A stretch of DNA of 64,000 nt, taken from assembly GCA_965248925.1 (NCBI GenBank), contig CBDFLE010000006.1:1472001-1536000 (forward strand), in the 5' to 3' direction. Shown piece by piece: positions 1-64,000 of this stretch (position 1 is the stretch's first letter; each line of letters begins with the position of its first letter). This stretch comes from Candidatus Multivoradales bacterium. Its GTDB lineage: Bacteria > Acidobacteriota > Thermoanaerobaculia > Multivoradales > J023. The translations under genes and the position numbers were made by a program. The notes under the pieces were generated by a model. It was given only the letters and a program-made list of their open reading frames with translations, ran no database searches and was not told the DNA's origin.

Positions 1-90
1 CCGGTGGTGATCGACCTGCGCAATATCTACGAGCCGGCCAAGATGGCCGCGGCCGGCTTCCACTACGTCTCCGTGGGGCGACAGAGTTGA
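1..90 (+). CDS. ugd: UDP-glucose 6-dehydrogenase, 3' end (partial)
   Basis: Frame 1 reads [29 protein letters not shown], the typical DxRN...GF.Y...GR C-terminus; lies next to a UDP-GlcA decarboxylase gene. Confidence 0.8.
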
Positions 91-124
91 AGCAGATATT
101 CGCCGAGATACTGGAGGTAATCAG

Positions 125-1129
125 GTGGAGAAAACTGTGAAGAGCAACACCCACGATGCATCCCAGAGTGCGCCTCGGGCCGTGGTCACCGGCGGTGCCG
201 GCTTTCTTGGCTCCCACCTCTGCGAACGCTTGTTGGCCGCCGGCCAGCGGGTGATCTGCGTCGACAACTTCCTCACCGGCCAGCAACGCAACATCGCCCA
301 CCTGCTAGAGCGGGACGATTTCGAGCTGCTCGAACACGATGTCTCGCGGCCCTTCGAGATCGACGGCGAACTCGACTTCGTGCTCCATTTCGCTTCGCCG
401 GCGAGCCCGATCGACTATCTGGAACTACCCATCCAAACTCTGAAAGTCGGTTCCCTCGGCACCCACAACACCCTGGGTTTGGCCAAGGCGAAGGGGGCGC
501 GGTACTTGTTGGCATCGACCTCAGAAGTCTACGGCGACCCGCTGGTCCACCCCCAGCCCGAGACCTACTGGGGCAACGTCAACCCGGTGGGGCCGCGCGG
601 GGTCTACGACGAGGCCAAGCGGTTTGGCGAAGCGATGGTGATGGCCTATCACCGATACCACGGCCTTGAAACCCGCATCGTCCGCATCTTCAACACCTAC
701 GGTCCGCGGATGCGACCCAACGACGGCCGCGTGGTGCCCGCTTTCATGCTGCAAGCCCTGCTCGGCCAGCCGCTGACCGTTTTTGGCGATGGCGGCCAGA
801 CCCGCTCATTCTGCTTCGTTGACGACCTGGTTGAAGGCATCTTCCGCTTGCTCATGTCAGAGCATCCCGGACCGATCAACATCGGCAACCCGCACGAGAT
901 GACCATCTTGCAGTTCGCCGACGAAATCCTCCGCCTGACCGATAGCAAGAGTGAGATCGTCCACCAGCCGCTGCCTGAAGACGATCCCAAGACCCGCCAG
1001 CCGGACATCCGCTTGGCGCGCCAGCTGCTCGATTGGCAGCCGGAAGTGACGCTAGCCGAGGGCCTGGCCAAGACGGTGGCCTATTTCCGCAACGTGGTCG
1101 CCGAGAGACAGGTCACCGAAACGTTCTAG
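125..1129 (+). CDS. UDP-glucuronate decarboxylase (extended SDR)
   Basis: [32 protein letters not shown] and [10 protein letters not shown] motifs. Confidence 0.92.
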
Positions 1130-1215
1130 CGCTGAGCAGATCTGGATTCGCGAGATCCGACCAGCAGCAACTCGCCAGTCGACTCGAATTTCACCACGGA
1201 CTTCTGGAGGTCCCC

Positions 1216-1476
1216 GTGACCGAGACTGAGAACGCCATCGAATGCAAGCGCTGCGGCCACCACAAGGCGGCCGCCGAGGACGTCACCTACGGCGGTGAAC
1301 TAGGAAATGAGATCCGCCGCCACACTTGTGCCGAATGCTGGCTAAAGTGGCTGGACACCGAAGTGATCGTGATCAACGAGCTGAAGCTCAATTTCATGGA
1401 ACCGCAGTCGCTCGACACCTTGACCCAACACCTGCGCGACTTCCTTCAATTAGACACCGCCGCGCCGACCTCCTGA
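1216..1476 (+). CDS. YggX-like Fe(II)-trafficking / oxidative damage protection protein
   Basis: GTG at 1216 after GGAGG; GELGNEI...CAECWLKW...VINELKLN pattern, 86 aa. Confidence 0.75.
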   Translation: MTETENAIECKRCGHHKAAAEDVTYGGELGNEIRRHTCAECWLKWLDTEVIVINELKLNFMEPQSLDTLTQHLRDFLQLDTAAPTS

Positions 1477-1495
1477 ACCCGAGGCGGGATCCACT

Positions 1496-2263
1496 TTGAA
1501 TAGCGAAACCTCCATCACCAGCAGCGATCGACCGGTCCTGCCGCGCAAAGTGCTGCTGCGGTTTGTCTTGTTAATCGCCTTGGTGGTGGGCGGCTTCCTG
1601 ATCTTGACCCGCACACCGCTGGCCGAGCATCTGACCCGCGAGCAACTGCTCGCCACTCTGGGCGAGCTGCGCAACGCTTGGTGGTCACCGCTGCTATTGA
1701 TCGGCCTGTTCGCGTTAGTCGCCCCTCTGGGAGTGCCGGTCAGTCCCTTGGTGGTGACCGGAGGCGCGGTTTTCGGCACCCTTCTGGGGGGCCTCTATAA
1801 CACCGCCGGCCTGTTCATCGGCGCCGGCACCTCCTACATGATGGCCCGCTTTCTGGGCCGCGATTTCGTCGCTCATTTCGCCGGTTCACGGCTACGCCGC
1901 GCCGAGCGGGTGCTACACCGGCAGGGATTCTGGCCCTTGGTGCAAGTGCGCTTCATGCCCCTACCCTTCGCAGTGGTCAACTACGGTGCCGCCTTGGCCG
2001 GCATCCCCTTGCCGCGCTTCCTGGCCGCCTCGTTGATCGGCCTGGCCCCCGCCACCCTGATGCACACCTTCTTCGTCGCCACCCTGCTGGCGACCCCCAA
2101 AGAGCGCCAGTTACCGGTCTTGGGGCTGTATCTTGCCACCTGGATCTTGCTAGCGGCATTCAGCGGTTTCTCCTCCGCCCGCCGCTGGTGGCGCCGCCGG
2201 CAACGCTACCGCGACCTGCTCGCTGAACGTCGCGCGGCGGGCCGCGACAGCAGTCGCGGCTGA
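1496..2263 (+). CDS. TVP38/TMEM64 (VTT/DedA) family membrane protein
   Basis: Hydrophobic helices; GAVFG..G, ARFLGR, RFMPLPFAVVNYGA motifs. Confidence 0.85.
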   Translation: MNSETSITSSDRPVLPRKVLLRFVLLIALVVGGFLILTRTPLAEHLTREQLLATLGELRNAWWSPLLLIGLFALVAPLGVPVSPLVVTGGAVFGTLLGGLYNTAGLFIGAGTSYMMARFLGRDFVAHFAGSRLRRAERVLHRQGFWPLVQVRFMPLPFAVVNYGAALAGIPLPRFLAASLIGLAPATLMHTFFVATLLATPKERQLPVLGLYLATWILLAAFSGFSSARRWWRRRQRYRDLLAERRAAGRDSSRG

Positions 2264-2576
2264 ATGAGTTCTTAGATCCCAAGAAGGTGGCCTCTCACCC
2301 AGCAGGCACTGCAACCCGAGAAAACCAAGAACAGAGAATGTCTCGGCGAGGTGGTGTGGCCAACTTGGTCAGCCGACGCTGCAAGAAGCGGACAGGTTTC
2401 TTCGCCAACTCTCCGACAGCTGATCGACAGCGGTCACTCGGTCACCCTGGCAGGACGAGAAAGGGTGGGATGAGAACGTTGATGACGGCCGTAACGCATC
2501 AATCCGCACCTCGGATCAGACCCTTGTTCCCCACCTGCAGGCGAGATGTCCCCGCGGCCTCAGTGGGTCCGTTGAC

Positions 2577-2591
2577 CGGAACGGTTCTTGC
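2577..2591 (+). promoter_or_regulatory. Possible sigma-54 (-24/-12) promoter for the subtilase gene
   Basis: CGGAACGGTTCTTGC fits GG-N10-GC, about 120 bp upstream of ATG 2714. Confidence 0.3.
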
Positions 2592-2713
2592 GCCTCAAGA
2601 CGCTGAGATGGCGGGGATCTTCCTCGCCCCCAACAGCCCGTGGCAAGAGGTCGAGACGCTGTAAGGCGTCCCCTTGCGGCTGGTTTGCTGGTGACACAAC
2701 TAGGAGATTGCAC

Positions 2714-5700
2714 ATGCGAAAGCCGTGGTCATTGATATCAAGATTTCTTATTCTGGTGGTCTGGTTCGTGGCCTTGCCGCCGTTGTTGGCTGAAAACATC
2801 GGGGAGCACCGGCCGGGCGCCATCGAGGGAGAATACCTGGTGCTGTGGGATGTGCCACCAGGCAAGTTCTCGGGCCAGTTCTCCAACCATTGCCAGAAAG
2901 CTCGCCGACGACTATGAAGGCGAGGTGCAGGCGGTTTGGCAGTGCGTGCTGCCCGGTGCCGTGATGAAGATCTCGGCACAAAGCGCCAAACGCTTGGCGC
3001 TCGATCCGCGGGTGCTGAGGGTGGAGCAGAACCAACGCCGTTTGCCAGCCACCGCCGGCGAGCTCCTCGCCACCGCACCAGCCAAGTTGGGCGCGGCCAC
3101 TTGTGAGAGCAAGTCGGCTGGCCAACAGCAGATTTGCGATTGCGATTCTCCAGATCCCAACAAGCCATCGAGCTGCACGGACAATTGGGGCCTCGACCGG
3201 ATCGACCAAGCTTCTGGCGTCCGCGACTAGCAGTACTCGTGGGGTGCCACGGGCTTCGGCGTTCATGTCTATGTGTGGGATTCGGGGGTCCGCAACACCC
3301 ACCAGGAATTCGCCGACCGGGTGCTCGATGGCTACGGCGCCGATGGCCGTCCGCACGTCGACCTCCATCCTCGGAGCCATGGTACGCGGGTGGCGAGCAT
3401 TATCGGTGGGGAGACGTTCGGCGTCGCCAAGGAGGTCTGGCTGCATTCGGTCAAGATCGCCGGCAACACCGGAGGCCCGTCGACCGCCGGCTATGTCAAC
3501 GGCCTTGAGTTCATCTGCCAGCATCGGCAGGATCACAACATTGGACCAGCGGTGGTCAACATCAGCTTGAATGAGGATAAAGATCCCGATGGTGACGATG
3601 TCGACGAAGTGGTCTTCAGCCAAGCGGTACGCAACCTAGTTGAGTTGCACGGCATTACGGTGGTGGTTTCCGCCGGCAATCAAGAACTCAGCCCGCTGGA
3701 CTTCGCGCCTTCCGACCAAGCGCCGGTGGACGGAGTGATCGTCGCTGGCGGCATCGATTTCTCGGACCAACGCTGGCGCCGGCAAGAAACCGACCCCGAT
3801 TACACGACGTTCTGTGTTGACTTCGATGATTGTGGCTCGAACTTCGGTGTTGATATCGACCTGTGGGCGCCCGCCGCTTGGATTTACTCAGCGACCAAAG
3901 GTACGGACACCGAGGAGGAGTGGCTCTCCGGGACCTCCTTCGCCTCGCCCTTCGTCACCGGCGTTGTGGCCCTCTACCTGGAGCAAAACCCTAATGCCAC
4001 CCCCACTCAAGTGGAGCAAGCGCTGGTCGCCAACGCGACCGTTCCAGTGCCACCTCTGGGGGACATCGGCCTTTCTCCGAACCGGCTGCTTTACAGCGGT
4101 TTCATCCAGGATAATAGTGCAACTCCATTCGCTCCGGTGGCCCGTTCGGATAGCGCTATCACCGAGGTCGACTTGCCGGTCGAGATCCGGGTCCTCGACA
4201 ACGACACCGATCGCAACGGCGGTCCGTTGAATGTGTCGGCGGTCACCCAAGATTCGATCGGTAGCGTGACCTTCGACGGCACGAGCGTGCAGTACACCCC
4301 CGATCCGGGGCAGGCAGGGACCGACACATTCTCCTACACCGTCAGTGACGGCCAGTTGACCGCTACTTCGACCGTGACGGTCGAAGTAGTCCCAGATCTA
4401 CCGCCGATAGCGGTCGACGACTTCTTCGCCCTGCGCTCCACCGAGACCTTGCGCTTCAGCACCGGGCAGCTGGTCGAGAACGATCTGGACGAGGGGCCGA
4501 TCACTCCCCTCCAGGTGTTCCAAGACGATCCGCGGCACGGTGAGATCCATTTTGCCGGCGGCGTTAACAACTGGGACTATTTTCCCGACCCCGGCTTTCA
4601 AGGTGTCGACAACTTTCGCTACGAGATCCGCGACGAGGCGTTACAACGGGACATCGGCATGGTCTTCGTGACCGTGAGAAACCCTGCCAACGTGCCGCCC
4701 AATGCGCAACCGGACAGCTTTACCATGGCCCAAGGAACGGCGTTGGGGTTGACTTCGATCCAGTTGCTCGCCAACGATTCGGATGCCAATGGCGATCCCT
4801 TGGTGGTGGCTGGTTTTGGCGCGCCCACGGTGGGCTCGATCAGCTGCTGCGGCGTGGTCCAGGGTGGCTTCGGCTTTACTTACACTCCGCCGCCGAGCTT
4901 TGCCGGCAGCGATACGTTCGAGTACTCGGCGTCAGACGGCGTGGCCCAAGACGCAGCGTTGGTGACGATCACGGTGGAAGGTAACAACTGGCCCACGGCT
5001 CACGACGACGTAGCCGAGATGGTGCAGCCTGGTTTCGTCAAGGTGCCGGTGCTCAACAACGACACCGATCCCGAAGGCGATTCGTTGAGCGTCGTCTCCG
5101 TCGGTGCTGCCAGCCACGGCAGCTTGGTGATTACCAACCTGGGGACCCAGGTGAAGTACACGCCTAGCGATCCGGCCTTTATCGGTCAGGACCACTTCAC
5201 CTACACCATCAGCGACCCGTCTGCTGGGATGGACACGGCGGGGGTGTCGATCACTGTTAACGGTGCCAGTAATCTGGCACCGGACGCCCGTGAAGATCAG
5301 CTCTTCACCTACCAGAATCAGCCGCTGACCTTCACCTTTGGTGGGCTGACTTGGAACGACTACGACCCCGATGGCCAGGTCAGCATCAGCAGCTTGAGCA
5401 CCGATGTCAACGGTTGGCTGACTTGCACCGGAACAATTTGCCACTACACACCGCCAACCTTTTTCGCTGGCACCACCACCTTCGACTACACCGTGACCGA
5501 CGGTGCCGGTGGCGAGGATACGGCGCAAGTGAAGATCTACGTCGGCCTGCGGCGGGCGGCGCCAATCGCCGGTCAGGACAGCTTTACAACCACCAAGGGC
5601 AGTGGCTTCGACTTCACTCTCTTCGACTTGCTGGCCAACGACTCCGATGCTGATGGTGACGTGCTCTCGGTGCGCTCGATCAGTAGCTCGCCGAACAGCA

Positions 5701-6422
5701 CCGTCACTTGCTCAAACCCGGTGTATGCCTGTTCTTATCAACCCAACCCGGGTTTTGTCGGGGTCGATCACTTGACCTATGTGGTGACCGATGGCGTCAA
5801 CAGCGATGTCACGGCCGAGATCCTGGTGTGGGTGGTCGGGCCGCCCGATCAACCGGACGCGCGAGGTGATCAAGTCTTCACCTACCAAAACCAACCGAAG
5901 TGGATTCCCTTGGCGGCAATGCTGGTCAACGATTTTGATCCCTTGGCACACCCCCTCACCGTCAGCGCGGTCGACGACTCCGAGGTCCGGGGCTCACTGA
6001 CCTGCTCGACCTTTGGTTGCCAATACCTACCGCCGACCTACTTCGGCGGCTACACGGAGTTTCGCTACACCGTGGACGATGGCCAGGGCAACAGCGATGA
6101 GGCGCGGGTAAGGATCTACGTCGGCCAGCGTTTCGATCCACCCACGGCCGCCGACGACCATTTCTCGACCCCTGCCGGGATGGCGTTAGAGCTGTCGATC
6201 TTCGACCTGCTGGCCAACGATTGGGATCTGCAAGGCGACAGCTTGACGGTCACCGACATCGGGTCCCCGAGCCAGGGCACCTTGAGCTGCTCGCGGCCGA
6301 TCTACACCTGCACCTACACCCCATTCAGCGGTGCCAGCGGTAGTGATTCCTTCGGCTACACGATCAACGATGGGGTGAATGACGAAGCCTCGGCAATGAT
6401 CACTATCCAAATCAGCCCCTGA
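2714..6422 (+). pseudogene. Secreted S8 subtilase (signal peptide, I9-type propeptide, catalytic domain, 8 Ig-like/tandem-95 repeats), broken by a frameshift near 2850-2890 and an in-frame TAG at 3228-3230
   Basis: AGGAG RBS and ATG 2714 signal peptide; propeptide continues in another frame; WGLDRIDQASGVRD*QYSWGATGFGVHVYVWDSG; triad DSG/HGT/GTSFASP; repeated PxAxxD...NDxDxDG...YTP...F.YTVSDG units; 3273-6422 is open. Confidence 0.8.
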
Positions 6423-6469
6423 GGAGGCTTCGCCGTTGCGGCTCCGGCACCAAGTCGGAGTCGCTCGCT

Positions 6470-6850
6470 TTGATCAACCAGGGCGCGGGCAGGGAGTGGA
6501 CATCTTGCAGCCGCGGCGGACCGCTGGTCGAACGGGCGCTCGGGATCATGCAAAACCAACTGGGCGCCGACCATCCCGACGTGCTCAGGACCCAGCGTAT
6601 CCTCGCCGGCATGCTGTTCGACCTCGGAGATCCGGCACGCGCCGAGCAGCTTCTGCGTCAGCAAGTGGCCCGGCGCATCGCCACCGCAGCTGAGGACTCC
6701 CCCGCAGTGGCAACCGATTTGCACCTGCTCGGCACCGCTTTGCAGGCCGCCGGACGTCTGGATGAGGCCGAGACTGCCATGCGCAACGCACTCGCGCGAC
6801 GCCTCGCCGCCACCCCGGTGGAATCCCTGGCGCTGGCTAGCTCCAAGGTC
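6470..6850 (+). pseudogene. TPR-repeat fragment (kinase/NB-ARC-associated type)
   Basis: LGADHPDVLRT...LA.ML.DLGD...AE.LL and VATDLHLLGTAL..AGRLDEAE repeats; no proper start, degenerates at the 3' end. Confidence 0.6.
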
Positions 6851-7099
6851 GGCCGCGCGCCCTGCTGGTCGAGAATGCCGTTCCGCGGAGACCGAACCGG
6901 TGGCCCTGACCCCGGCAGTTATGGCCGAAGAGGCAACCGCCGAGGCATCGACTCACCAGGTCGTCCAGCATCCAGCTAGCGCGGTCCTGGGCGAGGCCAA
7001 GGAAGTCTATCCTGCTCGACGAGAACCACCAGAAACTCGCCACCATCGCCCTGCGGCGGAGGAAGGTCCTTGGGGCGTACAGCGGCGAGGAGCACGACG

Positions 7100-7835
7100 T
7101 GGTACCTGGCAGAGTGCGCAGCGTGCCGCAGCGCGAAGGTCAGTTGGTCGCCCAGAGAGATCTCCTGGTGCACATTGACGACGAAAACGAGAGCCGCAGC
7201 TCGAAAGAGACCGCAGGTTGCTCGCCGGCCGCAGCATCTCGCTAGAGAAGCTGGACGAAACCGTTCGTCGACTCGATGGCTTGCGGGCCAGTATTCAGGA
7301 GAGCGAGCAGGTCCTGGCCCTGGCCCGAGCACGCCGTGGGTACGGCGAGGTCAGGGCGCCTTTCGCCGGTGTCATCCAGGCGGTCATGATCCATCCCGGC
7401 GAGCTGGCGATGGCCGGCAAAACGCTCCTCGAACTAGTCGGCGAAGCCGCCCTCAAGGCGGTGGCAAATATCCCCCAAGTCGATCTGCCGAAGTTGCTCG
7501 GCGTCATCCTGCTTACCGGTCCGGTGGTTAACAACAGCATCGTACTGGTTGATTACGTGCTGCAACGCCGCGCCGAGGGAGCCAGCCTGGAGCGGTCGGT
7601 CATCGATGCGGTGACCACCCGCTATCGCCCGATCATGATGACCGCCTTCTCGGACATCGCCGGCATGCGAAACCAGTCTCGAAATTGCCGTCCGGGGATC
7701 AGCCGCGGTGGCCGAATGTGAGCGCCTGCGACGCGACAACGGTGTGGGTACACCTGCCGACTTCCTCGACGCCGAAGCCGACCTGCTGCAAGCCAAAGCC
7801 AACCTGACTCTCGCCCGCAACGCGATGATTTTCGG
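7100..7835 (+). pseudogene. Collapsed remnant of a tripartite efflux operon (MFP pieces, RND C-terminal TM piece, OMF C-terminal piece)
   Basis: VPGRVRSVPQREGQLVAQRDLLVHID and EVRAPFAGVI (MFP); GPVVNNSIVLVDY...RYRPIMMTA (RND); RRDNGVGTPADFLDAEADLLQAKANL (TolC-like). Confidence 0.7.
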
Positions 7836-7954
7836 CTCTCCTCAACTAGGAGCGGGTTCCTTCGTGGCTTTGTAGATGCCCTGTGGAAGGCGCGGAAAGC
7901 CGGAGACCCCCCGCCCTGCCGCGGCTTACCGCCCCTCCCACAGGGTCGGCGGTG

Positions 7955-8413
7955 TTAACGGCTGCCAAAAAGCGGGGTATTTCGGCTGCCAACCGCGCTT
8001 TTCTCGGGTGGCGCCCGGAGAAGGCGGCTGCGTCGCCGGGGCGCTCGGCGAAACGCAAGTGGTTGAGTGTGGTGGAAATAGGTCGGGCCGACATCGCAGG
8101 TGCAGCAGTAGTACCAGCGAGGACCCTCATGCGTCCAGACACGCTGCGATCGCGCCTTCGAGGAACAGTGATCCGTCACGCTTGCCCTGGCACGCTGGCG
8201 AGCCCGGCAGTGTGCCTGACGCTGCCTGTGAAACTGCCGGCCATGTGGAGTGACCCGATAACGCCGATTCGCTTCCCGGCGGGCTTGCCTGCGCGCCTGC
8301 TGAGCACAGTCCGGGCCACAGTAGCGATTGCCGCGATCGCACCGAGTACAGACCGACACCAGCCGGTTGTAGCGATCACAGTAGAACAGGCGGTGACTCT
8401 TGACCTTTCGCAC
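7955..8413 (-). CDS. Cys/Arg-rich small protein of the type found beside IS21-family transposases (probably a remnant)
   Basis: LFYC..Y..LVSVCTRCDRGNRYCG..C...ARR...R.ANRRY...HGR..H..RQ pattern; association recalled from family knowledge. Confidence 0.5.
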   Translation of the reverse strand: MRKVKSHRLFYCDRYNRLVSVCTRCDRGNRYCGPDCAQQARRQARREANRRYRVTPHGRQFHRQRQAHCRARQRARASVTDHCSSKARSQRVWTHEGPRWYYCCTCDVGPTYFHHTQPLAFRRAPRRRSRLLRAPPEKSAVGSRNTPLFGSR

Positions 8414-8775
8414 ACTCGGAATCCTACCGCCCCGGCGCCAGGGGATCAGCTAGCCGGTTGAGCTTAGCTTCGCGCTCCCGAGCGCGACGATGATGCTGAC
8501 CTGCTCAGATCAGGAAACGCGGCTAGATCGCCGCAATGCCGCGCTTTTCAACCGCCGTTGACACGGCGGCGACTGCGACCGGGACTCAGGCGTGCGTGCA
8601 AGGAGCTGGGAGAGGCTCAGGTGCCGTAAACACCGGTGTTCAGGGCATTTCTCTACCTTTGCCGGCTGAAATCACTCACTGCAAGTTGAGGAGAGTCTGA
8701 TTTTCGCGCGGGTCCATCTGGCCAGCCTCCAAGGTGGGCTCGGCAGCCACTAGGTAACCGAGCAGCTGCAAGTAG

Positions 8776-8804
8776 CGGAGGCACCTTCGAACGGCGCCTC
8801 CGCA
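8776..8804 (-). terminator. GC-rich hairpin downstream of the 8829-9770 gene
   Basis: GCGGAGGCACC-TTCGAAC-GGCGCCTCCGC inverted repeat; no clear U-tract. Confidence 0.4.
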
Positions 8805-8828
8805 CGGCTACAGATCGGCTATCGAGGT

Positions 8829-9770
8829 TTAGTAAACGTGGCAGTGAGGCACGCAGAGGTAGTTCGCGTTGCCCGTCGCGAAGTCGTTGCGGGCGCGGGA
8901 TCCACTGCCACGAGCGTAGACATAGAGGCCGATCGTGCAGCGGATGTAAGCCCAGTCGCCACCACCGAGCAGATAGCTATTGTAGGTGTGGCGGTCGACA
9001 TCCAGGCGCTTGCTCTCGTTGATGTTCGAACCACTCCGGTTAAGGACGTTGACGTGGTTCCACCCCTTCCAGTTGTACTGGTAGACGTTGGTCCAAGCTG
9101 AGACCGCTACCCGGGCCCGCTTGGAGGTGAAGAACCCGTCGTCTGCCCGAACCACGTAGAAACCGCGGAATCGAAACTGCGGAATGACACTGTAGAAACG
9201 GGTCACCCGCGGGCGGTACCAGAAACCAAACTCCACCCACGATTGGTTCTTACCCACGCCACTACCGAACAGGCCAGAGCCAGCACCCTTGGCCCAGTTG
9301 TAGTAATTCTTGCAAGTGCCGCCCGTAAGCAGCGCCGCCTTGGCCGAATGACCGGACACTTCCTTGGCAGAGATCGAGCCCGCGAAGCGGTCCGAGTCGT
9401 CAGCCGAAGAGAAGTCCGCCGTCCAGGCCGGCCGCAAAGTCCTGGCCCCCTTGCCGCGCAACTCGTGCAACTCGGCAGCATCCTCATCAGCCACCACCAG
9501 AGACCGAGATTCCTCAGCCATCCGAGCTTCCGTCGCTTCAGTCTCCGCATCCGCTTCTCGACTCAGCTTGCGGTCGAAGGCATCCAAGCGAGCGACATCG
9601 ATACCGGCGGCCTTGATCTCCTTGAGCGCTGACCGCAAATGCCTCTGGCATCTCTTCTCCTCCTCCTTGCGCTTCGCAGCGAACTCCGCCATCTCCTGAT
9701 TGCGTTCACCGGTGATCTGTTGAATGAGAAATTCTTGTAACTTCCTGCGTTTCTTCATGCGTTCCTCCAA
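8829..9770 (-). CDS. Hypothetical protein (charged helical N-half, aromatic beta-rich C-half)
   Basis: 313-aa ORF with protein-like composition; the true start may be ATG 9758 after GGAGG. Confidence 0.75.
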   Translation of the reverse strand: MEERMKKRRKLQEFLIQQITGERNQEMAEFAAKRKEEEKRCQRHLRSALKEIKAAGIDVARLDAFDRKLSREADAETEATEARMAEESRSLVVADEDAAELHELRGKGARTLRPAWTADFSSADDSDRFAGSISAKEVSGHSAKAALLTGGTCKNYYNWAKGAGSGLFGSGVGKNQSWVEFGFWYRPRVTRFYSVIPQFRFRGFYVVRADDGFFTSKRARVAVSAWTNVYQYNWKGWNHVNVLNRSGSNINESKRLDVDRHTYNSYLLGGGDWAYIRCTIGLYVYARGSGSRARNDFATGNANYLCVPHCHVY

Positions 9771-10055
9771 TACAACGTCTCATTTATGCTGGCTTCTATA
9801 TAAAGCCACGGCACGCCGCCTCCAGGTTACATCCGCCCGAAACTCAACGGCGCTGGTGCCCTTCGTAAGACAAGACGGAAGGAAGAGAGAAAACTCTCAC
9901 CTACGCCGAAAAATATGGCCCACTACACTTTGCCCGGGTAACGATCACCGGCTGAGACTCTCCGGGTAGAGATCGAAACCATCAAAGTAAGCCATTGCTT
10001 TACCGGTGACCTTCAGCAGGTGTACGATTCCAGAACTCCTGACATACCCTTTTTC

Positions 10056-12449
10056 TCAAATGTCCGGTTGAGCCTCTCCGGAGGTGTTCCGAGGCCCTGG
10101 GAAGGCCAGGCTCCGGGGTGGCGCCTTCTTGATCGCGAACCGCATCCGTAGCTCGGTGCCGGGGAAGTGGGTGGCGGTAGCGTTGAGTTCTTCGCAGACG
10201 GCGGCGATCGCCGCCGTCTTGTGGGGAGAGCTGAGCGGGTCGATGGAAAGGAGCAGCACGGTGTCGGTAACCTCCATATCGCCGCCGGCCGCGAAAGCGC
10301 TTTGGATCAGGGTGCGTCCCTCCTGCTCGGTGCGGCGGTAGTGGGGTGATAGGAGCCGGAGAAGATCACCTTCGGCCTGGTAGGCGACCATCTTGAGAAT
10401 ATCGGTGAGGTGCTTGCGCTCGACGGACAGCTTGATGACATCCGCTTCGACGACCTCTTGGACGGGGACGCGGACGGGGAGGGTCGCGCGCTGGTTCTCG
10501 AGTTCGGTGATCTGCTCTATCGCTGCCCGGACCCTGGCGGAGATGGCGGCGTTGGCGATCTTGAATCCGCGCATCGTGCGCCGCCGATCCTCGCGGTTTT
10601 CAAGAGCAGCGATCCCGATGTGGGCCCGGAGCTGCTCGAGATGTGCGTGAGCTTTGCGCAGCTCTGCATTGATCTTGCCGCGCTCGGGATTCGGCACATC
10701 GCGGGCGGCGTCCGCTGGCTCGGTGCCATAGTCCACCAGGGCATCGAGTGCGAATTCTTCGCGCAGGTATTTGAAGAAGTTCTCTTGCCTCCAACGATCG
10801 AACATGCGGTAGGCGACCTCGAGTGTGGAGAGGTCGCGGCGGGAGGTGATGATGGACGTCTGGTGGCCGTTGTCGCAGAGGCGGGTGACCTGGCGCAGGT
10901 ACAGCCGCTTGCGCTTCTTCCTCGGGCCATACTCGAGGTAGATACGCTGATCGGCGAGGAGGTACTCGAGCTTCCGCCCGTGGATCGTGTCCTTGATCTG
11001 CCCGAACTTGCTCAACGGCACCGGACGAAAGGGGGCCTTTCGGTATGTGAGGATGTCGAACTTCTTGGCGATGAGCTTCGCAAACAGCTTCGGGCTCCAA
11101 CCCCCACGGTCGAAGACGACGGTGACTCGCCGGTCTCCGAGTAGCTTTCGTACCTCTTCGAGAATGAGGGGAAGCATCGTCGCAAGCCCCTTGTTGGCCT
11201 CGGTGGGGACCACGAAGAGAGGCTCGCTCTCAGCATCGTTGACCCAGTAGTCGGTGGTGGCCGGCATCGCGATCCGCATCCGCGCTACGTGTGTCTTGGG
11301 AATCTCTCGGCCACCGTGGTAGGCGCGCACATGCCCGTCCACGTAGAGGAAGCCCATGGCATGGCCCCTGGTGGCGACCCGGCGCTGAGCGAGGGCGCGA
11401 CCGAGATCCGCGGCCAGGCCATGCGCGGCCAGCCGAGCGAGCTTGTTGCGCAAGGTTTTCACTTCCGGCGCTCGGTCGAGCCCGAGAAGCTGACCCAAAT
11501 GCCGGGGTGAGCGCTCCTTGAGCCCTTCGGGTCGCTTGACCCGCAACAGTGCCATCAGCAGCAGGGTTACCAGAGTGGTGCGCAGCCCATAGAAGGCCGG
11601 CCCGATGCTGCCGTACAGCTCCTGCGCGATGGAGAGCACGCCGCTGTCCACCAGGGCGGGAATCGCCAGCAGAGCACCGGCGCCCGGTAGCTGGGTCGCC
11701 GCTCCGAAGATCGGCGCCGCATCATCGAGGAATCCCAGCCTCGCCAGCAGCCGATCGCTGGCGCGATCCGCTGGATCGAGGTCCAGCGAGAGGGGAACCT
11801 GATCTTGCTCGGACGCAGAAGCGGACAGTTTTGGGTCCGCAGCCGCTGGGTCACCGCCACCCTCAGCGTCGAGCGCAAGATCCGCAGTTTTCAGGGGGCC
11901 GTCGACCTGCTGCTCATCAGAGGCGGACAGTTTTGGGTCCGCACTCTCGAAGGGCATCGTCATCTGCACTACCGACCGCTCTTTCCAGCCCAGGCGCTTG
12001 GCGAGCTTGCGAACGGCCTTCTCATCGATGCCCAGCCGCCGGCCAATCTCGCGATTCGACACACCCTCGGCCTTCCAGCCGTTGACCGCGTCCAGGCGGC
12101 CCTGCGCTACCCGAGACTGACCCCGGGGAAAACCGCGCGGCCGGCCCAGAGCAGCCAGCCCACCTTCTTCGAAGCGGCGCTGATTCCGGCGCACAGTCCG
12201 CACATCACAAGCGAACGCAAGGGCCACCTCGCGTTGCTGTGCCCAGCCCAATTCAACGAGACTCACCATCGCGTGGGCCTCGCCTGTCCTGTCGCCGGCA
12301 GCGAAGTGAGCGAGCGGCATGCCGCTGACCACCACCACCCGATAGCCGCCCCTCTGCTGGAGGCGGCAGCGGTCGTTGATCACCACAACCCCATCGGGGA
12401 CCCCGGCGTGGTCTGGGAACAGGACGGTGTGCTCGCTCGTCAGTGCCAT
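10056..12449 (-). CDS. Large transposase with N-terminal HTH regions and a DDE core
   Basis: FLYVDGH, VVFDRGGW and RWRQENFFKY motifs; HTH-like QREVALAFACDVRTVRR and SNREIGRRLGIDEKAVRK; fills the space between the TIRs. Confidence 0.88.
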   Translation of the reverse strand: MALTSEHTVLFPDHAGVPDGVVVINDRCRLQQRGGYRVVVVSGMPLAHFAAGDRTGEAHAMVSLVELGWAQQREVALAFACDVRTVRRNQRRFEEGGLAALGRPRGFPRGQSRVAQGRLDAVNGWKAEGVSNREIGRRLGIDEKAVRKLAKRLGWKERSVVQMTMPFESADPKLSASDEQQVDGPLKTADLALDAEGGGDPAAADPKLSASASEQDQVPLSLDLDPADRASDRLLARLGFLDDAAPIFGAATQLPGAGALLAIPALVDSGVLSIAQELYGSIGPAFYGLRTTLVTLLLMALLRVKRPEGLKERSPRHLGQLLGLDRAPEVKTLRNKLARLAAHGLAADLGRALAQRRVATRGHAMGFLYVDGHVRAYHGGREIPKTHVARMRIAMPATTDYWVNDAESEPLFVVPTEANKGLATMLPLILEEVRKLLGDRRVTVVFDRGGWSPKLFAKLIAKKFDILTYRKAPFRPVPLSKFGQIKDTIHGRKLEYLLADQRIYLEYGPRKKRKRLYLRQVTRLCDNGHQTSIITSRRDLSTLEVAYRMFDRWRQENFFKYLREEFALDALVDYGTEPADAARDVPNPERGKINAELRKAHAHLEQLRAHIGIAALENREDRRRTMRGFKIANAAISARVRAAIEQITELENQRATLPVRVPVQEVVEADVIKLSVERKHLTDILKMVAYQAEGDLLRLLSPHYRRTEQEGRTLIQSAFAAGGDMEVTDTVLLLSIDPLSSPHKTAAIAAVCEELNATATHFPGTELRMRFAIKKAPPRSLAFPGPRNTSGEAQPDI

Positions 12450-12498
12450 GCTCGATCATGCCTCGGCACCGAAAAAAGCGGACAGTTTTGGGTCCGCA
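11821..12498. repeat. Three identical 21-bp palindromic boxes GCGGACAGTTTTGGGTCCGCA at 11821, 11923 and 12478
   Basis: Read directly; GCGGAC-N8-GTCCGC dyad. Confidence 0.92.
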
Positions 12499-12651
12499 CC
12501 ACCTCTGAGGGGCGGTCCTGTGTTTTCAGAGGGTTAGGAGGGGTAGGTCAGGAGGTCTGGATTCGCCGATGACCTTCTACAGCCCACGGACTTCGCAGTG
12601 GAGAATCGCCAACCGTCGTGGTGACGGAAAAGACGGCGGAATACGGCCCCG

Positions 12652-12801
12652 ATGCGGATTTCAGTAAAGGCAGTACTCGCCCTTGGGGCCTTGGTCGCGA
12701 TGGCGATTCCGCCGGTAGTCTTCACCGGGGTGGCTCTCTTCGACGGCCTCGGAGTGGGCGAGTCCCGGTCGGCGCTAGTGGCCCAATACTCGGTACTGCC
12801 C
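12652..12801 (+). pseudogene. Truncated 5' part of an exported-protein gene
   Basis: MRISVKAVLALGALVAMAIPP signal-like start that runs into the vapC-tail repeat junction at 12801. Confidence 0.35.
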
Positions 12802-12845
12802 AAACTAGGTGCCACCCTCTTCGCGAATACACGGAGCAGGCGCCT

Positions 12846-13226
12846 CTAGAGCCGCTGTGCCCCGTCAAGTCGGCTGAGTTTGCGGTCGAAAGTGCCGAGG
12901 GGGAGATGCCCTGCCTGACGAGCAATTTCCAGCACCAGGCAGTCCGAAAAGCCAAGGCCTGGCAAGCTCCTGAAGTGGGCGAGCGCGGCCACCACGGTGC
13001 TCCGTTCTTGAACCGCGATTTGACGATGATCGAGCAACATCTCGATGGCGGTGGCGATGGCCAGCGGCTTCAACTCGTAAACCGCCGACAGCACCCACGT
13101 GGTTTCGGCGAGAACCAGATGGGAGATCCACGCACCGCGGCCGATGAAATCTTCAGCAGTATCAGCCTGCCCAGCGTCATCCCTGGTGATGAGCCGCACC
13201 AGGACGTTCGTATCAACCGCGTTCAT
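12846..13226 (-). CDS. vapC: PIN-domain toxin (copy 1)
   Basis: AVDTNVLVR, LAETTWVL, FSDCLV and TFDRKL PIN motifs. Confidence 0.9.
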   Translation of the reverse strand: MNAVDTNVLVRLITRDDAGQADTAEDFIGRGAWISHLVLAETTWVLSAVYELKPLAIATAIEMLLDHRQIAVQERSTVVAALAHFRSLPGLGFSDCLVLEIARQAGHLPLGTFDRKLSRLDGAQRL

Positions 13227-13476
13227 GCTTCAGCTGGGCGTACTCACGAACACCGTCCTTCAATTCCTCCAAGCTCCTACGCCGGGGACTTCCTTGAAGG
13301 AAAAGAGCTGCGGTGATGTCCTTCGCGGAGTAATCACCTCCGCGGCTGACCGCGATCCGCCCCTGCTCCTCATTCCACAGCAGAATCGAGCCAGGACCCA
13401 CCCCGAGCTTCTGGCGCACCTTGGCCGGCACCGAAACCTGCCCCCGGGCCGTAACTTTAGCTCGAGCGAGACTCAT
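13213..13476 (-). CDS. vapB: AbrB/MazE-type antitoxin (copy 1)
   Basis: KVTARGQVSVPAKVRQKLGVGPG AbrB motif; overlaps the toxin start. Confidence 0.88.
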   Translation of the reverse strand: MSLARAKVTARGQVSVPAKVRQKLGVGPGSILLWNEEQGRIAVSRGGDYSAKDITAALFLQGSPRRRSLEELKDGVREYAQLKHERG

Positions 13477-13596
13477 CCCGATACATTACTTCAGCAATGA
13501 ACTGTGCGGGATCGAAGGACTCAATGCCGCACCACTGGCACGATGTCAAAGGCACTCTGTGCACCGCACCGAACGGACTGAGAGAGCCGCGAAGCC

Positions 13597-15201
13597 TCAG
13601 AGCCGCAAGACGGTGATCTGCCGGCCGCTGTGCTCGATCCCTTTGCGAGAGCAGCGTTCAGCGATCGGTGGCGCGTTCTGACGCTGGTCGAAGAGCACCA
13701 GGGTGCCGGCATCGAGGCCCAGGCGGATCAAGTACTGGCCGAGCTGCTCCAGACCCTCTTCGAGCGGGTCGCTGTCACCGTTGCGACGTACTTTGAGCTC
13801 AGCGGCGAAACGTTCGACGCCGCCTTCTGGCAGCGGCCAACGCACCAGCAGGTCGACGCGCCCGCTGCCAACCGCATATTCGCGATCGATCGCCGCCACG
13901 CCGGCCGGCCGAGCTTTGACCTCGGCGCTGCCGTTGACCACCCGGTGCAGCCACGCGGAGATGACCAGCTGCGCCGCCGCCTCGGAGTAGGGTTGGCGGT
14001 TGAGCATCCATTCGGCATTCGACTTCCAGAAAGCGGTGAAGCCATCGAGTAACTGGTGCCAGAGCAGGCGACCATCCTCGGCGATGTAAGTACTGCGGGG
14101 CACCGGCAAGAATGCTTCGGTGGCCGCGGTCAAGGCTCGCGGGATAATCTCGCGGTAGATGGGATTGGCAATCTCCAGCATGCCGGCACCCGGTGCGACC
14201 AGGCCCAGGTCCTTGACGAATTGGATGTCGTCGTCGAAGACGTCATCCTGTGGGGAGTTGCCGGTGAGGATCGGCTCGATCACCTTGCGGATACGATCTT
14301 CGCGCAAGCGCTCGATGAGGGAGTCGAGATGGGTGTCGCGACGGCGGATGAGAACTTCTTTCGCCACCTCGACGTCCGTATTCTCGATCGCGCTGCTGCG
14401 ATCGGGCACCAGTTTCTCGACCAACTGGCGCGCCAGGGCGTTGGTCAGCCACGGTTGGCCGCCGGTGAGTTCGAAGGCGCGGGCCTTGGCGGCGGCGGAG
14501 AAGGGTTGGCCGGTCTCCGCGGTGTGCTGCTCGTAGAGCTCGGCGACCTCGCGGGCGTTGAAGTTGCGCAGGGTCAGCGAGTCGCTCTTGATATTGAACG
14601 GCGACGAGCTACCGATCCGCTCCAGGCCGTCACGGCGCGAAATCTTGTAATCGCGAACGTCGCGCAAGCCGACAAGCCCCAAGGCATGAGGGAAACGCGC
14701 CGGCCGGCCAGGGTAGCCGGCATGGAGCTGATCGAGGACCGAGAGCAGTGTGTCGTCGACCAGAGCATCGATTTCGTCGAGGAAGAGCACCACGGGCCGC
14801 GGACAACGGTCACACCAGCGAGTGAGGTACTCCCCGAGCCTTGTCTCAGCGACGACCTCTGCGAGTTCTTTCAGCGGTGCCGGTCGAAGCTCGCTGACCA
14901 GCTGATTGCGGCATTCCAAGTCGATGGAGTGCAGCAGCGCTCTGATGCCGCGCTCGACGTCGTTGCCGGCGACGGCTCCGGGCTTGCAGCTTGCGAGCAC
15001 GGCGGCGTAGGTGGCTTCGGCGGTGAGCGCTTCGGCGAGCAGCCGGGCGCTGGTCGTCTTGCCGCTCTGGCGCGGGGCATGGATGACGAAAAATGCCTTG
15101 TCGTCGATCAGCCGGCGAAGTTCGCCGAGACGCGCCTCGGGCGCCACCATGAAATGGTCGTCAGGGCGACAGATGCCAGCGGTATTGAAACGGCGAGCCA
15201 T
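13597..15201 (-). CDS. AAA ATPase with C-terminal PD-(D/E)XK nuclease-like domain
   Basis: APRQSGKTT, LFLDEID, SPFNI and TGGQPWL; C-terminal REY..GSGRVDLL...ELK; start MARRFNTAG. Confidence 0.85.
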   Translation of the reverse strand: MARRFNTAGICRPDDHFMVAPEARLGELRRLIDDKAFFVIHAPRQSGKTTSARLLAEALTAEATYAAVLASCKPGAVAGNDVERGIRALLHSIDLECRNQLVSELRPAPLKELAEVVAETRLGEYLTRWCDRCPRPVVLFLDEIDALVDDTLLSVLDQLHAGYPGRPARFPHALGLVGLRDVRDYKISRRDGLERIGSSSPFNIKSDSLTLRNFNAREVAELYEQHTAETGQPFSAAAKARAFELTGGQPWLTNALARQLVEKLVPDRSSAIENTDVEVAKEVLIRRRDTHLDSLIERLREDRIRKVIEPILTGNSPQDDVFDDDIQFVKDLGLVAPGAGMLEIANPIYREIIPRALTAATEAFLPVPRSTYIAEDGRLLWHQLLDGFTAFWKSNAEWMLNRQPYSEAAAQLVISAWLHRVVNGSAEVKARPAGVAAIDREYAVGSGRVDLLVRWPLPEGGVERFAAELKVRRNGDSDPLEEGLEQLGQYLIRLGLDAGTLVLFDQRQNAPPIAERCSRKGIEHSGRQITVLRL

Positions 15202-15281
15202 AGGAACATTGTAGAGCCTTCCGACCAGCGTTGCCAAAAGCGGACGGCCTTTTCGACCCTAGAACCAAACGCCCCCCTCTT

Positions 15282-15521
15282 CACCGCTCAAACCAACGCC
15301 GCCTCAACCTCCGCTCGATCGACCAGCACCGAGCGGCCCGTGGCCTTGACTTCGGGCTCGAACTCGTAGTCGCGAATCACCCGCCTGAAGACCTCGCGCA
15401 AAGCCCTGGCACCCAAACGCGGCTGGCTGGCGGCCGCCTTGGCGATCGCTTGGATGACGGCGGGTGAGAGGGCCAGGTCGTAGCCGCGGCTCTCTAAGTA
15501 ACGCCGCACCTAGTGGTAGCC
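15282..15521 (-). pseudogene. Duplicated 3' end of the clpX-like gene (240-bp direct repeat of 16281-16520)
   Basis: About 12 mismatches in 240 bp by manual comparison, including a new stop codon. Confidence 0.9.
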
Positions 15522-15642
15522 AAACTAGGTGCCACCCGCCTCGCGAATACACGGAGCAGGCGCCTCTAGAGCCGCTGTGCCCAAACTAGGTGCCACCCCC
15601 TCGCGAATACACGGAGCAGGCGCCTCTAGAGCCGCTGTGCCC
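15521..15642. repeat. Tandem ~60-bp duplication CAAACTAGGTGCCACCC...GAGCCGCTGTGCC; third copy at 12801-12861
   Basis: Read directly. Confidence 0.9.
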
Positions 15643-16006
15643 CGTCAAGTCGGCTGAGTTTGCGGTCGAAAGTGCCGAGGGGGAGATGCCCTGCCTGACG
15701 AGCAATTTCCAGCACCAGGCAGTCCGAAAAGCCAAGGCCTGGCAAGCTCCTGAAGTGGGCGAGCGCGGCCACCACGGTGCTCCGTTCTTGAACCGCGATT
15801 TGACGATGATCGAGCAACATCTCGATGGCGGTGGCGATGGCCAGCGGCTTCAACTCGTAAACCGCCGACAGCACCCACGTGGTTTCGGCGAGAACCAGAT
15901 GGGAGATCCACGCACCGCGGCCGATGAAATCTTCAGCAGTATCAGCCTGCCCAGCGTCATCCCTGGTGATGAGCCGCACCAGGACGTTCGTATCAACCGC
16001 GTTCAT
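15626..16006 (-). CDS. vapC: PIN-domain toxin (copy 2, same protein as copy 1)
   Basis: Identical translation to 12846-13226. Confidence 0.9.
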   Translation of the reverse strand: MNAVDTNVLVRLITRDDAGQADTAEDFIGRGAWISHLVLAETTWVLSAVYELKPLAIATAIEMLLDHRQIAVQERSTVVAALAHFRSLPGLGFSDCLVLEIARQAGHLPLGTFDRKLSRLDGAQRL

Positions 16007-16256
16007 GCTTCAGCTGGGCGTACTCACGAACACCGTCTTTCAACTCCTCCAAGCTCCTACGTCGGGGTGTTCCTCGAGGGAAAAGAGCTGCGCTGATGTC
16101 CTTGGAGGAATAAGCACCACCGAGACTGACCACGATCCGCCCCTGTTCCTCGTTCCAGAGCAAAACCGAGCCGGGGCCAGCCCCCAGTCTCTGACGCACT
16201 TTGGCCGGCACCGAAATCTGCCCCTGGGCGGTAATCTTTGATCGAGCGAGACTCAT
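15993..16256 (-). CDS. vapB: AbrB/MazE-type antitoxin (copy 2)
   Basis: KITAQGQISVPAKVRQRLG; 15 of 87 aa differ from copy 1. Confidence 0.88.
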   Translation of the reverse strand: MSLARSKITAQGQISVPAKVRQRLGAGPGSVLLWNEEQGRIVVSLGGAYSSKDISAALFPRGTPRRRSLEELKDGVREYAQLKHERG

Positions 16257-16263
16257 CAGCGCA

Positions 16264-16279
16264 CATTACCACAGTAATG
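16264..16279. promoter_or_regulatory. Putative antitoxin operator CATTAC-CACA-GTAATG (imperfect version at 13484-13499)
   Basis: Perfect dyad just upstream of vapB, conserved in both copies while the flanks diverge. Confidence 0.6.
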
Positions 16280-16286
16280 GCACCGC

Positions 16287-17369
16287 TCAAACCAACGCCG
16301 CCTCGACCTCCGCTCGATCGACCAGCACCGAGCGACCCGTGGCCTTGATTTCGGGCTCGAACTCGTAGTCGCGGATCACCCGCCTGAAAACCTCGCGCAA
16401 AGCCCTGGCACCCAAACGCGGCTGGCTGGCGGCCGCGTTGGCGATTGCTTGGATGGCGGCGGGTGAGAGGGCCAGGTCGTAGCCGCGGCTCTCAAAGTAG
16501 CGCCGCGCCTGGTGGTAGCCCGAGTCGGGGACTTCGAGGAAGATGCGCTCGAGTTCGTCGACCGTCAAGTCGTCGAGCAGCACCACCGCGTCGAAGCGGG
16601 ACAAGAACTGTGGGCTCATGCCGTAGTCGAAAAGGTCTTCGTTCTTGAGCCAATCGCGCAGGGCGAACTCGAGCCGCTGTTCGACGTTGCCGTCTTCAAC
16701 CACCGTTACCGGCTGTAGCGCGCCTTTGTCCTTGCCGACCGTGACCCGGTCGTACACCGCGTCCCACAAACCCTCGAAGGCACCCGCACTGACGAACAGC
16801 AGGCCGCTTGAGTCCACTGTCAAAGTCTTACCTCCAGCCCAATCCGGCAGAGTGAAGGGCACCGATTCGTTCTCAATCAGGGTAAGCAGGGCTTCTTGCG
16901 CCCGGATACCGGCAGTGTTGGGCAGGCCACCCACGTGAGCGCGGATCTTGTCGACCTCGTCGATGAACACCAAGCCACCACGCGCTTGCTTGAGCAAGGT
17001 GGCGACCGGGGTCGCGGCCCCGAGCTGCTCGCGAGCGCGTTCTAGCAGGCGCCGCAGCACCGCCTCACCGGGTCGCCCTCGGGCCGCTTCTTCACCCAGC
17101 ACGTTGGCGTGGATGCGAATCACCGTCGAACGCAAGGCCAACTCCGGGCGCTGGCTGAGGTACTGCTCCACCGCCCGCATCAGGGTGGTCTTGCCGGTAC
17201 CCGAGGAACCGATCATCAGCAAGTTGCCGAGGGGCAAACCGGCGAGCTTCTTCGACAGGGCGATCGACATCTCGCGAATCGCTTCGCGCTGACCGATCAC
17301 CCTCTTCTCGAGCTCAGCGGCAATCTCCTTCGGGCTGGGAACCTTGGCCGACACTTCGCTACTGGACAT
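16287..17369 (-). CDS. Divergent ClpX-like AAA+ ATPase
   Basis: VIGQREA, GSSGTGKT, VFIDEVDKI, QEALLTLIE, GAFEGL and LGARALR; no zinc-binding domain. Confidence 0.85.
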   Translation of the reverse strand: MSSSEVSAKVPSPKEIAAELEKRVIGQREAIREMSIALSKKLAGLPLGNLLMIGSSGTGKTTLMRAVEQYLSQRPELALRSTVIRIHANVLGEEAARGRPGEAVLRRLLERAREQLGAATPVATLLKQARGGLVFIDEVDKIRAHVGGLPNTAGIRAQEALLTLIENESVPFTLPDWAGGKTLTVDSSGLLFVSAGAFEGLWDAVYDRVTVGKDKGALQPVTVVEDGNVEQRLEFALRDWLKNEDLFDYGMSPQFLSRFDAVVLLDDLTVDELERIFLEVPDSGYHQARRYFESRGYDLALSPAAIQAIANAAASQPRLGARALREVFRRVIRDYEFEPEIKATGRSVLVDRAEVEAALV

Positions 17370-17468
17370 GCCCACCATTCTACGGATACCACCGGCAGCA
17401 TGCCAGCCAGCTCAATGTTCGGTGTTGCTGATGAAGCGGCCGGCGGGCTGTGATAGAAATTTGTCCCT

Positions 17469-18455
17469 ATGAGGCGTCCGCATCCACCCTTCCTCGGCCA
17501 GCTAGGCTGCTTGGCACTCCTCTGCCTGATGGCATCGATAGCCGGCGCCGCGGCTGCGGCCGATCCCCCTCTCGGCGAAATCCAGCGACTCCTCGACCAG
17601 GGCCAGCCCGAGCAGGCTTTGGCGCTGCTCGGCCGTAGCTTGCCGCGGGGCAAAAAGGGCGCTCAAGCGCTGCTCCTGCGCTCCACGGCGCGCATCATGA
17701 CCGGCGACAGCGAAGCCGGCGAGGCTGACTTGCGCGACGCTCTGAAGCTCGACCCGCGGCTGCGGCAGGGTTGGCTGAACCTGGGCGCAGTAGAGATCGC
17801 CGCCCAGCGTTATGCAGCAGCTCTGGCCGCCTTCGCCACCGCCGAAGACTTGGACCCGACCGACTTTGGCAACCACCTCAATCAGGGCGCGGTGCTCCTG
17901 CTGCTCGGCCGTCTGGACGAAGCTGGCACCAAGTTCGCTGCCTTCTTGGCCCACCACAGCGACGCCACCGGCCACTACCTGGTAGCAGGCAACTACGCCC
18001 TCAGCGGCCACGAATCGCAAGCGGTCGAGCACCTGCGCCGGGCTTTTCAAGTCGACGAACGCTTGCGGCTGCAGGTGCGCACTGACGACAAGTTTGTCCT
18101 TTTGCAAGGCGAGGCGTACCGCCACTTGTTGGTCACCGACGGCTACCGCCCATCGGCCGACGCCCACAGTCGCGCGGCCAGCTTTCAGCTGCCTTACGAT
18201 CGTCAGGATGGCCGCCTGCTCAACGCGGTGCTACAGGCGATGCAGCAGGTCGGCGAGCCCTTTGACCCTCGGATCGAGGCCAACGAGAAGTGGGCCCTGA
18301 TCTGGGGTGATTTGCGAATCAAGCTCTACAACCAAGCTGCTGGCACTTCGGTGGTGACCCTCAGCGCTGCCGCCGACAGCATGAGTTCCGCCACCTGGGC
18401 GCGGCGCAGTGACTCTCTTCTGCGAGCGATCTACGAAGCATTGCGGGGCTTCTGA
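17469..18455 (+). CDS. Exported TPR protein
   Basis: Signal peptide and repeated TPR units (ALKLDP...WLNLG). Confidence 0.8.
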   Translation: MRRPHPPFLGQLGCLALLCLMASIAGAAAAADPPLGEIQRLLDQGQPEQALALLGRSLPRGKKGAQALLLRSTARIMTGDSEAGEADLRDALKLDPRLRQGWLNLGAVEIAAQRYAAALAAFATAEDLDPTDFGNHLNQGAVLLLLGRLDEAGTKFAAFLAHHSDATGHYLVAGNYALSGHESQAVEHLRRAFQVDERLRLQVRTDDKFVLLQGEAYRHLLVTDGYRPSADAHSRAASFQLPYDRQDGRLLNAVLQAMQQVGEPFDPRIEANEKWALIWGDLRIKLYNQAAGTSVVTLSAAADSMSSATWARRSDSLLRAIYEALRGF

Positions 18456-18487
18456 TCCTGCAGGGCGACCCTACCGACGGCGCACTC

Positions 18488-19480
18488 TCAGCCGGCAGCG
18501 CCCACCACCATCGAACAATCCGCCGCTAACCATGGTTCGGGGTCCGAGAACTCGACTTCACCCGACCGCGCCGTCGAGAGTCGACTCGCCCTGCTCTCGA
18601 CAACCGACTCACCGCTCGTGGCCGCGACCTCGGCGCGGGTAAAGATGTCCAGAGCCAGGGCAACAACCTGGCGCCCGGCACGGCGAATCGAACCCAAATG
18701 CTCCGCGCCATCGATGATCGTGGAACTGCCACCGGCTAACTTCGCCAGCTGGCGAGTGTCCTCGGGGCGAACTCCGCGGTCTTCGCCACCGCTGACATAG
18801 GCCACTGCTTCGAGACCCAGGAATGGAGCGTGCGAGCGAGCATCGAGGTAGCGATAGGCACTGCCGAAAGCATGCTCAAAGAGCTTGTAGAACGGCCAAC
18901 CTCGAGGAGCCATGCGGTGTGACCATTCGAGCAGATGAGGAGGAACATCCTCGAACATCGCCCCCACGGCGAGGGGGGAACGTGACAAAGCGGCATGCGC
19001 CCAATAGCCACCAGCACTAACCCCCCACAGGTGCAGCGGCAAGTCACCGGCGTAGTCGCGCAGCCAAAGCAACCCATCGGCAATATCGCGGTCGAAAAAG
19101 CCGCGGACCGGAGAGCTGCTGCCAAAACCGCTCAAGTCAAAGCTCAGCACATGGTACCCGGCCTGGCGGAGGGCCTGAATCCGACCGCGGGTGTGAAAAT
19201 AGGCTTTGCCCCAGGGTCGCCATGGATGTACCAACAGCACCGCACCCCGAGGTGCCGACGCCGGGAACAGCCGCGCCGCCAGACCACCACCCCGGCCCCG
19301 GCGGGCGATCTGAAAATCACAGTAGGGCCCCAGATGTGGCGGCGCTGGAGACTGCTCCTGACAGCCTAGACGCGGCGAAAGGGCCAAGAAAAGCCGGTTG
19401 GCGACAGTCTCTATGCGCCGCGAAGGACGGCTGGGAGGCAATAGCTCGGAGTTTCCCAGAGGTTGGGCTCGATCACTCAT
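18488..19480 (-). CDS. Alpha/beta-hydrolase
   Basis: FDLSGFGSS, GVSAGG nucleophile elbow, distal D and H (GAEH); start at MSDRAQ after GGAGG. Confidence 0.8.
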   Translation of the reverse strand: MSDRAQPLGNSELLPPSRPSRRIETVANRLFLALSPRLGCQEQSPAPPHLGPYCDFQIARRGRGGGLAARLFPASAPRGAVLLVHPWRPWGKAYFHTRGRIQALRQAGYHVLSFDLSGFGSSSPVRGFFDRDIADGLLWLRDYAGDLPLHLWGVSAGGYWAHAALSRSPLAVGAMFEDVPPHLLEWSHRMAPRGWPFYKLFEHAFGSAYRYLDARSHAPFLGLEAVAYVSGGEDRGVRPEDTRQLAKLAGGSSTIIDGAEHLGSIRRAGRQVVALALDIFTRAEVAATSGESVVESRASRLSTARSGEVEFSDPEPWLAADCSMVVGAAG

Positions 19481-19644
19481 CTTGTGGCCTCCAAGGCCAG
19501 AGATCCTAGGGACCCGCCGGCAAACAGGCAGGATGCTTGGGACCCTCCACGGAGCACATGGTAGATAGCAGTCGACCAGCGACCGACAGAGACCCAAGAC
19601 ACAGCAAGAGGCGGGTCATGGCGGGTTCTGGGAAAGTGAACATC

Positions 19645-19659
19645 GCAACACGCATGCCA
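19645..19659 (-). promoter_or_regulatory. Possible sigma-54 promoter for the hydrolase gene
   Basis: Minus strand TGGCATGCGTGTTGC is close to the consensus TGGCAC-N5-TTGC. Confidence 0.45.
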
Positions 19660-19904
19660 AGTTTAGGTCTCACTCAGCTTCTTAGGGCGGTTAGACTAGA
19701 GTGAGGTAAACCCTTTGTACACAGCAAGTTAGCAATCAGTTATCAAAGCCAGACAAAAGGCCTCGCGAACCACCGCCTACCAAGAGGGCTTTTCGCCTTG
19801 AGCACAAGAATCGGTTGGCCCCGACCGCCAACGTAGTGGGCACAGCGGCCAACATTTCCTCTACCAAGCAGTAGATCTCGAATACGCAAATGCGCATACC
19901 ATCC

Positions 19905-19933
19905 TTGACAAGCCTCGCTGCCGGAACTACGCT
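19905..19933 (+). promoter_or_regulatory. Sigma-70 promoter of the leader-proBA unit
   Basis: TTGACA-N17-TACGCT. Confidence 0.75.
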
Positions 19934-19940
19934 GGAGACC

Positions 19941-20051
19941 ATGAACGGCCTCCTCCTCACCACCTCGCACCTTCGCCTGCCGCTGGATCGCGGTCGTCGC
20001 CGCCCCTGCCTCTGCCGCAGTCCACGATGCCCGAGGCCGGGAGGACCGTAG
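19941..20051 (+). CDS. Putative proBA leader peptide, 36 aa, MNGLLLTTSHLRLPLDRGRRRPCLCRSPRCPRPGGP
   Basis: Lies between the promoter and a terminator; 6 Pro and 8 Arg codons, mostly in the 3' part. Confidence 0.65.
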   Translation: MNGLLLTTSHLRLPLDRGRRRPCLCRSPRCPRPGGP

Positions 20052-20079
20052 ACGCGCCACATCTGCTAGCGTCGACCAG

Positions 20080-20115
20080 AACCCCCGGCCAGCTCCAAGC
20101 TGACGGGGGTTTTTT
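20080..20115 (+). terminator. Intrinsic terminator (attenuator) upstream of proB
   Basis: AACCCCCG-GC-CAGCT-CCA-AGCTG-A-CGGGGGTT followed by a T-tract, 35 nt before the proB ATG. Confidence 0.85.
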
Positions 20116-20150
20116 GCTTCTGCAATGTCCGAACACAGAAAGACCTCACC

Positions 20151-21356
20151 ATGCGCAACTCCCACACCAAGACCGCTATCGCCGCCGCCGGCACCGCTCC
20201 CCAACCGGCCCGGCCGGCAGTAGCGGCGGCGCAGAGGATCGTCATCAAGCTCGGCAGTCGGGTGTTGACCAACGACGACGGCAGCCTGGCGCAGCAACGT
20301 ATGCGCGCCGTGGTGGCAACCGCCGCCGCGCTGCGCCACAGCGGTCGCCAGGTGTTGTTGGTGAGCTCGGGAGCCGTGTCCCTGGGCCGCGCTGAGTTGG
20401 GACTCGATCGCCTGCCTCCCAATCGCGGTCTGCGGCAAGCCTGTGCTGCGGTCGGACAGACCCGCTTGACCACCTTCTACCAACGGGTCAGTAGCCCTTT
20501 CGGCCTCAGCTGCGGCCAGCTCCTGGTCAGCCACCGCGATCTCAACGACCGCCAGCGAGCGCTGAATCTGCGTCGCATCCTCGATGCCCTGCTGGACCAG
20601 GGAGTGCTGCCGGTGCTGAACGAGAACGATGCCTTGGGCGACGACAGCGAGCCCGAAGCCACCCCCGCCTTCACCGACAACGATCGCCTGGCGGCCTTGG
20701 TAGCCAGCGAGGTTGCGGCCGACCTGCTGCTGCTGTTGACCGATGTCGAGGGTCTCTACGATCGCAACCCCAAGACCGACTCCACGGCGCGACTGCTGAG
20801 CCGCATCGATGATCTCGACGCTCTGCCACAGGTCGATCCTGAGCCTGGATCGGCCCTCGGTCGGGGCGGCATGCAGAGCAAGGTCGAAGCAGCGCGACTC
20901 GCTTGCCTGGGCGGCTGCCAGACGGTAATCGCCAACGGCCTGCGGGCCGGTGGTCTGTCGCAAGCGGTGGCCGGTGATGAGATCGGCACCTGGTTAGCAG
21001 CCAGTGGCTGGCTGGGGGCGCGCAAGCGTTGGATCGGTCTGACCGCGCCGTCTCGCGGCGCCCTCTACCTGGACGCTGGCGCGGTCGAGGCGCTGTGCGC
21101 ACACAACGCTTCCTTGCTGAGCGCTGGGGTCGAGCGCATCACCGGCCGCTTTCGCAGTGGCGATGTGGTCGAGCTGCGCTCTGCCGATGATCAGCTGATC
21201 GGCCGCGCCTTGGTGCGGCTGAACTCGACCGCCGCTCGCCGCCGCTGTGCCACAAGCAATCGTGCCGTCAGCAGCGCTGCCGTCAGTAGCCGTGCCGCCA
21301 GCGGCGGTGATCCAACCCTAATTTCGCGCACCGATATCGTGCTTCCCCCCAGCTGA
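20151..21356 (+). CDS. proB: Glutamate 5-kinase with PUA domain
   Basis: IVIKLGS, VSSGAV, AAVGQ, NENDA, DNDRLAA and GGMQSK. Confidence 0.95.
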   Translation: MRNSHTKTAIAAAGTAPQPARPAVAAAQRIVIKLGSRVLTNDDGSLAQQRMRAVVATAAALRHSGRQVLLVSSGAVSLGRAELGLDRLPPNRGLRQACAAVGQTRLTTFYQRVSSPFGLSCGQLLVSHRDLNDRQRALNLRRILDALLDQGVLPVLNENDALGDDSEPEATPAFTDNDRLAALVASEVAADLLLLLTDVEGLYDRNPKTDSTARLLSRIDDLDALPQVDPEPGSALGRGGMQSKVEAARLACLGGCQTVIANGLRAGGLSQAVAGDEIGTWLAASGWLGARKRWIGLTAPSRGALYLDAGAVEALCAHNASLLSAGVERITGRFRSGDVVELRSADDQLIGRALVRLNSTAARRRCATSNRAVSSAAVSSRAASGGDPTLISRTDIVLPPS

Positions 21357-21370
21357 AGGAGTGCCCTGCA

Positions 21371-22660
21371 ATGAAACTGGATCTAGCGCCCCTTGCTCAC
21401 CAAGTCCGTCAAGCTCAGCGCCAGCTCGCCAGCGCTCCGGGCAGCCAACGTTCGCAACTCTTGTGGAATCTCGCCACCCTGCTCGAGGAGCGCCGAGAAG
21501 AACTGCTGGCGGCCAACCGTCTGGACCTTGAAGCCGCCCGCCGAGACGGCCTGGCCCCCCCCCTACTACGCCGACTGGAGCTAACCCCGGCAAAAATCGC
21601 GACTCTCTGCCAAGGCGCCCGCCAACTCGCCGAACAAGGCGATCCTCTGGGCCAGGTGCTGCGCCGCACCGAACTCGATGACGGCCTTGAACTCACCCAA
21701 GTGCGCAGTCCCATCGGCGTGCTCTTGATCATCTTCGAGAGCCGCCCGGACGTGGTCATTCAGATCGGTTCCCTGGCCCTGCGCAGCGGCAATGGCGTCT
21801 TGCTCAAAGGAGGTTCGGAAGCCACTCAATCGAACCGCCTACTGGCTCAATGCCTGGCCGATGTGCTGGCCAGTGAAGATCTGCCAGGGGCGGCCGTCAG
21901 CCTGGTCGAAGGACGCCAGGCGGTGCACCAGCTACTCGAACTTGACTCGCTGATCGATCTGGTGATTCCGCGCGGCTCTGGAGAGCTGGTGCGATCGATC
22001 CAAAACGCTACTCGCATCCCGGTTTTGGGTCACGCTGAAGGCATCTGCCACCTCTATGTCGACGTCGACGCCGATCCACGGATGGCGACACACTTGGCGG
22101 TGGACGGCAAATGTGGCTATCCGGCGGCCTGCAACGCCACCGAGACCCTGCTGGTGCACGAGGACTTCCTCCCCCGGCTGCCCGCGGTGGGCCGAGCCTT
22201 GCTCGAAGCCGGGGTCGTGCTGCGTGCCGACGCCCGTGCCCGTGCCCACCTGAGCGCCGTCGAGCCCGCCAGCAGCAACGACTGGCAGACCGAGTGGGGT
22301 GGGCTTACCCTGGGGATCAAGACCGTCGCCAACTTGGCCGCGGCGGTCGACCACATCCACCGCTACGGCAGCGCCCACACCGAATCGATCGTTACAGACA
22401 ACGCCGCCACGGCAGAGAGCTTTCTACGCCAAGTCGACGCCGCCTCAGTGTTTCACAACGCCAGCACCCGCTTTGCCGACGGCTATCGCTACGGCCTCGG
22501 CGCCGAGGTGGGTATCTCTACCGGTCGCATTCACGCTCGCGGACCGGTTGGCGCCGAGGGCCTGCTGACCACTCGCTGGCTGCTGCGCGGCAGCGGCCAA
22601 GCGGCGGCGGACTATGGCGCCGGCAAACGGGCCTTCAAGCACCGCGTCCTCCCCAACTGA
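21371..22660 (+). CDS. proA: Gamma-glutamyl phosphate reductase
   Basis: IFESRP, LKGGSEA, VIPRG, ACNATETLL, NASTRFADG and HARGPVG. Confidence 0.95.
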   Translation: MKLDLAPLAHQVRQAQRQLASAPGSQRSQLLWNLATLLEERREELLAANRLDLEAARRDGLAPPLLRRLELTPAKIATLCQGARQLAEQGDPLGQVLRRTELDDGLELTQVRSPIGVLLIIFESRPDVVIQIGSLALRSGNGVLLKGGSEATQSNRLLAQCLADVLASEDLPGAAVSLVEGRQAVHQLLELDSLIDLVIPRGSGELVRSIQNATRIPVLGHAEGICHLYVDVDADPRMATHLAVDGKCGYPAACNATETLLVHEDFLPRLPAVGRALLEAGVVLRADARARAHLSAVEPASSNDWQTEWGGLTLGIKTVANLAAAVDHIHRYGSAHTESIVTDNAATAESFLRQVDAASVFHNASTRFADGYRYGLGAEVGISTGRIHARGPVGAEGLLTTRWLLRGSGQAAADYGAGKRAFKHRVLPN

Positions 22661-22773
22661 GGCAGCGGTCTGGCAAGGGCAGAGGCCCATTGCTACCGCC
22701 AAGGCCGCGGTCCATCCCAAGTGGCCGACGTCGGCCCACTTGTCGCCGTAGGTAGCTGCAAGGAGGATGATCC

Positions 22774-24219
22774 TTGCGCGTCAGAAGTTCTGCTCTCACC
22801 TGGTCCCTCAGCGCCGTGCTCTGCTGGCTGGGCGGCTGCGCCCAGGAGACGGCCCAGTTGCAGCCCGTGGCGCTGCCAGCGATGGAACAGATCCACCCAG
22901 CGATCGCGAGCCAACTGCGTCGCTGGCACGCCGCACTGCCGACGGACGACTATCGGAGCAACCCCGCTCCCCAGGATGGAGCCTATGGCGAGTTCGGCCA
23001 ACGCCTGGCCGCCTATGGCTTTCTCGAAGCCGCCGCTAGCGCCTTTCTCAACGCCGCCGCCCTCGACCCGAGCGACGGCCGCTGGCCTCACTACCAGGGG
23101 ATTGTCAGTTTTGAGAGCGGCAATCTCGAAGCCGCCGCCAGCTACTTCCGGCGCTCCACCCACAGCAGTCCCGAAGACAGCTGGCGCTGGCTGCACCTGG
23201 GCAGCGTGCTGCTCGAACTTGATCAGTTAGCAGCCGCCGAAGTGGCCCTGCGGCGGGCCCTCCTGCTGGCTCCTGAAGATGCCGCCGCCCACGAACGCCT
23301 TGGGCGCCTGGCAAGCCGCCATGAAGACTCCGCGGAGGCGGTACGGCGCTTCACTCGCACTCTGGAATTGCAGCCAGAAGCCAGCGCCGTCCACTACGCC
23401 CTGGGCCGCGCCCTGCTGCACCAAGGTCAGGAGCAGCTGGCTCGCCAGCACCTTAAGCGGCGCGGAGAACGGGAGGTGCGGTGGGCTGATCCGCTGCTGG
23501 CAGAACTCGGCGACCTCATCCACCGCACTGTCTTCGAAGTCATCGCGGCACAGATCTCAGAACCCCAGGCGCGCTTCGATGCCGCCGCCACTCTCGATTT
23601 CGCGCTCGACCATCTGGCCGGGGTCAACGGCGCGGGAGCCAAAATCGCCGATTGGCTGGAGCGCGAGAAGAGCTACCTGGGAGACACTTTCCGTGGCCGC
23701 TTGCAGCTGGTGGTGGGCGCCCTGCAAGCCGCTCAGGGCAACGACACCCAAGCCTTGGTCCACCTCGAGCAAGCGGTTCAGCTACAACCTGAGCTAGTGG
23801 CCGCCAGACTTCGCCTGGCTCGGCTACTAGTACGCGCCGGCCACTCCGAGGCCGCTTTCGAGCACTACACTCACCTTATCCAGAGCGATCCCGAGCAGCG
23901 GGAAGCCCGCCTACAACGCGCCACCCTATGGGTTTGGGCCCGACGCTTCGACGAAGCGCTGTTCGACCTCGAATACGCTTCCAGCCGGCGACCGAAGGAC
24001 GCTGAGATCGTGGTCCGCTTGGCGGCAACCCACAGACTCGCCGGCGACCGTCGCGGGTACTTGCGCGAACGGCGGCGCCTCGACGATCTGCGACTCGACG
24101 CCACTGCCCGCCGCAACTGGTACTTGGCGCTGGCGAGCAGTCTCGAAGCCGGCGGCTGGTTGGAAGACGCCGCCGAAGTCCGCCATGCGGCCACTCCTCT
24201 CACCGCCAGCGCACCTTGA
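22774..24219 (+). CDS. TPR-repeat lipoprotein
   Basis: LGGC lipobox and multiple TPRs. Confidence 0.8.
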   Translation: MRVRSSALTWSLSAVLCWLGGCAQETAQLQPVALPAMEQIHPAIASQLRRWHAALPTDDYRSNPAPQDGAYGEFGQRLAAYGFLEAAASAFLNAAALDPSDGRWPHYQGIVSFESGNLEAAASYFRRSTHSSPEDSWRWLHLGSVLLELDQLAAAEVALRRALLLAPEDAAAHERLGRLASRHEDSAEAVRRFTRTLELQPEASAVHYALGRALLHQGQEQLARQHLKRRGEREVRWADPLLAELGDLIHRTVFEVIAAQISEPQARFDAAATLDFALDHLAGVNGAGAKIADWLEREKSYLGDTFRGRLQLVVGALQAAQGNDTQALVHLEQAVQLQPELVAARLRLARLLVRAGHSEAAFEHYTHLIQSDPEQREARLQRATLWVWARRFDEALFDLEYASSRRPKDAEIVVRLAATHRLAGDRRGYLRERRRLDDLRLDATARRNWYLALASSLEAGGWLEDAAEVRHAATPLTASAP

Positions 24220-24520
24220 CATCAAGCGGATCGCTCGGCGTTGGTCCACTTTTCTGAATTTTATCCAGCAAAGTTAATCTCCAGCGGCATCCGCGCCGCT
24301 AACAGTCCTCCAGCCTATCCCCTGGCCACCACCAGTCATCCCCCGGCCGACCCGTTCGACCCAGCTAGACGTGCGTTCCCGGCAGCCGAGAGGCAGCTCG
24401 TCACCGGCACGGCGATTCGATCCCACTATCACCGTTCTGGGAACAAGGCTTGCTATTAGAGATCGGTGACGCACCGCACCAAGGTGCTAGCCGAGGGGGG
24501 TTACGACACCAGGAGGACCC

Positions 24521-27448
24521 ATGACTAGTTTCCCGAAAAAGATACTCGCTATTCTCGTTCTAAGTCAGCTAATAGTGCTTTGCGCATTCGCCCAAGGCAA
24601 TCCTAGCGGCAAGGTCAGTGGCCGCATAACATCCGCTGGCGAGGCCATTCCAGGAGTCCGCATCTCGATCGAGTCCGACAGTCTGCTGCAACCGCGACAG
24701 GTCTTCAGCCAGGCCGGCGGTGATTACCTTGTCAACGCCCTACCGCCCGGCACCTACCGCCTGACCTTCCATCTCGAGGGGTTCGACCCGGCAACACGCC
24801 AAACAGCGGTATCGATTGCCCAGACTACCTATCTGGATGTCGATCTCGACGCTCCTGAGTTCGCCGACATTGTCGACGTGGTCGCAGACTCAACCAAGAT
24901 TTCAGAATCGGCCACTGCCTCCACCACCCTCACCCAAGACTTCATCGACAAGCTGCCGACCGGCCGCAGCATCAACTCCATCGTCACTCTGGCGCCGGGC
25001 ACGGCCAACACCGGACCGAGCAACAATCTGTCGATCTCGGGTGCACAGTCATTCGACAACCTTTACTTGATCAACGGCGTACCAGTGATGGAGAATCTGC
25101 GCGGCCAGGCTTCGACCCTGTTTATCGAAGACGCCATCGCGGAAACCACCGTGTCGTCCGCCGGCGTCTCCGCCGAGTACAGTCGCTTTACCGGCGGGGT
25201 CATCAACACGGTGACCAAGTCAGGTGGCAATCAGCTTTCGGGATCGCTGCGCAGCAGCATCACGAATGACGATTGGACCTCGGTGTCACCGTTCGGAGAG
25301 ACCCGACTCGACGACATCAATCAGCGCTACGAAGCCACCCTCGGCGGCCGCTTGATCAAAGATCGGATATGGTTCTTCGCTGCCGCTCGCAGTGTCGACA
25401 ACTCCGTCGGCGGCTCAACCTCTTTCAGTAACATACCGTTTGACACTTCGCAGGAGGAAAGCCGAATAGAAGGCAAACTGACGGCCTCGATCACCGCCAG
25501 CCATGAAGTGCAGCTGAGCGTATTGGAGATCGAGGACGACCGCACAGGAAACGTGCAGGGGGCGGCCCTCGATCTCGGCGCGGTCAACGACAACGTCAGC
25601 TTTCCGGAGGAGTCCTTCGCCGCTCACTACACCGGCATCCTGACCGACAAGTTGTTGATCGAGGCGCAGTATTCCGAACGCTCGTTACAGTTCAATGGCA
25701 TCGGCGGCCTCGACAGCAACTTGCTCACCGGCACTCCCTTCCGCGACGCATCACGGGGGGCGGCGGTCTACCACCAACCGCTCTTCTGTGGCAACTGCCC
25801 CAATCCGACCACTCGCGAGACGGAGCACGCTATCGTCAAGGGCTCACTCTTCCTACCGACAGAAAAGACCGGATCCCATGACCTGATCTTCGGCATAGAC
25901 ACCTTCAACGACATCATTTCCGGCGACAATGTTCAGTCAGCCACCAACTTCGCGATCTGGTCGAGCAATGTGATCATTCGCGGTAGCGATGTTTTCCCAG
26001 TGCTGATTCCCGGCGCCAACGCCTTCATCCTCTCCCGCCCGATTCTCGAATCGAGCCTCGGCACCGATTTTGTCTCCAACGGTCTCTATGTCAACGATAC
26101 CTGGCGCTACGACGATCGCTGGAGCTTCAATCTCGGTCTGCGCTTCGACCAGAACGATGGGGTTGATTCGGCAGGGAATGCGATTGCTGACGACAGCTAC
26201 ATCAGCCCCCGCCTCGGTGCGTCCTATGACTGGAAAGGCGACGGCTCGCTGCTGCTGCGGGCCACCACCGGCCGCTATGTCACGCGCCTGGCCAATGGCG
26301 TCGCCAATGGTGGCTCAGCGGCGGGCCGGCCGGCCTTCTTTGGTTGGAGCTACTTCGGGCCGGGGATCAATCTGGATCCCAACACTGCCGACCCGGTCAC
26401 CGCCGAGGAAGCCTTGACGATCATTTTCAATTGGTTCGATTCGATCGGCGGGGTGAACGCCTTCGCCGACCTCGGCACCAACATTCCGGGTGCTACCAGC
26501 CGCATCGATGGTTCCCTCGACTCACCCAACGTCGAGGAATTCACCCTCGGATTCACCCAGCGCCTGGGCAGCCGAGGCTTGGTGCGCGCCGACTACATCC
26601 GGCGAGAGTTTGGCAACTTCTACTTCCAGCGCACCGACACCAGCACCGGTACCATCGTCGATCCAAATGGGGTAACTCAGGACCTCACTCTGATCCAGAA
26701 CGACGACTCGGTCCTCGAGCGGGTTTATGACGGATTGCAGACCTCGTTCCGCTATCGCCTCAATTCGCGCTGGGACGTGGGTGGCAACTGGACCTGGTCC
26801 CACGCCCGCGGCAACTTCAACGGCGAAACGGTCCGTACCGGCCCGGTCTCCGGCACCGTCGGTCAGTACCCGGAATTCAAGGCTTTCGCGCAGAACAACC
26901 CGCGCCGCGACTTGAGCATTGATCGCCGTCACACGGCCCGTGCCTGGCTGCTCTTCGACGCTATCCAGACCGAGCACCACAGTCTCGACATCAGCTTGTT
27001 GCAGAGCTTCTTCTCCGGCACCCCTTACGGTGCCGCGGGGGGCGTTGATTCCTCACCTTTCGTCGATGATCCGGGGTACCAGTCGCCACCTGGCTCAAAT
27101 GGCGTGACCTATTGGTTCACCGCCCCGAATGCCTTCAAGACCGACGACATCAGCCGCACCGATCTGACCCTCAACTACAGCTTCGGCTGGACCCTGGGGG
27201 GTAAAGCACTAGAGATCTTCGTGCAGCCCGAGGTCATCAACGTATTCGATGCCGACGGGGTTACTGGGGTCAACACCTTCGTCCAAGACGCCACCTCCGC
27301 CGCCGGTTTCGAGGCCTTCAACCCCTTCACCGACACCCCGATCCAAGGCGTTCATTGGGACTTCGGATCGACCTTTGGCCAACCCACGAACTCCACTAGC
27401 TACCAAACGCCGCGGACCTTCCGGATGTCGGTCGGCCTGCGCTTCTAA
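24521..27448 (+). CDS. TonB-dependent receptor, Oar-like, with N-terminal carboxypeptidase-regulatory-like domain
   Basis: Signal peptide; LPPGTY, SAEY..FTGGVINTVTKSG, SPRLG; C-terminal PRTFRMSVGLRF. Confidence 0.92.
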   Translation: MTSFPKKILAILVLSQLIVLCAFAQGNPSGKVSGRITSAGEAIPGVRISIESDSLLQPRQVFSQAGGDYLVNALPPGTYRLTFHLEGFDPATRQTAVSIAQTTYLDVDLDAPEFADIVDVVADSTKISESATASTTLTQDFIDKLPTGRSINSIVTLAPGTANTGPSNNLSISGAQSFDNLYLINGVPVMENLRGQASTLFIEDAIAETTVSSAGVSAEYSRFTGGVINTVTKSGGNQLSGSLRSSITNDDWTSVSPFGETRLDDINQRYEATLGGRLIKDRIWFFAAARSVDNSVGGSTSFSNIPFDTSQEESRIEGKLTASITASHEVQLSVLEIEDDRTGNVQGAALDLGAVNDNVSFPEESFAAHYTGILTDKLLIEAQYSERSLQFNGIGGLDSNLLTGTPFRDASRGAAVYHQPLFCGNCPNPTTRETEHAIVKGSLFLPTEKTGSHDLIFGIDTFNDIISGDNVQSATNFAIWSSNVIIRGSDVFPVLIPGANAFILSRPILESSLGTDFVSNGLYVNDTWRYDDRWSFNLGLRFDQNDGVDSAGNAIADDSYISPRLGASYDWKGDGSLLLRATTGRYVTRLANGVANGGSAAGRPAFFGWSYFGPGINLDPNTADPVTAEEALTIIFNWFDSIGGVNAFADLGTNIPGATSRIDGSLDSPNVEEFTLGFTQRLGSRGLVRADYIRREFGNFYFQRTDTSTGTIVDPNGVTQDLTLIQNDDSVLERVYDGLQTSFRYRLNSRWDVGGNWTWSHARGNFNGETVRTGPVSGTVGQYPEFKAFAQNNPRRDLSIDRRHTARAWLLFDAIQTEHHSLDISLLQSFFSGTPYGAAGGVDSSPFVDDPGYQSPPGSNGVTYWFTAPNAFKTDDISRTDLTLNYSFGWTLGGKALEIFVQPEVINVFDADGVTGVNTFVQDATSAAGFEAFNPFTDTPIQGVHWDFGSTFGQPTNSTSYQTPRTFRMSVGLRF

Positions 27449-27540
27449 CTCACCCCCAGCGGCCCCGGACCTCGACTCTCCCGGGCCGCTCCTTCCCCCC
27501 GGCTTTGCCGGATTTCGCCCTTCTTCTTCTCTTCCATCAA

Positions 27541-27569
27541 GGCGGCCAACGGGCCGCCATTTTTCTTTT
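27541..27569 (+). terminator. Intrinsic terminator after the TonB-dependent receptor gene
   Basis: GGCGGCC-AACG-GGCCGCC followed by ATTTTTCTTTT. Confidence 0.7.
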
Positions 27570-27643
27570 GCTCGAGAGCCTGGCTGCACATGAGGTCAGA
27601 AACCCGCTAAGATAGACATCTAGATAGCCACCTGGAGAGCCTT

Positions 27644-27919
27644 ATGTCCAAGCAATACTCGATAGCCACTGCCCGCAACAACCTGCCCGCACTGGTTCAC
27701 GCGGTGGAAAACGGACCGCCGCTAGAACTGACCCGCCGTGGAAGACCGGTCGCGGTGCTGCTGTCCTGCTCCGATTACGAGAAGCTGAAGCGCGGCAAGT
27801 CAGATTTGTGGGAAGCCATTGAAGATTTTCGCCGTAGCGCGGATCTAGCCCTCCTCGACATCGACCAGGCCTACGCCGGGGTGCGTGATCCAGCACCGGG
27901 CCGTGAACCCGAGCTATAA
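27644..27919 (+). CDS. Phd/YefM-family antitoxin
   Basis: SIATARNNLPALV...LTRRGRPVAVLLS. Confidence 0.9.
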   Translation: MSKQYSIATARNNLPALVHAVENGPPLELTRRGRPVAVLLSCSDYEKLKRGKSDLWEAIEDFRRSADLALLDIDQAYAGVRDPAPGREPEL

Positions 27920-27921
27920 CG

Positions 27922-28356
27922 GTGCGCTACCTGCTCGACACCAACGTGCTGTCCGAGCCGGCAAAGCCCGAGCCAAATGTGGCGCTCATGCAGCGGCTTG
28001 CACGCCACCGCAACGAAGTCTGCACCGCCACGTTGGTGTGGCACGAGCTGCTCTACGGCTGCCACCGCTTGCCACCCTCGAAGCGACGCGAGCAGCTCAG
28101 CGCCTATCTGCACGACTGGCTCGAGCCCTCGCTGGTTGTCTTACCGTACGACACTCCCGCCGCCGAGTGGCATGCAGAGCAGCGGGCGCGCTTGAGCCGG
28201 ATTGGCAAGACCCCGGCTTTCATCGACGGTCAGATAGCGGCCGTAGCACGGGTTCATGACCTCGTTGTGGTGACTAGCAACGTGTCCGACTTTCGGGATT
28301 TTAGCGGGCTCGCGGTAGAAGACTGGCGCCAGCAAAGTCGCGGAGCAACCTGCTGA
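27922..28356 (+). CDS. vapC: PIN-domain toxin (FitB/VapC type)
   Basis: YLLDTNVLSE, DGQIAAVA and VTSNVSDF. Confidence 0.9.
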   Translation: MRYLLDTNVLSEPAKPEPNVALMQRLARHRNEVCTATLVWHELLYGCHRLPPSKRREQLSAYLHDWLEPSLVVLPYDTPAAEWHAEQRARLSRIGKTPAFIDGQIAAVARVHDLVVVTSNVSDFRDFSGLAVEDWRQQSRGATC

Positions 28357-28373
28357 CCCGAGCTTGATCGTCG

Positions 28374-30665
28374 ATGAGCAACTTACCGTTCTCCAGTCTG
28401 GCGAAACGCCTGGAGCAGCTCGAATTCCGGCTGCTCGGTGAAGAAGGCTCGACTGCCTTCGCCGAGCTGGGGCCACCCGCGAGCCTCGAACGGCTCTTCG
28501 GCCTCGAGCTGCGCCTGTTACTGCGACGCGGGCCGGGGGCGCGGCCCACCCCGGCAGACTTGGTGGCCACCGCTGCCAGCGCCGCCGCTGAAGGCGCTCT
28601 GCCTTTGGCCGCCACGGGCAGGCTGCGCCAGTTTCTCGATCTCCAGGGAGTTCTGCTGAAGCGGGCCGATGCCTGGCAGGGCCCACTGTGGTGGCAGCCG
28701 CTGCCGGCTCCGACAGCGCTCGAAGAACTCAGTCGGGAGCTTCAAGAAGCGTTACAAATTCCAACCGGCGAGCCGCTCGCCGAGACCCTCTCGGCCAGCG
28801 GGGAGGGCTGGTGGACGACCAACACCCTACTCAGGCCGACCTATGTCAGCCAGCTGGCGACCGAACTTGAAGGCGCTTTCCAAGGTGGCCAGCTGCCCCT
28901 GGAACGGGCTGGGGTCGGCAGCGACGGCCTGACCTCGACGGCTCGCTCTGACCAAGTCGCCTACCTCGATGGCACTGAACCCGAGTTGCTGGCGGTGGCG
29001 CCCCGTGCCGCGGCGCTGATCCAAAGTGTTCTGGTGGAGTTCGCCGAGGTACTGGATATTGGCGGCAGAGGGCAAGTCGCGCTAGCGCCGGAGCGTGCCA
29101 TGCTGGCCCGTTATCCCGCTCCTTCAGGAGGTTTCAGACCCCACCTGGACAATCCCGGAGGGGAACACGACAACGGCCGTAGCAGAACCCTGGTGCTCTA
29201 CCTCAATCCCGCCAACGCCCTCTGCCAGGGCGGCGAGCTGGCCTTGTGGTCGGCCGGCACCGCGACCACCGCAGAACCGGTGGCGGTGCTCAAACCACGG
29301 CCGGGCTGGGCGGCGCTATTTGATTCACGGAAGATCCCCCACCAAGTCCGAGCCCTACGCCCCGGCCCTCCCAGATGGGCCTTGACCCTGTGGTTCAATG
29401 ATCACCTGTCCGGCACAGCGTCCACCCCAGCGCTACCCAAACTCGACCTCACCGATCTGCTGCTGCTGATCAGCTCACCACCACTGCCGGCCGATAGGGT
29501 GCTCTTCCACCAACTCGACGACCGCGATCCACGGGGCCAGCTGACCGTGGTGCGGGCACCAGTATCGGCGGCGGCTCGGCGCTCACGATTCGGGGTGGTC
29601 AGTACGGTCTACCGCTGTGGCGCGGCACTGGCCGACTGGTGCGATCATCACCTGGCCCTCGGCGCGGCCCATCTGCTGCTGATTTTCGATCACCTGGAAC
29701 AACCGGCCGAGGCTGCCTTGGCCACTGCACTGCAAGGCCGTTGGCCGCGCGAACAGCTGCAAGTGTGGTCTGGCGGCGACCTGCTGGCCAGCGGCTGGCC
29801 GGCCCTCGATCCCACCCCGGAGCACCAGCAGCTACGCCGCCTGGCGACCGGTGGCCCCAGCTCCTACGCGGTGGCCGCACGGCAGACCCTCAACGCCTCG
29901 ACGGCATTGGAGGCGGCGCGAGGTGAACAACTCGGCGGCACGCCCCTCGACTGGCTGCTGCACCTTGACGGCGACGAGCTGTTGTATTTGCAAGGCAGAG
30001 GTCGCGGCGGCGCAGACCTGACGCAGCACTTGGCAGCCGCTGAGCAAGCTGGCTGGTCACTCTTGCGCTATCTCAACCATGAGTTGCTGAGCAGCCCCCA
30101 GGGGCCTTCGCCACGATTCAAGATCCACCCCCGAGTGGCAGCGACTATACTCGGCAGCGGCGGCTGGAAACACCTGGAACGACATCTGAAGATGTCCGCC
30201 GACGATCACCGGCCCTATTTCAACAGCTACCGCAATGGCAAAGCGGCGGTACGAGTGACCGCCGCCCGGGCTGCCGCGGGCGTACACAGCTGGTCGCCGC
30301 AGCAGCCGACCCGCAGCGCCAGCCACTGGTTGGCCGGGCCATCGGTGCTGCACTGCTATTGCCCCACAGCAGCCGAGTTCGCCGCCAAATACCGTTCCAA
30401 GGCCAACGCGCCGCCGCTCGCCGAACGCCCTTTCGAGCCTTCGGCAGCTGAAGTCGCGGCATTAGAGACTCTGCACCAGCTCGAAACCAGCGCCGCCAGC
30501 GAATCGCAGGTCGAGGCTGCGCTCACGGCTCTCCACCACCGACTGAGCGAATTCAACGCTAGCGAGCTCGAGCTGCTGGACGAAGCCGGCTTGCTCTTCA
30601 CTTGCGACTCGCCAACCGCCGAACGATTCGCTAGCCGCCTGCTCGATGCCAACGTGGCCGAATAA
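28374..30665 (+). CDS. Fusion of a PHD/EGLN-like 2OG-Fe(II) oxygenase and a GT-A (KOBITO1/GT92-like) glycosyltransferase
   Basis: AMLARYP...RPHLDNP...NGRSRTLVLYLN...IPHQV...RWALTLWF, then WCDHHLALG, RQTLN, DWLLHLDGDELL, YRNGKAAVR, GVH. Confidence 0.8.
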   Translation: MSNLPFSSLAKRLEQLEFRLLGEEGSTAFAELGPPASLERLFGLELRLLLRRGPGARPTPADLVATAASAAAEGALPLAATGRLRQFLDLQGVLLKRADAWQGPLWWQPLPAPTALEELSRELQEALQIPTGEPLAETLSASGEGWWTTNTLLRPTYVSQLATELEGAFQGGQLPLERAGVGSDGLTSTARSDQVAYLDGTEPELLAVAPRAAALIQSVLVEFAEVLDIGGRGQVALAPERAMLARYPAPSGGFRPHLDNPGGEHDNGRSRTLVLYLNPANALCQGGELALWSAGTATTAEPVAVLKPRPGWAALFDSRKIPHQVRALRPGPPRWALTLWFNDHLSGTASTPALPKLDLTDLLLLISSPPLPADRVLFHQLDDRDPRGQLTVVRAPVSAAARRSRFGVVSTVYRCGAALADWCDHHLALGAAHLLLIFDHLEQPAEAALATALQGRWPREQLQVWSGGDLLASGWPALDPTPEHQQLRRLATGGPSSYAVAARQTLNASTALEAARGEQLGGTPLDWLLHLDGDELLYLQGRGRGGADLTQHLAAAEQAGWSLLRYLNHELLSSPQGPSPRFKIHPRVAATILGSGGWKHLERHLKMSADDHRPYFNSYRNGKAAVRVTAARAAAGVHSWSPQQPTRSASHWLAGPSVLHCYCPTAAEFAAKYRSKANAPPLAERPFEPSAAEVAALETLHQLETSAASESQVEAALTALHHRLSEFNASELELLDEAGLLFTCDSPTAERFASRLLDANVAE

Positions 30666-30786
30666 CATCTGATACGCGCCACTTGAACATATAGGGATTT
30701 CAGAATACACTGAGCATTCTTATTTTGACTCTTGTAGACAGACTCCGAGTCTGTTGATCATCCGATTCGCGAGTAGGAGAAGAAGC

Positions 30787-32535
30787 ATGCCGGACGATCC
30801 TTCCGCCACCCCGAGTTCCGGCGCGCGACGCCAGCTGTTGCAGGGAGTAGCAGCCACCGCCGCCGTCATCGCCACGACTGCTTCAAGCGCCGCCGCCAAG
30901 TCCGCTGAAGCACCCACCAGCAACATGCGGCCGAGCAGCGCCCACCGTCGCCGTGCGCGCCTAGCGCGGCCGGAAGCGCCGGGAAAAGGGTTGCCGGCAC
31001 TGCCAAACTTGAGTCTGATTGCACTCAACCGGATGGGTTTTGGTCCACGGCAGGGAGATGTGGCGGCCTTCAATGCGCTGGGAGGAGATCCGGACTCCAG
31101 GCTGACCGCCTACGTCGATCAGCAACTCGAACCCAATTCGATCGCCGATCCGGAAGTCAACATCCGCTTCTCCGCCGCCGGCTTCCAGACCCTGAACAAG
31201 AGTCGCACGCAGCTGTGGGCCGACCACAACGTCAACAACGATCAGGGCAGTAGCTACCGCTCCCTACCCCGCGATGAGGTCGAGGCGGCAACCATCATCC
31301 GCGCCGTCTACAGCCAGCGCCAACTGCTCGAAGTGATCACCGGCTTCTGGCACGACCACTTCAGCGTCGACGCCAACGACTATTGGGTGCGACCGGTATT
31401 CTCCTACTACGACCGCGAGGTGATTCGCGCCAATGCCTTTGGCAACTTCCGGGACATGCTCGAACTGGTCGCCCGCAGCACCTCGATGCTCTACTACCTG
31501 GACAACTACACCAGCAGCAACTCGGGACCGAACGAGAACTACTCGCGGGAGCTCTTCGAGCTCCACACCCTGGGGGCCGAGAACTATCTTGGCGTCATAC
31601 CACAACAGGACGTGCCCACCGATGGCGATGGTTTTCCCTTGGGCTATGTCGATGGCGATATTTTCGAGACCACCCGCTGCCTCACCGGCTGGACGGTGAA
31701 CAACTCTTCCACCTTTGGCAACACTGGCGACTTCCTCTATCGCAACGACTGGCACGACCGCTTCCAGAAGTTCGTTCTCGGCGACTTCCTGCCCCAGGAT
31801 CAACCCGATCTGAAAGACGGTCGCGACGTGCTCGACAAGTTGGCGGCCCATCCCGGCACCGGCCGCTTCATCGCCCGCAAGCTGTGTCGCAAGTTGATCG
31901 CCGACGACCCACCACAGTCGATCATCGACCAGGCAGCGACTCTCTTCACCGCCCAGAAAGACGCCCCCGATCAGCTCAAACAGGTGATTCGCCTCATCCT
32001 GCTGTCGAACGAATTCCGCACCACCTATGGCGAGAAGATCAAGCGACCGTTCGAGATCACGATGAGCGCCCTGCGCGCCGGCGGCGCTGACTTCACCGCC
32101 ACAGTCGGAGATAGCGAAACCAGCTCCTTCCTGAGCAATTACAGCCGCGCCGGCCAGCGGCTGTTCCGGTGGCCGGCTCCGAACGGCTATCCGGATGTGC
32201 GTGAAGCCTGGCAGAGCACCACCCCGCGGGCGATGACCTGGCGGTTGAGCAGCTGGTTGATCGACTGGGACGACGCCAACGGCAACTATTTCCTCGATGT
32301 GGTCGGCCAGACTCCGGCCAATTTCCGCACCGCTACCGAGATCGCCGACTTTTGGATCGGCCGGATCTTCTTCCACTCGATCTCCACCGTCGACCGTCAG
32401 GAATACATCGACTTCATGGCTCAAGGCTTCAACCCCGACATCGATCTACCGATCGATTCAAGCTCGAGCGTTGCCGACCGGCTGCGCTCGATGGTCGGCC
32501 TGATGTTCATGGCCCCCGATTTCCTCTGGCGCTGA
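30787..32535 (+). CDS. DUF1800 family protein with Tat signal
   Basis: RRQLL signal; LNRMGFG, FWHDHF, YLDN, PNENYSRELFELHTLG. Confidence 0.9.
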   Translation: MPDDPSATPSSGARRQLLQGVAATAAVIATTASSAAAKSAEAPTSNMRPSSAHRRRARLARPEAPGKGLPALPNLSLIALNRMGFGPRQGDVAAFNALGGDPDSRLTAYVDQQLEPNSIADPEVNIRFSAAGFQTLNKSRTQLWADHNVNNDQGSSYRSLPRDEVEAATIIRAVYSQRQLLEVITGFWHDHFSVDANDYWVRPVFSYYDREVIRANAFGNFRDMLELVARSTSMLYYLDNYTSSNSGPNENYSRELFELHTLGAENYLGVIPQQDVPTDGDGFPLGYVDGDIFETTRCLTGWTVNNSSTFGNTGDFLYRNDWHDRFQKFVLGDFLPQDQPDLKDGRDVLDKLAAHPGTGRFIARKLCRKLIADDPPQSIIDQAATLFTAQKDAPDQLKQVIRLILLSNEFRTTYGEKIKRPFEITMSALRAGGADFTATVGDSETSSFLSNYSRAGQRLFRWPAPNGYPDVREAWQSTTPRAMTWRLSSWLIDWDDANGNYFLDVVGQTPANFRTATEIADFWIGRIFFHSISTVDRQEYIDFMAQGFNPDIDLPIDSSSSVADRLRSMVGLMFMAPDFLWR

Positions 32536-32578
32536 GTCCGCAGAATCCACGCTAGCCAAAGATTCAGGAGATAGACCA

Positions 32579-33937
32579 ATGTCACAGACTACTCGCCGCG
32601 GATTCATCGTCGGCTGCTCAGCGGCCATCGCCGCCATGTCCGGCTCACGTTTCAACACCCTGGCTTTTGGCAGCCCTGGCGACCAGAATTGCGAGATCCT
32701 GGTCAGCATCTACCTGCGCGGTGGCGCCGACGGGCTGAACATGGTGATGCCCACCGCTGGCGTCGATCGCGGCCACTACGAAGCCGCCCGACCCGACCTG
32801 GCAGTGCCCAACAGCGGCCCGGACGCCGCCTTGCCATTGGGTGGCGGCTTTGGCCTGCACCCTTCGATGGTGGCGATCCACGACCTCTATCAGAGCAACA
32901 GGCTGTCGATCATCCACGCCGTCGGCATGACCTCGGATCCTTCGCGCAGTCATTTCGACGCGCAACAGTTCATGGAGCTGGGCACTCCGGGAATCTCCAG
33001 CACCAGCACCGGTTGGCTGACCCGACATTTGCAGTCGGCGCAAAACCTGCCAGCCGAGATCGTCATGCCCTCGGTGGCGCTGGGCAATCTGCAGCAAACC
33101 TCCCTACGCGGCAGCTTCGAGACCGTCAACATGTCCGACCCCGCATCCTTCAATCTCGACACCGGTCCGTCGACTTGGCGCAGCGCCCAGCGCACCGCGT
33201 TGCGACGGCTCTACCGGCAGGGCAATTCCTATCTGCACGAAACCGGCCTGCAGAGCCTCGACGCGCTCGACATCATCGAACTCAACGTCGACAGCAACTA
33301 CAGTCCGGCCAACGGCGCAGTCTACCCAGGCGGCACCTTTGGCAACCATTTGGAAGCGATCGCGCAGTTGGTCAAACTCGACCTCGGCTTGCGAGTAGCC
33401 ACCATCGACCTCGGCGGCTGGGACACTCACAACGGCCAAGGCAACGGTGCCGGCGGCTATTTCGCTGGCCATGTGGAAGACCTGGCGGAAGGGCTCAAGG
33501 CTCTCTACGTCGACCTCGATGGCTCCGGCGCCAACAACTACACCTCACGCTTGACGGTGGTGGTGATGAGTGAGTTTGGTCGCCGGCTGGCGGAGAACGC
33601 CGACAACGGCTCGGATCACGGCTTCGGCAACCTGATGTGGGTGATGAGCGGCAACGCCACCGGTGGCCTGCACGGCCCCTGGCCGGGCCTGCACAATGAT
33701 CAGCTGTTTGACGGTGCCGATTTGGCGGTGACCACCGACTATCGCCAGGTGCTCTCAGAGATTCTGATCCGGCGCATGGGCAACAACCAGCTCGGTACGG
33801 TTTTTCCCGGCCTGCAAACCTACCAGCCACTGGGCATTGTGCAGGGCCCCGACACGCCGCCGATCTTTGGTGAGGACATCTTTGCCGATGGCTTCGAGAC
33901 CGGCGACACGGTCAATTGGACCGCTGCCGTCGGCTGA
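32579..33937 (+). CDS. DUF1501 family protein with Tat signal
   Basis: TRRGFI; LRGGADGLN, RSHFDAQ, GGWDTH, SEFGR. Confidence 0.9.
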   Translation: MSQTTRRGFIVGCSAAIAAMSGSRFNTLAFGSPGDQNCEILVSIYLRGGADGLNMVMPTAGVDRGHYEAARPDLAVPNSGPDAALPLGGGFGLHPSMVAIHDLYQSNRLSIIHAVGMTSDPSRSHFDAQQFMELGTPGISSTSTGWLTRHLQSAQNLPAEIVMPSVALGNLQQTSLRGSFETVNMSDPASFNLDTGPSTWRSAQRTALRRLYRQGNSYLHETGLQSLDALDIIELNVDSNYSPANGAVYPGGTFGNHLEAIAQLVKLDLGLRVATIDLGGWDTHNGQGNGAGGYFAGHVEDLAEGLKALYVDLDGSGANNYTSRLTVVVMSEFGRRLAENADNGSDHGFGNLMWVMSGNATGGLHGPWPGLHNDQLFDGADLAVTTDYRQVLSEILIRRMGNNQLGTVFPGLQTYQPLGIVQGPDTPPIFGEDIFADGFETGDTVNWTAAVG

Positions 33938-34004
33938 GCCATCAATGGCCGCTAGGACTCGGGGTAAGCCACAGCCCGTTCGGGTCAATAATCAAAGGGC
34001 GCTA

Positions 34005-37202
<3,198 letters not shown>

Positions 37203-37253
37203 TTACAAGTAATGGCTAGGGGCGCTACGCGCCTCTCCCAGCCGCTGGAACGG

Positions 37254-38756
37254 CTAGTGATCGTGGGTTGCACCGGACTTCAAGATGTCGGCCTTGACAA
37301 GGAAACTGTTCTTCGAAACGTACCTCTGGCCCGCGGAAAGACCGGCCAACACTTCCACCCACTCGCCATCCCGCCGACCTAGTTCCAAGGGGCGGGCTTC
37401 GAACAAGTCTCCGTCCTGGATAAATACGACACTCCAATCCCGTAGCTGCTGGATCGACTCGGGCCGAACGGCCACTGGGACGGTGGTCTCCTCCCGGACG
37501 AGTTGGGTCGTGACGAAGACGCCGGGGCGCCACACCCCCTCAGGGTTGGGTATCGAGACGTGGGCGGTGGCGGTCCTGGTTTCCGCCCCGAGGATGGACC
37601 CCAGATAAGACACTGTTCCCGAGGTCTCGATGCCCAGCACGTCCGACTCCACTCGTACCTCCTGACCGACGCGAACCGATTTCAGATCCTGCCCGTACAC
37701 AGTGACCTTGGCGAGGACCGTGCTCAAGTCCGCAATCTTGAAGAGGTCAGCATAGCCTTCCACCACTTCTCCCAGGGCGACATGCTTCTCGATCACGACA
37801 CCCCGGATAGGCGCACGGAGTTGGTACCGTGCCAGATTCGCTTGCTGCCTGTCGGCGAGGCCCTTGATCTCCGCCGCTAGGAGTCCCAAGGACCTCAATT
37901 TCTGTTGGGCGCCATCGGTGCTGATTTCGGCTTCCTCAAGGGTTTGCTGGGCAGTCAGGTACTCCTCCAGCGCGGATATCCTTTTCGCCCAGAGCTGCTC
38001 TTCCCGCTCAAAAGATGCCTGAGCAAACTTCAGCTGGTGCAGAGCCTGGATAAACACCAACTTGGAATCTGCGAGTTCTTGGCTATCGATGACGGCGATG
38101 ACCTCTCCCCGCGCTACCGCGTCGCCCAAGTTCGTTCGCACTTCCGTGACCACTCCACTGAAGCGCGGCACGACGTGCGCCACCCGGTCGGGATTGAGGG
38201 CGATCTCACCGGGAAGCTGGAAGGCGAGCCGCAGGCGGGCGGGCCCCGCCTCTTCGACGACAATCCCAGAGTCACTAACGGCTTCCGGGCTCATCTCGAC
38301 CCGCGCTTCGATCTGGGAGTACCCCATGCGGTAGGTTCTTCCTCTCCATTTCGCTTCGATTTCAACAGCGAAGGAATGCGGCTCTTCGACCACTTTGTCT
38401 CCGAGGAGATATCCACCCTTTGGCTGGAAGGCGATCACATCAACTCGGCCACCCAGCCTTTGGAGATGGATAGTCAGCTGCACCTCTTCCGGAACAATTT
38501 CCTCGCCGGCTTCGTACAGGTAGACTCGGAATTCCGGGGGCACGCCACTCTCGTAGATGGTGACCTCTATCTGGAGGTCCTCTTCTGCGAGGAGCCGACC
38601 CCGGTGGGGGCCTTTAACCGCATCTGCACTGACCTCTGGCGCAGCGGTATTCCGTGGTCCTGTACCGTTCCCCCCGCAAGAAGAGAGAAGCGGCAGAGTC
38701 AACACCGTTAGCCCGAGAAGTACGCGCTTGGCAGCCGTTCCGTTCATTCTGATCAT
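37254..38756 (-). CDS. czcB: CzcB-type periplasmic adaptor with N-terminal extra domain
   Basis: KGPHRGRLL, EPHSF, lipoyl halves, C-terminal GATHDH. Confidence 0.88.
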   Translation of the reverse strand: MIRMNGTAAKRVLLGLTVLTLPLLSSCGGNGTGPRNTAAPEVSADAVKGPHRGRLLAEEDLQIEVTIYESGVPPEFRVYLYEAGEEIVPEEVQLTIHLQRLGGRVDVIAFQPKGGYLLGDKVVEEPHSFAVEIEAKWRGRTYRMGYSQIEARVEMSPEAVSDSGIVVEEAGPARLRLAFQLPGEIALNPDRVAHVVPRFSGVVTEVRTNLGDAVARGEVIAVIDSQELADSKLVFIQALHQLKFAQASFEREEQLWAKRISALEEYLTAQQTLEEAEISTDGAQQKLRSLGLLAAEIKGLADRQQANLARYQLRAPIRGVVIEKHVALGEVVEGYADLFKIADLSTVLAKVTVYGQDLKSVRVGQEVRVESDVLGIETSGTVSYLGSILGAETRTATAHVSIPNPEGVWRPGVFVTTQLVREETTVPVAVRPESIQQLRDWSVVFIQDGDLFEARPLELGRRDGEWVEVLAGLSAGQRYVSKNSFLVKADILKSGATHDH

Positions 38757-40165
38757 GGCAAATCTCCGTCTTGTGTTGGCTCTACAGAATCGAGCCGGAC
38801 GCCGATGAGGCGTTCCACGTCGACCACTGCCTTGTGGTAATCCTCAGCCACCCGCAAGTATTGACGGCGTGCCTCGAAAAGGATTCGTTGGGAATCGAGA
38901 ACGTCCAAGAGGCTGAATCTCCCAAGTCGGTATCCTTCGTTGACGGCCTCGAAGGCATTCTGCGCCCCTGGAAGCACGGTGTTCCGAAGGGCCGTTACTT
39001 CCGAATAGGCCGAGGAGAGCAGCTGGTAGCTCTCGGCCAGAGCGACTCGCAGGCGAAGTTCCGTGGCACGGCGTCTCTCCGCCGCTCGCTCCACTTCAGA
39101 ACGCGCTGCGAGGACTTCACCTTGCTTGCGGTCGAAGAGAGGAAGAGGAATGGAGAACCCAACGAGGAGAGCGTCGGTGTCTCGACCGAAGGTCTCGTAG
39201 CGCCTGACTCCGGCTCCCACCGTCAAATCTGGGACACGGGAAGCCTTCGCTAGGTCGACCTCCGCCTGGCGGAATAACACCTCCCCTGCCGAAAGAGACA
39301 GCAGCGGATTCTCAACGAGAAGCTGCGTCAATCGCTGGAGGGCCGGAAAGGTAAAGAACGTATCGAAATCACCTACGACAAATCTAAACAGCGGCTCCGT
39401 GTTCCCCCAAGCCGCGGAGAGAACCTTGCGGGACGAATCCAGCTGCCGCCGTGTTCGATCGAGCCCTATCCGGGCCGTGGAGAGAGCCACGTTCGCTTTG
39501 ATCTCTTCGACAGGAGATTCCTTTCCAGCCTCTACTCTTGCCAAGACCGCGTCGGCGCTCTTTTCCGCGAGCTGCACTATCTCTTGCGCGAGGACGACGC
39601 GTTGCTGTGCGCCCAACACTTCGATGAACGACCTTGAGACTCGGCGCAGGAGGTCGAGACGCTCGATCTCGTAGGTCCACTCGGCCAGGTCTAACTCAAG
39701 AGCTGCAACCTGCTTTCTTGCCGATCGCTTGCCACCTAGCTCGACCAATTGCCCGAGTTGAATCGTCGTCTGAACGCCGCCGGTGATGTCGTCTCGTCCC
39801 GTCCCCAGGTTTTCCACCAGCGTGCTCAGAGACGGATTGGGGAGGAGTCCCGCTTGGAGGACCCTGGCCTCCTGGGCGCGCACGCCCCAGGCGAACTCCG
39901 CAAGGTCCGGACTCCGGAGAAGCGCCAGAGCTATAGCCTGCACGAGTGTCAGCTCCTCGGTTGGCTCTACCGCTTCTGGAGAGCCCGATTCGCGCTCTTC
40001 CAGAGAAGATCCAAGAGCCGCAGCCGTGCCCGGTGGGTGCGGTGATTCCCACCTTCGCAAGTTTGGTTCCTCCGCCAGAGCAGATGCTGCCGGCGAAGAA
40101 AGTAGCAGTAGGAAAAGCCCTGTCCCGCTTAGGAAGCAGAGTCTCCTGTCACTTCGAAAGATCAT
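38753..40165 (-). CDS. czcC: CzcC/TolC outer-membrane factor
   Basis: QLVELGGKR, SIPLPLFDRKQG, GY..GRFSLLDVLD. Confidence 0.88.
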   Translation of the reverse strand: MIFRSDRRLCFLSGTGLFLLLLSSPAASALAEEPNLRRWESPHPPGTAAALGSSLEERESGSPEAVEPTEELTLVQAIALALLRSPDLAEFAWGVRAQEARVLQAGLLPNPSLSTLVENLGTGRDDITGGVQTTIQLGQLVELGGKRSARKQVAALELDLAEWTYEIERLDLLRRVSRSFIEVLGAQQRVVLAQEIVQLAEKSADAVLARVEAGKESPVEEIKANVALSTARIGLDRTRRQLDSSRKVLSAAWGNTEPLFRFVVGDFDTFFTFPALQRLTQLLVENPLLSLSAGEVLFRQAEVDLAKASRVPDLTVGAGVRRYETFGRDTDALLVGFSIPLPLFDRKQGEVLAARSEVERAAERRRATELRLRVALAESYQLLSSAYSEVTALRNTVLPGAQNAFEAVNEGYRLGRFSLLDVLDSQRILFEARRQYLRVAEDYHKAVVDVERLIGVRLDSVEPTQDGDLP

Positions 40166-40556
40166 GCTTCTACCTCACTCCTTGGTGGATGTTTGGAGGC
40201 GTGAACTCAGGTTCAAGCGTCGCCCATCAAGCCTCGCCGACGGGCTATTCGATGGATGTCGGCCTCTGCGTGCTGCAAGACTTGGGAGTTTAGGGCTAGC
40301 CAGATTCCCGGATTCGAAGCACCTCGAAGGGGGCTTGTCTAGCACTCACGCACTCAAGGCGGCGACGGAGTAGCGATCCTCATCCAAGGCTGTGAGGAAC
40401 TCGGCTACCGATTGCCTTTTTGGGATTCCTGGGCCGCCAAGAGGGCAGCAGAGTTGTCTCCGAAGAAGCGGTTTCAACGAGACGAACGCATACCAGCTCC
40501 CTTCTTTCAGGGTTTGAGAGCCGCGAGTCCAAGGCAGGACTCGTCGCAACCGACTC

Positions 40557-40949
40557 TCAAATCAGAAGCGAACAGTGCGTCGTAAACAGCGGCGGCGGCG
40601 GACCGCGCCGAGCAAGCCACGTTGACGCCCTGGATCTTTCGATCAAGGCAGCGGCGGGAGCTTTCGTGGGAAGGATCGCGTCCAGGGAACTCAAGCTCGG
40701 GCGGGGCGGCAGACTTGGTCCGCGTGCGGTAGCTGGGTGCTCGTGAGTCGGCGCGGTAGCAACATCGTGATGATGACCATGCACCACATCCTGTGCTAGC
40801 TCCGCTATGGAGAGATGGTGCCGCTCATCGCCGAGGGGATGATGATCGAAGGCCACATGAAGGCCAAAAGCTAGTGCGCTTGCCCCAGGGGCGACCCACA
40901 GAATCACGAGGACCAAGGCGACAAGAGGGTGGAGAAGCGAACGGCTCAC
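40557..40949 (-). CDS. His-rich exported leader protein (CzcI/DUF2946-like role) ending RRGPPPPLFTTHCSLLI
   Basis: GTG start, signal peptide, His clusters (HVAFDHH, RHH, HGHHHD, HEH); upstream of czcC. Confidence 0.7.
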   Translation of the reverse strand: MSRSLLHPLVALVLVILWVAPGASALAFGLHVAFDHHPLGDERHHLSIAELAQDVVHGHHHDVATAPTHEHPATARGPSLPPRPSLSSLDAILPTKAPAAALIERSRASTWLARRGPPPPLFTTHCSLLI

Positions 40950-40956
40950 GGACGCG

Positions 40957-40985
40957 ACTATCTCAGGACGGTGGGTCGTAGTCAA
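40957..40985 (-). promoter_or_regulatory. Sigma-70-like promoter of the czc leader gene
   Basis: Minus strand TTGACT-N17-GATAGT, 7 nt before GTG 40949. Confidence 0.5.
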
Positions 40986-41671
40986 GAATGGCGGCCAAAC
41001 GCTCCGGTTTTCAACTCCGGCCGTGTAGCAGTCCTCCACCGGTCGGCAGGACCCGCGTGCGTGCGTGCGTGCCAAACCCTCGCAACGGACGGCGCGGCGC
41101 TAGCCGGGCACTTGGTGCAAGCGCAGTCCGGCAGGTCTGCCTGATGACTGGCGGCTGTTGGTCTTGCCTGGACTGCATGGCCTGCTCCCATCCCAAAAGG
41201 TGATAGAACCCTGCGGCTCGCGATCTAGGTTAGCCAGATCTGACCGGCTCTGTTGCCGAGTGCTACCCCTCCAGTGCCCTTTTACATAGCGACCGGTGTC
41301 TGTTGGTATGCTAAAAGCATCATGGGCAGGACGGGAACAAACACCAGTCAATCAAACACTTTCGTGGTGTGCCCTGGGATGAAATCAGCACTTAGCCTGG
41401 GCCTTGAAGCGCGTTGATTACCGCCCTTTCAGGGTCACGTTTCGACGCGGCCTCTTTTCCTGCCAAACCCCCTGGCCACCCAGCCGTACTAAACTCCGTA
41501 GTAGGGTTCTGGGAATACTCGCGGTGACTCGCTTCCTCCCGTCTGAGCCACCCACTTCCTATTCCTGTTCCGGCGCGGTTCGTGACCGCCGCCGGACGCT
41601 TCCCTCGCCAACTGGCCGATGCCAGCCAGACTGCTCGTTCCAAGTGCCGACCGCAACAAGGAGCCCTCATC

Positions 41672-44146
41672 ATGCTCGGCGACACCAAGACCCTGGATGC
41701 TTCGGAACTTCCCCCCGCGACTCACCCCGACAAGGATAGCGACCCCTTGCCGCGCGGTGCCCAGCTGGGCCGCTACGTCATCTTGTCGCCGATCGGTCTC
41801 GGCGGAATGGGGCGGATTTACTCTGCCTACGATCCCGAATTGGAGCGCAAGGTAGCGCTAAAAATACTGCGCCGCCGCCTCGCTCACAGCGGCCGCGAGG
41901 CCAGAATTCGATTGCAACGCGAAGCGCAAGCGATCGCCCGCCTGACCCATCCAAACGTAGTGACGATCTTCGATGTCCAGTTGGAGACCGAGCCCGCGTT
42001 CTTGACCATGGAACTGATCGACGGCAATACTCTCGATGTCTGGTTGGCCGAGCGGCCGCGCACCTGGCGCCAAATCGTCGAGGTTTTCCTCGCCGCGGGC
42101 CAAGCCTTGGTGGCCGCCCATGACGCCGGTATCGCCCACCGCGACTTCAAACCTAGCAACGTTATGCTGGCCGCCGACGGGCGGGTCAAAGTGCTTGATT
42201 TCGGGCTCTCAAGAGCTGCTCCCGACTCTCCGAATCCAGCTTTGGGCGACACCCACTCCAGTCCCCTTGAACGCCGACTGACCGACCCCGGAGTCACCGT
42301 CGGCACTCCCGCTTACATGGCTCCAGAGCGTTACCACGCCGACGACACGGGTCCTCTGGCCGACCAGTTTGGCTTTTGCGCGGCCTTCTTTGAATCCCTC
42401 TACGGCGAACTGCCTTTCACCGGTGACAGCCTTGCGGAGCTGCGCCACAATGCTGAACACGGCCGATTGCGCGAGCCGCCGGTAAAGTCGCAGGTACCGA
42501 CCTGGTTGCTGCGCTTGCTGAGACAGGGCCTGGACGCCGACCCTCAGGCCCGTTTCGACTCGATGCGCAGTCTGCTCGAAGAGCTCAAGAGTGGGCTGGA
42601 TCGCCGGTGGCTGCGGGACCTACCCGCTTGGGGCGCCGCCGCTATGGCTTTGTGCATACCGCTAGCCTTCGCTCTGGAGGCCCTCGACAACGGCACCTAT
42701 CGCGACCAGGATCTGCTCTACCGCGACAGCACCGCCGCCCGCTTGGAAGCGATCTGGAATGAACACAGCCGGACCGAGCTACGCGCCGTTTACACCGCGA
42801 CCGGCGGGCTCGAAACCCCTCAGCTCGACCACCTGATCTCAGACCTAGATGCCTATGCCGGTGCCTGGCGGACCACCCTGGACCGCGCTTTCGAAGCCAC
42901 CTATCTCGACGGTGACCAGTCGCAGGAAGATTTCGAGCGCCAAGTCGCCTGCCTCGAAACCCGGGTTCAGGAACTCGACGCCTTGCTCGCCTTGGCCAGA
43001 ACCCAACAGCCCGGCACGCCGTGGCTATCGACCGCCCACCTGCCGGGACCGGCTGGCTGCCTCGACTGGCTAGCGCTGTCGGCACTGGCAGCGCCACCCG
43101 ACCCGGCGGCCAAGGACGGGGTCGAGAAACTGCGGGCGCAGCTCGCGCGAGTGCGAGTATTGCTCGCCAATGGTCGCTGGGACGAGGCCTTGGCGAGCGC
43201 TGAGTACGCCGAGCGAGCAGCTCGCGAGTCTGCCTATCAGCCAGTGCATGGCGAGGCTCTGATGCAACTGGCCCGGGCTCGTGGCCGCATCGAGGGCCCG
43301 GAGAAGATGGTCGAACTGCTGCTGGAGACCGTCGCCCTAGCGCACGAAACCGGCGATGGCAGACTGCTCGCCTGCTCGATGAGCTACTTGATCCAGGCCT
43401 ATACGGCCAACGGCGATTCACCCTCGGCGCACCAATGGGCGCGTTTGGCCGAGGCCGCTATTCACCGTCTCGGCACCCCGCCAAGACTGGAAGCGCGGCG
43501 ACTCTACTTGCTGGGTTTGGCCTACGGTTTTCTCGATGAGGACTACCAGACCGGTAGCGAGCTAATCGGTCGCGCGATTGCCCTGGCACCTAGCGAGACC
43601 CACATCGAACGCTCCACCCAGCTGACCAATCTGGGCAGCCTGTACATCCTGCTCGATCGGCCCGAGGAAGCGCTACAGATGTTGCGCCAAGTCGAGCCCG
43701 ACGGACAGGTGCTCAATGCCAAGCATCACCCCGGCTTTCACGTCTACCTCTGCGCCCGCGGCGAGGCGCTGCGGCTGCTGGGCAAAGCAGAGGCGATCGA
43801 CTACTTTCACCGCTGTGCCGAGCAGCGACGGTTGCTCCTGGGCGAGAACAGCCAGGCCACCGGTGCCGCTCTCGCCCGCCTGGGACAGATTCTAGAGCAA
43901 CACGGATCGGCCGCGGAAGCACGCCCCATTCTGCTCCAAGCCGCCGCCGGCCTGGGCAATTCCGAGATCGTCAGTCCATACTGGGCGCCCTACGCACTGG
44001 ACCTCGCAGAGCTGCTCTTTACCCTCGATATCGACCCTGCTGGCGCCCGCCACCTGGTACGAGCAGCCCGCGCTGGCTTCGAGCCCGAGGACGATCCGGA
44101 ACTCTATCGAGAACTCGACGCCTGGCTACTGCGCCGGGCGGAGTGA
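41672..44146 (+). CDS. Hanks-type Ser/Thr protein kinase with TM segment and C-terminal TPRs
   Basis: GLGGMG, VALK, HRDFKPSN, DFG, GTPAYMAPE; ATG after AGGAG. Confidence 0.92.
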   Translation: MLGDTKTLDASELPPATHPDKDSDPLPRGAQLGRYVILSPIGLGGMGRIYSAYDPELERKVALKILRRRLAHSGREARIRLQREAQAIARLTHPNVVTIFDVQLETEPAFLTMELIDGNTLDVWLAERPRTWRQIVEVFLAAGQALVAAHDAGIAHRDFKPSNVMLAADGRVKVLDFGLSRAAPDSPNPALGDTHSSPLERRLTDPGVTVGTPAYMAPERYHADDTGPLADQFGFCAAFFESLYGELPFTGDSLAELRHNAEHGRLREPPVKSQVPTWLLRLLRQGLDADPQARFDSMRSLLEELKSGLDRRWLRDLPAWGAAAMALCIPLAFALEALDNGTYRDQDLLYRDSTAARLEAIWNEHSRTELRAVYTATGGLETPQLDHLISDLDAYAGAWRTTLDRAFEATYLDGDQSQEDFERQVACLETRVQELDALLALARTQQPGTPWLSTAHLPGPAGCLDWLALSALAAPPDPAAKDGVEKLRAQLARVRVLLANGRWDEALASAEYAERAARESAYQPVHGEALMQLARARGRIEGPEKMVELLLETVALAHETGDGRLLACSMSYLIQAYTANGDSPSAHQWARLAEAAIHRLGTPPRLEARRLYLLGLAYGFLDEDYQTGSELIGRAIALAPSETHIERSTQLTNLGSLYILLDRPEEALQMLRQVEPDGQVLNAKHHPGFHVYLCARGEALRLLGKAEAIDYFHRCAEQRRLLLGENSQATGAALARLGQILEQHGSAAEARPILLQAAAGLGNSEIVSPYWAPYALDLAELLFTLDIDPAGARHLVRAARAGFEPEDDPELYRELDAWLLRRAE

Positions 44147-44150
44147 AGTA

Positions 44151-45224
44151 CTAAATCCGCATCAACACCGAGCCGTAGTGCAGCCCTGCGCCCAGAGCAG
44201 TGAAGGCCACCAGCGAACCTTCCGCGGCCAGGCCGGCCTGGCGTGCTTCATAAAAACACAAGGGCAGGGTGGCCGAGGTGGTATTGCCGTATTTCTGAAT
44301 GTTGTTGAAGACCTTCGCCGGCGGCAAGCGCATCTGCTTGGCGGCTGCTTCGTTGATGCGCAGATTGGCTTGGTGCATCACCAGCAGATCGAGATCCTCA
44401 AGCCCGTAGCCCGCCGATTCGAGCACCTGGCGGGTGACTTGCGGCATCTTGGTGACCGCCAACTTGAACACCGACCGCCCTTCCATAAAAGGAACAGTCT
44501 CACCACGAGCGATCATTTCCGGGGTAACGAAGGGCCGATGTACCGAACCGCCACCGGGGACATGCAGGATCTTCATGTGAGCGCCGTCGCCGTAGAGGGC
44601 GTGGCCCAGGATGCCGCGATCGTCGGCGGCGTCCGAAGCTTGGAAAACCATCGCCCCGGCGGCATCACCGAAGAGCACCAGCAAGTGACGGAACTGGCTG
44701 TTCCATTTGAATTCTTGCTCTTCGAGCGGTTCTTCTACGCGCCCGTAGAGCACGTCCCAGGTGCGCTCGGAAAAAGGCATCAGACTGGTGTGAACATCGG
44801 TGCCGACCAGCAAGACGGTCCGCGCCACGCCGCTCTTGATCAGCATGTCGACCATCTGCAGGCCGTAGGCAAAACCGGCACACTGCTGGCGAATATCGAG
44901 CGCCGGCAGGGCATCGAGTCCTAGCTTGTGCTGAATCAGGGTGGCGCTACCGGGGAAGTAGTGATCCGGGGTCATCGTCGCACAAACCAGATAGTCGACC
45001 TCGGAGGCCTCGATGCCAGCATCGGCCAGCGCCGCCCGCGCCGCCGCCGTGCCGAGATCGGAGGAGGCCACTCCCGGCTCGACATAGAAACGGGTGCGGA
45101 TGCCGCTGCGCTCGCGGATCCATTGGTCGTTGGTGTCGACAATCCGCGACAACATGTCATTGGATATTTCGAGCGGTGCGACCTCGACCCCGCAGCCTTT
45201 CATGACAGCCCGACTCTGTGCCAT
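44151..45224 (-). CDS. fabH: Beta-ketoacyl-ACP synthase III family protein
   Basis: QQCAGF, LFGDAAGA, HQANLRI and YGNT triad motifs. Confidence 0.85.
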   Translation of the reverse strand: MAQSRAVMKGCGVEVAPLEISNDMLSRIVDTNDQWIRERSGIRTRFYVEPGVASSDLGTAAARAALADAGIEASEVDYLVCATMTPDHYFPGSATLIQHKLGLDALPALDIRQQCAGFAYGLQMVDMLIKSGVARTVLLVGTDVHTSLMPFSERTWDVLYGRVEEPLEEQEFKWNSQFRHLLVLFGDAAGAMVFQASDAADDRGILGHALYGDGAHMKILHVPGGGSVHRPFVTPEMIARGETVPFMEGRSVFKLAVTKMPQVTRQVLESAGYGLEDLDLLVMHQANLRINEAAAKQMRLPPAKVFNNIQKYGNTTSATLPLCFYEARQAGLAAEGSLVAFTALGAGLHYGSVLMRI

Positions 45225-45284
45225 CTAGCCCCCTGTTCTTGCGGCACCGCGGTTGCGCCATGCCTGGTTTCTGCAAAATTGGAT

Positions 45285-45974
45285 TCAGAATCTACCGCGG
45301 CGCTGCAAGCGACGGCGCTTGGCTTCTATCGGGTCGAGGATCTTCTGACCAGTGTAGAGAACCGTCAGATCGCCCAAATCTACAAATCGGTAGCGGTGGT
45401 CCGGATGCTGACCATCGAGCCCCGGCGCGGCGTCTTTCGAGTAGTTGAAGACTTCGAGTGGCGGTAGATCGATCTTGTCCAACGTCTCGTAGGTGATCTC
45501 CTCCGGCTCGCCATAGATCACGAACACCGTGCCGCGATCGGTACGGCTGCCAGGGTAGGCCTCTTGAGTAAATCGTTTGTCGGCCTCGACCACCCGTGCG
45601 GCGTAGATCTGTCGGGGAGTCTTCTTGAAGACCTCGGTGCCCTTGTTGCGCTGAGCCCAGAAATCCTCGATGAAGGCGTCCGCTTGCTCATCGTCGGTCA
45701 GCGCTAGGTAGGCTGCGATCTCGTTCTCTGAAGCGATTCGCACCACCGGACCCACCAGCCAATGGGAGTAGTCGACACCGAGCAGAGGGTTGAACAACTC
45801 CTCCGCGGTGGGCGGCCGTTTGCGCTTCTTGCCCCGTTTGGCCTCGACCGGCACGGCCACCCAAGTGATCACCAGCACAGCGACCAACAGAGCGGCCAGC
45901 CAGCTACCGTGTTGCTGGCCCGGCGCTCGCCGCCAGCCTCTAATTGCGACGCAGGAGATCGAGAAATTCTTCAC
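45285..45974 (-). CDS. GWxTD-domain exported protein
   Basis: FIEDFWAQR, RV.EADKRF, GSRTDRGTVFVIYGEP; start uncertain (overlaps folE). Confidence 0.8.
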   Translation of the reverse strand: MKNFSISCVAIRGWRRAPGQQHGSWLAALLVAVLVITWVAVPVEAKRGKKRKRPPTAEELFNPLLGVDYSHWLVGPVVRIASENEIAAYLALTDDEQADAFIEDFWAQRNKGTEVFKKTPRQIYAARVVEADKRFTQEAYPGSRTDRGTVFVIYGEPEEITYETLDKIDLPPLEVFNYSKDAAPGLDGQHPDHRYRFVDLGDLTVLYTGQKILDPIEAKRRRLQRRGRF

Positions 45975-46566
45975 GGATCGGACGCTCGTGGAAAATGCCG
46001 CGGATCGCCGAGGTGACAGTCACACAGCCGGGTTTCTTGACTCCCCGCATCTCGACGCACAGATGCCGCGCCTCGATCACCACCATCACCCCCAGCGGGG
46101 CGAGCTTTTCGTCGAGGAAGTTGGCCACCTGCTCGGTCAGGCGCTCTTGCAGCTGCGGTCGCTTGGCGTAGAACTCCAACGTCCGCGGCAGCTTCGACAG
46201 GCCGATGATGGAATCGGTGGGCACATAGGCGATGTGGGCATGGCCGTAGAACGGCACCAGATGGTGAGAACACATGGAATAGAAAGGAATCTCCTTTTCC
46301 ATCACCATGCCACTATATCCCTCGTCATTGGGAAAGCAGGTCACCTTGGGTTGGCTGCCTTCCTGCAGACCACTGAACATTTCAGCATAGAGCTTGGCCA
46401 CGCGGATATCGGTCTCGGCGAGATTGGGATCGTTGAGATCGAGACCAAGTTCGGTCAAGATCCCGCGCACGTGGTCGGCGATTCGCTCCAGCCGCTGCTG
46501 CTCCGCCGGCTCTAGCCCGGCCAGACGCTCAGGGTTGATCTGCCGGGTGGGGTTAGCATCAATCAT
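45940..46566 (-). CDS. folE: GTP cyclohydrolase I
   Basis: SMCSHHLVPFYG, GLSKL, RPQLQERLT, HLCVEMRG. Confidence 0.95.
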   Translation of the reverse strand: MIDANPTRQINPERLAGLEPAEQQRLERIADHVRGILTELGLDLNDPNLAETDIRVAKLYAEMFSGLQEGSQPKVTCFPNDEGYSGMVMEKEIPFYSMCSHHLVPFYGHAHIAYVPTDSIIGLSKLPRTLEFYAKRPQLQERLTEQVANFLDEKLAPLGVMVVIEARHLCVEMRGVKKPGCVTVTSAIRGIFHERPIREEFLDLLRRN

Positions 46567-46674
46567 CGTAGATCAGTGTCTCCATCGGTCGATCTTATCC
46601 TACAATGGTGGCTCTCGATTCGGCGGACAGCGAGTCCGCGCCGATGCCCGACGACCAACTACAGGGGACCCCCG

Positions 46675-46905
46675 ATGGCCGACCTGCGGATCAAATACTG
46701 CGTCGTTTGAAACTACCGCCCCCGTGCCGCCGGTCTGGCGGCCGAAATCAAAGAAGGTTTTGGCTTGGAGACCAAGTTAGAGAAGGGACTCAGCGGAGCC
46801 TTCGAAGTCACTTTCCGTGACCAGCTGATCTTCTCCAAGAAAGCCCTGGGGCGCTTCCCCAAGGACGGCGAAGTGGCGACTGAAATCGCCAATCGGCTGG
46901 CCTGA
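46675..46905 (+). CDS. Rdx (SelW/SelT/SelH-like) selenoprotein, UGA at 46708-46710 read as Sec
   Basis: MADLRIKYCVVUNYRPRAAGLAAEIKE...SGAFEV...LIFSKKALGRFP; SECIS-like hairpin downstream of the UGA. Confidence 0.88.
46726..46742 (+). promoter_or_regulatory. Bacterial SECIS-like hairpin
   Basis: GCCGCC-GGTCT-GGCGGC starting 15 nt after the UGA. Confidence 0.7.
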
Positions 46906-46924
46906 AGCGACCGGCTAAGCGGCG

Positions 46925-47425
46925 TCAGCTCAGCGGCGCGCGAAACGAGCAACTCTGGCCGGCGGTCTCGCCAACGTTGACCGTCAGCACCTCGACTTGG
47001 CTGCCGACCAGCACTTCGGCGAGTTCGCGCCAGAGCATCTGCGCCAACAGCTCGATCGAGGTGTTGGCCAGCTTCAAGGTGAGAACATCTTCAGCGGGGA
47101 GCAGATAGCGGCGCTGGCAGTAAAGGACCTCGACGCCGTCGCCGACCTTGGAAACCCGTAAATGCGGGCTCTCGGTGGGAATCAGAGTCAGGCTGTCGAG
47201 GCGCTCACAAGCGGCGCGGATACGTTTTTTGACCACCACCAGATCCGCCAACAAGCCAAACGCATCCAGTTCACGGCCTTCAAGATCGGCGGTGACTTGG
47301 TAATTGTGCCCATGCAGAGTCTCGGCATCCTGCTCCCCGAAGAGGGTGAAGTGGGCGCAGGAGAACTTGAAATCTTCTTTGGCCAAATGCAGAGTGAAGC
47401 GGCTCTCTTTGGTCAACTTACCCAT
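46925..47425 (-). CDS. queD: 6-carboxy-5,6,7,8-tetrahydropterin synthase (PTPS family)
   Basis: FSCAHF, LHGHNY, NTSIELLA, ET; start MGKLTKE. Confidence 0.75.
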   Translation of the reverse strand: MGKLTKESRFTLHLAKEDFKFSCAHFTLFGEQDAETLHGHNYQVTADLEGRELDAFGLLADLVVVKKRIRAACERLDSLTLIPTESPHLRVSKVGDGVEVLYCQRRYLLPAEDVLTLKLANTSIELLAQMLWRELAEVLVGSQVEVLTVNVGETAGQSCSFRAPLS

Positions 47426-48728
47426 GCTCAACCTCGGCGGCGACCGCGTCGGTCTTGTGAGCCAGCCCGAGCGAGGCCCCGGCGCTGGACTTGGCCACCA
47501 GCTGAGCGACCACTTCCATGTGTCCGGTTTGCGGGAATAGATCAAGCAACACCAGGCTGCGCAGCTCATACGTCTTGACCAGCCGCTTGAGATCGCGAGC
47601 CAGGGTGGCGGCATTGCAAGAGACGTAGGTCAAGCGTTCAGGACGACGAATGGTGAGCAAGCTGACCACCCGCGAACTAAGGCCGGCTCGAGGCGGATCG
47701 ACCAGCACCCGGCTGGCGCCCTGCGGCAACTGTTCGATCCAAGAGTCGACCGATTGCCCGATCACCTCGATTGCCGCGTCCGGCCGCTGTTTGGCGTTGG
47801 CTCGTGCGTAGCGGGTGGCGATCCGGTCGCTCTCGACCGCGGTCACCCGCGAATAGCGGTGAGCCAGCGGCAGGCTGAACAAACCCACTCCGGCATAGAG
47901 GTCGAAGGCAAACTCGCCACTCCATGGGCCAATGGCCCGGTCGACCAGCTCGGCGGAGAGCTGCAGATGACCCTGGAAGAAACAGCGAGCATCGAGCTGG
48001 TATTGGAACTCCCCCACGGTGATCCTCAAGCGCCCGCCGGGCAATCCGGCAATCGGCGGCGCGACGGCGATCTGCTGCTCATCGCCGAGCAGCAGATCGA
48101 TACGTCGGGGGCCACCGCTCTGCAACAAGGTCGGCAGCTTGGGCAACAACTCTTCGAGCGGCGCGGCCAGCACCGGACAGCTGTCGACCGCCACCAACTG
48201 ATGACTACGACGGCCGAAATAGCCGGTCTGGAAACCGCGTTCAGGGCTCTCGGCTATCTGAAGCTGGGTCCGACGACGGTAGCCCCAAGCGGGCCCGGCC
48301 AACACCTCGACCTCGGGCGGGGCGCCAATGCCGCCGATGCGCCGCAAGGCTTCGCGCACCGCCGCCACCTTGTACTTTAGCTGCGTCGCTTCTTCCAGAT
48401 GCTGAAAATCACAACCGCCACAGCGCTCGAAATGGGGACAAGGCGGCTGCCGGCGACCCGCGCCAGGAGTGAGGATCTCGACGATCTCCGCACGGCCAAA
48501 ATCGGCTCGGCGTTCGACCAGTTCGACCGTCAAGCGGTCGCCCGGAGCCGAGCGCGGAACGAAGATGGGAATACCCTCAAAACGACCCAGCCCCTCGCCA
48601 CCAGCGACTATTTGGTCGATGGTCAGCTCGAGCTGGTCTAGATCCGCCAATCGTTCCCGAGCCCGTCGCCGACGCGGCCGGCCCGCTCGCGGCCCACTCG
48701 AGCGCGGCTCTCTGTAGTCAGTCGACAT
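47418..48728 (-). CDS. TRAM-domain RNA m5U methyltransferase (RlmD/TrmA family)
   Basis: CPHFERCGGC Fe-S motif, FFQ, DLYAGVG, DPPRAG, YVSCN, DLFPQTGH. Confidence 0.9.
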   Translation of the reverse strand: MSTDYREPRSSGPRAGRPRRRRARERLADLDQLELTIDQIVAGGEGLGRFEGIPIFVPRSAPGDRLTVELVERRADFGRAEIVEILTPGAGRRQPPCPHFERCGGCDFQHLEEATQLKYKVAAVREALRRIGGIGAPPEVEVLAGPAWGYRRRTQLQIAESPERGFQTGYFGRRSHQLVAVDSCPVLAAPLEELLPKLPTLLQSGGPRRIDLLLGDEQQIAVAPPIAGLPGGRLRITVGEFQYQLDARCFFQGHLQLSAELVDRAIGPWSGEFAFDLYAGVGLFSLPLAHRYSRVTAVESDRIATRYARANAKQRPDAAIEVIGQSVDSWIEQLPQGASRVLVDPPRAGLSSRVVSLLTIRRPERLTYVSCNAATLARDLKRLVKTYELRSLVLLDLFPQTGHMEVVAQLVAKSSAGASLGLAHKTDAVAAEVEHG

Positions 48729-48764
48729 TGCACTCAGTCGCCTAGAGACCCCACACCGTGCCGC

Positions 48765-49829
48765 CTAGATCTCGCGATAAACGAAACGGCGAATGGGGTC
48801 GAGTCGACGGCTGACGCTCTGCCAATCAGGGTCGATCCGCCACAAAGCCGCGGCCACCGACGAAAGCAGAGAATTACCGTCCTGGGGAGTAAAACAGAAG
48901 CCATGCAGATCGCGCCCGTGACGCAGCGACAGAGTCGGCAGCACCACCACCACCTGCGACAGGATGCGGCCATAGTAGCCATGGTCGCGGCCGAAGCTAA
49001 AGATCAGGTTGGCCTCCCGCTTGTCGGTCACCGCCACCAAGTGGTTGGCCCGCAAGCGCCGCGTCACCTCCTCGAGGGTGAAGTCACGCGACAACTTGAG
49101 GTTGAACCACAGCGAGTGCATGTATTGAGTGTTGAGCTTGACCGCGCTCGAGAACAAATCAAGATCCTTACCCAGGGTCTGGAACAGAGAGTGGGCATCG
49201 CGCGCGTGGTGGGTGCCAAACTCGGGGTCATCGTGCTTGCCGACGCTGGGCGCGGGAATAAAGCTGCCCACCTGGGTGATGTCGTTGGCGCGCCGCATAC
49301 AAACGAAGGAAGCCTGCTCCAGAGACAAGCTGCCATCGTCTTCCCCCGCCACCGTGTTGATGGTCGAGGTGATGCTGTGGGTGTTGCAGGAGACGATCTG
49401 CAAGAAACGGTCTTCGGCAGTATCCAAGGCACCGTCGTTGACGCCGCGGGCGTAGGGTTTGCCGAAACCAAACTCACTGCCTTGAGCGAGGAAACCCCGA
49501 GGCCCTTCGAGGGCGTTGTAGAAAGTCTCCTTGTTCTCGTTGCCCGCTGGCGTGCAGTCGATGATCACGGTGGCCCGTTCGAGCGCTTCTTGGGCCCCAT
49601 AGGTGACCTCATGCCCCATCGACTCGAACTCGTCGCGGCGCTCGCGATCGGTGGCCAGCTTGGCACCGCGGGCCATCAGATGGTTGATCTTGGCGCGATC
49701 GCTAATCAGCGGAGTGCGCTTGTGAAAGGTCACCTCGTCAATGCCGAGGCCCTTCTTGAAATCGGTGAATAGGCCGATCAGCGGCTCGCCGATCGTACCG
49801 GTACCTACGATATGAACGATGGTCTTCAT
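48765..49829 (-). CDS. Archaeal (class II) GAPDH-like NAD(P)-dependent oxidoreductase
   Basis: GTGTIG, IIDCTP, QGSE, VSCNTH, RRAND, THHARD. Confidence 0.65.
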   Translation of the reverse strand: MKTIVHIVGTGTIGEPLIGLFTDFKKGLGIDEVTFHKRTPLISDRAKINHLMARGAKLATDRERRDEFESMGHEVTYGAQEALERATVIIDCTPAGNENKETFYNALEGPRGFLAQGSEFGFGKPYARGVNDGALDTAEDRFLQIVSCNTHSITSTINTVAGEDDGSLSLEQASFVCMRRANDITQVGSFIPAPSVGKHDDPEFGTHHARDAHSLFQTLGKDLDLFSSAVKLNTQYMHSLWFNLKLSRDFTLEEVTRRLRANHLVAVTDKREANLIFSFGRDHGYYGRILSQVVVVLPTLSLRHGRDLHGFCFTPQDGNSLLSSVAAALWRIDPDWQSVSRRLDPIRRFVYREI

Positions 49830-50029
49830 CACGGTCCTCACTCGGCCGCAGGTTGGCCGCCAGGGGCATCGGACAAGCAGTCCTGGCGGTGGTCGCTGCC
49901 GGGGTCGGCAGCAGGCTGATTTTCACTGCGAAGTCCGTTTTTTGCGGCATCCCGGACGGCGCGAGACTAGCACACCGGAGCTACCAGCGCGCCACTGCGG
50001 AAGTTCATCGATCGCTTCTGCCGCAGCCT

Positions 50030-50374
50030 TCAATGCCCTGATCCGGCATGCCGCTCGCCGCCCCGCCAATTCTTATCGCGGCGCGCATACTCGTCGAGAT
50101 CAGCGGGCACCTCGAGGTGGGTGCGGGTGACTTCGCGGTCGCAAGTCTCGTTGTCGCACTCGTACGTGTAAGTATTCCAGCCGTCACCCCGGGGCTGGAA
50201 ATGGCTCAGTGTCTGGTAGGTATCGCAGTGGCCGCATTTGACCGAGAGATTGCGGATGTTGATCTGACTATGCCCACTCGTGTCGAGCGGCGGCTTTTCG
50301 ACTTCATTCATATATCTCCCAGCGGTGCCCTCGGCATCCGTCGAGTCCAGAGTCCGTTTGTTGCGAGCTGTCAT
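50030..50374 (-). CDS. Small Cys-containing (putative Zn-binding) hypothetical protein
   Basis: CGHC and CDNETC motifs, protein-like composition. Confidence 0.65.
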   Translation of the reverse strand: MTARNKRTLDSTDAEGTAGRYMNEVEKPPLDTSGHSQINIRNLSVKCGHCDTYQTLSHFQPRGDGWNTYTYECDNETCDREVTRTHLEVPADLDEYARRDKNWRGGERHAGSGH

Positions 50375-50527
50375 CCCGATCTAGATCGTCCTGGAATAGA
50401 ATCCGAGCTGGGATCTTAGAAACTCTCAGCACCAGAGTCCAATGGCCCAAGCCCAGGCAAAAAGGGCAGGAGCGGACCATCTAGCGAACTAGACCTAGAG
50501 CTGTATTGATATTATTCTCTAAGAGGG

Positions 50528-51754
50528 TTGCAGCCCGACCCGGAGACGACGATGAGAAATGCCCATGAACCACCCGGCTACCTACCGCCCGCGCCCGTGC
50601 CGCGGCGGCCCACCGTGCTGCTGCGCGGCCTGCTGGTGCTGATCTACCTGCTCGTTTGCCAGCAGTCGTTGATTGCCGACAGCGCGATCGACGACCGTGC
50701 CGTTGACGACCGTGCCAGCGAAGACCGTGCCAGCAAAGACAGCGCAGCCAATCTACCTAGCTTGAGCTTCTCCGACGAAGCCTCGGTCGCCTGGGTGTTG
50801 GTGCCGGTCACGGTGCGCAATCAGCGCGGCGATTTGGTCGAGGATCTTGAAATCAGTGATTTCCGGCTGCTGCTCGACGAGCGGGAAATCCTGATCGAGA
50901 GCTTCGATCACGGCGGCGATCAAGCAGTCAGCCTAATCCACTTGCAAGACTTGTCGGGCAGCATGGCCAACGGTACCAAGTTGGCGGTTAGCCGTCAGAC
51001 ACTGCGCTTCTTCCTCGATCGGGCCACCGCTGGCGACGAATTCGCCCTCGCTACTTTCGCCGCCGGCCGCACCCGAGTCGCAGTACCCTTTACCGACCAG
51101 GTAAGTCTGCTGCGGCAGCAAATGGACCAGTGGAACGGCTGGGGAACCACCGCTCTGCACGACGCCGTCGCCTGGTTACCAGACATCAAGACCGCCGGCC
51201 GCAACCCCAAGCGTGGCGCCCTGCTGCTAACCGATGGCGCCGACAACGCGAGCCAGCTCGCGCCGGCCTTTGCTCGCCGGGTGGTGCGCCAAGCCGAGCT
51301 GCCGATCTACGTGCTCGACCTGAGCGGCGGTCCACGGCCCGGCGAATCCCGCGCCAACCGCGAACTGCTGCGGCGCCTGGCCGCCACCAGCGGCGGTCGC
51401 TACTTCTCCATCAACACCAGCACAATCGACCCCGACGCCACCACCACCGAGGCCTCGACAGCAGCCGGCTGGCTGGCAGCCTGCCAAGCCATAGCCGAAG
51501 AATTGCGCTACCAGTATGTGCTCGGTTTTCAAACCCGCGCCGACGGCGGCACCGCCTACCACCCGCTGCAAGTGCAGGTGAAGCGCTCACGACTCGCCGT
51601 ACAACACCGCCAGGGATACCGCGGTTCGTTGCCCGGTACGCTGCGCCCGGCTCGGCTCGGCCGACGAACCTCAAGTCACCAAAGCCCGCCACGGACGCCG
51701 CTTTTGATGTCCGCGCTCGGCGACATTTTCCCGGTCCGCAACCCCACCCCATAG
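50528..51754 (+). CDS. Acidobacterial-type VWA-domain protein
   Basis: VPVTVRN, DLSGSM MIDAS, TALHDA, LLTDG.DN, SGGR, ELRYQYVLG. Confidence 0.88.
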   Translation: MQPDPETTMRNAHEPPGYLPPAPVPRRPTVLLRGLLVLIYLLVCQQSLIADSAIDDRAVDDRASEDRASKDSAANLPSLSFSDEASVAWVLVPVTVRNQRGDLVEDLEISDFRLLLDEREILIESFDHGGDQAVSLIHLQDLSGSMANGTKLAVSRQTLRFFLDRATAGDEFALATFAAGRTRVAVPFTDQVSLLRQQMDQWNGWGTTALHDAVAWLPDIKTAGRNPKRGALLLTDGADNASQLAPAFARRVVRQAELPIYVLDLSGGPRPGESRANRELLRRLAATSGGRYFSINTSTIDPDATTTEASTAAGWLAACQAIAEELRYQYVLGFQTRADGGTAYHPLQVQVKRSRLAVQHRQGYRGSLPGTLRPARLGRRTSSHQSPPRTPLLMSALGDIFPVRNPTP

Positions 51755-51763
51755 AGGAGCCTG

Positions 51764-52399
51764 TTGATGAACAAGTTGATGAACAAGCTGTCATTGCTGT
51801 CACTCGTCCTGCTGTTGCTGACCTCGGCCGGCTGCGCCAAGCGCGGCTGGGTCAGAGCTGAGGTCGCCCAGGTGCACCACCGAGTGGATGACGTCGAAGG
51901 TCAAATCGAAACCAACCAAGGCCGCATCAGCGCCCAAGAAGCCGCTCTCACCGAGGTCTCCAACGATGTCGAAGAGCTATCCTTGACCGCCCGCGAAGCC
52001 CTCGAGCGGGCCCTCGATGCCGGCAAGCTGGCCCAGGGCAAACTGCTCTATGAGGCAGTGCTGTCAAACGACAAAGTGCGCTTTGATTTCAACCAAGTCG
52101 ACCTCGGTCCGGAGGCCGCGGTGGCCCTAGATGCTTTCGCCGAGACCCTCAAAGGCTACGAGTCGCAGATTTACATCGAGATCCAAGGGCACACTTGCTC
52201 GGTCGGAGCTGCAGATCTCAATTTGCAACTCGGCCAGTCGCGCGCCGAAGCGGTGCGCCGCTACCTCAGCAGCCAGCACAACCTACCCCTGCACCGCATG
52301 TCGGTAATCTCCTACGGCGAAGCGGCGCCGATTGCCGACAACGACTCGACCGACGGCCGGATGCGCAACCGGCGGGTCAACTTGGTAGTGCTGCAATAG
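51764..52399 (+). CDS. OmpA-family lipoprotein
   Basis: SAGC lipobox; IQGHT, N..LGQSRAEAV, SYGE, NRRV. Confidence 0.9.
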   Translation: MMNKLMNKLSLLSLVLLLLTSAGCAKRGWVRAEVAQVHHRVDDVEGQIETNQGRISAQEAALTEVSNDVEELSLTAREALERALDAGKLAQGKLLYEAVLSNDKVRFDFNQVDLGPEAAVALDAFAETLKGYESQIYIEIQGHTCSVGAADLNLQLGQSRAEAVRRYLSSQHNLPLHRMSVISYGEAAPIADNDSTDGRMRNRRVNLVVLQ

Positions 52400-52457
52400 C
52401 CCTCGGCAGCCTCCGTCCGCGGTCCGCCCGCGATCGTCCGCGTGCTAGCATGCGGCC

Positions 52458-53267
52458 ATGCAGGTACCTGTGCCGAAGAAGGCTCCAGCAGCCGTTGAGC
52501 CCCCACCGGGGATCTGCCAGCAATGTGGCGGGACCGGTTGGAAAATAGTTGCAGATGGCGGCAACGGTACTGCTGTCGCTTGCGATTGCAGCAAGAGTCG
52601 GCGCGGGGTCGACCTCTTAGCTTTGGCGCAGATTCCCCAGCGTTACCAGCATTGCCGGCTGCGCAATTTCAAGACCGACTACTCGGAGTCGCAGCAGGCC
52701 AGCAGTCTGACACGGGCCCGAGAGGCGAGCGAACTCTACGTCCGCGACTTCGTCCCCGACGGCCGCGGTAGTACCACCGGAGGGTTAATCTACGTCGGCC
52801 CACCGGGAGTGGGCAAGACCCATCTGGCGGCCGCCGTGCTGCGCGAATTGGTGGAGCGCTACCGCGTGCGCGGCCGGTTCGCCGAGTTCACCGACCTGCT
52901 GCACCAGATCCAGGCGACCTTCAACAATTCTTCCCGGCGCACCCGCGAAGAGATCATGCGACCGGTGATCGACGCCGAGATTTTGGTGCTCGACGAGCTG
53001 GGCGCGCAGAAGCCCAGCCAGTGGGTGATGGATGTCCTCTACCTGATCATCAACACCCGCTACACCCGCAAGCTGCCGACCCTCTTCACCTCCAACTTCG
53101 ACCTACCTAGTACAGCTACCCACCAGCGCGACGGTAGCGCCAATCTCGACACCCGGATATCTGCCCTATTAGTCAGCCGGATTTTCGAGATGGCGCGCAA
53201 GGTCAAGGTGAGCGGCCTGGACTTCCGGCGCGAGGTCAAGCACTTTCAGAACTTGCCCGGCAAATGA
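52458..53267 (+). CDS. DnaC/IstB-like ATP-binding protein
   Basis: N-terminal CxxC...CxC; GPPGVGKTHL, LVLDELG, INTRY, TSN. Confidence 0.85.
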   Translation: MQVPVPKKAPAAVEPPPGICQQCGGTGWKIVADGGNGTAVACDCSKSRRGVDLLALAQIPQRYQHCRLRNFKTDYSESQQASSLTRAREASELYVRDFVPDGRGSTTGGLIYVGPPGVGKTHLAAAVLRELVERYRVRGRFAEFTDLLHQIQATFNNSSRRTREEIMRPVIDAEILVLDELGAQKPSQWVMDVLYLIINTRYTRKLPTLFTSNFDLPSTATHQRDGSANLDTRISALLVSRIFEMARKVKVSGLDFRREVKHFQNLPGK

Positions 53268-53296
53268 GCGGCCGGCGCTAGTAAGCAGAAACCGCC

Positions 53297-55561
53297 ATGC
53301 AAGCTGTCCGCCGAAAGAGCTACTTCGCCTGGCTCGCGATGCTGCTGTGGCTGCAAGTCGCGCTGCTGGTCACCGGCCCCCAAACTCGGCTCGGCGCCCA
53401 ACAGACGGCTGCCACTCCGCCAGCCCCGGCTCCGACGCTGCGCCCCCCGGTTGCCACCCCGCCAAGCCCAACCCCCGCCCTCAATCAGCGACCGCGGCGA
53501 GACGACGAGGGGCGCTTGCTGGTCCGCATCGGCTTGGCCACCGACCTGGAGCAATTGGAGCTGCCCTGCTGCCGCTATCCTTGGGTTCTGCAAACCGCCC
53601 ATGGCGAGCCGATCTCGGAACCGCGCCAGAGGCTGCTGATCCACCCTGGCGGCAGGCTTGCCGAGCGGGCCATCTACCGCTTGCAGGTGACCGCCCTCAA
53701 GGACGAGTTGCAGGCTCGCGGCGTTGCCACCAAACTCAGCGACAGCACTGGCTTGCCAGCCGAAGCGGTGTTCGACGCCGGCACCGATCTCTATCGCGTC
53801 CGGGTGGGTCGTTTCGCCGACCGAGCGGCGGCCGAGCAAGCGCGGGGCGGGCTCGAGGCCCTGGGAGTGGTCGGCGCCTGGATCGCCACCGAGGGCGGCC
53901 GCTTGGAGAATCCCACTCTGCGCCTGGTCGAAGGCAGCGAACAACGCCAAGTGTGGGGCCGTTGGCTGAGCATCGTTCCCGGCGCTGGCCGCGAGCTCAT
54001 CGACCTCGACCGCCGGGGCCGCTTCCGGGGCCGGGTATTGGTTTTCCTCAACGAGCGAGGTGGCCTAAATCTGATCAACGAACTTCCGCTCGAAGACTAT
54101 CTTCGCGGCGTAGTACCGAAAGAGATGGGGCCCGAACTTTACAACCAGCTCGAGGCGCTAAAAGCGTTAGCGGTGGCAGCCCGAACCTACACCTTGCGCA
54201 ACTTGAACGGCTTCGCCAACGAGGGATACGACCTTTGTTCCTCGCCTCGCTGCCAGGTCTACGGCGGCGCTCGAGTCGAGCATCCGACCTCCGACCGCGC
54301 GGTAGAAGAAACCGCCGGCCAGGTGGTGTTGTATGGCGAGCATCTGGCCGAGACCTTCTACAGCTCCACCTGCGGCGGCCACACCGAGAATGTTGAAGTC
54401 GTATTCCCCCTCAAACGGGGCGGCCATCTCCGAGGAGTGCCCTGCCTGGAAGAGGGAGTTCGCACCCTGGCCGGCAATAGCCGCGTTGGCGAGCGCTTCC
54501 CCGACGGCCTGATGGGTCAGCTGCTACCGCCGGCAGATGGCCCCCGGCAGCGCCAGCTCTCAGGCCGCTTGGAACAGTTGGCCCGGCTCGCCAACCTGCC
54601 GGTCCCACACGACCAGCTAGCCACCCTCGACCGGAGCGAGCTGCGCCGCTTCCTGGGTTCAGTATTCGATCTCGCCCTCGACCCGCGCTGGTTACAAGGG
54701 CGCGAGACTGTCGAAAGACTGCTCGCTCACCCACCGGTTAGCTGGCCCTCCAGCGACCGCCGCTTCGTCGAGTATTTGCTCCACAGCGGCCTCTACGATT
54801 CGCCCGCGAGCGGTGAACTCAGCAGCGGCCAGGTCGAGACCTTGCTGTACCGGCTAGCCCACTACTTCGGAGTGTTGGAACGGCAGCCAGCCAGCTTTCT
54901 GACGCTCGAAGACGGCGCCCTCGAAGTGCGCTCCGGGGAGAGCTTTCAGCGCTTCGAGCTGCCGACCAGACTGGCGACCTTTGGCACCAGCAAGAGCGGC
55001 GGGCTACGCGCCGGGCCGCTCGCCTTGATGGCCGGCGACAAGGTAGACCTATATTTTTATCGCCATCAGCTGGTGGCCATCAGCCAGGCTGTTGCTCCTT
55101 CGCGGGTCGTCCTCGGCAAACGGCGACCGGTGGGTAGCTGGCGCCATTTCCGCTCCCGCACCCAGCTGCGCGAGTTAGTCCAGACCCGCTACCCGACCTT
55201 CCCCTTCGCCAGCTTTGAAGTCCTCGAACGGGGAGTCTCTGGCCGGGTTGGCAAGCTTCTGCTGGTGGGGGACGACGGCCGTCAACTGACCATCGAAGGC
55301 TTGCCGGTGCGCTGGACCTTCGATCTACCCGACACCCGCTTCACCCATCGCGTCGCTTCGCGCCGCGACGGCGAAAGCGGTTGGATGTTCTCCGGTTCCG
55401 GCTGGGGTCACGGCGTCGGCATGTGCCAGACTGGCTCCTTCGGCATGGCCATGCGCGGCCACAGTTACCGCGACATCCTCAGCCACTACTACACCGGCAT
55501 TCAATTCGGCCGACTGAAATCACCGCCCGATCGCCAAACACAAGTGGCCAACTCGGGCTGA
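53297..55561 (+). CDS. SpoIID/LytB-domain protein with SPOR domain
   Basis: YRVRVGRF (SPOR); LEDYLRGVVPKEM, AVAARTY, CQVY, GWGHGVGMCQ. Confidence 0.9.
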   Translation: MQAVRRKSYFAWLAMLLWLQVALLVTGPQTRLGAQQTAATPPAPAPTLRPPVATPPSPTPALNQRPRRDDEGRLLVRIGLATDLEQLELPCCRYPWVLQTAHGEPISEPRQRLLIHPGGRLAERAIYRLQVTALKDELQARGVATKLSDSTGLPAEAVFDAGTDLYRVRVGRFADRAAAEQARGGLEALGVVGAWIATEGGRLENPTLRLVEGSEQRQVWGRWLSIVPGAGRELIDLDRRGRFRGRVLVFLNERGGLNLINELPLEDYLRGVVPKEMGPELYNQLEALKALAVAARTYTLRNLNGFANEGYDLCSSPRCQVYGGARVEHPTSDRAVEETAGQVVLYGEHLAETFYSSTCGGHTENVEVVFPLKRGGHLRGVPCLEEGVRTLAGNSRVGERFPDGLMGQLLPPADGPRQRQLSGRLEQLARLANLPVPHDQLATLDRSELRRFLGSVFDLALDPRWLQGRETVERLLAHPPVSWPSSDRRFVEYLLHSGLYDSPASGELSSGQVETLLYRLAHYFGVLERQPASFLTLEDGALEVRSGESFQRFELPTRLATFGTSKSGGLRAGPLALMAGDKVDLYFYRHQLVAISQAVAPSRVVLGKRRPVGSWRHFRSRTQLRELVQTRYPTFPFASFEVLERGVSGRVGKLLLVGDDGRQLTIEGLPVRWTFDLPDTRFTHRVASRRDGESGWMFSGSGWGHGVGMCQTGSFGMAMRGHSYRDILSHYYTGIQFGRLKSPPDRQTQVANSG

Positions 55562-55700
55562 GAGTCCCCGCGCTGGCAGCCGCCATCACCCCATTCGGGA
55601 TCAGCATTCGAATTCCATCGAACCCGAGGGGAAGGGGAAAGACGCAGAGAGATTAAATCTAATAGGCACGGCACGGGTCTGAGATGACAAGATCCACGGC

Positions 55701-58304
55701 ATGTGTCTTGGACCTTGGCATAGCAGTCCGTCGGAGCTGGCTCCGAAGCTCCAGTCTGGGATTTCGATTCCTATCCGGCGCAGCGGCGAGACCTTCTGGC
55801 GCACCGCCGCCGCGGTGCTCGCACATGGTGAGCCGGGCAAGCTCGACGCCCTCATCCAGGGTCCGCTACGGGCGGCTGTCGCCCTGCGCTGGCAGCCGAA
55901 GAGTGGCCTCCTGCACGCAACCTGCACCTGCTCTTTCTTCACCCAATGGCGGGGGATCTGCGCCCACATCTGGGCAACGATCTTAGCAGCGGACGAGTCC
56001 TACAATTTCGGCGGCAGCTACACCAGCGACAGCTGGATTGATTCCCCAAGACAAGCGCTGCGACTGGCTCCAGGTTTCGAGACTCCGGCCGATCGGTGGA
56101 ATTCCCTGGCTTCCTCAGACTCCACTGCCTGGCGGAAGCGCCTGAAGGACTTTGGCAGCTCGCTGCTAGAGCAGCTTCCCCGCCCTGAAGAGAAGACCTG
56201 GCCCGAGCAGCGGCGGATCTTCTACCTCCTAGACCTCGAGCGATCCAACCAACAAGATGCCGTGGTCGTCCAGCTGGGCTACCGGACTCCTCAACCCAAC
56301 GGCGAGCTCGGTCTACTAGAGCTGAGAGTGCCCGAGGCAACGTCCGTGGGCCAGCTACCGGATCCAGAGGATCGTCTGCTGCTGGCGATGATCAGCGGCT
56401 CTTCAACGGAGGTTGGTTTCTCGGGACGGTTCACCCACTCCGCGGGCTCGCTAGAGAGCTTCTCAGTTCCCACGGTGATCCAAGCTGAGTGGTTGAAGGG
56501 AGCTGCTGACACTGGCCGCTTGCTAACGTTCGAGAGCGACTGCCAGGACGCCAAGCCGCTGTGCTGGGATCCGAGCGAAGCCTGGCGGATGGAAGTGAGA
56601 GTCGAGGAGCGGAGCAGTGATCTTCGACTCGCGGGCTACCTCGTTCGACACGATCAGGTACTGCCTCTGACCCAACCGGAGCTGCTGATCTCGACCGGGC
56701 TGGTCGGCGACCGGGGTCAGATCGCTCTGTTGGAGCGAGGCAAGAACTCTCCCTGGGTCCGCTTCCTCCGCCAACAGGGGGAGTTGCTGATCCCGGCTGA
56801 GCAGAGGCACCTGCTGGTCGAGCAGCTGCTCGGTCTGCCCGAACCGCCGGCGATCCAACTACCCGAGGATCTCGACCTCGAAGAGGCTCTCGGTGTCCCT
56901 CAGCCGCGGCTCGACCTCTTCGCCTCTTTCTCCCGATCGACGAGGAGAACCAATATTTTCGGTTTGTTGATCTTCGACTACGGTGACCAGCAGGTGACCT
57001 GGCGCGACCACCACAGGGCCATCCTCCAAACCGAGCCCCGGCGAATTTTGCGCCGCGACGCCGCAGCCGAGAACGAGTTCTTGGAGCGCCTCAAGGAGCT
57101 TGGAGCAAAGCCCGGGAGAGCTCGCCTCGACTACCGCGATCGGTACAACATTCGCGTCTACGAATTCTTCCTGCAAGAGCTGGAGGAGACGCTGTGCAGC
57201 GAAGGCTGGGTAATCAGGTTTGTCTCTGGACCCTACCGGACGAAGAGTTCGCTGAGCTTGCAAGCCACCAACCACTCGACTGGCTTCGAGCTGCGCGGCA
57301 CGGTCAGTTTCGACGATCAAGTGGCAAACTTGCCCGAACTCTTGCAAGCCCTCCAATGCCACAGGAGTTTTCTGCACTTCGATGATAGAAGCATTGGCCT
57401 GATACCCAAGGAGTGGCCCACGAAGTTCTGCCCGCTGGTAGAGGTCGGAAACCTCTACCAGCGCTGCATGCGTTACGACCGCAGCCAGCTGGGTCTGCTG
57501 GTTGGGCTACTCAGTATCGTGCCGGACATCGAGATCGACCAGAGCTTGAATGAGGCTCATCAAGAGTTCGCCAGGCCTTCCCAGGCTCAGGCCGGCCAGA
57601 TTCCAGAATCTCTCCAAGCAGCATTGAGCGAGGAGCAGAAGGAAGGTCTGGGTTGGCTGCAAGGCCTGTGCTCCTCGGGCTATGGTGGCTGTCTGATCGA
57701 GGACGATGCTGGAAGTAGAAAGGAACAAATCCTCGCCCTGCTGGAGGAGCGGCGTCAGTCTCTCGATAGCTCAACAGAGCGCCACAGGCAGCCGCCGAGG
57801 CCCTCGCTGATCGTCGTGCCCAAGTCTCTACTCTCCACCTGGCATCGCGAGATCGGCCGATTGATCCCCGAGGTTTTGCTGCTGACCTATGCCGGGCCTC
57901 GCCAGCATCGGCGGCGGCACCAGTTGGGGGTGTACGACATCGTGCTCACTACCTACCCCATCTTGCGGCAGGAGATCTCCCGCTTTGAGGAAATGAGATT
58001 CGACTACCTTGTGCTCGACGAGGCACAGGCGATCAAGAAGCACCAATCAGTCACCACCGAGACCTGCCGTGCGGTTCCAGCTCGCCACCGAGTGGCCCTA
58101 CTTGGAAAGTCAGACGCTGATCGGCTGAGCGGTTTGCTGAGCATTCTCGACTTCCTCAACCCGGGCTTATTCGGCTCAGACAAGCGGGAGCGAATACCCC
58201 GGGGAATCCGCGTCAGCCGGCTCAGCGACCTGACCTCTGGAAGGGACTCAGAGCAGGCTCTCTGGGCCAACCTTCTCAAGCCCTTTATCCACCAAGCCAA
58301 GTAA
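55701..58304 (+). CDS. SWIM zinc finger plus degenerate SNF2 N-lobe protein (paralog 1)
   Basis: CTC...CAHIWA; LIVVPKSL, LTTY, LVLDEAQAIK, LDFLNPG; ends LKPFI with no helicase C domain. Confidence 0.8.
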   Translation: MCLGPWHSSPSELAPKLQSGISIPIRRSGETFWRTAAAVLAHGEPGKLDALIQGPLRAAVALRWQPKSGLLHATCTCSFFTQWRGICAHIWATILAADESYNFGGSYTSDSWIDSPRQALRLAPGFETPADRWNSLASSDSTAWRKRLKDFGSSLLEQLPRPEEKTWPEQRRIFYLLDLERSNQQDAVVVQLGYRTPQPNGELGLLELRVPEATSVGQLPDPEDRLLLAMISGSSTEVGFSGRFTHSAGSLESFSVPTVIQAEWLKGAADTGRLLTFESDCQDAKPLCWDPSEAWRMEVRVEERSSDLRLAGYLVRHDQVLPLTQPELLISTGLVGDRGQIALLERGKNSPWVRFLRQQGELLIPAEQRHLLVEQLLGLPEPPAIQLPEDLDLEEALGVPQPRLDLFASFSRSTRRTNIFGLLIFDYGDQQVTWRDHHRAILQTEPRRILRRDAAAENEFLERLKELGAKPGRARLDYRDRYNIRVYEFFLQELEETLCSEGWVIRFVSGPYRTKSSLSLQATNHSTGFELRGTVSFDDQVANLPELLQALQCHRSFLHFDDRSIGLIPKEWPTKFCPLVEVGNLYQRCMRYDRSQLGLLVGLLSIVPDIEIDQSLNEAHQEFARPSQAQAGQIPESLQAALSEEQKEGLGWLQGLCSSGYGGCLIEDDAGSRKEQILALLEERRQSLDSSTERHRQPPRPSLIVVPKSLLSTWHREIGRLIPEVLLLTYAGPRQHRRRHQLGVYDIVLTTYPILRQEISRFEEMRFDYLVLDEAQAIKKHQSVTTETCRAVPARHRVALLGKSDADRLSGLLSILDFLNPGLFGSDKRERIPRGIRVSRLSDLTSGRDSEQALWANLLKPFIHQAK

Positions 58305-58413
58305 CAGGGATAACAATTTCGCTGCTGCTATTCGGCGAAGGGGAAAAAAGTCTGATTTAGAGCATTCACCTCAGATGGCAGCGGCAGCAGCAGCAGCAGC
58401 AGCAGGTAAGAAT

Positions 58414-61038
58414 ATGAGCAGCAGCAGGTTCGACTCGAAACCGCACCAGCTCCCGAAGCTGGCCCCATTGCTTCAAATCCAGATCCCGAGAGCCACTCAG
58501 CGGCGCGGAGAGAGCTTCTGGCGCTCAGCGGGGGCAATCCTCGTTGACCGGGCTCCGGGGCAGGTCGGTGCGGTTGTCTACGCCGTCGAGAGCTGCGCGG
58601 TTGCCTTGCGCTGGCGGCCGGAGAGCGGTCTCCTCGAAGGTACATGCACCTGTGCCAACTTCGCCCGACAAGGAGAGATCTGCGCCCATATCTGGGCAAC
58701 GATTCTGGCAGCGGACGAGACGGGGAGCTTCGAAGAGTGGTTCGACACCCACGATGGCCCGGAGTCCGACGGTCTTGAGCCGCTCCTGAAGGCGGGCGGA
58801 GAGCCACCCACAGATCTTCAGGACCTCTTATCCTCTTCCGCTTCCGCCAGATGGCAAAATCACCTGATGGACTTTCGCTTCTCGCTACCCCAAGCCAAAG
58901 CAAAGAGAAGAGCCTGGCCTGATGAGCGGCAGCTTTTCTACTTGTTAGATCTCGAACGGTCGAATCAGCACGACGCGGTAATCATCCAGCTCGCGTATCG
59001 GACTCGCCAAGAGGATGGCGAGTGGGGCTCGCTCGAGTCAAGCGTAGCAGAACGCGAGACTATCGGCCGGCTAGCGGACGCTACGGATTGTTTACTCTTA
59101 GCGATGATTGCCGGCGCCTCGGCGCAACTCGGACACCGTGGGCACTTCAGCACCTCGAAGTCTAAGGGCTCTCCGGAGAGGCTGTTGGTTCCCGCGGCGG
59201 TCCAGGCCGAGTGGTTGCAACAAGCTGCGGAGACCAGACGCCTGCTGTGCTTCACCACCGAATGGCAGGACGCCGAGCCGCTGAGCTGGGATCCTGAGCA
59301 TGCCTGGCGGCTGGAAGTGAGGGTAGAGGACCAAGGAAGCGCGCTGCTCCTCGCGGGCTTCTTGGTGGGGCACGCTCAGCTATTACCGCTCAGTACACCG
59401 GAGCTACTGACCACCTCCGGACTGATGGTTCTTCGTCGCCAAGCGACCTTCGTGGAGCAAGGCAAGGGTTCGGTCTGGATCAAATTCCTGCGCCAACAAG
59501 AGGAACTGTACGTTCCGGCCGAGCAGAGGTACCAGCTGATCGAAGCGTTGGAAAACCTACCGCCGCCGCCGGCCCTCCATCTACCTGAGGATCTACGCCT
59601 CGATCAGATCCTGGGAACTCCCCAACCCCAGCTGGTGATAGTCGACTCCGACCAGCCTTGGGGGAAAGAGACCTTCAACTCCTGGCTGGAGTTTCACTAC
59701 GGCGAAAGGTTCATCAGATGGCGCTCCCAACAGCGGGGCATGGTGCAGGGCGAGCCACCCCGGGTTGTGCTGCGCGACCTCGAGGCAGAAGCGGGTTTCG
59801 TCCGCCGTCTGCAAGATCTTGGAATAGGAGGCCTGCGAAACGCTGACAAGTACTTGGGACTGTTTTCCCTGCCGCGGGCCGCTACTCGACTGCTGACGCT
59901 GATCGATACGCTGGCCAGCGAAGGCTGGTCGCTCAGCTTCTCCGGCGACCACCAGCTGGGTAGCTCCTTGAGCTTGCAGATCGCTGCCAGCTCAAGCGGC
60001 GGTTTCGAGCTGCGGGGTACGGCCAGCTTCGGCAGCAACAAGTCCGTCGAGTTGCCAGAGCTGCTACAAACCCTCGGTGAGGGCAAAAGATTTGTACCCG
60101 TCGATGCGAAAACCCGTGGCGTGGTACCCGTAGACTGGCTCACCAAGCTCGGCCCGCTGGCCGGGATAGGAGAGGTCGACGGGCATCGCCTGAGATTCGA
60201 CAATAACCAACTGGGACTGCTCGACGCTCTCCTCTCTCTCGAACTCGGGATCGAGCTTGACGAAGCCCTCCTGCGGGCACATCAGCGCTTCGTCAAGCTC
60301 GGCCAGGCCCAGCCGAGTCCAGTACCCGAAACCGCTGAAGCTTGCTTGCGCGAAGAGCAGGAGCAATGCCTGGGCTGGCTGCATGGCTTACGCTCAGCAG
60401 GCTTTGGCGCCTGTTTGATCGAGGACGTTGGGGAAAGCGGCAAGGCGCAGATTCTGGCTCTACTGGAAGCCCGCCGGCAAGTAAGAGGCAACTCGTCAAG
60501 ATCAAAAAAGCAGCAGCCTGGCCCTTCGCTAGTCGTTGTTCCCAAGGCCCTCCTCGCAAGCTGGAGTAACCAGATCGGCCTGTTCACCCCGCAGATGCGA
60601 GTGCTGACCTACACTGAGCCACCTCAGCGCCGGTTGCAGCACCTCCAGCAAAGTTGCTTGGCAGACCACGACCTCCTGCTCACCACCTATCCCATCCTAC
60701 GCTCGGATATCTCCCAACTGGCCAGGGTGGAATTCGACTACGTGGTGCTCGACCAAGCACAGGCCATCAAGAGTGCCGGATCGGCGACCACTCGGGCCTG
60801 CCACTCGCTGACCGCCCGCCACCGCTTGGCCCTACTCGACACCCAGGCCACAGAGCGGTTGGACAACTTGCTGGGAGTTCTCGACTTTCTCAATCCTGGC
60901 CTCTTCGGCCCCGACCGGTGGCTGAAACTGCCCAAGGCAATCCGCACCGGGCGTCTCCCCAACCCAGCCACCGCCGAGCCCCAGCTCGCTCTCATCGCCA
61001 GTTTGATCCGTCCCTTCATCCGCTGGGCCGCGGGATAG
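58414..61038 (+). CDS. SWIM zinc finger plus degenerate SNF2 N-lobe protein (paralog 2)
   Basis: Collinear with paralog 1; DQAQ in place of DEAQ; alternative start 58375. Confidence 0.8.
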   Translation: MSSSRFDSKPHQLPKLAPLLQIQIPRATQRRGESFWRSAGAILVDRAPGQVGAVVYAVESCAVALRWRPESGLLEGTCTCANFARQGEICAHIWATILAADETGSFEEWFDTHDGPESDGLEPLLKAGGEPPTDLQDLLSSSASARWQNHLMDFRFSLPQAKAKRRAWPDERQLFYLLDLERSNQHDAVIIQLAYRTRQEDGEWGSLESSVAERETIGRLADATDCLLLAMIAGASAQLGHRGHFSTSKSKGSPERLLVPAAVQAEWLQQAAETRRLLCFTTEWQDAEPLSWDPEHAWRLEVRVEDQGSALLLAGFLVGHAQLLPLSTPELLTTSGLMVLRRQATFVEQGKGSVWIKFLRQQEELYVPAEQRYQLIEALENLPPPPALHLPEDLRLDQILGTPQPQLVIVDSDQPWGKETFNSWLEFHYGERFIRWRSQQRGMVQGEPPRVVLRDLEAEAGFVRRLQDLGIGGLRNADKYLGLFSLPRAATRLLTLIDTLASEGWSLSFSGDHQLGSSLSLQIAASSSGGFELRGTASFGSNKSVELPELLQTLGEGKRFVPVDAKTRGVVPVDWLTKLGPLAGIGEVDGHRLRFDNNQLGLLDALLSLELGIELDEALLRAHQRFVKLGQAQPSPVPETAEACLREEQEQCLGWLHGLRSAGFGACLIEDVGESGKAQILALLEARRQVRGNSSRSKKQQPGPSLVVVPKALLASWSNQIGLFTPQMRVLTYTEPPQRRLQHLQQSCLADHDLLLTTYPILRSDISQLARVEFDYVVLDQAQAIKSAGSATTRACHSLTARHRLALLDTQATERLDNLLGVLDFLNPGLFGPDRWLKLPKAIRTGRLPNPATAEPQLALIASLIRPFIRWAAG

Positions 61039-61224
61039 GGCTAGGTGAATCACTACCCTTGCAATCTGCCGGTCGCACTTTTCATATTGCAAGAAATACA
61101 GAGGTACTTCAGCAGCTGACCACAGCTCTCTGGAACTCACAATCCACTGACAACAAAGGTCTTTTGTAGAGGCGCATGGCGTGCGCCCCTACACAGTCCT
61201 GCGAGCCGACACGCTGGCAACCAC

Positions 61225-63612
61225 TTACTCGCCGTAGGGAACCCAGATATTCTTCACCTGGGTGGAACGGCGCAGCAGGTCGCGGCCGGCGGTCTGAGTG
61301 CGGTTGTGCCAATCGTAGCGCTTGCCCTGGCTGACCCAGGTGGCTTTGAGATTGCCCACTGACTCGCGCTCGACTTCAGCGCCGCCCTCGGACGAGCCGT
61401 AGAACCACATCGCCGCCACTTCGTCGTGTTGCGCCAGCACCGGTGATAGCTCGCCACGGCAGCCAGTGACAATGTTGATTACCCCGCCGGGTAGATCTGA
61501 AGTATCGAACACCTGGTAGAGATCAGTAGCCGCCAAAGGATGTCGCGACGAGGGCACCACCACCACTCGATTGCCCATCGCCACCGCTGGTGCCACCAGC
61601 GAGACGAAGGCCAGCAGCGGCGCTTCGTCCGGGCAGACGATGGCCAGCACCCCCCACGGCTCATGCATCGCCAGAGTGACGTTGCGCAGCGGCGTGGCGT
61701 GGACCTGACCATCGAATTTGTCCGCCCAAGCGGCCCAGGTGAACCAGCGATCGACCGCCGCCTCGACCTCGCGCGCCGCCGCCTTGGCCGAGCTACCACT
61801 CATCGCCCGCAGACGACCGGCCAGCTCGGCCGATCGAGCTGAGAGATTCTCACCGATGTAGTACAGGATCTGCGCCCGCAGATGCGCGGTGCTCTTGCCC
61901 CAGCCGGCCGCCTTGCGCGCTGCCTCCACGGCTTCACGGATATCTTTGCGGTTGCCAGCTCCGGCCTCGCCGACCAGGCGACCCTTGGCATCGAGCACCT
62001 GGTAACTGCGATCACCATCAGGGCGCTTCTGCTTGCCACCGATGTACATCTTGGCGGTGCGGTCGACCGCCGGGAGTGAGAAAGCGGCCTCCGGCACCTC
62101 GAGCACGGGCGGCGAAGTGGGCTTGGCGGGCTTGTTGAGCCGCCGCTCCCAGGCCGGACGCAGATACTCCCACAGTCCCTCCCGACCCCCTTCGCGGCCG
62201 AAGCCACTCTCGCGATAGCCACCAAAACCGGCGGCGGCGTCGAATAAATTGGTGGAATTAACCCACACCACGCCGGCCACCAGCTGTGGCGCGATGTCGA
62301 GGGCCAGGTTGACGTTCTCAGTCCAAACGCTGGCGGCCAGGCCGTAGCGGGTATTGTTCGCCAGCGCCACCGCTTCTTCAGGGGTGCGAAAGCTCATCGA
62401 CACCAGCACCGGGCCAAAGATCTCGACCTGAGCAATCGACGCCGCTGGGGCCACCTCGGTGAACAAGGTCGGCGGGTAGAACCAGCCCTCCTCGGGACAC
62501 GCCCACGACGGCTGCCAACAAGTCGCGCCCTCGCGCCGCCCCTCCTCCACCAGCCGGCTGATCTGTTCGAGCTGCACCGGCGCGACAATGGCGCCGATGT
62601 CGACCGCCTTGTCGAGAGGGTTGCCGACCCGCAGATTCTCCATCCGCGCGCGCAGCTTGGCGATCATCCGGTCGTGAACCCCCTCGTGCACCAGCAAGCG
62701 CGAACCGGCGCAGCACACCTGGCCCTGGTTGAACCAGATCGCATCGACCACCCCTTCGACGGCGCTATCGAGATCGGCATCGTCAAAAACGATGAAGGGC
62801 GACTTGCCGCCGAGCTCCAACGACAGCTTCTTGCCACTGCCGGCGGTCGACCGGCGGATCAGCCGCCCGACCTCGGTTGAGCCGGTGAACGCCACCTTGT
62901 CGACATCGGGGTGATTGACCAGCAACTCGCCGGTGCGGCCATCACCGGTGATGATGTTGACCACCCCCGGCGGCAAGCCGATCTCTTGCAAGATCTCGGC
63001 CAAGGCCAGCGCCGTCAGCGAGGTGTACTCAGCCGGTTTCAGCACCACCGTATTGCCGGCTGCCAGCGCCGGGGCAATCTTCCAGGACAGCATCAGCAGG
63101 GGGAAATTCCACGGGATCACCTGCGCCGCCACCCCGAGCGGCTCATGGTCGGGGAATTCGCTGTCGAGCAGCTGCGCCCAGCCAGCATGGTGGTAGAAGT
63201 GCCGCGCCACCAACGGGATGTCGATGTCGCGGGTCTCGCGAATCGGCTTGCCGTTGTCGAGGGTCTCGAGCACCGCTAGCCGCCGTGAGTGCTTCTGCAC
63301 CTGGCGAGCGATGGCGTAGAGAAAGCGGGCGCGGGCGTGGCCGCCGAGCTTCCACCATTTGGGCTGCGCTCGACGCGCCGCCGCCACTGCCCGATCGACA
63401 TCCTCCGCCCCGGCCTGAGCGACCCGTCCCAACAGACCCTTGGTCGCCGGATTGTGGCTGTCGAAGACCTCGCCACTTGCGGGCGGCACCCACTTGCCGC
63501 CCACAAAGAGGCCAAACTCACGACCATGGCGGTCGAGCCAGGCATTGGCATCGTCGGCACTCTCGGGGGCCGGCCCGTAATTCATCGTCTCGTAGGCTTC
63601 GAGGACACTCAC
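61225..63612 (-). CDS. Long two-domain aldehyde dehydrogenase (deoC-associated, ALDH16-like)
   Basis: PWNFP, FTGST, LELGGK, GQVCCAG, EIFGP, then a second partial ALDH domain; GTG start after AGGAG. Confidence 0.9.
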   Translation of the reverse strand: MSVLEAYETMNYGPAPESADDANAWLDRHGREFGLFVGGKWVPPASGEVFDSHNPATKGLLGRVAQAGAEDVDRAVAAARRAQPKWWKLGGHARARFLYAIARQVQKHSRRLAVLETLDNGKPIRETRDIDIPLVARHFYHHAGWAQLLDSEFPDHEPLGVAAQVIPWNFPLLMLSWKIAPALAAGNTVVLKPAEYTSLTALALAEILQEIGLPPGVVNIITGDGRTGELLVNHPDVDKVAFTGSTEVGRLIRRSTAGSGKKLSLELGGKSPFIVFDDADLDSAVEGVVDAIWFNQGQVCCAGSRLLVHEGVHDRMIAKLRARMENLRVGNPLDKAVDIGAIVAPVQLEQISRLVEEGRREGATCWQPSWACPEEGWFYPPTLFTEVAPAASIAQVEIFGPVLVSMSFRTPEEAVALANNTRYGLAASVWTENVNLALDIAPQLVAGVVWVNSTNLFDAAAGFGGYRESGFGREGGREGLWEYLRPAWERRLNKPAKPTSPPVLEVPEAAFSLPAVDRTAKMYIGGKQKRPDGDRSYQVLDAKGRLVGEAGAGNRKDIREAVEAARKAAGWGKSTAHLRAQILYYIGENLSARSAELAGRLRAMSGSSAKAAAREVEAAVDRWFTWAAWADKFDGQVHATPLRNVTLAMHEPWGVLAIVCPDEAPLLAFVSLVAPAVAMGNRVVVVPSSRHPLAATDLYQVFDTSDLPGGVINIVTGCRGELSPVLAQHDEVAAMWFYGSSEGGAEVERESVGNLKATWVSQGKRYDWHNRTQTAGRDLLRRSTQVKNIWVPYGE

Positions 63613-63708
63613 GGCTTCTCCTTCAGAGGCGCATCCAATTCTCGGACCGAGGCGGCACAAGACACTTGCGGCGAGGCAGACTATGGTTCATCGCGAGTCT
63701 ACCGACTC

Positions 63709-64000
63709 TTACGCCATCGGGTGCCTGAAGAAGGCCGAATAGCGTCCGGTGGCGTGGTGCTCGAGCTGGCGCTCGATATCGGCGAGCAGGCTGGAGGCGC
63801 CGTAGCGGAACAGGTCGGGCTCGAGCCAGCGGCGACCGAGCTCTTCTTTCATCAAGATCAGCCAGGCGAGGCTTTGCTTGGCGGTGGAGATGCCGCCGGC
63901 TGGCTTGAAGCCCACTTGGTGGCCGGTGCGTTCGAGGTACTCGCGGATCGAACGCACCATCACCAGGCTAACCGGCAGAGTGGCGTTGACTTTCTCTTTG
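63709..64000 (-). CDS. deoC: Deoxyribose-phosphate aldolase, 3' part (partial)
   Basis: KEKVNATL...GFKPAGGI...FRYGASSLL. Confidence 0.9.
   Translation of the reverse strand, partial: KEKVNATLPVSLVMVRSIREYLERTGHQVGFKPAGGISTAKQSLAWLILMKEELGRRWLEPDLFRYGASSLLADIERQLEHHATGRYSAFFRHPMA

Follow-up and report, generated by a model that had tools for sequence, protein, structure and literature searches.

A candidate premature-termination leader, possibly ribosome-mediated, ahead of proBA in the genome of Candidatus Multivoradales bacterium

The proline biosynthesis genes proBA of Candidatus Multivoradales bacterium are preceded by a promoter-like site, a short ORF and a strong intrinsic terminator, an architecture that, judged from the DNA, reads best as a premature-termination leader. 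We regard this leader, found within a stretch of 64,000 nt that was analysed as a whole (hereafter the window), as a single-genome candidate for a known class of attenuators, with an architecture that is convincing. Gating of proBA by a promoter–leader–terminator unit, by whatever kind of attenuation, is probable, and the reading of the leader as a proBA transcription attenuator, possibly ribosome-mediated, falls only slightly short of evenly balanced. A sigma-70-type promoter at 19905-19933 would start a leader RNA of around 175 nt at or near the AUG at 19941, and this RNA would end at 20082-20115. Since the terminator lies between promoter and proB, proBA would be expressed solely by those polymerases that read through.

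The operon comprises proB, encoding glutamate 5-kinase (20151..21356, + strand; TIGR01027, 309.3 bits vs. a cut-off of 186), and proA, encoding glutamate-5-semialdehyde dehydrogenase (21371..22660, + strand; NF001221, 506.8 bits vs. a cut-off of 289), which form a tight pair separated by a gap of 14 nt. GAAGGAG precedes proA, and no SD-like motif was seen ahead of the proB ATG. The intergenic region 5′ of proB spans around 550 nt and is divergent, with an alpha/beta-fold hydrolase gene, judged to be a real gene, on the − strand at 18488-19597. Since this upstream gene is divergent from proB, the terminator at 20082-20115 ends no upstream gene. An internal proB promoter was rejected for lack of TAnnnT, as read by eye, in the 35 nt between the U-tract of the terminator and the proB ATG. 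Given this 35-nt gap without a recognisable promoter, the simplest assumption is that transcription of proBA begins at the 19905-19933 site and passes through the terminator.

The original prediction had placed a strong intrinsic terminator before proB, and such a signal was indeed found at 20082..20115 on the + strand, i.e. 30 nt past the stop codon of the upstream ORF (uORF) and 35 nt ahead of proB. Its stem (20082-20094/20098-20109) contains a single G-G mismatch and a single bulged G, and six U residues (20110-20115) come after it; the hairpin has an energy of −18.3 kcal/mol, or −22.9 kcal/mol with the flanking A-U pairs. When both strands of the 64-kb window were scanned for compact hairpins followed by a T-run, it was the strongest canonical terminator. 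Comparable terminators follow long ORFs at 27541-27558 (+) and 61199-61158 (−), and from their location at gene ends the organism appears to use such signals. The fold of the full leader keeps the terminator intact (z = −1.95), and the leader without the terminator showed no excess structure (z = −0.37, with 66 of 200 shuffles folding as well or better). A riboswitch-like structure was therefore rejected as unlikely; the region 19700-19940 likewise showed no excess structure compared with shuffles (z = +0.48). Across the whole window, Rfam 15 gave no match that reached the gathering score, and the T-box covariance model gave none in 19600-20400 at E ≤ 10; the best sub-threshold Rfam match near the leader (E = 0.085) was the terminator hairpin itself, on the opposite strand.

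The promoter-like site (19905..19933, + strand) was located as predicted, i.e. TTGACA (19905-19910) and TACGCT (19928-19933) separated by a spacer of 17 nt. It is the sole match to TTGACA-N16-18-TAnnnT on either strand of the 64-kb window, where 0.20 matches would be expected, and at least one such match occurred in 16 of 100 whole-window shuffles. TTGACA alone is not enriched in the window (14 observed vs. 19 expected), and the −10 hexamer agrees with TATAAT at three of its six positions, conforming to TAnnnT. A simple automated promoter/terminator scan, which used a stricter pattern, flagged neither this promoter nor the bulged terminator.

The window has a G+C content of around 62%, and one might suspect a mere constellation of chance, in which GC-rich DNA has yielded hexamers, ORF and pairings fortuitously and the hairpin is not used as a regulated terminator. 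The length of the ORF, its Pro/Arg content and the alternative pairings discussed below do each fall individually within chance, and the candidate comes from a single genome. We nevertheless consider this very improbable, as the unique promoter match and the best terminator of 64 kb lie within the same 210 nt and on the right strand, both directly preceding an operon without any other promoter.

Taking the usual distance of 6-8 nt after the −10 hexamer, the transcript start is predicted at around 19940-19941, on the AUG of the uORF or next to it: the last base of the hexamer is 19933 and the ATG begins at 19941, with 7 nt in between. The chance of finding an ATG inside a 5-nt window around the predicted start is around 0.05, as calculated from the local composition, and the coincidence is thus mildly suggestive. 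A GGAG (19934-19937) lies merely 3 nt from the ATG, and with a start at 19940-19941 it would be located upstream and remain untranscribed. Therefore, if promoter and ORF are both real, translation of the ORF would be leaderless. A longer, 53-aa version of the ORF would begin at an in-frame ATG at 19890, which lies upstream of the promoter.

A promoter and a terminator with nothing conserved in between also correspond to the standard anatomy of an sRNA gene, so that the region might produce an independent transcript of around 175 nt (i.e. an sRNA or the mRNA of a small protein), with proBA being expressed by constitutive leak-through or from an unrecognised promoter. The absence of an Rfam match and of excess structure would suit such a transcript, and attenuator transcripts can themselves double as sRNAs, as described for rnTrpL. 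This explanation is unlikely in our view, since it leaves proB promoterless in a divergent intergenic region of 550 nt, with only 35 nt, devoid of TAnnnT, from the U-tract to the proB ATG.

Turning back to the leader as an attenuator, the uORF (19941..20051, + strand; ATG at 19941, stop codon TAG at 20049-20051) was present as predicted, i.e. with 36 codons (MNGLLLTTSHLRLPLDRGRRRPCLCRSPRCPRPGGP), a C-terminus reading RGRRRPCLCRSPRCPRPGGP, six Pro and eight Arg, and it is putatively leaderless. Starting from the given ATG, a length of 36 codons is about what is expected in DNA of this composition, where stops are rare, and is calculated to be close to a coin-flip. With 40.6% C, the leader composition yields 0.165 Pro per codon and thus 5.9 Pro in 36 codons, compared with the six observed, and no two Pro codons of the uORF are adjacent. 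The uORF is therefore not proline-rich beyond composition.

For comparison, we took the ORFs in the window that start with ATG and encode 30-45 aa, which number 93 and are mostly surely non-coding. A Pro fraction as high as that of the uORF was reached by 8.6% of them, and the same percentage applied to the Arg fraction; the uORF was the only one of the 93 to reach both separately, and the combined Pro+Arg fraction was reached by three. Local clusters were also scored, with four Pro within nine residues present in 4.3% of these ORFs, four Arg within five residues in 2.2% and four of any one residue within five in 11.8%. Frame +2 of the same DNA carries ten Pro, with a PPP among them. As a leader peptide, this frame was discarded because start codons (ATG, GTG or TTG) are absent from it upstream of 20027 and it stays open across the terminator and into proB. 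Pfam contained no family for the 53-aa in-frame extended form or for a 55-aa ORF. A search of the 36-aa peptide against 1.84 billion representative proteins gave no match at E ≤ 0.001, a negative that is uninformative given how short and biased the query is.

Three mutually exclusive pairings of the trp/his type (1:2, 2:3 and 3:4) had been proposed, and they are present with comparable energies. Segment 2 (GAGGCCGGGAGGACCG; 20033..20048, + strand) covers the last five sense codons of the uORF. Its upstream partner, segment 1 (19989..20012, + strand), spans codons 17-24 (RGRRRPCL) and so contains RGRRRP; the 1:2 duplex has an energy of −26.6 kcal/mol. The 2:3 duplex, formed by 20035-20044 with the 5′ arm of the terminator (20082-20090), comprises nine pairs and one bulge at −20.3 kcal/mol, with GGCCGGG (20035-20041) being complementary to CCCGGCC (20084-20090), and the two terminator arms form the 3:4 duplex at −22.4 kcal/mol. 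While segment 2 and both of its proposed partners exist, the upstream partner had been misplaced, in that the elements CGGTC...CCC..GCCTC, given as 20001-20022, actually lie at 19991-20012, i.e. 10 nt upstream. A further C-rich segment in the GGCCUCCUCCUC region (segment A; 19945..19958, + strand) is the partner of segment 2 in the minimum-free-energy fold, with an energy of −23.1 kcal/mol for the A:2 duplex. The alternative pairings are only weakly distinguished from chance: the 1:2 duplex was equalled by 90 of 1000 leader shuffles. For the 2:3 duplex, pairing as strong arose in 77 of 1000 leader shuffles that preserved dinucleotides and in 213 of 1000 segments of 138 nt drawn at random from the window.

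From these elements, a switch can be proposed that would operate through translation of the leaderless 36-codon ORF. Without a ribosome, the upstream C-rich segments would hold segment 2 and the terminator would form, and a ribosome at the end of the ORF would cover segment 2 with the same outcome. If one ribosome or several queued ones were halted at around codons 17-28, segment 2 would be left free to pair with the 5′ arm of the terminator, resulting in read-through. Translation of the leaderless ORF is our leading candidate for the switch, tentative and somewhat unlikely though it is.

We modelled this switch by a ribosome-position scan, in which the footprint was masked for each A-site codon and the RNA was folded as made before the 3′ arm of the terminator emerges; the score was the energy gained once the 5′ arm may pair (antiterminator gain). 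The leaders thrL, trpL, hisL, leuL and pheL of E. coli served as controls, and the contrast was defined as the best stall vs. the stop-codon or no-ribosome state. With one ribosome, the gain peaked on the known regulatory codons in all five controls and was around 0 at the stop codon and without a ribosome, with the exception of thrL (−2.4 without a ribosome). The contrasts of thrL, trpL, hisL, leuL and pheL were reached by 0, 0, 1, 0 and 0 of 60 shuffles, respectively.

For the candidate, the one-ribosome gain was −6.9 to −8.6 kcal/mol at codons 2-8 and −1.0 to −3.4 kcal/mol at codons 11-27, RGRRRP included, with a trough at R17-P22. It amounted to −6.4 kcal/mol at P28, −9.0 kcal/mol at P31, −5.0 kcal/mol at the stop codon and −1.0 kcal/mol without a ribosome, and the peaks at P28 and P31 move with the assumed footprint. 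The minimum was reached by 34 of 100 shuffles and the contrast of 4.0 by 15 of 100. The candidate is thus without a classical attenuator profile under this model, and this is because 19945-19958 re-captures segment 2 in the model when a lone ribosome covers segment 1. With the ribosome at each of the 37 positions modelled, moreover, the minimum-free-energy fold contained the terminator, which was thermodynamically favoured by 13-22 kcal/mol throughout.

A second version of the model hides all RNA behind the ribosome, as would be the case if further ribosomes were trailing or initiating there, a plausible situation at a leaderless 5′ end. Here, the profile of the candidate does appear to turn classical, with a modelled peak over codons 20-28, i.e. 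R R P C L C R S P (three Arg, two Pro and two Cys). The gain was −10 to −14.4 kcal/mol at these codons, 0 at codons 31-33 and −4.8 kcal/mol at the stop codon. The minimum was reached by 3 of 90 shuffles and the contrast of 9.6 by 2 of 90; as this masked model was chosen after the one-ribosome model had failed, its p of around 0.02 is to be discounted. Among the controls, thrL, trpL, leuL and pheL peaked on their regulatory codons, their contrasts being reached by 0, 1, 2 and 0 of 40 shuffles, respectively, whereas hisL failed in the same model (19 of 40 shuffles), so that the masked model is no clean test.

As to the signal, the original prediction had assumed that stalling at Pro (or Arg) codons causes read-through. 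Under the Pro version, a ribosome would stall at Pro codons when prolyl-tRNA is scarce, with ensuing read-through into proBA, and proline would be the natural signal for an operon that makes proline. P22 and P28 do fall where a stall would free segment 2, four Pro within nine residues are found in just 4.3% of the 93 comparable ORFs, and leader ORFs that sense Pro codons are known, i.e. mgtP and an ORF in the mgtA leader (PMC3641672). However, the six Pro codons match the 5.9 given by local composition and are never adjacent, and the ten Pro of frame +2 indicate that the abundance of CCN belongs to the DNA rather than to the uORF frame. Furthermore, P31, P33 and P36 lie inside segment 2 (20033-20048), with P28 located 11 nt before it, and a ribosome stalled at any of these three would therefore hide the antiterminator strand, in line with the masked-model gain of 0 at codons 31-33. 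With half of the Pro codons in segment 2, no Pro run and a one-ribosome scan lacking the classical profile (contrast reached by 15 of 100 shuffles), Pro-codon stalling did not hold up as the signal. Proline specificity of the leader is not supported, and we rate the Pro version as quite improbable.

Stalls that leave segment 2 free extend up to about codon 28, and the effective window, codons 17-28, contains five Arg, two Pro, two Cys, one Gly, one Leu and one Ser, so no single amino acid is dominant, unlike in the E. coli controls. In the modelled geometry, arginine would suit at least as well as proline. It is tempting to speculate that an arginine logic might follow from the glutamate-semialdehyde/ornithine node that arginine and proline share.

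Attenuation may also depend on a factor, with the ORF uninvolved, i.e. on an RNA- or DNA-binding protein or on Rho acting on a C-rich untranslated leader. Consistent with the latter, 19900-20017 is C-rich and G-poor, with a C/G ratio of 2.1-2.3 in 78-nt windows compared with window-wide 95th and 99th percentiles of 1.76 and 2.21; the window-wide median is 1.09, though, and the C-richness may be mere strand composition. Three copies of a 10-mer, ACACAG[C/A]AAG, lie on the + strand of the intergenic region, one of them 9 nt before the proB ATG, and the whole window contains just four matches to it (with up to one mismatch). Two of the three copies are located upstream of the predicted promoter, however, and neither a binding protein nor a motif family was recognised for this region. 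We hold a factor-dependent mechanism to be rather unlikely.

If the leader does act through its ORF, its closest models are the E. coli thrL, trpL, hisL, leuL and pheL leaders, which have the same order of promoter, short ORF, intrinsic terminator and biosynthetic operon. As in these attenuators, three mutually exclusive pairings are of similar strength, and the stop codon directly follows segment 2, such that a finishing ribosome covers it. In contrast to them, the proBA leader is without a cognate codon run, its ORF is longer (36 codons vs. 14-28 in the five controls) and predicted to be leaderless, and an extra partner of segment 2 (19945-19958) cancels the switch in the one-ribosome model.

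Transcription of the same genes is also controlled by premature termination in B. subtilis, where proBA and proI are preceded by a T-box leader that responds to the proline supply (PMC9245794). The T-box, however, senses uncharged tRNA-Pro directly via a conserved RNA, of which no match was found in our window, even at E ≤ 10. In Salmonella, mgtP of mgtCBR has three consecutive Pro codons and the mgtA leader ORF has four, and proline limitation changes both leader RNA folding and downstream transcription (PMC3641672). These ORFs control Mg2+ transport and virulence genes and not proline synthesis, and mgtP, with 17 codons, has conserved consecutive Pro codons and its own SD, whereas the Pro codons here are scattered and at compositional expectation.

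Leaderless sensory ORFs are known from Actinobacteria, where transcription begins at the start codon of the sensory ORF ahead of an amino-acid operon; here, the same arrangement is predicted from promoter spacing. In C. diphtheriae, the transcription start site of the ilvB leader is reported to coincide with the start of the leader peptide gene, and in mycobacteria, operons are attenuated by short ORFs that are leaderless and encode poly-Cys. The mycobacterial ORFs differ in that they unmask a downstream ribosome-binding site, without a terminator, and carry a clear poly-Cys tract.

To our knowledge, the transcriptional control of proBA outside the Firmicutes, with their T-box, is poorly known. 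Attenuators have been predicted in Acidobacteria, with almost no functions assigned to them. In line with the initial statement that no described proBA leader of this kind was known, searches of the openly available full-text literature yielded no leader-peptide attenuator for proB or proBA. That we are dealing with a functional leaderless ribosome-mediated attenuator of proBA in a deep-branching, probably acidobacterial lineage, which would be the first described for proline biosynthesis and might read Arg or mixed Arg/Pro codons, is in our estimation improbable. Should the leader be a working attenuator, control by leader ORFs would reach the proline pathway and a phylum that has been little studied, and leaderless sensory ORFs would gain an example in which the ORF acts together with an intrinsic terminator. 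If Arg or Arg/Pro codons were read, the arginine supply would be linked to the glutamate-to-proline branch.

Relatives were sought at the protein and at the DNA level. In a search of 5.8 billion proteins, the nearest ProB was 57% identical, with further near matches down to 52%, and the named matches were from MAGs of Thermoanaerobaculia or Acidobacteriota. A profile from an alignment of 38 ProB sequences was used to search genome contigs and retrieved at least 578 stretches, from which 80 loci among the matches listed were surveyed; these share 33-44% identity and cover many phyla, the genome of the window and its close relatives being absent. A hairpin followed by a T-run was present within 400 nt upstream of proB in 20 of these 80 loci among the matches listed, most of these hairpins lying inside a co-directional upstream ORF. 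A Pro-rich leader ORF followed by a terminator was found in none of the 80 distant proB loci among the matches listed, which also speaks against the Pro version of the switch. Three matches of the Pro-rich ORF screen were all rejected as trivial: a 6-aa ORF (L008), an ORF sharing its stop codon with an upstream 300-aa ORF (L080) and an ORF with no terminator after it (L069). Sixteen of the 80 loci were compared with Rfam and gave no match at its gathering score. As a positive control, the same T-box search recovered a T-box before proB in a Cohnella locus (L051), which scored 61.8 bits (E = 3.4e-13) and was seen at the E-value threshold only, its score being below the Rfam gathering score of 93.

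The abundance of Pro codons in the 36-codon short ORF (19941-20051, plus strand) ahead of proB is not specific to its reading frame: of the 37 codons in frame +2 of the leader (19943-20053), 10 encode Pro, with one PPP run, and the Pro codons of the leader therefore reflect DNA composition. Frame +2 contains no start codon (ATG, GTG or TTG) before 20027 and stays open through the terminator and on into proB.

The composition of the leader also bears on a factor-dependent alternative to ribosome-mediated attenuation, in which Rho acting on a C-rich leader, or a binding protein, would take part. The plus strand is rich in C and poor in G from 19900 to 20017, i.e. across the promoter-like site and on into the short ORF, of which it takes in the first two thirds. 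Here the C/G ratio, taken in 78-nt segments, is 2.1-2.3, against 95th and 99th percentiles of 1.76 and 2.21 for the window, and thus ranges from between these percentiles to just over the 99th. In this respect, the stretch resembles a Rho loading site.

Three direct copies of the 10-mer ACACAG[C/A]AAG lie in the region upstream of proB (19599-19608, 19719-19728 and 20133-20142, all on the plus strand), while the whole window, searched on both strands with at most one mismatch, holds four matches in total. The third copy ends 9 nt 5' of the proB ATG (20151), at the usual position of a Shine-Dalgarno (SD) sequence, and no SD-like motif is present at the proB start. The repeat may be a regulator site.

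Among 80 distant proB loci from other genomes, that of Cohnella mopanensis (L051) carries a T-box leader 5' of proB (2234-2454; 61.8 bits, E = 3.4e-13), which was missed at the default threshold because its score lies below the Rfam 15 gathering score of 93. At L043 (2275-2333), from a Sedimentisphaerales MAG, a long irregular hairpin (-19.5 kcal/mol) with TTTT after it is located 36 nt 5' of proB; the upstream gene ends about 180 nt before this. This locus gave no match to Rfam at the gathering score; its hairpin and TTTT may represent a further proB leader terminator.

Elsewhere, the window harbours two mobile-element genes, i.e. one encoding an HTH-domain protein of the Transposase_29 family (10056-12449, minus strand) and, separately, one for an IstB-like ATPase (52458-53267, plus strand), as well as a three-gene RND efflux operon (34005-40165, minus strand) encoding an outer membrane factor, an HlyD-type adaptor and an AcrB-family pump. 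Two neighbouring long genes (55701-58304 and 58375-61038, plus strand; 867 and 887 aa) both encode proteins with an SNF2-related helicase domain at the C-terminus. The gene at 61225-63660 (minus strand) encodes a member of the aldehyde dehydrogenase family whose size, 811 aa, would fit a proline-catabolic P5C dehydrogenase fusion; a canonical intrinsic terminator (61199-61158, minus strand) lies 3' of this gene.
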